This document shows, in pieces, positions 1 to 64,000 of a stretch of 64,000 nt of DNA. This stretch comes from Lytechinus pictus (taxonomy: Eukaryota), in NCBI RefSeq assembly GCF_037042905.1, contig NC_087251.1, positions 15,316,001-15,380,000 on the forward strand. The letters run 5' to 3'. The translations under genes were made by a program, and so were the position numbers. Positions within the stretch are counted from its first letter, which is position 1. The number at the start of each line of letters is the position of its first letter. The notes beneath the pieces were generated by a model. The model saw only the letters and a list, made by a program, of their open reading frames with translations. It was not told the DNA's origin and ran no database searches.

Positions 1-362
1 TTACTGGTAAATTCTGCCAGACGATAGTTATATGCCCGTTTATGTTCTTTTTGACGTTTGCGTTTGCTAAAAAAAGTGCAGCCATCATCATCCCCAACTT
101 AACCTCTCTTTAACGCAGTGTTAAATGTTCGTGTTATCTTTGAACAAAATTTTAGCTAACACCATTTTCAGAATACCAAATTTCGTGTTATCTTCTTCCC
201 TAACACCGCGTACGGGGGTTGCGCGTTGCGCTCTGCGTATTTCATGACCTGCGCGGTGTTACCACTTGGGCCACGTGTTTTTCATGCTAACACGATTTTC
301 AGAATACCAATCGTGTTAGCTAACACCGTTTTTGTGCTAACACGGTTTTCAGAATACCGCCC
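1..362. mobile_element. Right end of a PIF/Harbinger-type non-autonomous element inserted into the left arm of the foldback element
   Basis: Repeated TTTTCAGAATACC subterminal motifs ending GAATACCGCCC then CTG; same terminus as the element at 48479-49265 (CWG TSD). Confidence 0.6.
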
Positions 363-3300
363 CTGAAGTTTACAAAAATGCATTGCTGCCGGGTTCTATC
401 CATGGTCTTCCCTCCGAAATGACGTAATATATGACGTCACTACAAAATGGCCCTATTTCACCATTTTTTAGACATTCTACACATAGCATGAAGTCAAGGG
501 GAAATATCTCAGCCAAATCATGCTTGTTTTGTATGAAACTTTCAAAATATATTGTTCAAATAGTGCACAGGAAATATGCAAAATTTCACGCACAGAAATT
601 ATTGTTTACATATGCAAATTACGTAATGAAATTCGCATATCATTAGTTTGAGAGATTTCTTGCACAATAATTGTCGAAAATCGAATCAGAAATTTATTTT
701 CTTTTTTAATGTACTTTATTTGATATATTTCCTCTCAAACATAATATCATTCTCTTCATCTTTATCTCTACTTTTAGAAAATATATGCCAGTAATTGGAA
801 ATGACATTATAGACTGTAATTTCAGCCCCCTTTTCAATATGATGCGCACATAGAAATCGTGCGTTTTTGGCCTATTTTCACCATATAGCTGAGGTGTGCG
901 AACGATATGCGTACTTTATTGATGTTTCCTGCATTTTGCATAATATTTAATCTTCCAAACAACATATTTTCATCTCCACTATATCTCTGCTGATTAATAA
1001 ATGATTTCAGCAAAGATTGATTGCCCACTGGGCAGTCTATAGGCTTCGTTTTCAGCCCAGTTTTCAACAATGAACCTATACCATGTATGACTGCATTATT
1101 GTAGTCGAGTCGGAAATGGGAGTTCCTTTGCACCATCATAATATATTTTTTACTCAACGTTTTTGTATTTAGTTAATGAATCTTGATCTTCCCTTTGCAA
1201 AATCGTGTCCAACGGGGTTCAATATTGATATCTTTGGCGGCCCTCTTGGTTTTTTTTTAATGAAAAGTAATTATTTTCATATTTTTTGCACAGAGTGTGA
1301 CAATGGGACAATCTTAAATGAATACGTATTTCACTATGATTCGGATAGTAGAAATCGATTGAATTCGTTTTCTGGACAGCTAATATATTTTGAAATAAAA
1401 TTCATCCCGAAATTGCCATGATTTTGGTCAAAAATTTGCATGTGCATTGATATCTATCTGTTCAATCATTAACATCAACAACTATTGCACAATATCAGCA
1501 TTCGACACGAAAGAGGACATAATATACCGATAATACTGAAACGCTTCATTACAGTATGTATGTCTAAATTTGCTTAGTTAAAGGGCAAATACCATATATT
1601 ACTCGATATTGCGATAAAATGACACCAAAAAGCAACCTCTGTGACAGTATAATTTTTGTCTATCAGCTACATTATAAAGAAATGAGGGCGCAGCAAAGCC
1701 TACCCCCCCCCCTTATGGGACCGCCGGAGTCCCCCATCCTTTTTTCGTATTTTGCCCATTTCTTGGAAAATTCTACATTTTTGGAGCCTCATTAAAGGGA
1801 AAAGATGTTTCTGCTTTGCAGTAAAGGCACTTTTACTGTTGTTTAACCACTTAGGGATAAAAGAGTAGAGTTTTCTCTATCTGCTACATATAAAGAAGTG
1901 CTGGTACAGCAAAGCCTATCCCCTCTGGGGACTGCCAAAGTTACCCACCCTTTTTATGTATTTTATCCATTTACGGGAAAATATGCTAATCTGGAGCCCC
2001 GATTGAGGCAAAAACGTTTCTGATATGGAATAAAGCCACTTTCATTATTTTGAAACTCCATGGAGATAAAAGAGTAGAGTTTCCTCTATCTGCTACATAT
2101 AAAAACGTGCTAGCATATTGAAGCATACCCCCTTTAGGGAGCGTCGAAATCACCCACCCCTTTTTCATATTTAACCTATTTATGGGAAAATGTGCTATTT
2201 TCGAGCCCCCATTGAGGCAAAAAGTGTTGCTGCTATGTAGTAAGGCCACCTTTATTATTTTTAAACTATATGGAGACAAAAGAGTAGAGTTTCCTCTATC
2301 TGCTACATATAAAGGAGTGCTGATACAGCAAAGCCTACCCCCTCTGGGGACTGCTCAAGTTATCCGCCCCTTTTACGTATTTTGCCCATTAATGGGAAAA
2401 TATGCTACTTTGGAGCCCCGATTGAGGCAAAAATGTTTCTGATATGGAATTAAACCACTTTCGTTCTTTTGAAACTATGTGGATACGAAAGAGTAGAGTT
2501 TCCTCTATCTGCTACATATAAAAAAGTGCTAGCATATTGAAGCATACCCCCTTAAGGGAGCGTCGAAATCACCCACCCCTTTTTCATATTTCACCTATTT
2601 ATGGGAAAATGTGCTATTTTCGAGCCCCCATTGAGGCAAAAGGTGTTTCTGCTATGTAGTAAAGCCACTTTTATTGGTTTGAAACTATATGGAGACGAAA
2701 GAGTAGAGTTTTCTCTATCTGCTACATATAAAGGAGTGCTGATACAGCAAAGCCTACCCCCTCTGGGGACTGCTGAAGTTATCCGCCCCTTTTACGTATT
2801 TTGCCCATTAATGGGAAAATATGCTATTTTCGAGCCCCCATTGAGGCAAAAATGTGCTTCTGCTATGTCGTAAAGCCACTTTTATTGCTTTTAAACTATG
2901 TGGATACAAAAGAGTCGAGTTTCCTCTATCTGCTACATATAAAGGAGTGTTGATACAGCAAAGCCTACCCCCTCTAGGGACTGCTGAAGTTATCCGCCCC
3001 TTTTACGTATTTTGCCCATTAATGGGAAAATATGCTATTTTCGAGCCCCCATTGAGGCAAAAAAGTGCTTCTGCTATGTCGTAAAGCCACTTTTATTGCT
3101 TTTAAACTATGTGGATACGAAATAGTCGACATTCCTCTATTTTCTACATATAAAAAAGTGCTGGCATATTAAAGCATACCCCCTAAGTGGGTCGTCGAAA
3201 TCACCTACCCCTTTTCCATATTTCACCTATTTATGAGAAAATGCGCTATTTTCGAGCCCCCATTGAGGCAAAAGGTGTTTCTGCTATGTAGTAAAGCCAC

Positions 3301-6135
3301 TTTTATTGGTTTGAAACCATATGGAGACAAAAGAGTAGAGTTTCCTCTATCTGCTACATATTAAGAAGTGCTGGTACAGCAAAGCCTACCCCATCTCGGG
3401 ACTGCCGAATTTACCCGCCCCTTTTACGTATTTTGCTAATTTATGGGAAAATATGCTATTTTCGAGCCCCCATTGAAGCAAAACGTGTTTCTGCTATGAA
3501 ATAAAACAAATTTTATTGCTTTTAAACTATGTGGATCAGAAAGAGTCGAGTTTCCTCTATCTGCTACATATAAAGAAGTGCTGGCATTTTAAAGCATACC
3601 CTCTTAGGGGGTCGTCGAAATCACCAACCCTTTTCCATGTTTTACCTATTAATGGGAAAATGCTATTTTCGAGCCCCCATTGAGGCAAAAAGTTTTGCTG
3701 CTATGTTGTAAGGCAAATTGTTATTGTTTTTAAACTATATGGAGACGAAAGAGTAGAGTTTCCTCTATCTGCTACATCTAAAGAAGTGTTGGCATATTGG
3801 AGCATATGCCCTTAGGGGTCGCCGAAATCCCCCACCCCTTTTCCATATTTTACCTATTTATGGGAAAATGCTATTTTCGAGCCCCCATAGAGGCAAAAAA
3901 TGTTTCTGCTATATAGTAAAGCCAGTTTTATTCTTTTGAAACTACGTGGAATTAAATGAGTAGGCTTTCTTCTACCTGCTGCTAAAAAGTGGTTGCACAG
4001 CAAAGCCTATCCCCTCTGGGGGTTCCCAAAGTCACCCACCCCTTTTCCATATTTTTTCCAATATATGGGAAAATCTGTCAATCTTGGAGCCTCTGAAGAA
4101 GGAAGAAGTCGATATGCCAGCACTCTTTTTACTTTTTTTTATGTAGCTGATAGAAAAAAGCCTATTCTTTTATTTCCAAGTGGTTTCCAAAATCAAAACT
4201 AGCATAACTATATAGCAGAAATGACCTTTTGCCTGAATGGGGGCTCAAACACTGCAATTTTTCCAATAAAGAGGGAAAATAGACGTAAAAGTTGGAAGAG
4301 TTCGGCAGCCCCTGAAGGGGGAATGCTTCATTGTGCTACCACATTTTTATATGTAACTGATAAAGAAGATCATACTTTGTCATCTTTATGTGCTTACAAA
4401 ACAAAAACAAGGGCTTTACTGCAAGGCAGAAACACCTTTTGCCTCAATGGTTCTCCAAAATGACGAATTTTCCGAGAAATTGGCAAAATACAAAAAAGGA
4501 TTGGGTGACTTTGGCAGCCCCCTGAGGGGTAGGCTTTGCTATGCCCTAACTTCTTTATATGTAGCTGATAGAAAAACACCTACTCTTTTGTCTCTAAGTG
4601 ATTTAAAAGAAAAAAAATACATACCCAAAACAAAATTTTGCCACATTGGGGGCTCCGAAAAGCACGATATCATAATAGTCAAGCTACGGATAAGGGTGTG
4701 GTATGTAACCTTCTACTGGCTCTTGTGGGACTATGCTTTAAGGTGCCCGAAAGTAATTGCATGCAAAATGAAAACGCAGAGCAATGCCTCGATCCTCTAT
4801 CTTTTTCAAGAGATTTCATTATTATAAAAGTTGCTTTGTGTAGAAAATGCCTTTTACCCTCATACACATGATACAAGTAATACATACCTTTCTATCGATC
4901 GCTAAGCACGTTACATGACTTTTCTGCATGTTAGGCACATCAACAAATGCAATGCAAGATAAAACAGATAGATGTCAATGCACATTATTATTTTGGTTCA
5001 ATTATATTTATAAATTCTTGGTTTTTTTTTCAAAATATATTATTACAGAAAACAATTTCAACCGATTTCTACTATCCAAATCATACTGAAATGCGTATTT
5101 ATTTAAGATTGTCCCATTGTCAGACTCAGACAAATAATTGATTTTTATTTTAAAAAAAGTCCAAGAGGGCCGCAAAAGATATCAATTTTGAACCCCGTTG
5201 GACACGATTTTGCAAAGAGAACATCAAGATTCAATAACTAGACACTTCAGGCAAATACAAAAACGTTGAGTGAAAAATATTTTGATGGTAGACAGGAACC
5301 CCCTTTTCCGACTTGACCACAACGATGCAGTCATACATGGTATAGGTTCGTTGTTGAAAACTAGGCTGAAAACGTAGCCTATAGACTGCCCAGTGGGCAA
5401 TCAATCTTTGCTGAAGTAATTTATTTATCAGCAGAGACATAATAAAGATGAAAATATGTTGTTTGGAAGATTTAATATCATGCAAAATGCAGGAAACATC
5501 AATAAAGTGGGCATATCGTTTGCACACCTCAGCTATATGATAAAAATAGGCCAAAAACGCATGATTTCTATGTGCGCATCATATTGAAAAGGGGGCTGAA
5601 ATCACAGTCTATAATGTCATTTCCAATTACTGGCATATATTTTCTAAAAGTAGAGATAAAGATGAAGAGAATGATATTATGTTTGAGAGGAAATATATTA
5701 AATAAAGTACATTAAAAAAGAAAATAAATTTTTGATTCGATTTTCGACAATTTTTGATGCAAGAAATCTCCCAAACTAATGATATGCAAATTTCATTACG
5801 TAATTTGCATATGTAAACAATAATTTCTGTTCGTGAAATTTTGCATATTTCCTGTGCACTATTTGAACAATATATTTTGAAAGTTTCATACAAAACAAGC
5901 ATGATTTGGCTGAGATATTTCCCCTTGACTTCATGCTATGTGTAGAATGTCTAAAAAATGGTGAAATAGGGCCATTTTGTAGTGACGTCATATATTACGT
6001 CATTTCGGAGGGAAGACCACGGATAGAACCCGGCAGCAATGCATTTTTGTAAACTTCAGGGTCCATGCCATCCAGCTATGGGGTCATTTGCTTGTCCGGC
6101 TTTCGGTTGAATAAACCTCCTGGGCTGCCGGACTA
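363..6135. mobile_element. Foldback-type non-autonomous DNA transposon with >1 kb inverted arms (possibly Academ-like)
   Basis: 363-~1560 is the reverse complement of ~4890-6059 (mirror ORFs 431..646+ / 5776..5991-). Right arm extends to ...GCCGGACTA (5'-TAGTCCGG on the minus strand). No transposase ORF. Confidence 0.8.
1650..4660. repeat. ~210-bp tandem satellite inside the foldback element (about 12 forward units, about 3 inverted units)
   Basis: AGAGTAGAGTTTCCTCTATCTGCTACATA recurs at about 1863, 2071, 2281, 2490, 2700, 2911, 3121, 3332, 3542, 3750, 3957; reverse-complement units near 4141, 4351, 4560. Confidence 0.93.
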
Positions 6136-6244
6136 CTTAGAGCACCTACATTTCTTAACACCAAAATATAGACATCATAATTTGAAACAAAAATTTTATA
6201 GACTTCAATTTTGTCCCGTTTTTTTTAATATGCACTGTATAGTA

Positions 6245-6315
6245 GTAATGATGACCATAATGATGATGATGATGATGATGATGATGATGGTAATGATGAT
6301 TGTATTGATAATGAT
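6245..6315. repeat. (GAT)n microsatellite
   Basis: Direct reading. Confidence 0.9.
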
Positions 6316-8761
6316 GGCAAGACAATAAATACAATCAAACATCTACATGTATACCACTAATGACAATGTAATTCATACCATGTGCATATACACCACTTGT
6401 TCACTGCAACCACCCTGCCTGTAGGGAATCCACAGGTTGGACTATGGCATGCCAATGCTGTACAGAGCACACTCTTTAAAAATGATTAAAATATCACTTT
6501 TGTGACCAAAAATAATTTTTGTATTCACTATAGCGCTCAAAAACTTGAATATTGGGCATATTTTTGTGTACGCCCTCTATTGGTGGAAAATAATATGGCA
6601 AGAAAATGTTCATTTTTTAATCTCTATTTTAATTAAGAAAAAAATAATTTAAAGAATCAAATTTACTTAAGGGCCAAGTTGTATGACGAATAGGTTAATG
6701 GAAACTGTCAGTGTAAAAAAATCAAGCATTTGTCCCAAAGAAAAAGAGAAAATAAGCCAAACATTGCCATCCTTATTTTGCCACACATGGAGATATAACT
6801 GAGAACAAGGTTATATCATAACCTTGTTCATTGAATGAGTGATATACACTAGTGCATGCAATAACAAGATTATACACAACGCATTTTTAATAAGACACTA
6901 AAAAATATTAGAGGTATTCCTACCAGATATTCATTTTTTAACCTGGGTCGAAAGTGGCAAACACAGATTAACGTTTTACTGAAGGAAATATACTGCTCAA
7001 CCATTTAGTTAAATGTTTTGGGACATACATACACTAGACCAACACATACTAATTCTATTGTGCATGGAATTTAATAGTTGCATATTGAAATGCGCTTATT
7101 TCTTCCTGCATGATCCAAGGCCCAAATGAAGATTGTGAATATAATTGTAATGAATGTATTAAGGTGTGTTTATGAACCTATATTAGAAATAAGCTATTAA
7201 ATACAGATTATTTCATATTTAATAATCTGTAAATTCCTTATGGTATCTAAAATGCACCACACTCTGAATTTTAGAAATACCTTTCAAACATACATTAATT
7301 TACATTATCGATACTGTACATAGTTACAAGGTTATCCACTCATCTCTTACTAAAGACATATCCTTTATTTGCTTTCATCTGCTACATTGTACCATTCTCT
7401 ATATCGTTATGAATTCAAAAGCTGTTTTAAAAGTTTCATTTCAGTTTAAAAGAAAAGAAAATTCAATGCAAGAGAAAATATCAGTATGCAAAAATTCTGT
7501 GTGATTAACATTTCTCTTTCTAATTTCCCTGAGTTTTCAATTGTTTAGATATGTGATGGAATCATGATTACATATTAATGATAATCAGTGTGTATGTATG
7601 TGTTTTTAATGGCTTGGAACAGAATGAGACAGAATAAATGATTGCAAAAATTAATTTGAAAATTTTTTGTTTAATTTTAGGCTATTTTTTAAAAACTGTT
7701 TAGAAGAAGTTGCGATGGGTTTTAATTGATATGATGATACACTTTTCAATTCTACACATATGGCCTAAATTAGAGCCATGTTGCTTTGAAGTTATTAATA
7801 TGATCAACTGTCATCCAATGGTAACTTCCATGAAATCCTTCATTTTGATTGGCCGCTGAGCATTGTTGATGGCAAAGTTACTATGATTGTGTAAAGTTGT
7901 TAAGTTTGCGAAACGGCTCTGATCTGCTTTGCTCTTGAGATGTCATAAGATACATGTAGTTTGATAATGCAGTGGCAAAAAAAACATGCTTTAGTTGCTA
8001 GGTTAAAGAATATTGAAAGAGACATTTAAAGAAATGTTGATAATGTTGCCAATAGCAATGTTATATACAAATAGTAAGATCAAAGTTTGTCAAGACGAAG
8101 GAATCTTGTCTTGATATATGAAACCCTCATGCATGGTGATGCAAAGTGACTGCATTCTTTCATCCAGTACCACCCTAAAGTGTGGAAATGCTTTGATGTA
8201 ATGTACATTGATGAAAGCGCCAGCAGATTAATGAATTATTTTGTCTAACTGCCCAATGCTCAAGCCATTGCAATAGCAATTTATGTGCTCTCTTCCATGC
8301 ATGCATTTTTCAATAATCATGAATGCATTTTTCAATAATCATGAATGCATTTATGATATTTTTTTAGTACAAATTATCTAAATATGGGAATGTTGACAAT
8401 TTAGGTTCATGATAAAATCTGAAATGATGAAGGATGATACAGAAGTTTTCATTAATTCTAAACTATCTAAAACGTTTTGAAATCTTTCTTTTGTCAAATT
8501 TATCTCATGAATTGAGAGCAAACATGTCCATGTTTAAACCATTGAATAAATTAGTCATTATGAATTGAAAATTTGATAATGGATATAATCTAGTGAGGGA
8601 TGTTTTACATGCATTTGCATGTGTATTGCATAATGCATTTTCCAACTTCCAGTATCAAAGGCTCTTAACCCATGGAATGTGAAACTCTCTAATTTCCATA
8701 GACTTTCTATCTTTCTCAATCATGAATTGTATTTGATTTTTTGTAATTGTTTTTCTTTCAG

Positions 8762-8841
8762 GTGAGCCAAGCGACATGGTATTCTGTTCTCTCAAGCTCG
8801 GTATATCACTGCTGAGGGGAGGCAATGAATTGGTTCAGAGG
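8762..8841 (+). CDS. RyR: RyR exon: (G)EPSDMVFCSLKLGISLLRGGNELVQR
   Basis: ttttctttcag acceptor, GTTAGT donor; matches RyR LKLGISILNGGN..VQ. Confidence 0.93.
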
Positions 8842-9470
8842 GTTAGTGTTTTCAGAATGAACAAAATATTAAAGTTTTACTAAGAAGTGTGTTTGATTCA
8901 ATCAATCTCAACTATGGAAAGCCAGCAGTGTCATTATTCTGTCACTTATCCCTTTGTAAACAAGAAGGTTCATGTTGATACACAAACAATATATTCAGAG
9001 GGTATTGTTTGAAAGGTCATATGCATTCCAGGTGATGATGATCTCACTGGCTTTCCATGATTAAGATTGATCAATCATCCTCCTTTGTTAGGTCTGGCCC
9101 AGTTTATTGACAAAACTAACAATTAATTCAGCAGAAGATGGCATATATCTGCTCTGATGACAATACATTGCATCTCAGATAAATGCCAAATGTTCAGAAG
9201 AGTAAACAAAAAACATGGCTGCCATTATGCAATATCCTTTGGGATAGTCTTTCCTTCGTCATGGTAGAGAAATAGGATTTTGACAGGACATGACATGATA
9301 CTTTATCAAATCTTTACAAAAAGGATTTTATGATCAATGTTTTTTACACAATAATTTCATGTAGCTTTATTTGAACTACGCTTTATTTGAACTACACATA
9401 TACAAATTTCATATACCCAAATATTCAATATTATGCATATTTGATAAAATGTTATCTGTTTTTCTACCAG

Positions 9471-9547
9471 AAAATGCTTGAACATCTTCAGGACAAGATG
9501 GATGTTGGGTTCTTCACCAGTGTGGCTGAGCTCATGGAGAAATGCAC
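9471..9547 (+). CDS. RyR: RyR exon: KMLEHLQDKMDVGFFTSVAELMEKC(T)
   Basis: ctaccag / GTAAGT; phase 0->2. Confidence 0.95.
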
Positions 9548-10120
9548 GTAAGTATCTTCTTCTTTCTTAATTATTCAACTTTTCTCATGATATATTGTTA
9601 AGTTCAATTTTCATGATGTCATGTTATTGTATATCAATGATGTGTAGAAATCCAATGTTCACCTGCACTTTTATTTAATTTGTTTTTAAAAAAAAACAAT
9701 GTGAACATAGAATAAAGCATGAAACACAATGGAAACTATAATGTGTAAGTTTTACTTTCACACAATTAAAATATTTGTATATTAAAAAAGAACAACATCC
9801 ACATGAACATCAAAAGGACTTTTGATCATGTACAGTATGTTTTATTTTTTATTTTTCATTTTTTATTTTATTTTTATTTCTCCTCAAGAGCATTTATTAA
9901 AGCATCATTGGCTGTCTGAAGTTGTTCAAACATGTATTTACATGGAAACCGTCTTTTTTATTGAGAAAGTAATCACTCTCCCATTTTAGTTGTAAATGAA
10001 TATGTTTCTAAGCTATATATTTCTTAATTGTTTTCTTGTTGAATAGAATTAATTAGATTGTTTTCTTGCTTGAGATACAATGTTAATGTACGTAGGAAAA
10101 CCTTCATATACCTTCTCCAG

Positions 10121-10194
10121 AGTCCTAGATCTGGAAGCATTTGAGAGGTACAACAAAGCTGAAGGTTTGGGCGTGACTTCTGGAGAAAACGCAG
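10121..10194 (+). CDS. RyR: RyR exon: VLDLEAFERYNKAEGLGVTSGENA(G)
   Basis: ctccag / GTAGGG; phase 2->1. Confidence 0.95.
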
Positions 10195-10540
10195 GTAGGG
10201 AAACATATCTAAAGTCAGGGAAATATATTGATATGAACAATAATCAAGGTTTTTTGTTTGCATTTGTAGAGAGAGCATGCCGTTTTGAACAAGTGTCTAA
10301 GGAAGTTTGGATGTTAGTCCATTGTTTACATTTTAAGATAAAATGTCTTCAGATTGTTTTTTAAAGAAACTTTAACAATATAGATAATGTAGATAAGAGT
10401 TATGTTTGATTGTGTTTTTTCCTTATGTTCAAATCATGTGACATGATAGTGGCACCGAAACAATCTTAGCGGACAAAAGATTGAAGAGTGAAATTAGTGT
10501 GTGTTAACAATAGTTTGTGTTCCACACCTTTTATTTTGAT

Positions 10541-10836
10541 GGTGTTTCATACAGCTGTTTGCCCATGATTTTACTCACGACTGATAACCTGTTCTCGACT
10601 GCCAAATCAGCAAAGCCTATATTCTCATTAATTTTTATTGCAGTCTGCTAAAGCTGTTGTTACCAAGCATCCAAATGTAAAGTTTATTAATGGTCAAAAT
10701 TTGATAATGTTTGGAAGACCACTTCCCAAAGTCAGTACAGGAAAATTGGGGGTATTTCTTAGAGTGCAAGGACAGGTCACCACTTCTTCTTAAAGTTGTT
10801 CATAATTTGCGTTAACTAATAGCTCTATGAAACACC
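10541..10836. mobile_element. Degenerate MITE related to 34325-34516
   Basis: GGTGTTTCATACAGCT ... AGCTCTATGAAACACC inverted ends. Confidence 0.5.
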
Positions 10837-11760
10837 AGAATTTACTGTTACTCAATGCAGTGTTTGTGGGAATACTAGATTAGTGTTTTATTGACCATGT
10901 TAAGCTTGTTAGAGCATGTATGCACAAGTTTCACATCTATCTCCAGACAAATAACTTTGGATAGATAGGTAGATAAATTTATTAATGTTTTTTAATGCTT
11001 TGACCTCAAGTAGAAATCCTGGTGAATATAATGATAAATGGATGAAAAGAAACTCATGATAAAGAAAAAGATAGATATAAGAAAAATAAACTCTTTTGTG
11101 AATTAATTTAATTGATCAATAACCAACTACAAAATCAAATTGTGTAGAATGATAAAATAATGTACACTGTATGAATGAATAGTTAAATGCTAAGAGAAGT
11201 AATAAAAGGAACATTTTGATTATGTTTAGCTTCTTTATGCATTCACTTGAGGAATAATTTGAATTGGTTTTTTGGTGAATTAAAGAAATAACTTTTAAAG
11301 GAGAAGAAAATTCAAAGAAAACAGATTAATTGGCATATTTATCAAACCAACAAATCTATAAATGAATAGATAAATAAATAGATGAATAAAGATGAATAAG
11401 TAAATTAGAACAAATGAATTAAGTTATGGTAAATTGTCACATTACTATGTGAAGTTCTAAGAATGAGTATATTTTCCAAGCATTTTCCACTAATCTTTCT
11501 GGTATTTTGAGCACCTGAAAATGTTTTGAATGGTGTGAGTTTGACATACATTTCCATTACCTCAAATTAAAATTAGTTTTCAGCAAGATAGGAAACATCA
11601 TAGGTTTGAATAAGTTATGTGAGCCTGTCATGTTTTTATGAATTGAAACACAAATATAATCCATCCCATTTCTATAGGATGTGATATTTTCACCTTCTAT
11701 TGATAGGAAAGTTAATACTTTAATAATAGCAGTGCTAGACGTTTAGCACAGCTTTACCAA

Positions 11761-12045
11761 TGACGGTGGCATCATCAACATTAAAATCTTAACCTAAGGT
11801 TAAGTTTTTGAAACGCCATCATAATTCAGAAAGTATATGGACCCAGTTCATGAAACTTAAACAGAAGAGTAATCCAAGTATCACTGAACATCCTGTGTAC
11901 GTTTAAGGTCACATGGTCAAGGTCAAAGGTCATTTAGGGTCAATGAACTTAGATTATATTGGGGGAATCAAAATAAAATCTTAACCAAGGTTAAGTTTTT
12001 GAAATGCCATCATAACTTTTAGAGAAAGTATATGGACCGAATGAA
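11761..12045 (+). mobile_element. Truncated copy of the Helentron-associated element at 29721-30672
   Basis: Shares AAATCTTAACCTAAGGTTAAG...CAAGGTCAAAGGTCATTTAGGGTCAATGAACTT unit. Confidence 0.8.
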
Positions 12046-13364
12046 TTTGAATGTCATTTTTCAATTTGAACAGTAAAATAGTGGCTATATACACTCTTGC
12101 AAATTGTGGAATGAATTTATAGATTTCATAATCCCCCCTCTTGATTTTATGGTAGCTGTGTGAAAGAATCTGATCAACTTGTAGAATATTAGGGTGCAAT
12201 AATCATATTTTTGTGTTTATGTTTCATTTGATTTTCCCCTTTAGCATGTAAAATCTACACATTTGTTGTAATTCTGTAATTTTTGTAAACTTGATAAGTG
12301 ATTAATATGTGTTTCTTGTAATTTTGTAAACTACCACTTTTTTTCTTATGGTTAATTGAAACCTGTTATTTGTATCTGAATTAAATTATGTACATATCAT
12401 AGGTAACATATAGTACAATAATGTTTAGAATCTAGTTAAAGAAGGTATTTGAAGGTATTGTTTATTGTCAAAGTTTGTCATACCATGCTTGACTAGAAAT
12501 ACTTGTCAGAAAGAAGAAAATAATTTTATCATTTTGTGTAACACTGCCAACTGAAGTATAAATTATCATACTTGAAATAAACATGCATTTTGACAATTTC
12601 TTGGGGAAACATCAATAATTACTTTCTCGAACAACTCTCTTGAAGAGCAATTACCTCACATCTATATTTGCACCTGTTATAAGAGAGTTGATTTATGGAA
12701 GTGGAGGTAACTACTCAAAATTTTGGATCAATTGGTTCTTGTAGATAGATAGGTTACCATTAGGCCATGATGTCCATGAAGTCATACTTCTTTCATTCTG
12801 CTTAAAATAGGTGCAAAAGGGCAGTGATAGATTGATAAAGAATTTGTCCATTTGGAAAGCATTTCATGAAAGGACTTGTCTGATGTTTTATCAACATATC
12901 ACCAGTCAAAACACCTGTGCTTCATAGCCAATCAAAATTAAAGAAAGTTTTCTTATCAGGCAACAAATAATGAAGGAAACACCCTCTGGGTCTCCTCTGC
13001 TTCAATTTTGCTCTTCAGCATAATATTGCACAAGTACATGTACCTGATAATATTACAACATAAAACAAAACCAAATGAAAACAAGGATCACATGACTTCA
13101 TTGGCTGTCAGTCATACTTGTTTAAGGAGTTTCAGTGATTTTTCCCCATGAGTTCTGGTAGGTGACATTGCAGCTCTGGAATTTTCTCACTGAGGAGTTC
13201 CTCTGTTTACTTTCTCCCTTTCTTTCTTTTATTTCCTTTGGCAGGGGGGCATAGTTTGCTGAATATCAAATCATAAATTTACGTGATCATGTTTTCTTAT
13301 TAGATGCCAAAATTCTTGTACTTGTCACATTACTTACAGAAGGACAACAAAACAATACCTTTAT

Positions 13365-13519
13365 TGCACAGTCACATTCCCCCTACGGCGACTAAAAATG
13401 ACAGTCGTTTTAACATTTTTTGTACCAGCTACATATAGGTGGTTTGAATAAAAATGAATAAAATTACTGTTTTTGACTCATGTTACGGTCGCTATAGGGG
13501 AATGGTGACTGCAGCATAA
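13365..13519. mobile_element. Short Tourist-like MITE (copy 1)
   Basis: CAGTCACATTCCCCCTAC ... ATAGGGGAATGGTGACTG inverted ends; homologous copy in opposite orientation at ~34152-34307. Confidence 0.7.
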
Positions 13520-13728
13520 ATGCAGAAATTTAAAGGACCTAGAGGCATGTTTTGCTTATTAATTCAGATCCTCCCTTTATTATCTTTCCATGTTTTTTTC
13601 TTCTCTTTATTTTATTATATGTTAAAATTCCCTCGTTTACGTTGATATTGTGTTTGATTTGTTTTCAATCCAATATTTTGTTGATATTTTACCCCTTCGT
13701 CTTTGTGCCCCCTGCAAACCATAAACAG

Positions 13729-13749
13729 GCTGTGATGGACTTAGAGCAG
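13729..13749 (+). CDS. RyR: Candidate alternatively spliced 21-nt RyR microexon: (G)CDGLRA(G)
   Basis: Long pyrimidine-rich tract + aaacag acceptor, CAG|GTAAAA donor, phase 1->1, no stop, at the site homologous to RyR1 ASII. Confidence 0.65.
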
Positions 13750-15693
13750 GTAAAAACTAAGAAACCAAAAGTCTCACATTATCTCTCTCTCTCTCTTGCT
13801 CTTTCTCTATCTCTCTCTTCTCTGTTTTTCACTCAATCACTCTTCCCCCAGCTCTCTCACTCAGGCAGTCAGAATCATTCAAGATAGATTTAAAAATTTC
13901 CCTTCATTAAAAGTATTTTAGGGATTTTTTTTTAAAGCCCCCCCTAATTCAAAGATTTCTCTGGAAATATATCTTGATGTGATGAGATAAAATACACCCC
14001 TTTTCCCAAATTGTGAATGTTCATTCCATAGAGACTATCACCAGAGCTGGGAAAGCTGGGCTCTCCTTTCATTCTTTGTCTTTATCTGTCTTTCTCTTTC
14101 TCTCTAGCTCTCTGTTTCTCTCTTTTTATCTCAATCAGTCTCTCATATTTCTTTCCCTGCAAAGTAAAATTTTAATATGTTATGGCTATGTTAAATGATC
14201 TTTAATTCACTTTCTGTGATATCTCTTCACTTCACGGCACTGTATTAACAAACCTCGGATTCAAATGCCCTCTTATGCAAATGCTGCAATACTTTTATAG
14301 TAGTGTAGAGCAAAATTTATTTTCATCTTTTCTAAATTCATTCTATTTTAAACCACTTCATTTATTGATCCCATATTCGTTTATTTGCATGCCAGCGAAT
14401 GATCATTTATGAGGAATGATTTGTGGAGCTTTTATATTCTCGCACACTGGTTGGTTGGTTGGGGTCTAACTTTGTTTATTCACAGTTGTTCACTATACAC
14501 TCCACAATTGTTATATTCTTGAATGGGTGATGCACACTAAACTGGCACACTACAGATCCTGGAATATGAACAGTATTGACATGTGTAATGCCATTTTGGA
14601 TACTAATATTTAATATTCTTTTTCACTTTTTCTTTCATACAAGCAAAGTTGCTAAGCAATAAAGATGTCATCATTATTTTGAATTATCAAACGGTTTTAG
14701 ATATTTGTAGATTATGTAAATTTCTTTGAAAAATAGGATTTAAGCAATGAAGGCATACATGCAGTTTGCTTGAATATGTGAGGAACTATTGTACCATCTT
14801 TTACCTTCTATTTTGTTAATCAAGACCTAGATACAATAACAAAGTGTTGCATTCAAGAGGCAATTTGCAATATTAAAGAATAAAAAATAATTATTAGCAT
14901 CATTATCATTTTAGTGTTAATTGGGCTTTTCCACAAGAGTAATTATATTTCAAGTGATAAAAATTGAAATAAATGTGTAGGTGGTATTCCTATTTTATTT
15001 GAGGATTAATTGGAAATTGATATACCGTATTTCAATTATTTTGGAAAAGAATCAGAAATGTAAACATGAAAAAATGTTTGTGATTATCTTCAGTGTACAC
15101 ATGAATGCCCATGTAGGAATAGAATAATAGCCCAGAAGAATTGTTTTGTCATGCAATCATTGTAGGACAGTACAAACCTATTCATCCTTGGGACTAAAGT
15201 TCTTTTATTGAAGCCTACATTATTGAGAATGTTCAGTATTTTATTGTTAAAGAGTCATATTTAATTTATTTTTATTGCATGCTGCTGCATGGCTCTTCCT
15301 CTCTCAACTGCATGGCAATCTGCATGTTTCTTTTAAACACTTATTTTAATACTTATGTTTTATAGATCTTTTCATTTTAGTTGTTTATATGCATATCAAT
15401 TTCTCTTCATTATATTAAGGTTTTGCTCTGTCCTTTACATGTGGAAAGATGAGATATGTATCAAAACCTAATAATATGCTGTATGTTCTGAGCAGATTCA
15501 CCCCTCTTAATCTTTCATTCTAGTAGAGGAAAAAATCATTTTAAAGCATTCGTTAATTTGCTTTTTTTAGGATTCCAAAGAATTTCTTTGGTATTTGATT
15601 ATAGGGATACAGAAGGCAAACAAATAATGCGTTGTATAAAGAGTTTCATGACATTTGCTCTGATGGAAAATCTGCATGTTAAGCCAAACTTAA

Positions 15694-16276
15694 AGGAGAA
15701 TGAAACTCTTGGAGCAAGTTAGCTTTTGTGAAAGCAGAAAAATCAAAGAATAAGATCAACAAAACTTTGAGTAAAATAGGACTAGCAATAAAAGAGTTAT
15801 GAGCATTTGAATGTCGAGATCACTAATGCTATGGAGATCCTCCCATTGGCAATGCGACCAAGATCTGTGATGTCACACACGTACAACTCTCCCATTTGGA
15901 CACTGAAAATATACCCCAAAACATCTCTTTTTGCTCATTCTAATCATATGACAAACGATTCATCAATGATATAATGTTGTGAAACCTCTGTACTTGTCAT
16001 CTCATAAAGAGAACACCTCACCTTGTGATATACTCTATAAAAGTGAGAATATAAGTGAAATAAGTACTAAAGTAATGAGGGAGTTGTACGTGTGTGATAT
16101 CATAGATCTTGGTCGCATTGCCGATGGGAGGATCTACATGGCACTAGTGATCTCAATATTCAAATGCTCATAACTTTCTTATTATTCATTCAATCTTCCT
16201 CAAACTTTCAACAATATGTTTCTTTGATTTTTCTCTTTGATATGGATTCAGCTGGTTTCAAGGGTTTCATTGTCCT
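15694..16276. mobile_element. Kolobok/T2-type palindromic MITE
   Basis: TTAA|AGGAGAATGAAAC ... GTTTCATTGTCCT|TTAA; long internal inverted repeats. Confidence 0.85.
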
Positions 16277-16875
16277 TTAAATCCTAACCTCCAAAACTAA
16301 ATAAACCACAGTCCTTATCTTGACAATATTCTGAACCAAAAACTCTATTACAGTCGTAACTCTGCCCTCTGAGATATTTATACCGAAGCAATTGTCGCCG
16401 GAGCAAATGTCATGTCACTATATAAAGATCCATATTTTGATATAAACATAAAAAATAACAACAAGTGAATAAGTATTTTTGTAAGAAATTTTAAAAAGAA
16501 AACATTACTTATACACTATAGGGAATATCCGCATCATTGACTTAAATGAAAAGGAAGACCACATTGCTTTCACATCAAAAGCAAGAATTGATAATAATGA
16601 GAAATCCTCTTCAAAAATATATATTTGGTTTCTCCTCCTTAACCAATTAAGAAAAGAAGATGGTATGATTGACCGACAGGTGGTATTATATCTATCAGCT
16701 GCTCATATTCTTTACGTATATTATTATTTTGCCACATTTGGCATTTCCATTGGCTTTCTATGCAATACCTTACTGCTAGATTCTGTCTTGTATCATTTTT
16801 GTTGACCATACTTCTTTGGATTCTTTAATTTGAAATCTAGTTTGATTTTCTGTATGATATATTTCTCTTTTGTAG

Positions 16876-16956
16876 GAGAGAAGGCAATGCACGATGCAGA
16901 GTTCACTTGCGCCCTCTTCAGGTTTCTGCAGCTGCTCTGTGAAGGTCACAATTTAG
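16876..16956 (+). CDS. RyR: RyR exon: (G)[26 protein letters not shown]
   Basis: ttgtag / GTAATT; contains Ca2+-site motif CEGHN. Confidence 0.97.
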
Positions 16957-17767
16957 GTAATTATTACGGGGAGTGCGTCATGAAAGTTGTCTGCTCTGAC
17001 AATTTCAGTCAAATCCTTGGTTTATATTGGCTGAGAAACTCTGGTCACAGACTGTTTCCTTGGTAACTCTCAGAGAATGACAACCTGTTGGTGCTGACAA
17101 GCTTGATGAAATGCTTCCCTGTTCTTGTGTGTGAATAATTGATTCTTAATTCAATTTACTTTACCTCATATGAAACAGATTCAGAATGACTGACTTTGTT
17201 TGGAAATATTCAACATATAGAACAATAGAAGAATATTCCAAACCTTTATTTTTCTATGATGGTGACCACTTAAGAAATTTAATGTTCTTTTCAAAGTTTC
17301 TTTACAATCAAATTGCAAAACAAACATACATGCAGTGTAGTAAAAAAAATTTGCCTGTAGTCCTGAATCTTGTATCAACACTATACAATACAGTGTTAAT
17401 CAAGATTATGACAGACATCTCCAGTGTGATGCCCTTGAGATTCATACTTCATCATTGCATTTTTTTTTTTTGTGTATTGTTGCTACTCTTGGTATTTGTG
17501 ATTTGATGTTGGGGCTTCATTTTAGGATTGCATGTCATGGACAGTGTACAATCACTAGAAAAGGAGCTATGATCAATGACCTTGCAAAGCGTTTAATATT
17601 TTGGAATTCAGATATTTTTAAAATCTTGATTGGAATGAAAGATTTCTATTGTTGGCAATTGAGATGATCATTTGGGGTCAGGTCAACTCTTAAGTGAAAC
17701 ACTTTGTTGAAAGGGGTAAAAATATTGAATGTGAGTATTAATATATTGTGTCCTTTCTCCTTTGTAG

Positions 17768-17856
17768 AATTTCAAAACTATTTGAGAACCCAAGCAGGCA
17801 ACCATACTACAGTCAATATCATCATCTGCACTGTGGATTATCTACTGAGATTACAG
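17768..17856 (+). CDS. RyR: RyR exon: (E)[29 protein letters not shown]
   Basis: ttgtag / GTCAGT; RIH-associated domain. Confidence 0.97.
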
Positions 17857-18397
17857 GTCAGTTAACCCATTGATTACTTAATTCTTTAATTTCAATAGGC
17901 TTTGTACAAGAATCACAATTTCACAGATTCTGTTCCTAAAAAAAATTGGTTTCATTTTTCTTTTACTAATTGAAATCAATTAATGACATGCTGGCATTGA
18001 TTGTAAGCTCCTTTGAATTCTTTGTAAAAGCAATAAAAAAAAAACAATGAAAATTAAAGAAATTCAAGAAAAAAGTTTTAAATGAATAAGAAATTAATGT
18101 TTTCATCTGAACAGGCTCACTTGTGAAGAACACCATAAAGAGTATCTACAATGAAAGTTAATGCACTTAGAGCTTCATTTATTGATTAAAAGCAAATAGA
18201 AGCAAATAGATTTGCTCACCAATATAGATGTACATTTTGGAAACCACTGAGCTCTTCATCTTTTGGAAATAAGAGAGGCCCATTAAAAAGCAAAGCTTGT
18301 ATTGTTTGTAAGTTCCACATTTTGTGTTTTTCTCCATTTATATCTTGTGTATGTTGAAGTGTGCATAATAGCTATCCTATCTTTCTTTCCATTACAG

Positions 18398-18454
18398 GAA
18401 TCAATCAGTGATTTCTACTGGCACTACTCTGGCAAAGATGTTGTTGATGCTCAG
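18398..18454 (+). CDS. RyR: RyR exon: ESISDFYWHYSGKDVVDAQ
   Basis: ttacag / GTAGTT. Confidence 0.96.
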
Positions 18455-18810
18455 GTAGTTATCTTTAACTAATTATCTATCTCTCCATGGAAAGTTGTCT
18501 GATTAATCGCATTTAATCTGACTTTTCTATACTTTTTTGTCCTCTTTAGATGATGCAGGCGAATCTGTCTAAGTAAAATCACCTGGAACCATAGGAATCA
18601 CAGAAATCAGTTTGACTTAAAAGAAATTTGACTTTCAAGAAGTAAATAACACACATTTTCCATAATCTGGTATGAAATATTGCTTTAAGTTTAAAGGGAT
18701 TATTAAAGATGTGATTCTTTTACATTTAGAGGGCCAACTTGAGTAGACTTGTATCGTGTTTTGTACTTTGAATTCCTTTAATTTTGATAGTTTTTAACTC
18801 TTTCAAACAG

Positions 18811-18882
18811 GGTCGAGAGAACTTCTCCAGGGCATTCAAGGTTGTGAAGCAAGTCTTCAGCTCCCTAACTGAATACATACAG
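18811..18882 (+). CDS. RyR: RyR exon: GRENFSRAFKVVKQVFSSLTEYIQ
   Basis: aaacag / GTAAGT; LTEYIQ Ca2+-site motif. Confidence 0.96.
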
Positions 18883-19185
18883 GTAAGTGAATGGTTCTAC
18901 CACTCATATAAGTATTTCTTGGGGGTTGTGGGTGTGCTGCAATCCATTATTGATTCTATGTGAAATGGATGAGGAAAAAAAGTTTCAAGCAACATTGTGT
19001 CAGGAATACAAATATACCCATTCTGTTAATTAAGATGAGGAAACAGGATGCCATTTGATCGATTTGATGATTTTGCGTAGGTTCTATTTTCTGAGAAAAC
19101 TTTGTCAACATCCAGAAAGGTTCCTAGTCATGTGTGTTTATTACTTGAATAATAAAGGATTTGTTTTATCCATACATTACTTCAG

Positions 19186-19372
19186 GGTCCATGTTCTGGG
19201 AACCAGCTAGCCCTAGCCCACAGTCGTCTCTGGGATGCTGTGGTAGGGTTCCTCCATATCTTTGCCAATCTCCAGAAGAAATTATCCCAAGACACCAGTC
19301 AGCTGGAGCTCCTCCGTGAGCTGCTCAACCTCCACAAAGAAATGGTTGTAATGCTGCTTAGTATGCTTGAAG
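19186..19372 (+). CDS. RyR: RyR exon: [26 protein letters not shown]...[10 protein letters not shown](G)
   Basis: ttcag / GTTAGT; highly conserved central domain. Confidence 0.98.
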
Positions 19373-19404
19373 GTTAGTTGGTCGTAAAAATATGAGGCGT
19401 ATAA

Positions 19405-19794
19405 TGGCCACCGCACACCTTAGGTCTGCGACCCGATTTTGGAATAAAACAAAGTAAAATTTGATGTGAGTACAAAAATGTGAAACATCTTGCTGTTTGA
19501 AGTTCTGAATCATCATACGAATACTAATGTTCAAATCTGTTACTATGCTTCTATCTTTATTAGAATAAAAGCAAATTGAATATCTTGTCGTAATGACGTC
19601 ATAGCAACTGTACGATTGGCTAAGATTTGAAACCAATTGGACCTTTACTCCAAAATAAAGGCTTGCAATCATCCAAAATTGTAATTTGAACCTTAAATAA
19701 AAATATACTTTTTATTCACATTCTCAGAAAATAAGCACATTGCGATTTGTTCCAAAGTTGGATCGTGGACCAGTCGTAAGGTATGCAGAGGCCT
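19405..19794. mobile_element. PIF/Harbinger (Tourist-like) MITE
   Basis: TAA|TGGCCACCGCACACCTTA ... TAAGGTATGCAGAGGCCT|TAA. Confidence 0.7.
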
Positions 19795-20623
19795 TAAGAC
19801 CAAAGACTAGATGGATGAAAGTGTATAATTATTATTGGTTTTGAATATGAAAAACAATCATTTTCCAAGGTTATTGTAAAAAAAAATCATTTATGTTTCT
19901 TGTTATTCTAGAGGAGACTAAAAATATCAAGAGTGTAAAAAAAAATCTTTAAAAATGGGACAGTATTTTAAATTGCACATCAATAGCAAGAATGATCTTC
20001 ATGAAAGACAATTTTCAAAATTTCCCAATTTTATTTGAATCAGTTTTGGTTTTATTATTTTGACAGATCGTTTTCAGTTGCACTTGAAAAGTATTATCTA
20101 TTGTAAATTACACATTCCTCCTTGTTTAAAAATTTTTGAGCAACAAATTACTTGGTAGATTTCACTCTTCCTGTAATCTACAGTCACATACTGTAAATGT
20201 GAATTTCACACCAGTAGTATGCAAGTGTAATTTACATGATGTCAAAGATAACAAATTAATTGGCTTTCCTCCTTTTCTGAAAAATAGAGCTCAAAAGTTG
20301 AAACATTGCTAACATGTTAACTTTGATAGATGTTAGGTTTTAAAATGTGACTAGTTGCAAGAACACGGCAAGTAATTTTAAAGAAATCTTTCCTTAATAT
20401 TGATCTTGTTATTTGGTCATAATTTTTTGAATAACTGCTCTTGATTTTTTAAATTAATGACCAGCAATGATGTGTTCTGTAGACATTATCATTAAAAAAT
20501 ATGCCATTCATGGTCATAAGAAACTTGTATCATGTATGTTTGTGATGAATTTGTTCTTCTTTTTTTTAACCAATAAATAAATGTAGATCATCATCATCAT
20601 CACCACCTTCTTTCTCTTGACAG

Positions 20624-20694
20624 GTAATGTGATGCATGGTACCACTGGTAAACAGATGGTGGATACTCTTGTAGAGTCGTCATCTAATCTAGAG
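20624..20694 (+). CDS. RyR: RyR exon: (G)NVMHGTTGKQMVDTLVESSSNLE
   Basis: gacag / GTAGGT. Confidence 0.96.
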
Positions 20695-21134
20695 GTAGGT
20701 TAACCCATTTTCTCCTGAAATATCTCAACCCTGTGGTGCTAGTATAGTGAACAGTGTAGTAAAAGTCAGTGCATTAGTAGGCATAGTAGATCACTTGTAC
20801 TGTTTTTCATGATATATGTAGCGCTACAACTCCACCCACTATTATCACGTCCTTCGTCAGTCTGTTCCATTTTCATTTGCGCAACAAGGCCATTTGTCAA
20901 AAGTCTGTACTGCATCTTTTGCAGGAATTATTTTTTTTGCCTTTGGACAAAATTGAATGTATTTGGACTCTGCAACCTTTTTTTGAAGCCTCATTCTATT
21001 GACTGGGATTTATGGCTGACTGAGCGATGTTTTGCACCACTTTGCCATTCCATGCCTGAGCATTTATTTAAAAGATATAAGATTTCTTTATTTTAAGTAA
21101 TTTCTGAATCACTATATTTTCACTTTTATATGTA

Positions 21135-21315
21135 TAATAATGATAATAATAATTGGATTTGTATAGCGCTTTTTCAAGAGGATGCAAAGTGTTGTTAGAG
21201 TTTATAGACAAGTTAGGGTTTAAATCTTAATATACAGGTGTGTTTTTAAGATGCTTAAGAAGAAGTTGAGAGAAGAAATGTTTTGGAGAGATGGTGGGAG
21301 TTTGTTCCAATGACG
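21135..21315 (-). mobile_element. Degenerate L2-like LINE/SINE 3' end
   Basis: (AAT)n followed by TTTGTATAGCGCTTT, typical of an L2-type tail read in reverse. Confidence 0.4.
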
Positions 21316-21415
21316 GGGGGGGGGGGGGGAGTTTGGAAAGAATGTCTTGATGTGTGATGTTTTGTTATGAGTCTGAGTTTAATTCATTATTTTCCAATCT
21401 CTCTGTATTCTACAG

Positions 21416-21481
21416 ATGATATTGAAGTTCTTTGACATGTTCCTGAAACTGAAAGACCTTTCTTCTTCTGAGGCATTTAGG
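21416..21481 (+). CDS. RyR: RyR exon: MILKFFDMFLKLKDLSSSEAFR
   Basis: tacag / GTGAGT. Confidence 0.97.
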
Positions 21482-22165
21482 GTGAGTTCTGGGTTCAATC
21501 TGATATTATTCCAAATATGTTTTTCTTTAAATTGTAGGGAGAGATGCAAGAACTAATGATTATGATAATAATTGTTATAAACATTGCTTATAAAGTGCAT
21601 ATAACTATGATATTATCAAACAAAGTCTTGATATGAATATTTTATATATTTTGGATTTCTAAATTTTGATTTCATTTGTTTAATTTCTATGATCAGGGGC
21701 ATTTTGCACATTGATACAATTAAATCCAATATTGGTATTAATTAGCCGTCTCTGTCAGTTCTGTATAAGAGTAGTGTGATAGGAAGAGCAAGATTTTTAA
21801 AAATATATCTGAAGAGATATCTTTACTGTAGTCCCTTCAGAATTAGATCAGTGCACCGAGTTCAGAAAATTTGTAGTCATTATTAGATGCAGCTTTATCA
21901 TGCTCTGCATCTCTTTCTTCCTATTACACAAATTTATGCATAGACAAAACAACAAGGGATCAGAAAATACAACATATAAATGACAAAGCTATGGATCTGA
22001 ATATACCACCATGTACAATGTTAATTCTAAATTTGGTCACTGTTGGATAAGGTAATATATGGTTAGCTTTAAATATAGTTGAATTGCCTGTTTTTTCATA
22101 ACCATCTCTTTTAGTTATTATAAAATACATGTTATTTACAATTGGAATGATATCTTTTGTGACAG

Positions 22166-22245
22166 GAATATGATGCAAATGGCGATGGTTGGATCTCACA
22201 CAAAGAGTTTCAAAAGGCCATGGAAGCACAGAAGATGTACACAGC
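22166..22245 (+). CDS. RyR: RyR exon, EF-hand 1: EYDANGDGWISHKEFQKAMEAQKMYT(A)
   Basis: gacag / GTAAGT. Confidence 0.97.
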
Positions 22246-22589
22246 GTAAGTTATACTACAAACGTATACATGTTACACACAGGAATCTAGCACTCGGCAA
22301 GACATTCCTTCGTTACTACAGCGTTCTGCAAATTGCCAAGAGTTTATGAATATAGATAGAAAGAAATGAAAACTAGTTATAAAATGAAATTGACAGATAC
22401 ACCTGTAGCTAAAGAATACCCTTCATTCACACAAACTTTGATTGCAGTTTCTTTTAAAATTTGGAGCTCTTTGAAGATGATGTTAGCAATGTCAATATCT
22501 GATATGGTACCGTGATTGATTAAATATATTCTAAGATGCTAAATTATTTTCGTTTGATATGTTTGTTTTATGGTTTTATTTCTCAATAG

Positions 22590-22693
22590 AGATGAGATTG
22601 ACTACTTGTTGAAGTGTGCTGATAGGAATAACGATGGAAGGATCGATTTCAACGAATTCACAGAGAGATTCCATGGACCTGCCCAAGATATCG
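22590..22693 (+). CDS. RyR: RyR exon, EF-hand 2: DEIDYLLKCADRNNDGRIDFNEFTERFHGPAQDI(G)
   Basis: caatag / GTATGG. Confidence 0.97.
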
Positions 22694-23059
22694 GTATGGA
22701 AAATATGACATTCCTAATACAGTTTCATTTACTGAATTAATACTGCACCTACTCATAGAATTTTGAAGAAAAAAAAACTCTTTATCACAATCCTAAACCA
22801 AATCTATTTTCTGTAAATAAATTAAGAAGGAACCTTTGTTTCATTTGAGTAAATGTGGGTCATCTTCTTTTACATCTTCTAGTTTTATCAAGGTGACCAT
22901 TCTATAGTAGCTACATGCACACAGTCAAGGTACTGATTATTCATGTGTATTGGGTACATTTATGAAGTTGTAATAATGAATATTTATTCTTATTCTATTT
23001 TGAATCACTAAATCTCTATTTGATTCATTTATCTTTTACTAATAACAGAATAAAATTAA

Positions 23060-23640
23060 AGGGATGGTCCGGGCTGAAAATATGTATATCTTAATACATA
23101 GAGTAGAATTCACTGAGCAAAATGCCGAAAATTCAATCAAAATCGGATAACAAATAATAAAGCTATTGAAGTTTAAAGGTTAGCAATATTTTGTGAAAAC
23201 AGTCATCATGAATATTCATTAGGTGGGCTGATGATGTCACATCTCCACTTTCCGTTTACTTATGTTATTACATAAAATCATAATTTTTTCATTATTTCAT
23301 ACTTGTGTGAATAATATGTCTCCCTTATAATGAATCAAGTTGCAGCAATAGATATCTAATGCACTAAATCAGTTGTCAATCCAATTTTCTAGTTCTTGGA
23401 GGAAAAAATTTGAATAAACCTAATTTCATATCATAAAATACAAAAGAACAAGTGGAGATGTGACATCATCAGCCCACCTAATGAATATTCATGACGACTG
23501 TTTTCACAAAATATTGCTGAACTTTAAAATTCAATAACTTTGTTATTTGTTATCCGATTTTGATGAAATTTTCAGCATTTTGCTCAGTGAATTTTACTCT
23601 CTTTATTAAGCTATACATACTTTCAGCCCGGACCATCCCT
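23060..23640. mobile_element. Kolobok/T2-type palindromic MITE
   Basis: TTAA|AGGGATGGTCCGGGCTGAAA ... TTTCAGCCCGGACCATCCCT|TTAA; arms >200 bp inverted. Confidence 0.9.
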
Positions 23641-23870
23641 TTAAGAGATACCACACCCCTCTGTCTTTGAGACTTTGAAATTTGGTCATGACATCTTCTT
23701 GACCCACACAATGGATACCTCCATTGAAATAATGTGTAAATAGTTCTTTCCTGATTTTGCATTTATATAAGTCTCAAGAAAGTGGACTATTAATGTTGAT
23801 GGCTTTGGAACTACTCCCGGTTCAGTTTGACATTGTGGTCATTAAAGATATATTTATATCTTGATTTTAG

Positions 23871-23928
23871 GTTTCAATCTGGCTGTGCTGTTGACCAACC
23901 TTGCAGATCACATGCCTGGTGATAGAAG
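23871..23928 (+). CDS. RyR: RyR exon: (G)FNLAVLLTNLADHMPGDR(R)
   Basis: ttttag / GTAACT. Confidence 0.96.
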
Positions 23929-24463
23929 GTAACTATTGTCTCAAAAACTTATTGTGATTAAAGCAATCTTAATGGAATATTTATTAAAATAGAAGTTTTA
24001 ATAGTGATGTATTTTTATACTGGGATATAATATGCTTTAAACTTCGGAACCAACAAAATTCCCAATGCTCTGTACATGCAAGAATATACATGCACCCTAT
24101 TCTGCCATTGAAAAATTCATACCTTATTTTACTTTTAGGATATTAAAGCCATATTGCACATTATAAAAAATTAGCTGAAATCAATGACTACCTTCCTTCA
24201 ATATGTAACAGATAAAAGTCAGATTAATCCATTTGTTGAAGAGGCCTTAACATGAAACAATAACAAGTGAATATTTGAAATATTGAAAGAAATATGACGA
24301 TTACAAGCAATATGACATAATTGACTGATACTGTATGTTCTTGTTGAATTTAGAAGTAACTATTAATGTCATACAAAGGACAATAGTTATGCATGAATGA
24401 TGCTTATAATTTTTATATGATGGTATAAAATAGTTCTGTCAATATAAATTTTTTTTTTATCAG

Positions 24464-24540
24464 GTTGGAACGGTTCTTACTGCAAGCAGAGAGTTTACTG
24501 ATATACTTTGAACCCTACCTGGGTCGTATTGAGATCATGG
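24464..24540 (+). CDS. RyR: RyR exon: LERFLLQAESLLIYFEPYLGRIEIM(G)
   Basis: tatcag / GTAAGT. Confidence 0.97.
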
Positions 24541-24761
24541 GTAAGTGCTCTGCTTTATCACCCTCGCCCCCCCCCCCCCCACCCTCCTCCCCTATCCCAT
24601 ATTCCATGAATGTCATTTAATGGAAAAAGGAGTATAATTTGGGAGAGGATTGTATTCAGTATTTTGAGGGAACAAGCAAGGGAGAGAGTAAGGAAAGGGA
24701 TTGGATGCTTTCAATATTCTAGTAAAAGTAGGCAATATGATTGCACATTTTGATGAATATG

Positions 24762-25229
<468 letters not shown>

Positions 25230-25346
25230 ATTTTGAATGTCCATAAATTATTGTAACTTGTACTCTTTCTCGATATTTCCAAGAGAGTGCAACCAATCTT
25301 GTATCGTTTTAATCATTTCTTTTATTGTATATTTTGGCACCTACAG

Positions 25347-25426
25347 GCAGCAGTAGAAGAATTGAACGAGTGTACTTCAAGATCACAGAATCACACAAAG
25401 CACAATGGGAGAAACCCCAAATCAAG
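25347..25426 (+). CDS. RyR: RyR exon: (G)[26 protein letters not shown]
   Basis: ctacag / GTACAT. Confidence 0.96.
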
Positions 25427-25698
25427 GTACATAATTATAATAAACTTCTTTTAAGGCAGCTTTCCTGACGAATTCGATTCCATTCAAGTACCTGTCCACC
25501 CATTTTTATGAAAAAAAATGTTAATAATCATCTTAATGTATGATTTTTTAAATATTTTTTTTAATTATATGTTCAATTCAATTTATTGGTAACACAATAT
25601 GTTTCGTATGTAGTACAAACTTCTTTTTTTCATTTTAAGTGCAGTTCTAGGGATTATTGATTTGTATGTGTTTTGTTTTGTTTTGTTTGTGATTGTAG

Positions 25699-25797
25699 GA
25701 ATCTAAACAACAGTTCCTTCATGAGGTTGTCAATGAAGGTGGAGAGAAAGAAAAACTGGAAGACTTTGTCAACTTCTGTGAGGACACTATCTTTGAG
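25699..25797 (+). CDS. RyR: RyR exon: [33 protein letters not shown]
   Basis: ttgtag / GTAAGC. Confidence 0.97.
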
Positions 25798-26251
25798 GTA
25801 AGCTGAATTCCATAGGCCCATACATGTATTAATGAATATATACATATATAATACAGTTTCATGCGTACGACAACAGTACATGGATGTGGAAGTCATTTTG
25901 TTTCCAGGGTTTCTGTCCATCTGTCATATTTTGCTTCTTGCTAAAATTGGCAATAAAGTTGAAATCATTGGTTATCTATAGGATGCAAAAAGCAACAGCC
26001 ATACCAAAATAGATGTTCTATTGATTAGCATTTTGTTTCAAACTGTCAAAAATTGTCAAAGAATGTTAACTATAGTTTTCTTTTCACCACTAAATTACGA
26101 GAACAGGCTCATATTCTATAAAGCTATGGCAAGAAAATAAAAATTCTATAGTTTCTAGGTAATGTATTTCAGACATATAATGAATATTTAGGATTCAATA
26201 TTTCTTTTCAATCTCTGATATGCCATGCAACATTGAATTATCCCCTTGCAG

Positions 26252-26538
26252 ATGCAACATGCAACCAGCATCAGTGACACGGGCGAGAGCTTTCCAGAGA
26301 TCTTCATGAGCCTGCTGACCTTTGGCGCCAGCCGGGACTCCCAGAACTGGCTGGTGTGGGCCGTCCGGGGTCTGAGGCCGTCCAACATCCGCAGGCTGAC
26401 GGGAGACTTCTTCAGCAGCTCCCAGTATAATATCAAGCAGATCCGTTCAATGTCTCTCTTCAGGCTCTTCTTTGGTATCATCAGGCTCACTATCATGGGT
26501 GTCTTCAAACTGTTCAAGTTTGCCTTTGTCATTGTGGG
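26252..26538 (+). CDS. RyR: RyR exon, start of divergent region DR1: MQHATSISDTGESF...FKFAFVIV(G)
   Basis: ttgcag / GTAAGT; continues [12 protein letters not shown]-rich open frame. Confidence 0.93.
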
Positions 26539-28129
26539 GTAAGTCTGAACAGAAATTATTCTCTATCCCAACACCAAACTTGTTATGCTTGTATGATAGT
26601 AATTAATGATTGCTAGTTATGAAGCACTTGTATCCATAGTGCAGAGTGCTTGTGGTGCCATTTATCAAATATTGGCAATGTCCTGCTTATAAAACCTTGA
26701 GACTTACATACACTCAAACATTCAAACTTGCCACTTTCCTTATGGTTTTTGTTTGTGTTTTTTTATATCTAGCTTTGGTGTGAGATTATTGAGTGTTTGA
26801 GTGAGTGAATATTATTGTGATCAATTTCTTGATGAACATTGTGTACATGGGTAAAGCATCTCTTTACATACTTGACAACTTCTTCAATTTTTCTTGGTTG
26901 TGAGTAGCACAAGTGTGTATTATTGTACGAAAGAACTTGCAAGTTTGTATATTATGCTATGTTACCTTGCTGTGATGCAGGAGATTGAAAATCATTTTTT
27001 GTATGGCGAATGCATGATTGCTCCCAATGAAAACATAGCTATGTTTTTTAAATGATCCTATTTTTTTAAGTAACTTGGTCTGAGTAATAAGCAAGAAGGC
27101 CATGAGCACTGACATGGTTCGCTTTGTCAAGCCTGTTTTTGTTCATGATTCACCTTGTGCTTCCTTGGTTTGTAATGAAATATATATTTTGATGACATAG
27201 AACTTAACACTTTTGTACACCTCAGATTTGCAATCTGCAGCTGAAATATCAATTAGAACACCCATGTACATGCTTCCATTTTTGTGATCGAATCTTTACA
27301 TGATTCTTCATGTGTGCATCTAGCTTGTGGAATGTTCCCTCACAATTCCTTGGCTTTGTTGTGAAAAACAGCTATCCACCTTAATAGCAGTCATAAGAAA
27401 AAATAAATCCTAAAATTTGTAGTTGATTAAAATTAGCCATATTATGATGTTTGTGTGAGTGAGAATGATAATAAAGTGTTTTTTACTGCACCGATTTCTG
27501 CTCACTCAGGCACTCGTGGCTCTTACTCATTTGTCTTTAGACTTTTGAAGCATTCAGTGATGAGCTGGCCAATAAACAGTGGTTCCAAACTATAGCTGCA
27601 GTTAGTGTTTATTTGATGATAAGTTTGCTGAGATTAAGCAGCATGTGATACTTGGGTACTGAAATACAAATTAGCATGGTCATGAAATATGATATTTAAA
27701 AATCATGCCCCTACTTTTTTTTACTCTTTTTTTTTCTTTTTCTTTTTGTAATCCACTGCTCGAATCTGTTTTCAGTATAGCATTCAAGATTTATGCTGTA
27801 AACTTTGTTATAAAGCTAAGACAAGTAAACAGGATTTATTTTTAATTTTTCAAAAGTTTTATTTTGTAGTGAATAAAATACAAAAGATTACTAATTCTCA
27901 GAAAGTGTGGTACGTATCTGCTCTTCTTCCACTTTCTGACTATACATGCCCCATACTGAATTATTTCAAATAGCACTTGCATAAAGTGTAGAGAGGTTCT
28001 TTAGGTACTCATTGACTGATTTTGACCTCTGTCATACCCCTCCTTGTGTTCACTGCCTAAAATCTCATTCTTTATTGGTCTCAAACGTGACATCTCTCCA
28101 GAATGTCTGGTCCATAAAATATTCAAGTC

Positions 28130-28420
28130 TAGCGCCACCATGTGGCAATATATATCCACTGCCATATTTTGTTCCTGTTTGTTCACAACTTTATGATAGA
28201 CTTTGTTCCCTGCCACACCTATTTCTAATGGAGAATGTAAGGTCAGTTCAATATTCTAGTCTAGTGCCATCTCCTGGCATATGCATACAGTGATCCAGTT
28301 CTTTGAATTGGAGTACAATTACTGAAACATAGGGCTCTACCACGCCCTTTCCCCCTCTCTGTTAAAGGATTACATAATTTCAAATCCATTCAATAGTTGA
28401 GTCTAGCGCCATCATGTGGC
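28130..28420 (-). promoter_or_regulatory. Three co-oriented CTCF-like motifs
   Basis: Minus strand GCCACATGGTGGCGCTA (28130-46), GCCAGGAGATGGCACTA (28262-78), GCCACATGATGGCGCTA (28404-20) vs consensus GCCASYAGRKGGCRSY. Confidence 0.55.
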
Positions 28421-29720
28421 ACAATTTTTACAATGATATCATGTCTTTATCTGCCGGGATTATATTTAACTTCCTCTTTGTGTACTAATGATTTGATAGC
28501 AAATTGTGATAGATTCATGGTGAATGAGATTAGGATTAAAGCTGCACTATGTGTTTTAGGAGGGAAATAGAGACAATAATTGTTAAGTTATAAGTGCCAG
28601 TTGTATGATTATTTCAGTGAGTCTAATTGATGCCAAATAATTAAATGTTGAATTTGAAAAACATATATGAGTAGGTTTTAGAGTTAATGTGTTCATATAA
28701 TTTGATCAGATGTCAGGTCCATGAAAAAGAATAATGAAAAAAGAAAATTAATATATATCTAGCAATGTTCATGTAACCACTATCATTGGTAATTCACTTT
28801 CATGTTGATTTGGAGTATAAATGAACTTTTATACTATTACAATGAGTTGTTCAATGTTGCATCCTCGTCATATATACAGAAGGATTAATATATATATATA
28901 TATATATATATATTACAATTATTTTTCATGTTTTCAGAGGGGGCAAAGGAGGAAATGCAGATTTTCTAATTTGAATAAATTTAAAATGAAAATTAATTTC
29001 TACGCTCCTGTGAGAATTCATCAAATTAGGCTGGTAAATATGGGGTTTCTTTGATCTGAATATTAGTTCTATATCGGGCTAGAATAGAGGCTGGATATTG
29101 AGGAATATGAGGGGTAATGGAGATATGACTAGAGAAGGAAATGCTGGTTGTCAACTGCATATAAGCTGGTGATCACATCTACAATCCCTTTGGGTATATG
29201 TTAAGTCACTGGGAGTAGGAAATAGATCATGGATATATAATTATACCAGTATATTCTTCCCTGACATGAAATTAGATACAAACTTGAAGGATTGTTTGTC
29301 ATACTTCTATTATAGAATAGTGTCCATTCATGCTTGAAGAATATTGGAATATACAAACATAAATGTTTGGTAAAAGAGAAGGATTGTATAGCCAGAAATT
29401 AATTATTTAAGTTCCATTATATTTTAAGTTGATATACTCATTTGGATATACAAATTGTTTTTTGCAATGTGAAGAGGAGGTATTTTCCTTTATGTTAGAT
29501 GTATGCAACTACAGAGCTCTTTTATAATTTGAATTAAGAAATGCAAGTTTTTGTATTTAAACAACTAAAATGAAATCAGACCCACGTATTCATTTAGGAG
29601 GAGAAGGCTTATAGAGCAATGCTGATTCCTTGGTTACATCCTGAAGAGATTTCTTGAAACAGAAAGTATAATTCATAATCCTTGAGTGTTTCAATTACTC
29701 TCTGTTGCAAACCAAATGCT

Positions 29721-30672
29721 TTTTGTCTCACCTGCATAGCAGAGTGAGACTATAGGCGCCGCTTTTCCGACGGCGACGGCGGCGTCAACACCAAATCTTA
29801 ACCTGAGGTTAAGTTTTTGAAATGACAGCATAACTTAGAAAGTATATGGACCTAGTTCATGAAACTTGGCCATAAGGTTAATCAAGTATTACTGAACATC
29901 CTGCCTGAGTTTCATGTCACATGACCAAGGTCAAAGGTCATTTAGGGTCAATGAACTTAGACCATGTTGGGGGAATCAACATCAAAATCTTAACCTAAGG
30001 TTAAGTTTTTGAAATGTCATCATAACTTAGAAAATATATGGACCTAGTTCATGAAACTTATACATAAGGTTAATCAAGTATCACTGAACGTCCTGCTTGA
30101 GTTTCACATCACATGACCAAGGTCAAAGGTCATTTAGGGTCAATGAACTTTGGCCGAATTGGGGGTATCTGTTGAATTACCATCATAACTTTGAAAGTTT
30201 ATGGATCTGATTCATGAAACTTGGACATAATAGTAATCAAGTATTACTGAACATCCTGTGCAAGTTTCAGGTCACATGATCAAGGTCAAAGGTCATTTAG
30301 GGTCAATGAACTTTGGCCAAATTGGGGTATTTGTTGAATTACAGCCATAAATTTGAAAGTGTGTTGGTCTAGTTCATAAAACTTGGACATAATAGTAATC
30401 AAGTATCACTGAACATCCTGTGCGAGTTTCAGGTCACATGATCAAGGTCAAAGGTCATGTAAGGTCAAAGAACTTTGGCCACGTTGGGGGTATTTGTTGA
30501 ATTGCCATCATATCTCTATAAGTGTATTGGTCTAGTTCATAAAACGTGGAAATAAGAGTAACCAAGTATCACTGAACGTCTTGTGCGAGTTATAGTAGTT
30601 TTCAAAATCGGCACTGCTGCTCTATTGAATCGCGTGATGCAGGTGAGACGGCCAGAGGCATTCCACTTGTTT
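29721..30672 (+). mobile_element. Helentron-associated (HINE/DINE-1/pearl/Tsp-like) element with internal tandem repeats
   Basis: Sub-TIRs GTCTCACCTGCA / TGCAGGTGAGAC, (CGGCGA)-like microsatellite, four to five 160-190 bp units, T-rich insertion site. Confidence 0.8.
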
Positions 30673-33334
30673 AAAAAAGGCATAACTTTTACCAGTGCGA
30701 TATGAGTTTTCAACATGATTAGGTGGTCAAAAAACACCCAAAATACAAAAATATGGTATATATTTCTGGAATTTATCAGAATCCCATTCAAGGATCTTTC
30801 TCCGTATTGATTTGATTTTCAAGCAACCTAGAATTCCTAGATTTAGGATATGATGATGGTTACTCTTTATAAGGAAGTCACTTATGAAAATAATATTTCT
30901 AAGAGTAGTAGAATAGGGTGTAAATCTTACCAATAAGAACATACGTTTAGGGATGGTTGTGAAAATGCATGTTTGCACAGTTGTATAATTCCATTATAAA
31001 GTTAGTGTGTGGTGTCCACTGAGAAGCTGTGGTTGGGATTCTATTTTTATCAAAAGAAAATATTTTAATTTAAACTTTAATAGAAGTAATGTAATCCTTC
31101 CCTATGATAGTGGATTAATGGCATGCAAAAATAAAAATATACATCTTTTTCTTTCTGGTGTGTGAGTTGAGCCTTTAAAAGGACAATTGAGGAAGCATTA
31201 ACAAGCTGGGAATTAAATCTCAGTGTGATATCCTGTAGCCATGTACTTCCTTGTTTTGCTGCCTGTAAGCCACTTATGACTATAGAAACCAAACCTTTTC
31301 TTTCCCTATTGAATTGTGATGTGCAGATTGATATTTACTCCAGAAGCACAGATTATTTGCTTGGGTAATAAATGTTATTTCATTTATTGTCTATGCTAAA
31401 GTTTGGTTCCCCTTTTTATCCCCATTGAAGTTACCTTATTTGCCAAGCTCCCACTTTTTCTTTCTCTCTCCCTAATTTCTTTCCATCTCATTCTTTTCCT
31501 CCGACTTTTGTTCGCCTGGCTCCCTTCCTCTTTCCTTTTCCCCCTGCCTCTTATTTTGTAAAGAATTTATAGAGCTTATATTATTCTCTGTGAGGTCACA
31601 AAATAACACCCTGAAAAATGATTAATTTTCTATTCTTTGAGTGATTTTACCAAATCATCATTGATACATGTCTCTCATTTTTCTGCTGTTATCAAATCAG
31701 TTTGACTTCAAGATGGAGTTCTCCTTTAACAATATCATTATCTGGGCTGGCTATGTGTACACAAGAATTTAGCGTGTTTAAAAGGTAGAAACCAGGCAAA
31801 CATGGGCATGTTCAATCAATTTTCTAAATCTGGAATCACAAATTAAAATACAGGCATAAAACAAAGTTAATTTTTGAGAGCGTTCAATCCTCTATTGCTC
31901 CCAATTTTCAATCCCACCCAATGCGCATCTCAGACAGATCAGTGAGTTTGACCCAGGAACAGTGTAGGCAGTACATATCTGATTCAGAAGAATTCCTGTC
32001 ATAGAATCATCATGAAAATGTCTGTTACTTTTAACAAAATTTTAAAATCTCTGATTCTGCGAAATCGCCTTTCTTGTTTTCATGTTGTATAGACATTTTA
32101 TTTTTACAACCAACTTAAAACAAATGAATAGATTGAAGGCACCTTATTATCTTTGAAGTTGACGATGTGTTTCAAGGGCGAATATGCATCGATTGAACAC
32201 AGCCCCTGTCTACATAAACATATATTGTTTCAATGCCTTTACTCCCAGCTATGAATAACCAAGGAGATATCTCCTTGGAATAACCAGGGAATTGTTAGTG
32301 AGATTAAGCAACCAAAGACTCATAGTCGTTTCATGATACACACTTAGAAAAATAAGTGCGAATTGTACCTGTTTTGTTCCATATTTGGAACCCTCTATTT
32401 AAGGGTTCCTAAAAAGGTTCTTCATGTGCTCCAGAACATTTATAGGTTCCAAATATGGGACAAGCATAAGATTTCAATTTTTGTTATTATGATTATGATG
32501 ATCCACCGCCATATTTCTGATGAGTCTCCTAGCTGCTGTCAAGAATGGCCAACATTTTATAATTGAAATAAATTACTAATGATGATTCAATGTCTCTTCC
32601 CCCCCTTTTTTTTTTTACTCAAGTTATCATCTATTTTCTTCAAATTAACATTCTTTTTCATGTGAATTCATATGAATAATTTATACTATACAAAACATGA
32701 TTATTATAAATTGAGTATTACAACAAAGCAAAAGAGGAACTGGAACACTTGTAGTATCCATGGATGACATATATTGACCACCATTAGGACCTCTCTAAAT
32801 TGGAAAAAAAAAAGAAGTTTAAATGGGAAACGGATATCTAGAGAACAATAAATTGTTTGTCATAAAATCAATTCAGAGGAGAAAGTGAATTTGTTGAGCT
32901 CTATCTAGGGATCCAGATTAGACTTGGTAATGAAATGTTAATTACAGTTTCCTAAATGACCTTTTTTAAAACATGTTGGAGAATTAATCTGCTAGACCAG
33001 GTCCAGTTTCCTGGATGTGTTCATATAACAGGGCACATTCACACTTGCCTAATCAGAAAATAATATCCATGTTCAGGCCCAGAGATATGTGATCATTGTG
33101 ATGATTATTTTATACATTTTTTACTCCTGTCCTAATCAAATAAAGTTCTCATTTCAGTTTATGCAGTGGCCAACATGATGTTTTGCATTTCTCAATGAAA
33201 GATTCACTTGATCCATTTTAATTCCATGATAAATTGTACATGATTCCATTCATTATAAAATCTTTTAGCTTTTCTAAGAGAGCAGTGTGTAAGTAGTAAG
33301 CAATAGTTATGATATATATATTATAAACTGTATC

Positions 33335-33505
33335 ATGAAAATAACAAGGATGATGATAATAATAATAATGGTAATAATACAAATAATAATAGTAATAACA
33401 ATAATAATGATGATAATAATGATAACAGTAACAATGATAATAATAATGATAATAATGACAGCGATAATAATAATGGTGATCATGATGATGATAATAACAG
33501 TGATG
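33335..33505. repeat. Degenerate (AAT/GAT)n microsatellite
   Basis: Direct reading. Confidence 0.85.
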
Positions 33506-34151
33506 AATTTCATAATTAATTTTAATGTAACAAATATCCCTTGAGTTATACTTATTTCTTTCAAAACCTGCAATTTTTTTATCATTGGATATGTGTGAAT
33601 ACCCCTAATGGTGCTAACTTAGCACAACAGTGGCATTTCCTTGGAAGATATCCTGGCATAGGATTTCCTGTGTGACGTACCGAGATTGTAGAAAGACTCG
33701 ATTCATTCCAGTACTAGCAATTTTGCTTTTAAACTAGCTTTTAAATGTTTTCACACTACCCAAAAAGTCACCCAAAGAGATCTTTTTATTTAAGTCCAAT
33801 GTTTACAGCTACATTTTTCTTGATTTTTATTTTATTTCAAGTAATATCATTCTCTATAAAATAGTGAAAACAAAATTTTAATTGAGTTTTTCTTCAAAAG
33901 CAATTGATTCCTCCCAGTTGAATTCAAATATATTTTGAAGCAGACAACAGACATTTTATCAAATGTATATGATTGAAATAATTTTTTTTTTTCAATTGCA
34001 AATTTTGGGAAAAATGATGTAAAACTAACAGTTCAAGATGTATTTCTTCTTATTTTTCAATATTTTTATTTACATTTATTTTTAATTCTTTTTTTTTCAT
34101 GGAGATCAAATATTTTCCCACATCTGATATTCTGTTGAAAACAACCTCTAG

Positions 34152-34307
34152 TTATGCTGCAGTCACATTTTCCCAATGGCAAGTAATAAACAGCCATTTT
34201 ATTGATTTGTATTAAAACCACCTATATGTAGCTGGCACAAAAAATGTTAGAATGGCGGTTTTTGACTCACCGTATGGCCGTGGTAGGGGAAATATGACTG
34301 TGCCATT
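34152..34307. mobile_element. Short Tourist-like MITE (copy 2, inverted relative to 13365-13519)
   Basis: Shared core ACCACCTATATGTAGCTGG; TIR CAGTCACATTTTCCC / GGGGAAATATGACTG. Confidence 0.7.
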
Positions 34308-34324
34308 AGATATTAAATGACATC

Positions 34325-34516
34325 AGGTGGGTGTTTCATAAAGCTGTTTATAAGTTAAAAGCGACTTCAAGAACGACTGGTGATCCTTTCTTGTGAATGG
34401 TATACCATGTATACACCAAAATCTTCATTGACGATGGTTGAGCGCAGAAGAAAGGTTCACCAGTCGTTCTTAAAGTTGCTCTTAACTTACGAACAGCTTT
34501 ATGAAGCAGCCCTCTG
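34325..34516. mobile_element. Palindromic MITE (Harbinger-like)
   Basis: GGGTGTTTCATAAAGCTGTT...GAACGACTGGTGA / TCACCAGTCGTTC...AACAGCTTTATGAAGCAGCCC. Confidence 0.75.
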
Positions 34517-37340
34517 ATAGAACCAATCGATAATGCACTTGCTTCTTAATTAGGAGTTAGATTTTGAGTAAATTCTCCATTTTTATATGCAACTGATATC
34601 TTTATTATAGTTTACTGTACAGAGAGAGGGTGTGAAAGAGAGTTGCTGTATACTAATATACTGGTTCTATATCATCACCTTTTCTATATCTTATTTTACT
34701 CATTTACCATACTTTGCGAAAAAAATCTAGTATCTTAATGATTAAATTAATCGAACAGATAGAGTTCTGGGATTTTTTTCCCTTTTAGTTAGTGCTACAC
34801 TGTAAATCTGTGGTATTCAGAACAACACCAGTTGGTTTAGTGAGAGAACCATATCAAAACGTGTTAGAAATACACCTTGGAGATTGATCATAACACCAAA
34901 GAATTTTCAATGAACAAACAGAATGTAGTATAACACCACCAATGGGTGTTAAACTAGTACCATGAATTTAACTCTGGTGTAAAGTGCTTGTTGCAATCCT
35001 CAACAAACACTGATGATTTAGTTTAACTCCATTTGTGCATCAAGTTTCTTCATTAAAACTGTCTATTGTGATTGTCCTATATGAATCACAATAATATCAA
35101 TCACAAAAAAATACTATTTAGAATATCTTGTTATTGGGCAACTTGTCAATTTCATGACCCAAAATGGGCAAGTTTCTTTACATTCAAATAGATTTTATTC
35201 ATCATCTAATTTTTTTTTTTTTACTTTTCGACATTCCAAAGCAATACACCCTGAAAACTGTGTTAATATAATTCAAACTGATATAGGATCAATTTTATTG
35301 TTTATTGGAGGACACTTGGGATATTTTTTATTACAATTTACACAATAGTGAAATTTATGCTTCAAAGAAATACAGGTCACATTTGGGGTTGTGCAGAAGC
35401 CCATAATGCACATCTCCATCTCTCTTTTGTTTGCCTTCCTAATTGTTTGGCGGCTTGACTTAAAAACATTCCTGATGCTTTTGTAGGATTCTTTTTGTGC
35501 TTAAAGTTTACTCAGGTTAAGGATTTGAATAAAGGGGTATGTGGGTGATATAAGCTGTACTCTTGTGTTTTATGCAAGTTTTAAAGGTGAATTGAAATCA
35601 AAATGATTATCTAAAGTAATTTTATTCACTCCATTCCTTTGAAGACCGGCTGTGGGGTTAAAATTCCCATATTTTTATTTTCATGTGACTTTCAGAACAC
35701 TGCATTTTCCTTCCATTAAACAATACTGTACAGAAAAATATTTTTTAAAAGCAGAAACAAAATAAAATGGAACAAAGAAATGACAACAATGAAAAGAAGA
35801 AATAAAGCAAACCTATATTGTATATCCATGTCCAACTCAATATTTGTATTTGCGATGCGTACCTGATTATATCATGAATTCTAAATGAATACTCAAATTA
35901 AATACTTTTGGGACCTTTCCCATTTGATTTTTCAATGAATTTTTATGAAATAAAAATGTTCTACTTATTTTAGATGGATAATCATTTACAAAGGCACTAG
36001 TGTAAAATAGTTTCAGGAAAAGGGAACTTCTTCGTGAGTTCAAACATTTGAAGTGTGGAGTAAATACAAGATTCCTATTCTAATAGTTCCTCAAGGAATA
36101 AAATTTCTTTACTAAAATTTTGTATCTTTTGTCTTGTTATTTGCATTAACTTAAAGATAGAATAATTTAATAGTAAGCTAATGAAACATGAAATAAAGAA
36201 AGCTCCTTTAAATGATTGATTACAAACAGCTAATGAAAATGAAATCTTTTAAATTAATGTGATATTAGGCATTTTCTCTGGAAGCCTTATTAATCACATG
36301 CTGATTTTCTTATTGAGCAAGATTCAAATACAAATTATAATACAGTTTCGTCATCTTTCCTTAAAAGGTAAAATTAGTTTGTGAAGGAAGAAAGTGAAAG
36401 CTATGAAATGTAAGTTATTCTATGAACTCATTACATTACACATCTTGTTTTGGGGTCATATTGATTAGGTATGTCATAATGTAAATTTATTTGATGAGTA
36501 AAGAGTGAATACCCTGAACTCAGACACTGTGTCAATAATTCTGTGAATCATTATGTATCTATCTGTCAACAAACAGGAATGACACATTGTTCATTTTTTA
36601 GTGTACTACCTTCCCCATAAAAGCTAATGGTTGTTATATAATATTCCAGAATAAAATTATTTGAGGGTATGATATCATAAAGAAATAAATGTTATTGTTT
36701 GAATTCTTGGTATTTTGAGGAAAACAATCTAGTATCACTTATTTGAGTGAATAATTATTTGGCATTAAAGTCTCCAGAGTGATTAGCCATGAAAAACAAA
36801 GAAAATACAGGAAAAAAAAATTCTAGATGGAGGTATATAGTGGATGAGTCATAACATATTGTTAACTATCTCAGTAAGTTGTTCATATGACATAACCATG
36901 TTTTCATATTGATGCTTCCCTTAAAAGGTAATGGAATTGATGTGATATTTTGAAATGAAATTGTTGAGATTATGGCACAGAAGGTATTCTTGGAACTTCT
37001 AGTTTTCCGAGTCATGAATGAGTAATTATCTATTGTTACATATACATACTCTCTGATTAAGTCCAATTGCTATTCAGATTTGAAGATTATTTCTATGCAC
37101 AAAATGATAATGCCCTTTGAATATTTATCTTACAAGTTTAGTGAGTCCATATTAGAGAGTATATATGCAAAGGTTATGATTTTCAACCATGCCATACTTG
37201 AGAAGTGGAATCATGCCAAAATTAAACAAAAAGCACCTCATTGAAAAATAGAGAGGGACCAAGTTTTTCAAATTTTGATAGTTTTACTGTATATTTTCAC
37301 CAGCAAATGTCAGTTTCTAAATCACATCTTTCAAGAGACA

Positions 37341-37596
37341 TGCTTTATGATATTCCATTTTATTTTATCTGATAATTTCAAACTTTAGATTTGCCCAAAT
37401 TTATTATGCTTTTAATACCTGGTTGGTTCACCATTTATAGCATGTCAGTTTTTCAATAATAGTTAACCTGCTTTATGATATTCCATTTTATTTTATCTGA
37501 TAATTTCAAACTTTAGATTTGCCCAAATTTATTATGCTTTTAATACCTGGTTGGTTCACCATTTATAGCATGTCAGTTTTTCAATAATAGTTAACC
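37341..37596. repeat. Perfect 128-bp tandem duplication (2 copies)
   Basis: 37341-37468 identical to 37469-37596. Confidence 0.9.
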
Positions 37597-37838
37597 GATG
37601 ATTACATGATATTATTATATGATAAATGTGTGTGATTTGAATAAAACAACTTAAAGTGGGTAAAGGGTTAATTGGGAAGGCAGGTGCAGGTTTATCCTGA
37701 CACTTTCAAATATGAAATAATGACATGGTCGAATGCTGATGACGTATTTCACAGTTTATGTGGTAGTCCATGAGTAGTCTACAAATGCAGACTTTTCCTT
37801 GAAATCCACTTGGTCGAGCATAAAATGGTAGAACAGTA

Positions 37839-38243
37839 GGGAAATTGCCAATTCGTCCACTGTCAACTCGTCCACTCACCACACGTCGGTCTACCTCCAT
37901 TTAGTCTAATGCCATTCCGTCCATCAACATTTCATCTAATAACCATTTGGTCCAATCATCACTTTGTCTAATCACCAGTTCGTTTATTACCATTTTGTCT
38001 AATAACCAGTTGGTCTAATACCCATTTTCTTTTCATTCATTTTGCACAATCAACACTTTAGTTTAATTAGACCACATGGTATATGGACTAAATTGCTTTT
38101 GGACCAACTGGTTATTAGATGGAATGGCATTAAACTAAATGAAAGTAGACCATGTGGTGAGTGGACGAACTGATGGTAGACCAAAAGATAGTAGACGAGT
38201 TGGCATTTGGACGAATTGGCATTAGACAAATTGACAATAATCC
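37839..38243. mobile_element. Small foldback (TU-like) element with arms made of 15-16 bp subrepeats
   Basis: Left arm repeats CCA(A/T)TT(C/G)GTC(C/T)AA; right arm carries the reverse complement (TTAGACC.., GGACGAATTGGCA). Confidence 0.75.
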
Positions 38244-39058
38244 AAACAATTACCTCTCTAAATTTGGAAGGGTAGAGTAATTACAATTCATATTATGGAA
38301 TAATGGAGGGGCGAGACAACTTGGAGGTGCCCTTATTTTTCACTGATGGAATGATGGGGAATAGAGTGTTAGGCAACCCAGACCTTTCTATTTATACTCT
38401 TCCTCTTTTTCCTTTTTTCTTCATCTTTTTTTCACCACTTGAAAAATCATGTAAGGATGACCAGTGAAACTGAAATTAGATTTAGGCCTAAATCTTAAAG
38501 ATTTAAATTTTAATCATTTTAGATGGAAACAAATAGTTTAATTAGAATGTAGACTTCTATTTTCACTGTCCAAAGCTGATATGTTTTTTTTTTTTTTTTA
38601 AATATCTGTAGGCCTAATTTTGGGTGTGTGTGAGGTACTACATGTGCATAGGCATATTACTGGATCAAAGTAAGAAACTGTTTTTTTCTTAAATGAGATA
38701 TTATGATTGTAAGACTAGATGTAGGTTACATCGTCTAGGTGTCAACCTCCCCTCAGATGAGCACAATAATGAGGACATATTCATATTGTATCTAAAGCCT
38801 GATGAGTTATTATATTTCATCAGATTTATACCTATGCGGTATCCAAAACAGAAAAGGCCTTTATTTGGAGTTCTGCGGAATTGCTTTCACGGTGATGAAA
38901 TACATGTCATGTCATGGCTTAGGCGTCCTATCTACAGATCTAATCATAGATATATTGTAGTTGCCATATATGTTATAAATCCAGAACCATTTATTGACAA
39001 GCTCTTGTTATTGTATCTCTCCCCATCAAAGGTTTGTTATTGACACATTCCTATACCA

Positions 39059-39264
39059 TGACGTCACATGCATTCATTGTACTCTATCCCTAGCCCATAT
39101 CTCCACACTGCTCAGCAGTGGTTGATTATTGGACAAGAAAATGAGTCATATTTTGAATGTGGATGGTGTCTCCCAATATGCGTCTTGAGTTTGTAAGAGC
39201 TGAGCTTGCATGGGCAAGTACCTGCAGTGACATATTCTAGTTACATTGCAACATAGATGAGTCA
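39059..39264. promoter_or_regulatory. bZIP motif cluster (CRE + 2 AP-1), candidate intronic enhancer
   Basis: TGACGTCA 39059, TGAGTCA 39142 and 39258, ATTGCAACAT ~39245. Confidence 0.35.
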
Positions 39265-41616
39265 TATGCAGCGAGGAAACTACATGGAGAATGAGAGGGG
39301 GTAGAGATTGGAGAGAGGCAAACAGATTTGAACACAGACAGCTAGAGAGATAGAGAGGCAGGATTGAGGATGGGAGGGAAGAGTGAAAAGGAGAACAGGG
39401 GGAGGATGGAGATAGAGGGAGACAGAGACAGACAGATTGATGTCATTCCAACAAAAAAGAGTTGTAGAAAAAAATATATATGCAGCAGAAAGAAGGGGGA
39501 AGGGTACAGACAATAGAAGGGGCAAGAGATATCCCTTTCAAAGTGGTTGTTCAGTGCAAATCTATGCAGAATTTTACCTACATATTTTCTCGTATTTATG
39601 TGATTGCTATACTTTGAAGGAAATATTACCTGTTGAGAGCCAATTAGTAGAAAGTTATGTTTTGAATGAAAAGAGAATCACATGACTTGGTCTTTGAAAG
39701 TGTATTTTGATACACTTACAAGTGTGTTATATTGCCTAATTAGGTCATCGTCAACCACACTGTACTGAATAAGCTGACCTCAGCTCTTTTTTTTTTATAT
39801 ATCACTCCCTCAATCAATAATTCCATCTATACCCAGTCCATGTTACCCCATTCAGTCTACCCCCTGTTCATGCATGTAAAATCATAGATCCATGTATACC
39901 CATAGTAAAATTATACCAAGGCAGCTCTCACTGCAATGGAATACCCTGGTATTACTTCCTCCTCGTTATTCCTCCAAGGTATACATTTTAAACTGTCTCT
40001 GGACTGATAACCCAGACAAAGTCTGAAACCCGTCACCCAAGTTTTCATACAAACACGGAACCAACTGCATTATTCCTTTCCATTGTCTCTCCCCTTTGTA
40101 CCACCTGATTGTGTTTGCTCTATGAGCATTAGACTTGGCCAACACACACAACACCCGAGAACCCCCGTTATAATAATGCATGCAAATAGCACCCAAAGCA
40201 GATGCGTGATTGACAGCTCCATGTCATGCATTATTCATGAGAAATGCATTATGCATGAGGGATTGCTCGTGTTTTGCAAGGTGGTTTGATGAATATGCAT
40301 GAGTTTCATAGCATGGCCTGTTTTAGCCTTCTCTGGTGCTACTGCTGATGAAAATTATTGATAAAGTCATGATGTATCTTTTAAAAATAAATATTCATGT
40401 CATTTTTTACAAACTTTTGCATGACATATACTCATTCAAGCTAAAATGAACAGGTTGATTTTATTTTTAACAATTGGGATGATTTAAGCTATATATGGTA
40501 TTACTTTCAATTGATACTGTGAAAATTTCATTAGTATTTAGGTTTCATTATTCCCAGTATTTTTACATGATTCTGTTGTCATGTATGTTTTGTTTTACTG
40601 AGAATTCCAAAAAGGTTGAAAAAATTAGAATTTTACCATCTATTAAAATTATGAGTTTGTGTCCAGATACAAGTAGTTTATATCCATTGTTATGATATAT
40701 ATATTTCATTCATTGCTGATATAGTTATATATTTTCAATAAATGATATTGACATTTTTCATAACTTTTTGAATTTTACATAATGTTTACTAACCAGTTCA
40801 GTTAAAATGGTACCAAACATGAAAACAATATCACTTAATACTGCAATCAGCTTGCATACATTTCATGCTATTTCAGTATTTCCTGAAGCAAACAAGCTTC
40901 AAAATTCAAACAAAATTTTGTTAAAAAGATCATGCCTGCTTTTTTAATACCTATACACCTGAATTATTTCTGTGTCAAGTCAAAATATCAAGCAGTTATT
41001 TTTATTTTAAAATTCTGTATTTTTCAAGCATCTAAATATAAAATAAATCTTATGAAATGCAACAAAACTTCATGAATTATGATGTCCATGGCTTACAGAG
41101 CATAATTAGGGTGCAGTTGGCTAATTTAAGTTTATTTCTTTGACAAAATCCGAGAAAAAAAATGATGAAGCTATCTTGCATGTAGCTACTGAGCTATCTC
41201 TCAATTTGCATTGTTGTTTTGAAAAATTGTATTAGTGTTCTTTTACAAAATGTAAACAACTTTGATTTTTATTTCAAACCATATGTGTGTTTCTTGCACT
41301 TGACTTGGCTCAAAATTCACTTGAAACAAAATCTATGGAGTTCTGGTTTGCATTAAAAAATGATTAAACAGAAAGCCCCCCCCCCCCCCTCAATAAAAAA
41401 CAAACTTTAACTGATAATTGGAGCTGTGGTTTGCTTTAGAAAAAAAATGATTGAAGACAAAATACACCCCCACGAAACATAATACATAATATGGGTTTTG
41501 TTTTACTTTAAGACACAGGAAGGGTTCAGAAATAATGTTTCCATTGCTTGATATCAATCATTAATGTTTAACTTATCATCCATGTTTATTTCTTATGTAT
41601 TCCTAACACTTTCTAG

Positions 41617-41772
41617 CAAGCTGATCGGGCTTCTTGTTGGCACGCGAATCTTAGAAGATGCTCGGGAGATCACAGGCAGTATCAAACACTCTCTACATGT
41701 GCCTCGGGTTGCTAGGCGACAGACATCATCACTGATCAATGTGCCTGGATATGGCATGCCCTCAGCGAGGAG
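41617..41772 (+). CDS. RyR: RyR exon (DR1): KLIGLLVGTRILEDAREIT...GMPSAR(R)
   Basis: ttctag / GTGAAG; phase 2->2 fits neighbours; resembles RyR FGGGLVEGAKKVTV segment. Confidence 0.85.
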
Positions 41773-42794
41773 GTGAAGATTCCTCTCTTTCTCCTTTTCC
41801 AATGTCAGCATCCCATTCCCCCTAAATTCTGTCTTTCTCCACCTTATGTTACGTTTTTTTTTTATCTTCCTTCATTTTCTTTTGATCCTATAGCAGGCAA
41901 ATTAAGATTTGCATTGCAACTTATGTGACCCAGATATTTTGAAAAAATAGTGTTATGCACTAGCACATATATTTTTTGCCAAGATAAGTGTTGCAGAAGT
42001 TGCTTTGCAAATGTCCTGCTTTGGTTAATTTATTCATTTCTATTGGTTATGTTTAAATTTGGATTAAAGATTGCATTAGTGAACCCAACCCCTGATTCCC
42101 GAATTCCCCACTTTTTCCATCTTTCCTCTGCTCTGCTCTTCTACAGCTGTCACCTTTTTCCAATTCTTCCATTCTTTTTCTTTCCATCATGTTTTCTTTA
42201 ACATCCTTGTGTGTCACTTCTTTTTCCTCTTACTACATCATCTGTGAGATTCTTTCTCTTCTTTACCAATCACTTCCCACTTCTTCCCCCTTTTTCATCA
42301 TTTTCACTCCTCAGCCCCCCCCCCCACCCCACCCACCCATGCTACTCTTCTTCTTGTTGTTATTTTGTATTACAACAACTCTTTATGACTTATAACAACT
42401 CTTTTTTATTCCAACTTCAGCTTGTGGGTTCAAGCAGCCATGAAGCAATTTGCAATTTTTAAAAGACTAGTTTCATAGATGGATTGAACAAACATGATAT
42501 AAATTTTTCCTGTATTTTGTCGTAACCTTCTGTATTTGATAAGTAAGCATGAATCACCACATGATTTTCTACTTATAAGATTTCATTCTAAAAGTGGCAT
42601 GTCATTCATTTTAGTTGTTTGTTTCTAAGACAAATGAATGCTTGTGAACTTAATATCGGTTTTATATCATTCGGTATTAATACCTGACAATGCGCCTCGG
42701 AATAGATTATTTCTTGATAGATGGTGCAATACAAATGCCTATTTTCATTATTATTATTGTTATTATTATTGTTTGAAAGTTTGAAAGTGGGGAT

Positions 42795-42990
42795 TTTTTT
42801 TACCTGATTGCTAAAAAAGCATGAATGCTTGTAAGCAAGCAACCAGAGGACCGACGGCTTAAAGTCCTCTCCGAAGGACCTGGTAATGAGGATTAATGCC
42901 TTACCAAAGGGCACTAGCGCACCAAGTGGGAATCAAACCCGGATCACCAGAATACGAATCCCCCGCTCTACCGACTGAGCTATCGCGCCT
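42795..42990 (-). mobile_element. tRNA-derived SINE
   Basis: Minus strand GGCGCGATAGCTCAGTCGGTAGAGC (A box) ... GGTTTGATTCC (B box), core GTGCCCTTTGGTAAGGCA...AAGCCGTCGGTCC, A-rich tail. Confidence 0.85.
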
Positions 42991-43710
42991 ATTTATTATT
43001 ATTATTGTTATTATTATTATTGATGATAATGATGATCACTAATGTTTATAGATAATGAAAACAATAATAAAAATAATGAAAAGAATGTTTATATAATGAT
43101 AAAAAAATAATATGGTGCCTGTTCATCAAATGTGTTTTTTCTGAGGTGCACATGAAAATAGTAGAAGAGAGTTTGAATATGCTTCATAGTCTTATTGACT
43201 GGTATTCGTAAAGACTTCAATGTCTAAAAGAATGTTAGAACTTCAATCAGGTTGAAATATTTCCAAACAGAATGTGGTGCAACTGAGAAAGCCCTTTCAA
43301 AGCAATTTGCAACTCTTCTTGTGGGAATCTTTAGAAGATTGCAATGCATTGATATCAGGATATTACCTGACATATAATTCATGACAAGATCTTGTGAATA
43401 TCTAATTGTTCATTGATATTCATTAATTAGGATTCTTTGTAAGTATAGTATAATAATATATATATTATATGTGTCTCCTTCCAAGACACTAAAAAAGTCA
43501 AATTTCATATTGATCATGAGTATATCTTCAAAATGTTAATCACTAGTTGACCTTTTCTTCGTGTAATATACTTGTATAACCATAGTAACTAAATGCAATT
43601 TTCATTTTCAACATGATTTTCTTGTGGTATACAATATTTCTTTTACCTTTGGTAAATTAAAAAATATATTTAAGCTATGTATTTTTTCATTTTGTTCTAT
43701 TCCAATTTAG

Positions 43711-43767
43711 GAACTTTGGTTTCTGGCGATATTTTACCTCTCAGTATTTTACCAATCTTAATTCAAT
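43711..43767 (+). CDS. Candidate 57-nt cassette exon in DR1: (R)NFGFWRYFTSQYFTNLNS(M)
   Basis: Pyrimidine tract + tttag acceptor, GTAAGG donor, phase 2->2, no stop; no homology support. Confidence 0.35.
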
Positions 43768-44499
43768 GTAAGGTGTAGTCTTTAGTCAAACAGAATATAG
43801 CTTTCTAATCACACTCTCTCTCTCTCTGACACAAAATCCTTGCTTTCCATCACAGAATAGATTCTATTCACATAAAATGGTTAGATTACCAATTAAAAAA
43901 AACATATATATCCTCTCTATGTTCTTTATGTGATTCTTTCAATGTGCTGTATTTATATGTGCGTCCTCCACAAACAGTGCTTGAGACACTACATTTTGCT
44001 TAAAATTATCTAAGACCAAAGTTTTCTAATTCAGTGGTATAAACCTTCACCCTTTCAAAATTGTGAAAGAAAAAAATGTTGGTAACCTACTTTGCCCTTC
44101 AGTAATTTGCTCTATGCGCTGTAATAAATAACATTTCTATTTCATATTTTTGATGTTTTAGCATTTTTTGAACAAATTTTATAAATTGCAGCTCCTATTG
44201 CCGCCCTTTGTGTTTAATGTTTGAATTTACATTTAAAGTAATAAGTAAAGACTTGTATATGAGACTCGTACATAAATATAATGAGATACATTTTTTAGAT
44301 ATTTCTTTTGATGATGTTTATTAAGTTAAGTTTACTATATTGAAAATAATATCATAAGTCATTGATTTGGTTTGGTTCAAACTTTTCATCGTGATTCACT
44401 ACCATTTCTCTAATGCAAGTCTTGATTATAAATATACATGTTTGAAGTGTTGAAAAAAAACCCTGATAAATAGCTTTAGAATTCTTTTCTATATTTTTT

Positions 44500-45095
44500 T
44501 TTTTACGGGACGTATTATGGTATCACACTGGGTGTCTGTTTGTCCGTCTGTCTGTCCATCCGTCCGTCCCTTAAGTTTCCTTGTAAACACGATAACTTCA
44601 GTTTATCTTAATCTAGGCTCATATAATTTGGTGTGTATTATACTAGCAGGGATCCCAGGAAGCCTATAGATTTTGAGGTCAAAAGGTCAAAGGTCAAGGT
44701 CACAGTGACATGTTTTCATCTTACCCTTCTCAAGTCCTTGTAAACACAATAAATTCAGTTTAACTTAACCTAGGCTCATATAAGTTGGTGTGTATGATAC
44801 TAGCATGGTTCCCAGGAAGCCTATTGATTTTGAGGTCAAAAGGTCACAGGTCAAGGTCACAGTGACATGTTTTCATCTTACCCTTCTCAAGTCCTTGTAA
44901 ACGCAATAACTTCAATTTGATTTAACCTAGGCTCATGTAATTTGGTGTGTATGATACTAGCATCGATCTATCGATTTGAGGTCAAAAGGTCAAAGGTCAA
45001 GTTGCCACCTTCCACTTTTCTTACTTGACCAATAACTCCATTTTCCGCGTTACAGGTGGGCATATTATGTGCTCGCCCCAGCAAAACTCATTGTT
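44500..45095 (+). mobile_element. Second Helentron-associated (HINE/DINE-like) family
   Basis: (GTCC/GTCT)n microsatellite followed by about three ~160-bp units with GGTCAAAGGTCAAGGTCAC, 3' hairpin-like end, T-run insertion site. Confidence 0.75.
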
Positions 45096-45136
45096 GTTTG
45101 GAGGGGGAAATAGAGGGTTTCAGGTTTTGTAGCTTA

Positions 45137-45527
45137 TACCCCTTTCATAAACCCAATAAAACATATCCTCCAATTAGCCGCCTAAGAGTAGTGCGGATAA
45201 TTCAATAAAAATTGCGTTCACAAACTCCATAAATTATTTTTACGAGCGCCCGTCCTGAAAAAGGCGGATAATCGTCATGACAACTGGACATGCCCCCTCC
45301 AATGCGGTTGTGTTGGAAAAGGGTGACCTTGTGACCGCACCATGGCAATTATCCGCATTATTTGGAAATACGTTCATAAACTCAAAATCTTGTCCCGATG
45401 CCGCTATTATGCGGATAATAGCAGCATCAGAATAATGCGGATAACTCTTGTCCTCCTCTGATTTTACGACCAAATTATGCTGCTATTAGCCGCATAATTG
45501 TGTTTTATTGGGTTTATGAAAGGGGTA
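45137..45527. mobile_element. PIF/Harbinger (Tourist-like) MITE
   Basis: TTA|TACCCCTTTCATAAACCCAATAAAACA ... TGTTTTATTGGGTTTATGAAAGGGGTA|TTA. Confidence 0.88.
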
Positions 45528-46940
45528 TTAGATTGTTATATTTCAAATCATCATACAAATTGTATTTTCATGTGGTAAGTTAGAATATTATGTTGTCTTT
45601 ATTAATCGATTCATCTCGACATTTTCATGTTTCTTTCCTTTTCCGTTAATTGTCTAAAAGTATTCCTCTGTGTCTGAAATACTTCATCATATTTGTCTGT
45701 GTTTGTGCTTTTTTATGTCTCTTCAGAACTGGGCTTTTACAGTTTCATATCTCTCTTTGTTTCTCTCATTCCATAAATCTGCAATGAAAATGCTCTATTT
45801 TACTACATGGTTATTAAGCACAAATATACAACATTATTCACAAATCTAACCATATTAGCTAGGCTTCTCTTTTATTAAACAACTTATGCTAGATGGCTGT
45901 AGTATCTATTATCTTCATTTTCCTAACCATCACCAGCCAACTTCTTGCATATATGTTACATTAGCAAACTAATTTTTCATTACTTTTTTCCCCAATTGAA
46001 TATTCAGCAAAGATTTTTTTTTTAATCATTCAAATTGCCATTGTAATCATAAATTTAAAACTATTTCCATTTTGAAAATAATCAAGTATTATATGAATGC
46101 TACTTCCTATCTCCACCATTCTCCCTCATATTTTCAAATCCCATCAAAGAAGTCATATATGCTTTAGATTTTCCTGGAAGATAATTTTAGAAAAAGTAAA
46201 GGTATTGACACATTACACTTAGAAATACAATGGTAACATTCCTTACTAATACATATATTTTCATAATGTACTGCATTGACATTTTATATTTCTGCAGTAC
46301 GAATATTACTTTTAAAGCATTGGTTGTCATGTAGATATAAAACAGTTTTCCCATTCGGCTCAACCATCTAAACATCAAACAATTTCCAGTGATGACTTAA
46401 TCAGTTAAATGAAGACACTTTACAGTGACATATTCATCATAGGGGGAAGTCAATCTTGACACCAAGTTGGTAAATCAAAGTGAAAAAGTGAGACAAACAG
46501 GTAGTTTAAGTGATCAATTTGTCAACAAAATCATTTTTTTTAATGTCAAAGCTTAATATTGTGTTAATCACAGGCTACCTGCTCCATCCAGTGGCACCAG
46601 AATGTTCTGGGTAGACAAAAGTTGGAGATGATTCAAGTTCATTGTGTTGGGTGGACATTTACTTCAGCATGCCACAAAATTTGAAATTAATTTTGGTTTG
46701 GGACGACTCTCCCTAGGTGTAAACCCTTCAAAGACTTGATTTGAGACATTTCTGTAGACTCAATTAGGTGATGAAACACTAGCATCAACACCGAACTTGA
46801 AATAACCCAATGGTTTGTCCATCCAATTTTTTGTATGCTCACAATAATCAAGTGCCACTGTCTCCGTCATATGCTGTACATCATGAGGTCAATAAATTGC
46901 CACTGTTTTAGGGTTCCCTAAGAATTAATATATTTGTCTT

Positions 46941-47215
46941 CAGGGGCGGATCCAGCTTTTTGTAAAGGGGGGGGGGGGTTGGGGTGGTATGCGAGGGAGC
47001 GTAGCAACCGAGTCCAAGCGAGCGGAGCGAGCGAGGGGGAGGGTGTGGGAGGGGGGTGTCCCCCCTCCCACAGTAGGGAAAATTTTTGAAAATCTGTGTG
47101 TGAAAATGGCGTTTTCTTGCATAAAAAAAAAGATAAGATTTTAAAAAATGGTCCCCGGATTTTTTTTTTGGGGGGGGTTGCAACCCCCCCAACCCCCCCT
47201 CTAGATCCGCTTCTG
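46941..47215. mobile_element. GC-rich MITE with 5-bp TSD (hAT-like CAG ends)
   Basis: GTCTT|CAGGGGCGGATCCAG ... CTAGATCCGCTTCTG|GTCTT. Confidence 0.85.
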
Positions 47216-47396
47216 GTCTTAATAGAAACATCAGTCTGAAAACTTTTATCATATTAGATGTTCAAGTAGATATCATTTCAAATTCTTAAAGAGATGATTC
47301 ATTGGAATCTGTAGTACAAGTCATCAGTAGTGTGTGAGAGAGTTTCTGAGATGCATTCCCATACTTCATGTTATATTTTATTTTCCCTCTATTCAG

Positions 47397-47607
47397 GGAC
47401 ACTGTGTCCGCCTTTGGCATTGATTTCTTGAAAGGCAAGGGTGGTGGAGGCAACGATCAGTACAAGCTGAGGATGAGGAGGAAACGGAGACCTTTGACCC
47501 CATCATCTAGCTTTGACTTTGAAGAAGAGATGTCCATGGACAATATGCCTCCACACACCCCCTCCGAAGCCTCAGATAGTTCTTTCGATTCAGGGGCCAT
47601 GGCAAAG
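47397..47607 (+). CDS. RyR: RyR exon (DR1): DTVSAFGIDFLKGKGGGGNDQYKL...SGAMAK
   Basis: attcag / GTAGGG; resembles RyR FGLDLKREGGQYKL. Confidence 0.9.
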
Positions 47608-47878
47608 GTAGGGATTGCACTCCTTTATTTGCTTTTATATGATATGGAATTTTGATGTGTCTGTGGTATAAACTGATTATAGTGAATAGTGATAAACCAA
47701 TGTTTGTAATTTGGCATATGTTACAGAGCTGAGGTAAGTTAAACATTTTCCTGCCCAATTGACCAAAAAAAGTCAATATGACCCTGCGTGTTTAATGTTC
47801 AATTGGATAAGGAGAAAGTATATGATGGCCTCCAAAATTTGAACTAATTTTAATGTTCGGAGCCCTTCTTTTTTCCAG

Positions 47879-47937
47879 ACTGAATTTCCCATGCCTGACA
47901 TGTCAAGTGGACGTCGTGATAGCACTGTCTTCCCTAG
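47879..47937 (+). CDS. RyR: RyR exon (DR1): TEFPMPDMSSGRRDSTVFP(S)
   Basis: ttttccag / GTAAGT; phase 0->2 bridges neighbouring exons. Confidence 0.85.
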
Positions 47938-48200
47938 GTAAGTACAGGTGCTTTTCCATTGACTATTAGATTGTTGTCAAAGTACCTCTTGATGTGTCTA
48001 TAATGATGATGGTGATGTTGATAATGTGAATGATGATGATGATGGGGAAGATGTTGATGGTGATGTTAATGATTCACATCATTCAATGCAAGCACCTTGA
48101 AAATTGTTATCATGCCGAGGACTTGCAAAGAACGCAAGTCCAGAGTTATGCTTTTAGGTGTTCTGTATTAATGAAAGGAGACAAAAAAGGGGTAAGACAT

Positions 48201-49303
48201 GGGCCCGTATTCTGAAGTCAGGTTTAACTTAGACCACAGTCTAACTCTGTACTAAAATTATGGGAAGCCAAGAAATGAAAAAATAAGTTTATATTGTATA
48301 TTGCTTATGTTTAATATTTTGTTTCCTTTTGCTTTTATAATGTAGAAAATACTTCAGTTATCATTCCCAGACAATTATGAACAATTTGGGTGTCATTTGA
48401 GTTAATAAATTGAATGTTTACTGTTAGGGATTTGTGCCCCAATTGGCTCTCCATACTTAAACCACAACTTTAAACCAGGGGCCGTATTCTGAAAATTGTC
48501 TTAAGAGAAATATTCTTGCATCTTTAGAGTTACAATAAAATCTGTATTCCGAAAATTCTTGTATCTTTTCTTGTAACTTTCGCTGAGCGCGTATGATGTC
48601 AGAGCTAGAATTATGCATAAAGTTAAAAAACGGCGCATAAATATCCCTTTGCGCAAGATAACATATCAAGATAAAAGTTATTCTGAAAATTTTCTTATCT
48701 TAGCGTTCTGTTAACTTCCTTGCAAAATACAAGAAAATTTACAAGAGGTAGGGGGCTATCGTAACTTATTGTTGCATGCGATATTTGTCCGTCTGCAATA
48801 ATTATTTCTTGCTGCATCCCGCAAGAACATGTTTTACAAAAGGAGACATTCCAAAGACATTATAACGACAGATTGGTAGACTTTTCAGCAATTAAAAATT
48901 GGTGTTCGAGACGATGAATCTTTTCAGAAGAAAATATATCTTTGAGAAGAGCCATGTGTATTTTTTAGCACAGAAGCGCACAAGCATGAGCGTCGGGAGC
49001 GCAAGGAAATTACGCCTCATATCAACAATGTGCTTCATTATTTTTTCAGAAGAGACGCTTCTATTGGTTGACCTAAGCATGTAACAAGCTTAATGATTGG
49101 TTGATGATGACATATTGGGCGTGTCAGAGATAAAATAGGGGACGTCCTTACAGAGATAAGACAATTTTCAGAATACCAATTTAAGAGAATTTTAGCGAGC
49201 TGTTATCTTGCTGACTTACAAGAAAAGTTACAAAAAAAGTTAAGACAATTTTCAGAATACCACCCCAGGGTTTAATTTAAATCAGACTTCAGAATACGGG
49301 CCC
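48201..49303. mobile_element. MITE (outer, host of a nested element)
   Basis: AT|GGGCCCGTATTCTGAAGTC ... GACTTCAGAATACGGGCCC|AT. Confidence 0.85.
48479..49265. mobile_element. Nested Harbinger-type non-autonomous element, CAG TSD
   Basis: CAG|GGGCCGTATTCTGAAAATTGTCTTAA ... TTAAGACAATTTTCAGAATACCACCC|CAG. Confidence 0.85.
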
Positions 49304-49476
49304 ATTGTATTTGTTCAGATATTTCCAGCATGTTCGGAAAGTTTATATTTGCCATTACGATATCATTTTGAATGTCCATTTACAGAATTAAGATGCATGT
49401 CCAGTTAGTGTGCTAGTGCCATTTTGTAAGGCATTTGTACTTCTCACTGGACTGCAGGCACTGACTCATATTTGAT

Positions 49477-49800
49477 TCTTCAAGCAATAACAGGTCTACA
49501 GTGAAGACTAGACTCCAAAGACTCTTCAAGCAATAACAGGTCTACAGTGAAGACTAGACTCCAAAGACTCTTCAAGCAATAACAGGTCTACAGTGAAGAC
49601 TAGACTCCAAAGACTCTTCAAGCAATAACAGGTCTACAGTGAAGACTAGACTCCAAAGACTCTTCAAGCAATAACAGGTCTACAGTGAAGACTAGACTCC
49701 AAAGACTCTTCAAGCAATAACAGGTCTACAGTGAAGACTAGACTCCAAAGACTCTTCAAGCAATAACAGGTCTACAGTGAAGACTAGACTCCAAAGACTC
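49477..49800. repeat. Perfect 46-bp minisatellite, 7 copies
   Basis: TCTTCAAGCAATAACAGGTCTACAGTGAAGACTAGACTCCAAAGAC head-to-tail, no spacers. Confidence 0.97.
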
Positions 49801-50198
49801 TGTGTCAAATAAGACACAAGGTAGAGCCAGCCACAGTACATAGTGTATTATGCAAATTGCGAAAATCAAGGGTCTATGCCTGCAGCCTAACTCAAAGACA
49901 CCTTAAAGCTGTTGGTCCTCTGGTTGCTTACAAACAAGCATTCATGATATAACCGCCACTACCACCATTTTTGCAATCATGGTGGGCTCCCATTTTTCCA
50001 CAAGAAAGTAATTTTCAACCTTCATTTTATACAGATCTCAGTTATTTTGATTTTCATTTAACTGACACCATTGGAAAAAACTCTTTTCTAGATATTTTTG
50101 TATGGGAAAAATGCATTTTCCTCAAAATTATGAAAAGGGCAGCATGTTCCTTACCGCTTTTAAGATAAACAAAGCAATGAAGTGTTGTTTCTATGCAG

Positions 50199-50301
50199 TC
50201 TCTTCCTAGCAACCGAGATGCCATCAACCCAAGTGAAAGAGGAGGAAGAAGAAGATCCTGTTTATGAACCTCAGATGACAAGGGTCAAACAAACTGTTCT
50301 G
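50199..50301 (+). CDS. RyR: RyR exon: LFLATEMPSTQVKEEEEEDPVYEPQMTRVKQTVL
   Basis: atgcag / GTAAAT; phase 2->0; acidic stretch preceding S1. Confidence 0.85.
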
Positions 50302-50384
50302 GTAAATTTAAACTTGATAATGATATCATAATAATTATCAAAAATATGAAAGGACTGATGTTATAAAAATATCTACATATGTTA

Positions 50385-50486
50385 TGGATGATAATGAAAG
50401 TAGTCTTAAAAATAGTAATAATAATGATAATGATAATAATGATGATAATGATGGTGATGATGATGATGGTGATGATGATGATGATG

Positions 50487-50524
<38 letters not shown>

Positions 50525-50545
50525 ATAATAATCAATGATAGTAGA
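50385..50545. repeat. (GAT/AAT)n microsatellite
   Basis: Direct reading. Confidence 0.9.
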
Positions 50546-50672
50546 AATTGTAATAATGAGAATGGTATTGGTTTTATTGTTAATGGAAGAATGACTGCAA
50601 TGATGAAATTCTTTATATTCATTAGTGTTTCTGTAGATATATATATTTTCACAGTACATTTTCTCCATACAG

Positions 50673-50759
50673 AGTCTGTTTGCTAGGAACTTCTACAACA
50701 TCAAATATATTGCTCTTGCATTGGTCTTCTGTATAAACTTCCTTCTTCTCTTCTTCAAG
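50673..50759 (+). CDS. RyR: RyR exon, S1: [29 protein letters not shown]
   Basis: atacag / GTATTC; matches RNFY...AINFILLFYK. Confidence 0.96.
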
Positions 50760-51365
50760 GTATTCATTTCATTACATGGAATGAGCATGATTGTGATGGT
50801 GATTTTAAGTAATTGATAAAAATGTATTTTGATGGTGATAATTGTTTTGATTATCATGATTATTGTAATGTTAATATTTCTTTACAAATCTGATATGGAT
50901 GGGAAATTGCAATGATGATGAATCGATATATGTTAACAAACAAAATTGATATTAGCAAGTGTAATGGTTATTAAGGTAGTGGATAATAACACTTATGTCA
51001 TGACTGAATAATATATATGATGGTTGTAATGAGGATTATGCTATAAGTTGAATCAAATTATTGCTATTGAAATGGATGATTGTGATTGTGATAATTGTAG
51101 TTATATTATTTATTACAAATGATGATGAATGTAATGATGAATAGATATATTGTTCCAAATATAAAAAAAAAATATTGATTGATGATGTACAAGCAATGAA
51201 TATTAGTGATTATTGATATGATAATGGATATATTATTATATGGCCTCCATCATAAAGATTTATAGTTGATTGCAATTGGTAAGAAAAGTCATTCACAATT
51301 TAAATTAGTTTTAGAGCTTTATGAGATGGTGGAAGTCTATTCTAAGTGTACTTTTATTCCATCAG

Positions 51366-51617
51366 GTTTCTTTCCTGACTGCTGACCTGAGCATGGAGGA
51401 AGTAGATCCAGAGCTCCCTGCAGAGTTCCTAGAGAATTCCACCTCACCTGATAGTCCAGATACAGGAGATGGTGAAGATGGATCAACGATAGATGATGTG
51501 ATAGAACAGATTCTTATCAATCAGCAGTTCATGTATCTTGTACCTATCTTGAATGTTCTTTCCATCCTTCATTCATTGGTGTCTATCTCTATGCTGATTG
51601 CATACTGTGCACTCAAG
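51366..51617 (+). CDS. RyR: RyR exon, S1-S2 luminal loop and S2: VSFLTADL...HSLVSISMLIAYCALK
   Basis: atcag / GTAAGT. Confidence 0.95.
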
Positions 51618-51814
51618 GTAAGTCCATTCATATTTTCCATCAGGTTTGGTGTTGGTGCTCTCAATATTGTGTGTGTGGGTGAATATTGACATGTGGTTGC
51701 TAAATAATGTGGGGTATGGATAAGAAAATCATTTTTTAATAGCTTGGTGTTGTGTTCTACTCATTTTATGTGTTGCTGTGTATTTTGATATATAGAATTG
51801 ATTTTTCAGGCCTG

Positions 51815-52440
51815 TGTGTTCTGGTGGATGTGTTCAGATGTGTGTGGGTGAGTGTTTTGATGTACGAAGTGATTCGTCAAATGGATTTGCTCTGGTAGAT
51901 GTGTGTGGGTGTGTGTGTGGGTGAGTGTTTTTTATAATGGAAGTGAATTGTGATATGTTCTGGTGGATGTAATCAGATGTGTGTGGGTTAGTGTTTTGAC
52001 GTATAGAAGTGATTTGTCAAATGGATATGATTTGGTAGATGTGTGTGGGTGAGTGTTTTTATAATGGAAGTGAATTGTGATATGGATGTGTTCTGGTGGA
52101 TGTGTTCAGATGTGTGTGGGTGAGTGTTTTGATGTATGGAAGTGATTTGTCAAAGGGATATGCTCTGGTAGATGTGTGTGGGTGTGTGTGTGGGTGAGTG
52201 TTTTTATAATGGAAGTGAATTGTGATATGTTCTGGTGGATGTAATCAGATGTGTGTGGGTTAGTGTTTTGACGTATAGAAGTGATTTGTCAAATGGATAT
52301 GATTTGGTAGATGTGTGTGGGTGTGTGTTGGTGAGTGTTTTTATAATGGAAGTGAATTGTGATATGGATATGTTCTGGTGGATGTGTTTGTTGCTGTATA
52401 TTTTGATGTATGGACGCAATTTGTTTGATGGGTGTCTTTT
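51815..52440. repeat. GT-rich minisatellite (~60-75 bp units) with a ~272-bp higher-order duplication
   Basis: GATGTGTGTGGGTGAGTGTTTT...GAAGTGA units; ~51889-52051 recurs at ~52161-52322. Confidence 0.85.
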
Positions 52441-52754
52441 GGTGGGTGTGTGCATAGAGGTATGTGTTTACTATAAAGAATTGATGTGTTAGGTGGGTGT
52501 GTTCTGGCATTGTGTCTGTGGGCATTTGCTTTTTTGTATGACAGTAATTTGTCAGTTGTCTATGTTTTTGGGTATGAAAGTGTTTTGCATATTTGTTATA
52601 TTCTGGTATGTACGTGTGTTCTGGTCAATGTGTGTGTTTGGATTCACTCAGTGATTTATGGAAGTGATTTGATTTTGAAATGGATGGGTCTAAACGTGCA
52701 GGTGGCTTTGATGAGTGGAAATACTGGTGTATGCAATATGTTGTATTGTTTTAT

Positions 52755-52939
52755 CAGGGGAGTGTGAGAGTTCAGATTTTTATCTGATTTCAGATTTTTT
52801 GTTTTGATTTTCAGCTTAATTTCAGCTTATTTTTGGCCTTCCTCTGTACAAAAAGTATGGGAGCTCTTTCTATTTCAGACTTTTTCAACACTCTTCAGCT
52901 TTTTTCAGATCTTTTTATTTGTGACCACTCACACCCCTG
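52755..52939. mobile_element. MITE with CAGGGG ends, 6-bp TSD and internal TTCAG repeats
   Basis: TTTTAT|CAGGGGAGTGTGAG ... CTCACACCCCTG|TTTTAT. Confidence 0.7.
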
Positions 52940-53057
52940 TTTTATAGACCTCTTTGTGTGTCAAATCTGATTACTTATGTCTGTCAATTAGGAATGACTT
53001 TGATTTCAACCTCACTTTCCAAAGATTTCTAGCCATCTTCTTATTGTCTTATACCAG

Positions 53058-53188
53058 GTACCACTTTGCTTGTTCAAAAGAGAGAAAGAGATTGCTCGTA
53101 AACTCGAGTTTGATGGTCAGTGGATAACTGAACAGCCGACTAGAGATGACATCAAAGGCCAGTGGGATTCCCTTGCCATAAGCACTGT
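53058..53188 (+). CDS. RyR: RyR exon: [43 protein letters not shown](V)
   Basis: taccag / GTAAGT. Confidence 0.98.
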
Positions 53189-53427
53189 GTAAGTATCAGT
53201 CACATTCGAGAACATTTCTTTAAATCTCAACTATTTTCATTTTATCATCTCTTCATGGGAAGTATATCTCTGATAAATTGACATTTGCACAGCAACCAAG
53301 ATGTAAATGAGAGCATTGTGACATCTCGGGCCAACAGCTCAATGACAAGTGAAATATGAAAATATACATTTGAAGCCATTAGAAGCAGAACATTAATTAA
53401 CATTCGTATGTTTTATTTCCATTATAG

Positions 53428-53470
53428 CTCTTTCCCTGTGTATTACTGGGACAAGTTTGTCAAGAAGAAG
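53428..53470 (+). CDS. RyR: RyR exon: SFPVYYWDKFVKKK
   Basis: ttatag / GTAAAT. Confidence 0.97.
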
Positions 53471-53838
53471 GTAAATACCTGTTTGATATTGATGGTATGT
53501 GGGTTTTTTTATGGAGCGAATGGTGCTGATGGATTGCCTTTAAGCTTGGTATCTCATTGCCTGAATATAAGTAATCATTTGACTCATCATGCAGGTCAAA
53601 TACATTTACTGTGATTTAAAAATTTTACTTGAGATTTAATTGTTACCTATAATTATAACATCTTGAATAACTATATATTGGTATTTACCTCACCAAAATT
53701 AAATGAGCACAATTACTTATTGGTAATTTGTTGTTCCCTTCTGTAATTTATTAGATGTAACTATTTGATTGTCTTTCCTTCTTTATGAATATACAAAGTA
53801 CATGTTTCAGCTTTGATTGATGTGGCATTTGATCATAG

Positions 53839-53966
53839 GTTTTGAAGAAGTATGAAGATGCAGTGGGAGAGGAGAAGTTATGTGCTATGTTGGGCATGGA
53901 GGTTGGTGAGAACCCAATGGCTGGCAACCCGACAGAAAACCCAAACCAGGGTCTCTTCAGCTCAAT
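53839..53966 (+). CDS. RyR: RyR exon: VLKKYEDAVGEEKLCAMLGME...GLFSS(M)
   Basis: tcatag / GTAAGT. Confidence 0.93.
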
Positions 53967-54496
53967 GTAAGTTGCAGGGTACTAATTTTGCACAACTTTG
54001 AGCTCTAAAGGTGGGTCACCCACCCCAACCCCATTCTGGGTCTGAACTTGGTTAGATTATACTTGTTTTCTCTCTCTTTCATATCTCACTAATTTCATTT
54101 TATCTCTCTTGTATACCTTACCTCTGTTTATTACAATGTTTATCTTTTATTTACTTTCTATTTTTGAATAGATCTTTCTCTTTTCTCTGTCTTGCTCTCT
54201 CTATCTATGTACATTATAATCACTACGTTTTTTTCTCTCATTTCTCCTACTCTCTTACATAATTCACTTCTGTCACTTTCTCCAGTAACTGTTGTCCTTT
54301 GCCCTACAACAGAAGAGATACAACAAAATTTACATTCCAAGTGTAAATCTCTAGCAATCCATGAAAAAAATCATTTGTAAATATTCATTAATCGTACACT
54401 CTGGTATTAGTGGTTTGTCGGATCAAGACTGTAGACTATAAACCAGTATACTATTTGATTCCACATTTGAATTCTTTATCTTTATCAATTGTTCAG

Positions 54497-54557
54497 GCTT
54501 ACATCTCTAGATTGGAAGTATCACATCTGGAAGTGTGGTGTGATTGGAACTGATAAT
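54497..54557 (+). CDS. RyR: RyR exon: LTSLDWKYHIWKCGVIGTDN
   Basis: gttcag / GTAAGT. Confidence 0.96.
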
Positions 54558-54701
54558 GTAAGTATGCTTCTTTTAGATAACAGAATTGTTATTGAGTAAA
54601 TATAAAATGGTATATCAGTAGGACAGAATTTTAGCTTACATTGTTCAATTTTAAATTTTTCTCTTTTTTTAATCTTTTATCCTTACCTCTTCTCTTTTCA
54701 G

Positions 54702-54848
54702 TCTTTTTTGTACATTGCTTGGTACCTTCTCTTCTCACTTCTCGGCCATGTCAACCACTTCTTCTTTGCTGCTCATCTCCTTGACATCGCCATGGGCTTC
54801 AAGACACTCAGGACTGTCCTTCAGTCTGTCACGCACAATGGCAAACAG
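54702..54848 (+). CDS. RyR: RyR exon, S3-S4 and S4-S5 linker: [16 protein letters not shown]...[25 protein letters not shown]
   Basis: ttttcag / GTTAGT. Confidence 0.98.
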
Positions 54849-55031
54849 GTTAGTCCAAAGCTTTAGAGATCATAAGTTCAAAGTTCATAGGGAGTATAAA
54901 ACATTAATAGTACTAAAAAAAATGATGAGGTGTCATGTGGGCGGTTGTCGTAGTTAAGGGATGAACTCCTATAACTGATGATTAGCCGTAGCGTATGGTT
55001 GTAACTATGTCTTTGATGTGTCTTTGTGCAG

Positions 55032-55163
55032 TTGGTGCTTACCCTGATGATGACCTGTGTGATCATCTACCTGTACACAGTCGTTGCCTTTAACTTCTTC
55101 AGGAAGTTCTACACCAAAGACGAAGAGGGAGAGATAGATTATAAATGCCACAATATGATGTCT
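55032..55163 (+). CDS. RyR: RyR exon, S5: [44 protein letters not shown]
   Basis: gtgcag / GTAAGT. Confidence 0.98.
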
Positions 55164-55342
55164 GTAAGTATTATCCGTTTTCAATGTTTCTACCAATTTT
55201 TTAGTCTCTCTAGCTATGAAACCAAGTAGAAAATTAAGTCGAGATTGATTAAAAGATGTCTGTTGGTATAACAAGGGAAGCAGATGTGTGGAATTTAGCA
55301 GGGGTCGGAAGGGAGCAAAAATTGTTGTTCAATATACTTTTT

Positions 55343-56307
55343 TGGATGGATGGATGGATGGGTGGGTGGGTGGATGGGTGGATGGGTGGATGGGTGGGTG
55401 GGTGGATGGATGGATGGATGGATGGATGGATGGATGGATGGATGGATGGATGGATGGATGGATGGATGGATGGATGGATGGATGGATGGATGGATGGATG
55501 GATGGATGGATGGATGGATGGATGGATGGATGGATGGATGGATGGATGGATGGATGGATGGATGGATGGATGGATGGATGGATGGATGGATGGATGGATG
55601 GATGGATGGATGGATGGATGGATGGATGGATGGATGGATGGATGGATGGATGGATGGATGGATGGATGGATGGATGGATGGATGGATGGATGGATGGATG
55701 GATGGATGGATGGATGGATGGATGGATGGATGGATGGATGGATGGATGGATGGATGGATGGATGGATGGATGGATGGATGGATGGATGGATGGATGGATG
55801 GATGGATGGATGGATGGATGGATGGATGGATGGATGGATGGATGGATGGATGGATGGATGGATGGATGGATGGATGGATGGATGGATGGATGGATGGATG
55901 GATGGATGGATGGATGGATGGATGGATGGATGGATGGATGGATGGATGGATGGATGGATGGATGGATGGATGGATGGATGGATGGATGGATGGATGGATG
56001 GATGGATGGATGGATGGATGGATGGATGGATGGATGGATGGATGGATGGATGGATGGATGGATGGATGGATGGATGGATGGATGGATGGATGGATGGATG
56101 GATGGATGGATGGATGGATGGATGGATGGATGGATGGATGGATGGATGGATGGATGGATGGATGGATGGATGGATGGATGGGTGGGTGGGTGGGTGGGTG
56201 GGTGGGTGGGGTGGGGTGGGGTGGGGTGGGGTGGGGTGGGGTGGGGTGGGATGGGATGGGATGGGATGGGATGGGATGGGATGGGATGGGATGGGATGGG
56301 ATGGGAT
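55343..56307. repeat. ~1 kb (GGAT)n tetranucleotide array grading into (GGGT)n, (GGGGT)n and (GGGAT)n
   Basis: Direct reading; source of the WMDG/HPSI ORFs. Confidence 0.98.
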
Positions 56308-56670
56308 GTGGGTGGCGAAGAGAGTGAGTGATTTGTCCATGAGTGATGCTCATACTGCGTGCAGCGTTTCAATAGAACATGGTGAAAGCGGATCTCGTAT
56401 TTTAGTTATATTTCTCTAAAAATGATTTTAAAAATGATCATAACTCAGTAGATTAACTTGCAGTAGAAATCAATACAAATTTCATATAATTTATGTTTAT
56501 GAATTTCTTATATTTTATGCATCCTTGTCCTTGCACATGTTGTTCATTTGAGGTTAGATTATTATTCTGAGTAGTTGAAGCACATCTGCATCTATTTCCA
56601 TAAATTTGCCTTATGCTATATCTGAAATTTTGGAGCTTATTTTTTGTTTACTTTGTTAATCTATTTGCAG

Positions 56671-56719
56671 TGTTTTGTCTTCCATCTTCATTCTGGTTTA
56701 AGAGCTGGTGGTGGCATTG
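56671..56719 (+). CDS. RyR: RyR exon, pore helix/filter: CFVFHLHSGLRAGGGI(A)
   Basis: ttgcag / GTAAGT; phase 0->1. Confidence 0.97.
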
Positions 56720-58007
56720 GTAAGTAAATCAAAAAGAGGAAAAAAAGTTGAATGAAAGTTGTTGAAGAGATAGGAGGGTGAGGGTGTGTGTGTGCATTTA
56801 CTAATTGAACTGGAGAGAAAACATTTCAATAATGAAAAAGTTATTTAGAATGAAATTTCTTGAATGAACACATTATGTAATTGTTTATATTGCTGAGTGA
56901 GGGTGTTTATATATGTGTCTCTCTCTCCCCATCCCCCCCTCTCTCTCTCTCTCTCTCTCTATGTACACATGCATTCAATAGACATCTTGCAAGCCCAAAT
57001 GTGGTTGGTAGTTATCAGAATAGAGAATGTAAAGAATGATTAAACATTGAAAAGGAAGTAAGGTGTGGTCACCTTTGTATTACAAATAAGTTGTATGTGG
57101 GGATGGATAAGTGGATGAGCTTTGTGTATGTGGGTGTAGAGGTGTTCTAGGTGGGTAGATAAAATACTGGAGATGCAGAAATTATGTCTATTATCATTTC
57201 ATATACATTAAATGTATAGTATTGATCTTCCTATATCAATATGTATGTATGTGTCAATGTCTTTCATCTTTATGCCTCTGCCTGACATCAGCGGGAGTAA
57301 AATAGCTTGCTCTTTAACTTCATGCCATGTACGCATGGTATTTGGTTCATGTATATGATCGTGAAGATGATAAAAAAGTAGTAAATTTGGGATTATAATG
57401 GTGTAGGTCAAGGTCATAGGTAAACTAACTTCAGAATTTTGATTGTACTTATAATAAGTTAATAGTTATTATTTGATATCTTTACTTCCATGCTTGGCTG
57501 ATGTTTTATTATGGCTGTGACATTGACCTGACTAAACATTATGTATATGAGGTCATAGGTCATAGGTCATTTTATAGTAAGTAAGTATGTTGTTGACTGA
57601 TCAACCTCATACTTGACTCATGTGTGTATGAGAGTAACAATAATTGATTAGATTTTAGAATCATAGGATCGGGTTTGCACCATGAAATTATCTAATTAGT
57701 CATCGGTTTAAAGATCAGAATGTCTGCGTCATTATGAACTTGATTGTGAGGTCAAAGGTCAAATTCCTTTATTAAACATATCTAAAGTCACTTATGATAA
57801 GTTTTGAACCAGTTGGTGAATAGAAGTGAGATTTCATTCATTTCTGTATATGATCCTACACATTTTATAAGATCAAATTGCACATGTCACAGAGCTCGTT
57901 ATCAAATATGAGGTCCCGTTTTTGTTATATTCTTGAGAAAATTCTACAGTATGCAGAAATGGCAAAGATTTAATATAAACAAAATAATTGTTACTTTTTT
58001 AATGCAG

Positions 58008-58115
58008 CTGATGAGATAGAACCACCTGACGGTGATGACTATGAGCTCTACCGGATCATCTTTGACATCACCTTCTTTTTCTTTGTCATTGTCATTCTTC
58101 TTGCCATCATCCAGG
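58008..58115 (+). CDS. RyR: RyR exon, S6: (A)[35 protein letters not shown](G)
   Basis: aatgcag / GTATGT. Confidence 0.98.
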
Positions 58116-59088
58116 GTATGTCCATTCTGGAAACAGAAAGAAGATCAGGGTGCAAGTCATTGTTAAAATGCAATGATTTGCCCCTCTGTTTTTTCATCTT
58201 TTATTCCTTTTTTAAAAAAATTGTACTTCTCATGTTTTTATCATATTTTTTTTATTTCTCAAGTTTTATTTTTATACATATTTTTGTGGGGTTTTTTTTA
58301 TTTGGTTATTTGCTTTGTATATTTGAATTTTTGTTGCTTTTTTTAGTTTCATGTTTGATTCATAATTAATTTGTATTTTTGGGGGTTTGTAATTTAGTTC
58401 TTTTATTTTATTTTATCATTTTATTCATTATTTGTTTATTTAGTATTGTTGTATTTTTATAATTTTAAAATTTATTGTATTCTTTTTCTGTTTGGATTTT
58501 CTTTCGGCAGGGGGGGGGGGGAAGGTTTCAGATCATACAGATAACACTGCTTTTAGAAACTTTTAGTGAGGCATTGGTTATGTTCTCCTCTTGGTTAAGT
58601 CACTGTAAACCAACAGATAAGGGGTTCATATTCCTGCTGCAGTGCTTTGAATTATTTGGCAAGACATTAATCTACTTTTGCTTTATTTAACAAAGGTGTG
58701 TTAATTGATTATCTTGTTTTCACTAGTAAATATTTTCCTTGAATGCACCAAGTGCTAAAAACTCTGGCATTATAGAAATAGAGACATGGTGATGATATTT
58801 TTATCTATACAACATCATATTATTTTGAGAAGAAATTTGCCATGTAACATGAAAAATACATGTACAGTGAATCATTCAATTGAACTTAACTTTAAGTCAA
58901 TGGCAAGCAATGTACCAGTCTATCACTAATAATCTTGTCTCTATATGTTACATTTCCTGACATTTACTCCGGTATTAATTAGTCTGAAGGTTAGTTAGGT
59001 TTAGAATTCAAACAAATACATGTTGAATTTTTGATGACATGTCTTGTGGAATAGTAATTGGATGATCTTGTTTCTATCGCTGTTTCAG

Positions 59089-59153
59089 GTCTGATCATTG
59101 ATGCCTTTGGTGAATTGAGAGATCAGCTGGAGCAGGTCAAAGAGGACATGGAG
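59089..59153 (+). CDS. RyR: RyR exon: (G)[21 protein letters not shown]
   Basis: tttcag / GTAAGA. Confidence 0.98.
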
Positions 59154-59550
59154 GTAAGATTTCCTTAAATCTCATGGGCTGTGTGCACGAGACCATCTTT
59201 TACAGTAGTCAAAGGTCGAAGTAATTAAAAATTAGAGAAATTATAAAATGGACATTGAGTTGGTGTGAGAAGATGCTTGTTGTGCAGACCATAAAACAGG
59301 GAAAATGGTATGAAGCCTGCTGTTTGTTTTATAGTTGTATAGTTTTTTATTGATTTTTTAATGTTATCTTTCGTTTCTTTTTCTTTCAGTAGTTTTATCC
59401 ACTCAATTCACTTCTGGTATATGATTAGGAATACAAATTTGAGGGGTTCCAATGAATTTTATTGTTCATTTGATTTGTAAATTTTCAATTCCTTATGTTT
59501 TATGTTGGGTTAGTAATTTGCCACACTCAATTCATCTTATTTATCCACAG

Positions 59551-59651
59551 ACCAAGTGTTTCATATGTAGCATTGGGAGGGAGTATTTTGATAAGCTTCC
59601 TCATGGATTTGAGCTACACACATCTAAGGAGCATGATCTCTCCAATTACAT
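59551..59651 (+). CDS. RyR: RyR exon, CTD Zn finger: [33 protein letters not shown](M)
   Basis: ccacag / GTAAGT; C-x2-C...H...H motif. Confidence 0.98.
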
Positions 59652-60788
59652 GTAAGTATTGGCAGTTATCACAGTGTGTGCTTCAACGTTCTCGCTACCA
59701 CGGGTCACGGTTGGCGGGCACCGCCAACCCTGAAAATTTTCAGAGCAAATCCGCCAACCGTGAACTTCCCCGACAACTGTAAAACAGGCCTAGATCTACA
59801 CAAAAAAATGAATAATATATTTAAAAAAAAAACAATCTGCTTTTCAGATCCTAAAATAAACTTGTCGATTATTTCGTCACAGATTTCTTCCCAGGATTTC
59901 TTTGACTCGCTACTAATCTGTATACGATACGACCTCGGCTCGAGGCCCGTAGGAAGCGCGAAGACGTTTACCTCGATTTGCGTATCGCATTGCTCACATT
60001 ATTTACGGTACCGGTACGTCTTTAAAATGGTAGTAAATACCGGTACGCTAAAAAATAAAGTGAGGGGAGAGGGGTACCGTGGGTTACTGGGTTGGGCAAT
60101 GTAATTTAGATGCTACGAATTTCAGTTGATATTGTCACTTATTTTGTCAAAAGTAAAGTGTCTCAAAAATAACATAAAAATTCGATCGAAACTTAGTTTC
60201 ATCTCGTCCCAGTCCCCAGCCTTGTATAGCTACATCTACATGAATTCATTGAATGCATTTCTGATGACACTGCCGTAGAGCGAATTGAGAAAATTATTAA
60301 AAGATCACGTTAATAATGTCCAACTCATTTACTTACAGCAAAATGATTTATTCACATTTATATTCCGATTTTACTCCATAATTTCCAAAGTCTTGATCTC
60401 TACATCGATCTTTTGAAAGTGTTGATTAATTTTGCGACGGTGTGTCTACCAAGTTCTGTGTCACTGCACTCGCGCTCGCCACGGCCACATAAATACAAAT
60501 CGCTCATGGCATCAAAATCCTTGATCCGCGTCTTCCAAAATTAGATGGGATCCAAAACTGATTTAATTTGAATGTTTTTTTTTTTTTTTCAGATATTCAT
60601 TGAATCTGTTATAATTTTCATAAGTAATAATCCTTATTAATATTATTCACACTTTTTATCATATTACCATTTATTTTTTATGTGAGTTATACGTAGTGTA
60701 TTTTCATTTGTATTGTTCTTTATTACTCTTTGCCTGCCAATTAAATAATGAACGGTCCTGAGAAATGTTTTTAGTCATCACAGTGAAT

Positions 60789-61014
60789 CACTAGCGTACC
60801 TACAGGGGGGCGGCAGACTGCCCCCCCCCCCAACCCCCCCCCCCCCCCCCCCCCGTCCCCTGACGAGTCATAACTGATCCCTGGCCGCTCCTTTGTTTTT
60901 TCTGGTACGAAATCCTTTATTTGTGGTTGAAAACCTTTTTTTGCTTGTCAATTTTTTTGGCGGACGAATTTGCCCCCCCCCCCCCCCCTGTGGAAAATCC
61001 TAGGTACGCCACTG
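60789..61014. mobile_element. hAT-type MITE nested in the 3.6-kb element
   Basis: 8-bp TSD CAGTGAAT; ends CACTAGCGTACCTA / TAGGTACGCCACTG. Confidence 0.85.
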
Positions 61015-61319
61015 CAGTGAATGCTTCATGAATTTGTTGTACAATTGCTTAACAACTCCCGGTAACAACTACGATTTAAAATAAAATATTATTTGAAATT
61101 AATTTGTGTAAATGATAAAGAGAATAATGGGAGGTGGTCGTGGGCAATGTAAATGAAACCGATGGGATTTTTGTGACTTTGTGGGGGAGGGGATTGGCGA
61201 AAAGAAGTCAATGTTCGGAGCGAATGAAATTAATATTCATTTAAGGATGTGTCTTCTGTGATTGTGGCTGCATAATCTTTATAAAGTGGAATTGACAATT
61301 CATTCACAGATATTCATTT

Positions 61320-61489
61320 CAGGGGCCGCGGAAACAGGGGGGGGGGGCTGGGTGGGTTTCAGCCCCTTCCCCCTCCCCCCACTTTTTTTCCCAAAACCGT
61401 GTACAAAAACATAAAGTGGACCACCTGATTGTGTTTTTTGCATGGTCAGCCCCCCCCCCCCCCCTTTCAAGACCTTTCCGCGGCCCCTG
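61320..61489. mobile_element. GC-rich MITE with 5-bp TSD nested in the 3.6-kb element
   Basis: CATTT|CAGGGGCCGCGGAAA ... TTTCCGCGGCCCCTG|CATTT. Confidence 0.88.
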
Positions 61490-63723
61490 CATTTCAAGTA
61501 CGAATTATTGAAGTTGATATATATGTGTGAACGTTTTTAATAGAGGATTATGTATTTCGTTTGTTCACGCCCACATGAGTTGCTAGTATAATTTGAATAT
61601 CGTTGGATGAATTTTTCAATTTCACTCATGTCTTTATATGTTTTATATCGGAATTGTGTTTCATATTGAGTTATCTGGGTTATCTTTACAACTTCGTTAG
61701 CCTAATTAGGCCTACTGCGAGTGGATATTTATGAAAAGAATTGGAATGTGAACGAGACGCCCCAAAGCCGATGCCACGTGAGCTAATTAGTATTCACTTT
61801 CTGGGTTGAGCCAATCATTGTGCTTGAAAACGGGTTTCCCCCAAATTCCCGCCCTTGGAATGTACGTGTGCCATGTGCGTGACCTGTTTACCTGTTGTTT
61901 GAATGCGAATCAGCTGGTTTCGTGACCTCAAATATTCTTCATGTTGTTTACGCTGGATGGGGGCTTTAAAATTAAGAAGATCTTTCTGACTTTTTTTGTC
62001 ATTTTTAATAATCTGTTCGTGAATTTCTGTAACTTAAAAACTGATGCAATTTATTGAATCACGTACCTCGATCTTCCCACTCATGGTGCAAGAAAATATT
62101 TTTGAAATTCAAAATCGCCAAAATATACATTTAAAGAAAGGTTATTCAGCCGTCATCATCAGTAGTAGTATAGACATGTCTATAAATATGCATTCGCTTC
62201 GAATATTGACTTCTTCACCATGCAATCCCGCACACGTACGATTAACATCCCCTTGTCATTGTCCACGCCACGACCCCTCCCCTTTTGCTCAGTCTCTCCC
62301 TTCGACCATCCTAGCTACAACCCCTCCCCCCCCCTTCCTCTCTTTCAAACACGCTGTATTTGTAGGCCTACATAGTACATTATTTAAAAATAGAAATCTG
62401 CTTTCCTGTCAATTAAACTTTACTTTCAAAACATTTTAAATCGCAATTAATTATAATAAGAACAAAATCGTAATATTAATGTATTATTAATGACTAAAAA
62501 TATTTCTCCCACTAGTGATGGGCACATTCATTATTTTATAGGTGAGTGTAGAACAATACAAATGAACATAGCAATAATTGACAGTGATAAACGAATCTTG
62601 ATTGGATATTATTAGTATAAGCATCATCAACAGAAGTCTTATGAGGGTTATAGTTTCATCGAGTATCTGAAAATAAAACAAACATGCAAATTATATAAGT
62701 TGGAGACCCCGTCTCATGAATAACGATGTCCATTATTTGGAAGACTCGGACGTTTTCTTCCGAGGCTTCCAAATAAAGTCGGAACAATCTTTGGATTTAG
62801 CAAGGGCGTGGTGCGGCGCGGCGCAAGCTCAAAGGGCTACGCATGCGATCCGTAGATGAAGTCGGTCATTGACACACATTCACAAAATTAATCGCACTTT
62901 CTGAGGACGTAGCGATCTAGACATTGGAAAGTATGGAGTACATTTATCGATGTTATCGATGTGGTTAAATCTTTAAACTGTAAGTATAAAATGAGATTGA
63001 ATTTAAATCATTTCTTTGCCTTTTTTCATCAGTACTTGCCTTTCTGCTTCAATCGCAATTCACGCAACCGTTACGGCTGTGTGGCCGCGCCGGAGCATTA
63101 AATAGACATAAAAGTGGTGCATTTAGCAGCAATCTAAGCTCGTCGATATTGATGTTTTCGATAGCTACCGCGCTCCGCGCGGGAGGGGGGACACCCCCCT
63201 CCTGAACCCTCCTCTCGTGCGTGCTTCGCACGCACCGAGGCCGCTGCGCGGCTTGCGTCACTTCGCGCCGCCAAGCGTCAGAATGAACCTGGCGAGAACA
63301 TTGGTGTGCTTGTAGAGTAGATATGTGCACTGTACAAATATCTTGTGTTGCTATGTCGTTATTGATACTTTTTACAATAATCACATGAATGTGTACAAAA
63401 AGTCCAAACACAAAACATTTTAAGACAAAAGTGGAAAAAAAAATTACCTGTACAGGGAAAGCTTATAAAAACACAATGCAATATATAGATATATGTGTAT
63501 CCATATGATGCAGTAACATCGTCAGTGTTACTATGATCATATTTAGCTAATTAGTGATGATACTACCCTGGCATACAAAAACATTTGAATAGCTGCGATT
63601 ATTGGATATCCATGTAGTCTACAGGTTTTTCTAGTAATTCTCGGTGGAGAGGCTTTGGATTATGATAAATTTTGATACATTGTCAAGAAATATGATTTTC
63701 CTTAATTGTTTTCATCTATGTAG

Positions 63724-63775
63724 GTTCTTCCTAATGTACCTCATTAACAAGCCAGAGACAGAGCATACTGGCCAG
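63724..63775 (+). CDS. RyR: RyR exon (probably the penultimate coding exon): FFLMYLINKPETEHTGQ
   Basis: tgtag / GTATGT. Confidence 0.96.
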
Positions 63776-64000
63776 GTATGTACATAAACTTGATATATTT
63801 CTCCTGTGGTATTGATGATGATAGTGAATTTCATATAATTTATGCATGTTATGTCATGCTGGAAGAGTGAAAATCACCACAGAATTTTCTTAAATTATAT
63901 CTCCTGATGCTCAAAATAAGTCATGAAGACTGTTTTGAACTTTGGACTGTTCATACAGTTTATATTTTCATATTTATGGTTATTTTTATTATTATGTTCA

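What the first reader, a model, noticed from the sequence alone, without database searches (positions are those of the whole stretch)
13690..13760. 21-nt microexon candidate at the position of mammalian RyR1 ASII
Seen: inside a 6.7-kb intron, a ~150-nt pyrimidine-rich tract ends ...TTTGTGCCCCCTGCAAACCATAAACAG|GCTGTGATGGACTTAGAGCAG|GTAAAA. The exon is 21 nt, phase 1-1 and stop-free, and gives ...GENA-GCDGLRA-GEKAMHD. Established: mammalian RyR1 has the optional 18-nt ASII exon (VINRQN) between EDGT and GEKVM, which is the same junction. UGC motifs between the pyrimidine tract and a purine-rich 3' splice site are the signature of SRRM3/4 (eMIC)-dependent microexons, and two TGC occur here. Inference: an ancient or convergent splice switch just upstream of the Ca2+-activation site, which here also adds a Cys. 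Automated annotation could easily miss it.
Basis: partly seen in the sequence, partly recalled or inferred. Interest (0 to 1): 0.8.

Follow-up and report, generated by a model that had tools for sequence, protein, structure and literature searches.

The report
Real 21-base ryanodine-receptor microexon, already annotated
The 21-base stretch is a genuine tiny exon of the sea urchin's ryanodine receptor calcium-channel gene, spliced into its messenger RNA at the same spot as a known optional mini-exon of vertebrate channels, and public annotation already lists it.

Summary
Observation confirmed. Window 13729-13749 is a 21-nt, phase 1-1, stop-free exon inside the 6681-nt intron 10195-16875 of a ryanodine receptor (RyR) gene. 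The best protein match is Lytechinus pictus.

- **RNA evidence.** Spliced contigs of all 4 public runs laid (2 studies) join 10194|13729 and 13749|16876 with GT..AG ends.
- **Annotation.** RefSeq already holds both forms. Isoform X1 (549 aa) has GCDGLRA; X2 (542 aa) lacks it and differs in nothing else. The claim that annotation would miss it is wrong.
- **Position.** The junction is exactly that of RyR1 ASII (exon 83, residues 3865-3870).
- **Distribution.** A 6-aa insert at this junction occurs in RyR1-, RyR2- and RyR3-named vertebrate proteins. A 7-aa insert occurs in three other urchin species, a starfish isoform and probably a crinoid. None occurs in 47 arthropod-type sequences.
- **Sequence.** Echinoderm and vertebrate inserts are unalike, so common descent is open. 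The cysteine is serine in Diadema.
- **Cis features.** The 3' splice site has a 159-nt AG-free zone, two UGC within 23 nt and a long pyrimidine tract. This matches the published eMIC-exon code, but tissue and regulator are untested.
- **Structure.** The insert lies in a low-confidence loop 22 residues before the Ca2+-binding Glu.

The parts
10121..10194 (+). Upstream RyR exon (…VLDLEAFERYNKAEGLGVTSGENA, last base G is codon position 1)
   Evidence: contig piece 10121-10191; joint to 13729. One search aligns it to RyR1 3841-3860 and RyR2 3801-3822.
13568..13726 (+). AG-free, pyrimidine-rich zone upstream of the microexon's 3' splice site (implies a distant branch point)
   Evidence: 159 nt without AG, against 23-33 nt at five neighbouring acceptors; 70% pyrimidine over 13550-13728.
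13706..13715 (+). Two TGC (UGC) motifs, 13-22 nt before the acceptor AG; the first also reads YGCY (TGCC)
13729..13749 (+). 21-nt cassette microexon, phase 1-1, encodes G-CDGLRA-(G)
   Evidence: joints on both sides with GT..AG in 4 of 4 runs; the only difference between RefSeq isoforms X1 and X2.
13750..13755 (+). 5' splice site of the microexon (CAG|GTAAAA, 7 of 9 consensus positions)
13782..13823 (+). Downstream (CT)n / CU-rich tract, 82-93% pyrimidine, 33-74 nt after the donor
   Evidence: flags 13771-13829 as a skipped repeat.
16876..16956 (+). Downstream RyR exon ((G)[26 protein letters not shown]), carrying the Glu and His that align to RyR1 E3893 and H3895
   Evidence: One search aligns it to RyR1 3872-3896. 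PMC8609856 (passage) names the Ca2+ ligands.

Best explanation
Shown:
- Window 13729-13749 is a genuine 21-nt, frame-preserving exon of the single-copy ryanodine receptor gene. The best protein match is Lytechinus pictus.
- It is spliced between exons 10121-10194 and 16876-16956 in the assembled transcripts of four runs.
- It adds GCDGLRA to the protein.
- RefSeq models a form with it (X1) and a form without it (X2).
- It sits at exactly the residue junction of vertebrate RyR1 ASII.
- An insert of the same length occurs in other echinoids, in a starfish isoform and probably in a crinoid.

Inferred:
- Inclusion is the major form.
- The insert lengthens a flexible linker between a helix ending near KAE and the helix that carries the Ca2+-coordinating Glu 22 residues later.
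- It therefore most likely tunes how this part of the central domain couples to Ca2+ activation, through linker length rather than specific side chains. Across echinoderm classes the length is kept and the sequence is not.
- Recognition of the exon rests on a 3' splice site with a distant branch point, a 159-nt AG-free pyrimidine tract and two UGC just upstream. This is the architecture described for exons that need an SRRM (eMIC-type) activator and are held down by PTB-like binding to flanking pyrimidine tracts.

I put about 0.4 on that particular regulator.
For: - Splicing: joints 10194|13729 and 13749|16876 with GT..AG in 4 of 4 runs (contig depths 14.7, 30, 25.4 and 4.17). In three runs the same contig carries the next four junctions.
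- Annotation. XP_063957488.1 (X1, 549 aa) and XP_063957489.1 (X2, 542 aa) differ by 7 residues only.
- Position: plus PMC3899969 (passages).
- Conservation: GCDGLRA is identical in L. variegatus X1-X3, in S. purpuratus and in an older L. pictus model. Diadema antillarum has GSDDLRP (4 of 7 identical). Patiria X3 has VTGESAA. The Anneissia model has DENGAIA at the same spacing.
- Structure: an AlphaFold model from a 40-sequence alignment (mean pLDDT 77.8, pTM 0.70). Residues 64-77 are not helical and 69-77 have pLDDT under 50. The insert is residues 73-79. Helix 87-102 ends at the Glu aligned to E3893.
- Cis features: against PMC8797185 section 10.
Against: - No skip joint 10194>16876 is among the 15 joints listed (10 more were not shown). 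Contigs drop rare variants, so alternative use in L. pictus rests on the RefSeq X2 model alone.
- All four runs and all three L. variegatus isoforms include the exon. That does not look like a rare, tissue-restricted form, though the tissues of the runs are unknown.
- The upstream tract is U-rich rather than UCUC.
- A scan of the genome for Pfam SRRM_C found nothing, but its controls were silent as well, so it is uninformative.
- No functional datum exists for the insert here. The mammalian ASII passages I read give developmental timing and regulators but no channel-function effect.
- The loop's low pLDDT may reflect sparse alignment rather than flexibility.
Confidence: 0.85

Rival explanations
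1. The exon is effectively constitutive in sea urchins. The skipped X2 form is a rare by-product, so there is no regulated 'switch'.
For:: only the inclusion path appears in the contigs of 4 of 4 runs, and no skip joint is among those listed; all three L. variegatus isoforms, the single S. purpuratus model and the older L. pictus model include it.
Against: RefSeq models X2 differing only here. The Diadema setosum model lacks the insert while D. antillarum has one. Patiria has skip, +2, +7 and +15 forms. The 159-nt AG-free zone is atypical beside the neighbouring exons.
Confidence: 0.2
2. It is a regulated cassette, but controlled as mammalian RyR1 exon 83 is said to be (CELF- and MBNL-type or PTB-type muscle and developmental regulators), not by the neural eMIC programme.
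For: PMC11961898 and PMC3899969 (passages): exon 83 inclusion changes after birth, is modulated via CELF1, and is deficient in myotonic dystrophy. The sequence shows YGCY motifs at 13706 and 13797 and a (CT)n tract downstream. From general knowledge, these resemble MBNL and PTB binding sites.
Against: [quoted passage not shown] The motifs are short and their counts are weak statistically. The two models are not exclusive, since PTBP1 is named there as the repressor of Srrm4-dependent exons in mammals.
Confidence: 0.3
3. It is a chance AG...GT open segment (pseudo-exon) that the cell does not use.
For: 63 in-phase, stop-free AG...GT segments of 6-51 nt exist in this intron, so the pattern alone proves nothing.
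Against: Spliced contigs in 4 of 4 runs, RefSeq isoform X1, and an identical peptide in two other urchin species.
Confidence: 0.01

Closest known systems
Mammalian RyR1 ASII (exon 83, 18 nt, residues 3865-3870, VINRQN)
   Same: Identical residue junction. Frame-preserving mini-exon with both included and skipped forms on record. Lies 22-23 residues before the Ca2+-ligand Glu.
   Different: 21 nt rather than 18. No sequence likeness (GCDGLRA against VINRQN). Its regulation and function in the urchin are unknown. Descent from one ancestral exon is not shown.
6-aa inserts at the same junction in other vertebrate RyR proteins
   Same: Same junction, with forms with and without the insert. Examples: LIVRER in RyR3-named mammal proteins; VITHER, VISHER and VMTHER in fish RyR2-named proteins; IISREN and IIRREN in bird and reptile RyR1; NKKLER-type in fish RyR1. 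They show the site is a long-lived cassette position.
   Different: Several of the vertebrate inserts share Ile at position 2, Arg at 4 and Glu/Gln at 5; the echinoderm inserts do not.
Starfish (Patiria miniata, Acanthaster) RyR isoforms
   Same: A 7-aa insert (VTGESAA) at the same junction.
   Different: Starfish add a second 8-aa unit (DVCFLTEF or DVHFLTEF) and have a +2 (VT) form. The sequence is unrelated to the urchin 7-mer.
Dipteran RyR ASIV (24-bp optional exon, EYIPSAGA)
   Same: A mini-exon in the same linker, near the RIH-associated domain, developmentally regulated (PMC3989282, passages). Seen in a Rhagoletis model.
   Different: Inserted between KAE and GLG, 10 residues upstream of this junction. 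None of 47 arthropod-type sequences at baseline spacing has an insert at the urchin and vertebrate junction.
eMIC (SRRM3/4, Srrm234)-dependent neuronal microexons
   Same: Very short length, long AG-free zone, UGC near the acceptor and a long pyrimidine tract (PMC8797185, section 10). Drosophila RyR itself has two eMIC-dependent microexons of 12 and 21 nt (table S2 of that paper).
   Different: Neural specificity and dependence on the factor are untested here. The fly RT-PCR primers map about 90-175 residues upstream of this junction in mosquito proteins, so those primers do not flank this junction; which of the two fly exons they assay is not known.

Membership tests
Cassette microexon (frame-preserving exon of about 30 nt or less) | Very short exon bounded by AG and GT and joined to both neighbours in RNA | tested here: met
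   21 nt; both joints with GT..AG in 4 of 4 runs.
Cassette microexon (frame-preserving exon of about 30 nt or less) | Multiple of three, no stop, reading frame kept | tested here: met
Cassette microexon (frame-preserving exon of about 30 nt or less) | Both included and skipped mRNAs exist in the same species | tested here: inconclusive
   RefSeq X1 and X2 say yes. One search lists no skip joint (15 joints listed, 10 not shown; contigs drop rare variants).
Orthologue of vertebrate RyR ASII-type exon | Same position in the protein | tested here: met
   RyR1 3865-3870 is the only unmatched stretch between the two exons.
Orthologue of vertebrate RyR ASII-type exon | Same intron phase | tested here: inconclusive
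   Phase 1 is shown here. For vertebrates it is only inferred, from the residue after the insert changing with inclusion in fish RyR1 (N or S without, D or G with). No vertebrate DNA was examined.
Orthologue of vertebrate RyR ASII-type exon | Recognisable sequence or length similarity of the exon | tested here: not met
   21 nt against 18 nt. GCDGLRA, GSDDLRP, VTGESAA and DENGAIA do not resemble VINRQN, IISREN, LIVRER or VITHER.
Orthologue of vertebrate RyR ASII-type exon | Presence in intermediate lineages (hemichordates, cephalochordates, tunicates) | not tested
   No such protein was identified. Proteins over 5000 aa were outside the search.
eMIC-dependent neuronal microexon | Cis code: long AG-free zone, UGC near the 3' splice site, long pyrimidine tract | tested here: met
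   against PMC8797185 section 10. The UGC count alone is weak (2 seen, 0.46 expected).
eMIC-dependent neuronal microexon | Neuron-enriched inclusion | not testable with these tools
eMIC-dependent neuronal microexon | Dependence on an Srrm234-type factor present in the genome | tested here: inconclusive
   Pfam PF15230 found nothing in the genome, but also nothing in any control genome.

The most novel reading that the evidence does not exclude
The cassette before the GEK codon is one ancestral deuterostome RyR microexon, more than half a billion years old. It was kept in all three vertebrate paralogues (18 nt) and in at least three echinoderm classes (21 nt). In echinoderms, selection acts on linker length rather than sequence. 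The exon is read by the ancestral eMIC/PTB microexon machinery. The single-copy sea urchin gene would then be a simple model for the still unexplained function of mammalian ASII beside the Ca2+-activation site.
Probability: 0.3. Interest if true: 0.65.

Novelty: new member of a known kind. Interest (0 to 1): 0.4.

Why it matters
In the passages I read on mammalian ASII, its timing and regulators are described but no effect on channel function is given. It sits one helix away from the Ca2+-activation site.

Tabulating 292 RyR sequences shows that the same residue junction carries a mini-exon in RyR1-, RyR2- and RyR3-named vertebrate proteins and in echinoids, starfish and probably crinoids. Flies have a different mini-exon 10 residues upstream in the same linker. 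This linker therefore appears to be a recurrent target for splicing-based tuning of the channel.

Urchin eggs and embryos are a classic Ca2+-release system with one RyR gene, so the effect of the insert could be tested there.

The exon itself is no discovery, because RefSeq already models it. What my literature searches did not find in print is its correspondence to ASII and its distribution across echinoderms.

Tried and rejected
- **Run search.** No RNA holder is listed on record. The spliced contigs show that they hold RNA.
- **Skip joint.** No joint 10194>16876 is among the 15 listed, and 10 more were not shown. In X5 the microexon contig has depth 4.17 while downstream contigs have 12.8-26.1. 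That could be a graph branch or 3' bias, so I draw nothing from it.
- **eMIC domain in the genome.** The Pfam SRRM_C (PF15230) scan gave no match, and controls were silent. It is uninformative.
- **Intermediate lineages.** I sought hemichordate, amphioxus or tunicate RyRs in the 50%-representative search (150 listed; junction inspected). None were identifiable, because the library carries no names. No further insert at this junction was seen, apart from two probable intron read-throughs (P0427, P0438).
- **Length limits.** searched only proteins of 112-2000, 962-2745 and 4159-5000 aa. Full-length RyRs over 5000 aa were reached only through cluster listings.
- **Fly eMIC exons.** I tried to map the two Drosophila eMIC-dependent RyR exons (12 and 21 nt). 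The paper's RT-PCR primers translate to peptides lying 90-175 residues upstream of this junction in mosquito proteins. Those primers therefore do not flank this junction; which of the two exons they assay is not known. This mapping is by proxy species only.
- **Literature.**
  - 'microexon' + 'ryanodine receptor': 11 papers, 9 listed; the listing shows none on RyR microexon evolution.
  - 'ryanodine receptor' + 'sea urchin' + 'splice variant': 24 papers, 15 listed; none on this exon by title or abstract.
  - 'suRyR': 4 irrelevant papers.
  - The original sea urchin RyR cloning paper is not in the library and was not seen.
- **Earlier scan notes.** Nothing near this place. One note on arthropod RyR calmodulin-site exons does not bear on this junction.
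- **Cysteine as the point of the insert.** Rejected, because it is not conserved.

Full report
**The sequence.**
- An RyR exon ends at 10194 (…GGAGAAAACGCAG|gtaggg).
- The next RyR exon starts at 16876 (ttgtag|GAGAGAAGGCAATG…).
- The intron between them is 6681 nt.
- A 21-nt segment at 13729-13749 is bounded by aaacag| and |gtaaaa.
- Read in phase 1, it inserts GCDGLRA between GENA and GEKAMHD.
- The 179 nt upstream are 70% pyrimidine, against 52% for the whole intron.
- TGC occurs at 13706 and 13713.
- The 201 nt around the exon are single copy in the 811.7-Mb assembly.

**Is it more than chance?** The pattern alone is not. The intron contains 63 in-phase, stop-free AG…GT segments of 6-51 nt. 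The candidate ranks first of the 63 on a crude score: donor match 7 of 9, and pyrimidine content 0.65 over 60 nt and 0.70 over 150 nt. Two TGC in 40 nt compare with 0.46 expected, which is weak.

**RNA settles it.**
- All four carry a contig with joints 10191>13726 and 13747>16874. Both have GT..AG ends once the cut is shifted by the stated 3 and 2 bases, which gives 10194|13729 and 13749|16876.
- Contig depths are 14.7, 30, 25.4 and 4.17.
- In X1, X3 and X4 the same contigs (5191, 4985 and 10760 nt) continue through 16956|17768 and three further junctions. The exon is therefore part of a long RyR mRNA.
- No skip joint is among the 15 joints listed, and 10 more were not shown. Contigs show presence, not absence.

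**Who and what.** The 63-aa exon at 19186-19374 hits, at 100% identity, 'ryanodine receptor 2-like isoform X2 [Lytechinus pictus]' (542 aa). Its 90% cluster has one other member, isoform X1 of 549 aa. The two differ only by the 7 residues of this exon. The exon is therefore already annotated, in both the included and the skipped form.

**Position relative to ASII.**
- Against PDB sequences, the upstream exon aligns to RyR1 3841-3860, so its 24 residues reach 3864. The downstream exon aligns from 3872, with the split Gly codon at 3871. Exactly 3865-3870 is left over.
- The RyR2 and RyR3 chains are contiguous at this point.
- PMC3899969 (passages) defines ASII as exon 83, residues 3865-3870.
- The protein database shows EDGT-VINRQN-GEKVM beside EDGT-GEKVM.
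- The E and H of LCEGHN align to RyR1 3893 and 3895. PMC8609856 (passage) names these as a direct and an indirect Ca2+ ligand.
- The junction is therefore the ASII junction, 22 residues before the Ca2+-binding Glu.

**Distribution.** It was recognisable in 292 of them.

| Group | Spacing or insert | Count and examples |
|---|---|---|
| All sequences | Baseline spacing | 202 sequences |
| Arthropod-type | Baseline spacing, no insert here | 47 sequences |
| Vertebrate-type | +6 aa at this junction | 33 sequences: VINRQN (mammal RyR1); IISREN, IIRREN (birds, reptiles); NKKLER-type (fish RyR1); VITHER, VISHER, VMTHER (fish RyR2); LIVRER, INVRER (RyR3) |
| Urchins | +7 aa, GCDGLRA | 6 models: L. 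pictus X1 and an older model, L. variegatus X1-X3, S. purpuratus |
| Urchins | +7 aa, GSDDLRP | 2 Diadema antillarum models |
| Urchins | No insert | L. pictus X2 and Diadema setosum |
| Starfish Patiria miniata | Skip; +VT; +VTGESAA; +VTGESAA-DVCFLTEF | X6 and X8; X5; X3; X1, X2, X4 and X7 |
| Starfish Acanthaster | +15 aa | The long form, with H in place of C |
| Crinoid Anneissia | Inclusion-form spacing, DENGAIA | 1 model |

Three conclusions follow:
- A 7-residue insert at this junction is shared across echinoderm classes, with almost no sequence conservation between classes.
- The cysteine is not conserved.
- Nothing links the echinoderm sequence to the vertebrate one.

I found no hemichordate, amphioxus or tunicate RyR to bridge the gap.

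**Insects.** No insert at this junction was seen. One Rhagoletis model carries EYIPSAGA between KAE and GLG, 10 residues upstream. This matches the 24-bp ASIV exon of Bactrocera: the published diagnostic primer translates to YIPSAGA, and the exon is described as near the RIH-associated domain and conserved from Drosophila (PMC3989282, passages). Drosophila RyR has two eMIC-dependent, pan-neuronal microexons of 12 and 21 nt (PMC8797185, table S2). That paper's RT-PCR primers map 90-175 residues upstream of this junction in mosquito proteins. Those primers therefore do not flank this junction, and I could not tell which of the two exons they assay.

**How the exon is recognised (inference).**
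- The acceptor is preceded by 159 nt without any AG. The five neighbouring acceptors whose coordinates I had right have 23, 33, 30, 24 and 26 nt; a sixth coordinate was off by one and is dropped.
- Two UGC lie 13-22 nt from the AG.
- The donor matches the consensus at 7 of 9 positions.
- A (CT)n tract of 82-93% pyrimidine lies 33-74 nt downstream.
- PMC8797185 (section 10, read whole) lists long AG exclusion zones, UGC near the 3' splice site, long polypyrimidine tracts and strong branch points as the code of eMIC-dependent exons in flies and mammals. It calls this code largely unique to them and names PTBP1 as their mammalian repressor.
- The urchin exon fits three of these features. I did not score branch points.
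- Against this, mammalian exon 83 is reported to be modulated via CELF1 and to be lacking in myotonic dystrophy (PMC11961898 and PMC3899969, passages). The exon is also present in all four runs laid here.
- A Pfam SRRM_C scan of the genome was silent, as were its controls.
- I put about 0.4 on eMIC-type control, about 0.3 on muscle or developmental regulators, and about 0.2 on the exon being effectively constitutive.

**What the insert does (inference).** I built an AlphaFold2 model of isoform X1 from a 40-sequence alignment (mean pLDDT 77.8, pTM 0.70).
- Helix 52-63 is followed by non-helical residues 64-77, of which 69-77 have pLDDT under 50.
- A short helix 78-82 follows, then helix 87-102 ending at the Glu that aligns to E3893.
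- The insert is residues 73-79.

It therefore lengthens a probably flexible linker just before the Ca2+-site helix. Combined with conservation of length but not of sequence, the most likely effect is a change in linker length or tension that tunes Ca2+ activation. No functional measurement exists.

**Verdict.** The ASII correspondence is exact at the residue level. The exon is ordinary in the sense that RefSeq already lists it, and common descent with ASII is unproven. The comparative picture of one linker with mini-exons in vertebrates, echinoderms and flies is the part worth keeping.

Noticed in passing
window 8737-26542 and beyond: RefSeq splits the L. pictus RyR into three adjacent gene models. 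Their proteins of 3715, 549/542 and 674 aa match L. variegatus X3 residues 269-4002, 4008-4556 and 4556-5234. The middle model starts at an internal Met of the exon near 8790 and ends at a stop at 26540-26542, right after …FVIVG, where the L. variegatus protein continues. RNA contigs up to 10.7 kb run through the region, so this looks like annotation fragmentation rather than three genes.
   Followed up: partly
Patiria miniata proteins P0091, P0314-P0319, P0321: The starfish has four patterns at the same junction: none, +VT (6 nt), +VTGESAA (21 nt), and +VTGESAA-DVCFLTEF (45 nt, with the next residue changing G to S). This suggests a nested donor inside the first mini-exon and a second 24-nt mini-exon.
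   Followed up: partly
Nothobranchius furzeri RyR2 proteins P0122, P0125, P0135: One fish RyR2 has three forms at this junction: no insert, VMTHER, and a different 6-mer GKSNLF with G changed to S. This hints at two alternative mini-exons in the same intron.
   Followed up: no
window 11710-12041 and 15694-16357: Two stretches inside the intron have summed contig word depth of about 100,000-180,000 in all four runs, and a joint on opposite strands links 11901 and 15688. They look like copies of a very abundant, probably transcribed, repeat family in inverted orientation.
   Followed up: no
window 24613-25312: A roughly 700-nt trinucleotide microsatellite reads as long poly-His, poly-Ser, poly-Ile, poly-Asp or poly-Met runs in different frames. 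It lies between RyR exons.
   Followed up: no
window 1600-4600: Open frames of about 60-120 aa with near-identical peptides (…SATYKGVLIQQSLPPLGTAEVIRPFYVFCPLMGKYAIFEPPLRQK…) recur every roughly 210 nt on both strands. This is a tandem repeat array in an upstream intron.
   Followed up: no
Rhagoletis protein P0113; PMC3989282: The dipteran 24-bp optional RyR exon (EYIPSAGA) lies in the same linker, 10 residues upstream of the echinoderm and vertebrate junction.
   Followed up: partly

What the first reader, a model, noticed from the sequence alone, without database searches (positions are those of the whole stretch)
56695..58020. Selectivity filter reads GLRAGGGI-A-DE instead of GVRAGGGI-G-DE, with the variant codon split by an intron
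Seen: exon 56671-56719 ends ATT G|GTAAGT and the next acceptor is AATGCAG|CT GAT GAG, so the codon is GCT (Ala). There is no nearby in-frame alternative donor or acceptor, and I saw no duplicate exon in the intron that would restore Gly. Established: GGGIGD is nearly invariant in animal RyRs (GGGVGD/GGGIGD in IP3Rs). The equivalent Gly (rabbit RyR1 G4898, human G4899; numbering recalled) is a central core disease position, and filter-glycine substitutions change conductance and ryanodine binding. Inference: a natural pore variant in an otherwise intact gene, possibly with distinct conductance, selectivity or ryanodine pharmacology. A-to-I editing cannot convert GCT to GGT.
Basis: partly seen in the sequence, partly recalled or inferred. 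Interest (0 to 1): 0.8.

Follow-up and report, generated by a model that had tools for sequence, protein, structure and literature searches.

The report
Sea-urchin ryanodine receptor, alanine in pore filter
The only ryanodine-receptor calcium-release channel gene of this sea urchin really does encode alanine where almost all animals have a glycine in the pore's ion filter, and distant relatives share the change, so it is an old natural variant whose effect on the channel has not been measured.

Summary
Exon 56671-56719 ends ATT G|GTAAGT. The next exon starts at 58008 after AATGCAG|, so the split codon is G+CT = Ala and the filter reads GLRAGGGI-A-DE.

A spliced 5191-nt contig from public run X7 joins exactly these exons with no mismatch. 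The downstream exon occurs once in the 812-Mb genome. The Ala aligns with G4898 of rabbit RyR1 and G4828 of human RyR2.

It is not an error or a private mutation:
- P0141, an unnamed transcript-derived relative (86% identical over 219 residues), also reads HSGLRAGGGIADE.
- A second genome fragment, L004, has the same phase-1 intron followed by CT GAT GAG. It differs at 18 of 108 exon bases, 15 of them third positions.
- A separate long-branch RyR lineage (P0353, P0356) also has GGGIADE.
- Of 264 RyR filters sampled, 261 have Gly and 3 have Ala.

The genome is a sea urchin's (Bindin hit).

Most likely this is a working channel. The Asp-Glu pair is intact and Ala tunes the filter loop at most modestly; function was not tested. 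Text searches found no mention of GGGIAD. I could not retrieve named echinoderm RyR records or the published sea-urchin cDNA.

The parts
54702..54848 (+). RyR exon encoding [49 protein letters not shown] (transmembrane region before the pore)
   Evidence: tblastn with P0037 and P0141; splice sites read; junction to the next exon
55032..55163 (+). RyR exon encoding [44 protein letters not shown] (S5 and start of the luminal loop)
   Evidence: its last 30 bases are the loose end of the X7 contig before 56671
56671..56719 (+). 49-nt exon: pore-helix end and filter CFVFHLHSGLRAGGGI, plus the first base (G) of the variant codon
   Evidence: covered by X7 contig record 25 with 0 other letters
56720..58007 (+). 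Phase-1 intron of 1288 nt (GTAAGT...AATGCAG) that splits the variant codon
   Evidence: joint 56718->58007 'skips 1288, GT..AG (cut +1)'; same intron position in L004 and in 7 Gly-bearing genomic fragments
58008..58009 (+). Bases CT which, with G at 56719, make the GCT (Ala) codon at the position of RyR1 G4898
   Evidence: CT is also present after the acceptor in L004
58008..58115 (+). Exon encoding (A)[35 protein letters not shown](G): acidic filter pair and the S6 pore-lining helix
   Evidence: single copy; E 3.6e-14 to RyR1 chains
59089..59153 (+). Exon encoding [21 protein letters not shown] (S6 cytoplasmic extension)
   Evidence: joint 58114->59088 GT..AG
59551..59651 (+). Exon encoding [34 protein letters not shown] (C-terminal Cys/His region)
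   Evidence: joint 59151->59549 GT..AG
63724..63775 (+). Exon encoding FFLMYLINKPETEHTGQ; its end was not defined, and the gene runs past the window's end
   Evidence: matches the X7 contig's loose end behind 59653
51348..51638 (+). Core of an upstream RyR exon (lineage-specific acidic loop plus a membrane helix); boundaries approximate
   Evidence: Pfam RR_TM4-6, 42.3 bits against a cut-off of 25.1

Best explanation
This is the C-terminal pore region of the single ryanodine-receptor gene of a sea urchin. A phase-1 intron splits the fifth codon of the GGGIGDE filter, and ordinary GT-AG splicing gives GCT, so the protein reads GLRAGGGIADE. The Ala is an old substitution, fixed and kept under purifying selection in this deuterostome-invertebrate lineage. 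It is neither an error nor a private allele. The channel most likely works as a normal cation and Ca2+ release channel. The Asp-Glu pair, the three leading glycines and the S6 helix are all canonical. The extra methyl group next to the Ile that couples the filter to S6 probably stiffens the filter loop slightly, and any change in conductance or gating is probably modest. Shown here: the sequence, the splicing, single-copy status, conservation in relatives and homology of the position. Inferred: that the channel is functional and that the effect is small.
For: Sequence and splice sites. Spliced contig with 0 mismatches over four exons and three GT..AG joints. Single copy in the genome. Position homologous to RyR1 G4898 and RyR2 G4828. 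RyR identity: RR_TM4-6 at 42.3 bits and an EF-hand in window exons; PDB RyR1/2/3 at E about 4e-14. Conservation: P0141 reads HSGLRAGGGIADE, is 86.3% identical over 219 residues, and groups with the window at SH-aLRT 99. L004 has the same intron and CT GAT GAG; 18 of 108 exon bases differ, 15 at third positions, and 34 of 36 residues are identical. For scale, over the same alignment, insect vs scorpion is 92.5% and vertebrate RyR1 vs RyR2 is 91.2%, so the window-P0141 split is deep. Sea-urchin origin: Pfam Bindin at 236.7 bits in the own genome and in none of 14 control genomes. Structural plausibility: the RyR1 filter is wide (8.8 to 16.7 A at G4894) and mobile, with selection ascribed to the D4899/E4900 field (PMC5034117 passages).
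Against: No functional measurement exists here. Gly at this site is otherwise very strongly conserved, 261 of 264 sampled filters and 114 of 116 in the pore alignment, which argues that the site is not freely replaceable. In mammals G4898R abolishes Ca2+ permeation, caffeine response and ryanodine binding (PMC2668181 passages), and RyR2 G4828R was found in a cardiac-arrest patient (PMC12962230 passages). The window and P0141 share several other substitutions at columns invariant elsewhere: V to L in GLRAGGG, 0 of 114 Gly rows in that alignment, and others. The pore may therefore have changed as a set, with a real change in function. Only three members of the clade were seen, and two are unnamed. 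The expression evidence is one contig from one run whose RNA label is a guess.
Confidence: 0.75

Rival explanations
1. The Ala is functionally important. Together with the clade's other pore-loop changes, it gives this RyR a clearly different conductance, Ca2+/monovalent selectivity, gating or ryanodine sensitivity, perhaps suited to egg Ca2+ signalling.
For: The site is almost invariant elsewhere. It lies next to I4897, described as the link between filter and S6 (PMC13062998 passage). The window and P0141 share unique changes at otherwise invariant pore columns. Ala also occurs in a second RyR lineage, P0353/P0356, which could mean convergence.
Against: Gly to Ala is the smallest possible side-chain change. 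The charged D-E pair and G4894-equivalent constriction are unchanged. P0353 and P0356 carry Ala without the V-to-L change, so the changes are not an obligate set. Nothing was measured.
Confidence: 0.2
2. The Ala is an artefact: a base error at 58008 or a wrongly placed splice junction.
For: The codon depends on one base. Shifting both splice borders by +1 or +2 to non-canonical sites would read GGT (sequence).
Against: The X7 contig has 0 mismatches and reads ATT GCT GAT. L004 from another species has CT at the same place. P0141's transcript-derived protein has Ala. No canonical alternative gives Gly.
Confidence: 0.02
3. A minor isoform restores Gly, through non-canonical splicing or an unseen alternative exon, and the Ala form is not the only channel made.
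For: Logan contigs drop rare variants, so a minor isoform could be missed (tool note).
Against: There is no second copy of the exon in the window or the genome. The borders needed would be TA..GC or AA..CT. Conservation of CT in L004 and of Ala in P0141 shows that the Ala form is the one under selection.
Confidence: 0.03

Closest known systems
Mammalian ryanodine receptors (rabbit RyR1, e.g. PDB 5gky; RyR2; RyR3)
   Same: The exon after the filter is 31 of 37 identical to RyR1 residues 4898-4934 (E 3.6e-14). About 76% identity over 219 pore-region residues to two vertebrate RyR fragments. Same order of domains: EF-hand, RR_TM4-6, pore, C-terminal Cys/His region.
   Different: Ala where RyR1 has G4898 and RyR2 has G4828. 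Leu where they have V4891. The codon is split by a phase-1 intron that the vertebrate and arthropod genomic fragments sampled do not have.
Human and rabbit disease mutants at the same residue (RyR1 G4898E/R in central core disease; RyR2 G4828R)
   Same: The same residue of the filter is replaced.
   Different: The disease mutants introduce large charged side chains. G4898R loses Ca2+ permeation, caffeine response and ryanodine binding (PMC2668181 passages; PMC12962230 passages). Here the change is to Ala, it is fixed in a lineage, and it sits in the organism's only RyR gene.
Unnamed relatives with the same filter: P0141 (Logan transcript contig), L004 (contig JAAUXV010114948.1), P0353 and P0356
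   Same: All encode Ala at this position. P0141 and L004 also share the window's lineage-specific residues, and L004 shares the intron position.
   Different: P0353 and P0356 keep Val (GVRAGGGIADE), have a divergent S6 (FDIMFFFFVVIILMAIIQG), and sit on a long branch on the vertebrate side of the tree. None of these records carries an organism name.
Published sea-urchin egg RyR cDNA (Shiwa et al. 2002) and bilayer recordings of sea-urchin egg RyRs (Lokuta et al. 1998)
   Same: Presumably the orthologue of this gene and its native channel.
   Different: Neither could be read. For Shiwa 2002 I have only recall. For Lokuta 1998 I saw the citation in PMC6593290, but the paper is not held. Whether they show or discuss the Ala is unknown to me.

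Membership tests
Ryanodine receptor (RyR) family | RR_TM4-6 domain (Pfam PF06459) | tested here: met
   Window exon 51348-51638 scores 42.3 bits against a cut-off of 25.1; relative P0141 scores 117.4 bits
Ryanodine receptor (RyR) family | Six-TM-type pore domain (S5, pore helix, filter, S6) homologous to solved RyR structures | tested here: met
   E 3.6e-14 to RyR1 residues 4898-4934; all 39 matched distinct PDB sequences are RyR1, RyR2 or RyR3. Ion_trans scores 70.4 bits in P0141. The single 40-residue window piece scores only 15.6 bits, below the cut-off
Ryanodine receptor (RyR) family | EF-hand pair upstream of the transmembrane region | tested here: met
   Window 22591-22719: EF-hand_1 28.1 bits (cut-off 25.4) and EF-hand_8 29.7 bits (cut-off 28)
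Ryanodine receptor (RyR) family | Canonical filter motif GGGIGDE | tested here: not met
   Six of seven residues match; the fifth is Ala. The acidic D-E pair is kept. This is the finding itself and does not remove the gene from the family
Ryanodine receptor (RyR) family | C-terminal Cys/His (zinc-finger-like) region after S6 | tested here: met
   [26 protein letters not shown] in exon 59551-59651 aligns with the same segment of all relatives. That this is the zinc-binding pattern is recalled; PMC5034117 calls the CTD zinc-finger-like
Ryanodine receptor (RyR) family | N-terminal MIR, RIH, SPRY and RyR-repeat domains | not tested
   These lie upstream of the part studied; the window starts inside the gene (first match at 8761)
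Ryanodine receptor (RyR) family | Ryanodine binding and Ca2+-activated Ca2+ release | not testable with these tools
   Needs expression, [3H]ryanodine binding and single-channel recording

The most novel reading that the evidence does not exclude
GGGIADE is a distinct, functionally tuned RyR filter. It was fixed deep in the echinoderm-side lineage and arose a second time in another invertebrate deuterostome lineage (P0353/P0356). It measurably changes unitary conductance, divalent/monovalent selectivity, or filter-to-S6 coupling and ryanodine action. That would make sea-urchin RyR a natural experiment at a disease hotspot residue.
Probability: 0.2. Interest if true: 0.65.

Novelty: new variant of a known kind. 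Interest (0 to 1): 0.45.

Why it matters
The GGGIGD filter is treated as invariant in RyRs, and substitutions at this glycine cause central core disease (RyR1); a substitution at the equivalent RyR2 glycine was found in a cardiac-arrest patient. A lineage that has lived for a very long time with Ala there, in its only RyR gene, shows what the site tolerates. It also offers a ready-made test of how filter-loop flexibility next to I4897 affects conductance, selectivity and ryanodine action. Sea-urchin eggs are a classical system for ryanodine- and cADPR-sensitive Ca2+ release, so knowing that their channel has a non-canonical filter matters when those data are compared with mammalian RyRs. The likely outcome is a modest effect, which limits the surprise.

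Tried and rejected
1. Reaching full-length (about 5000-aa) named echinoderm RyRs failed. The word-index search only reached proteins of 71-2000 aa, 231-2000 aa and 256-818 aa.

2. The search of 1.84 billion representatives with the lineage-specific exon gave 57 hits. All but one were fragments under 400 aa, and the 948-aa exception matched at only 26% identity. The best was P0226, 94 aa and 69% identical; there was no full-length relative. I therefore could not tabulate the residue in named echinoderms, hemichordates, tunicates or amphioxus.

3. The cluster look-up gave no names for P0141, P0353, P0356 or P0226.

4. Sequencing runs: no listed holder is on record as RNA, and all nine listed runs held only 0.06-0.07 of the words. 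X1, X3 and X6 (organism A) lay only on intronic repeats at 90-95% likeness and say nothing about the codon.

5. Papers not held: Gao 2000, Zhao 1999 and Lokuta 1998. I could not see whether G-to-A at this residue was already tested in the RyR2 alanine scan, nor the native sea-urchin channel's conductance. My recollection that Zhao 1999 scanned the whole GVRAGGGIGD motif is unverified.

6. Text searches for GGGIAD, GGIADE, RAGGGIA and GLRAGGG gave 0 relevant papers. Searches for G4898A, G4828A and G4899A gave only a table entry 'G4899A' in a review, which may be a slip. Sequences shown only in figures cannot be searched.

7. Earlier scan notes held nothing on this locus.

8. One origin or two for Ala is undecided. 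The free tree separates the two Ala groups. Forcing all four Ala rows into one clade costs 16.2 lnL, with p-AU 0.094. That is not rejected, and the group was named after the tree was seen.

9. No tRNA gene explains the high-copy repeat at 59684.

Full report
**What is there**

The window lies at C7:15316001-15380000 of an 811.7-Mb assembly in 368 contigs. A ryanodine-receptor gene runs on the + strand from at least 8761 to beyond the window's end. This was shown by tblastn with the insect RyR fragment P0037 and with the closer relative P0141.

Family identity is secure:
- Window exon 51348-51638 scores 42.3 bits on Pfam RR_TM4-6, against a cut-off of 25.1.
- Window 22591-22719 is an EF-hand.
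- The exon after the filter matches only RyR1, RyR2 and RyR3 chains in the PDB: 39 distinct sequences, best E 3.6e-14.

The pore-region gene model is 54702-54848 | 55032-55163 | 56671-56719 | 58008-58115 | 59089-59153 | 59551-59651 | 63724-... All introns are GT-AG.

**The observation**

Exon 56671-56719 reads CFVFHLHSGLRAGGGI and ends with a lone G before GTAAGT. The next exon starts after AATGCAG with CT GAT GAG and encodes [36 protein letters not shown]. The split codon is GCT, so the filter is GGGI-A-DE.

I listed every in-frame, stop-free GT-AG, GC-AG or AT-AC pairing around the intron. There are 13. None yields Gly, and only 56719/58008 keeps a full-length filter. Gly could be produced only by shifting both borders by one or two bases, to TA..GC or AA..CT, which are not splice sites.

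There is no second copy of either exon in the window (six-frame motif scan). The downstream exon has one match in the whole genome.

**Expression and base check**

Nine public runs held 6-7% of the sampled words, and I laid four of them.
- Three runs, X1, X3 and X6 (organism A), lay only on intronic repeats at 90-95% likeness. They are uninformative.
- Run X7 (organism B) holds a 5191-nt contig whose record positions 642-966 lie without a gap and with 0 other letters on 59549-59653, 59088-59151, 58007-58114 and 56671-56718.
- That contig has three GT..AG joints, and its loose ends continue into the exons at 55163 and 63724.

The transcript therefore reads ATT GCT GAT GAG. The run's 'RNA?' label is a guess by the tool. 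However, a contig lacking three introns, of a gene whose exon occurs once in the assembly, is not genomic DNA. This is one contig from one run. Contigs hide rare variants, so a minor isoform is not excluded.

**Homology of the position**

HMMER aligns the Ala with residue 4898 of the 5037-residue RyR1 chains (for example 5gky_A) and with residue 4828 of the 4967-residue RyR2 chains.

**How unusual it is**

Of the 358 proteins held after three homology searches, 265 matched a filter pattern. One of these, P0063, was a false match in an acidic stretch. Of the 264 real filters, 261 have Gly: 235 GGGIGDE, 19 GGGIGDV, 5 GGGIGDQ, 1 GGGVGDV and 1 GGGVGDE. Three have GGGIADE: P0141, P0353 and P0356. 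The other 93 proteins lacked the filter segment.

This sample is not random. It is the best 120 hits of each search, within length bands that exclude full-length RyRs.

In a 116-row pore alignment the column is 114 Gly and 2 Ala, the two being the window and P0141. That alignment excluded rows lacking an exact FFFAAHLLD anchor; the P0353/P0356 rows were among those left out.

Vertebrate and arthropod genomic fragments encode the filter in one exon. Seven fragments share the window's intron position but read x-G-D-E across the acceptor, so their codons are G|GN: P0028, P0035, P0045, P0046, P0047, P0122 and P0129. The intron is therefore old, and the C at the second codon position is the derived state.

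**It is lineage-wide**

P0141 is a 467-aa product of a 2649-nt Logan contig that is contiguous across 12 of the window's exons, so it is transcript-derived.
- It reads [36 protein letters not shown].
- It is 86.3% identical to the window over 219 residues.
- For scale, in the same alignment insect vs scorpion is 92.5% and vertebrate RyR1 vs RyR2 is 91.2%. The split between the window and P0141 is therefore deep.

A scan of metagenome contigs for DNA encoding [10 protein letters not shown][D/E] gave one hit, L004 (contig JAAUXV010114948.1, 1370 nt).
- It reads ...ttgttttccag|CT GAT GAG ATT GAA..., with the same phase-1 intron and a GTAAGT donor at the same exon end.
- Its exon differs from the window's at 18 of 108 bases, 15 of them third positions. 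The protein is 34 of 36 identical.
- That is the signature of purifying selection across a large synonymous distance, with the CT retained.

**Tree**

I built a quick maximum-likelihood tree of 61 rows: the window, 25 named proteins and 35 unnamed proteins, chosen by me from the 358 held; 372 columns were kept.
- The window and P0141 group together (SH-aLRT 99).
- They are sister (93) to a clade (98) holding the vertebrate RyRs, the Gly-bearing P0349, and the pair P0353+P0356 on a long branch (0.84).
- Forcing all four Ala rows into one clade costs 16.2 log-likelihood units, with p-AU 0.094. That is not rejected, and the group was chosen after seeing the tree, so one or two origins remain open.

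P0353 and P0356 are RyRs: RR_TM4-6 scores 29.4 and 61.9 bits. They keep Val in GVRAGGGIADE.

**Organism**

Pfam Bindin (PF02084) hits the own genome at 236.7 and 53.1 bits on C13, and hits none of 14 control genomes. Two earlier notes on other pieces of this genome also call it a sea urchin.

**How it most likely works**

From the passages I read:
- The RyR1 filter lies in the loop between pore helices P1 and P2. It is mobile and wide, 8.8 A closed and 16.7 A open at G4894. It is thought to select cations through the field of D4899 and E4900 rather than by tight coordination (PMC5034117).
- I4897 packs against S6, and the I4897-G4898 stretch is described as the link between filter and S6 (PMC13062998).
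- G4898R abolishes Ca2+ permeation, caffeine response and ryanodine binding (PMC2668181).
- RyR2 G4828R was found in a patient with cardiac arrest (PMC12962230).

In the window, the three leading glycines, Ile, Asp, Glu and S6 are all canonical. Only one methyl group is added. My best reading (0.75) is a working Ca2+ release channel in which Ala slightly stiffens the loop, with at most a modest change.

The rival reading (0.2) is a real functional shift. In its favour are the very strong conservation of Gly elsewhere and the set of unique pore-region substitutions shared by the window and P0141. The V-to-L change in GLRAGGG, for example, is seen in 0 of 114 Gly rows of that alignment, although it does occur with Gly in two flatworm rows.

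From recall only: sea-urchin eggs show ryanodine-, caffeine- and cADPR-sensitive Ca2+ release, and RyR-like channels were recorded from them (Lokuta et al. 1998). I saw the citation but the paper is not held. If my recall is right, the Ala channel conducts and binds ryanodine.

**Novelty**

Full-text searches for GGGIAD, GGIADE, RAGGGIA and GLRAGGG found no relevant paper. Alignments printed as figures cannot be searched, and I could not read the sea-urchin RyR cloning paper or the alanine-scan papers. Because the variant is lineage-wide, it must already be present in public sea-urchin RyR records. What may be new is noticing it, its depth, and its recurrence in a second lineage.

I rate it a new variant of a known kind, with moderate interest (0.45).

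Noticed in passing
window 55249-56330: An intronic (GGAT)n-type simple repeat about 1.1 kb long gives 340-390-aa open frames in all six frames (WMDG.../HPSI...). It blocked the first read-laying request.
   Followed up: no
window 59684-59800 and beyond: A high-copy interspersed repeat starts just after exon 59551-59651. Summed contig depth is in the hundreds to thousands in all four runs, from both coded organisms. ARAGORN finds no tRNA gene there.
   Followed up: partly
window 57263-57529 and 58592-59007: Contigs of organism A (runs X1, X3, X6) match these intronic stretches at 90-95% while not covering the exons. They are probably dispersed repeats shared with a related species.
   Followed up: no
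proteins P0353, P0356 (with members P0359, P0361): A second, divergent RyR lineage has GVRAGGGIADEIGDP and an unusual S6 (FDIMFFFFVVIILMAIIQGLVIDSFG). It sits on a long branch beside the vertebrate RyRs. It is unnamed and comes from contigs up to 20 kb long.
   Followed up: partly
proteins P0189, P0200 (P0200 named Macrostomum lignano by its source; P0189 unnamed): These flatworm RyR rows carry the same V-to-L change (TGLRAGGGIGDE) with the normal Gly, so Leu and Ala are separable.
   Followed up: no
G000:C13:14344741-14346105 (loci L002, L003): A two-exon Bindin (sperm-egg recognition protein) locus, 236.7 and 53.1 bits. I used it only to place the genome among sea urchins.
   Followed up: no
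window 24948-25253 and 50324-50683: Long ATG/GAT-type simple repeats in introns give poly-Met and poly-Asp open frames.
   Followed up: no
paper PMC7204063, table entry for Tilgen et al. 2001: The review lists 'G4899A' among human RYR1 core-disease mutations. I recall G4899R for that paper, so this may be a misprint. If it is correct, a human Gly-to-Ala at this very residue would be pathogenic and directly relevant.
   Followed up: no
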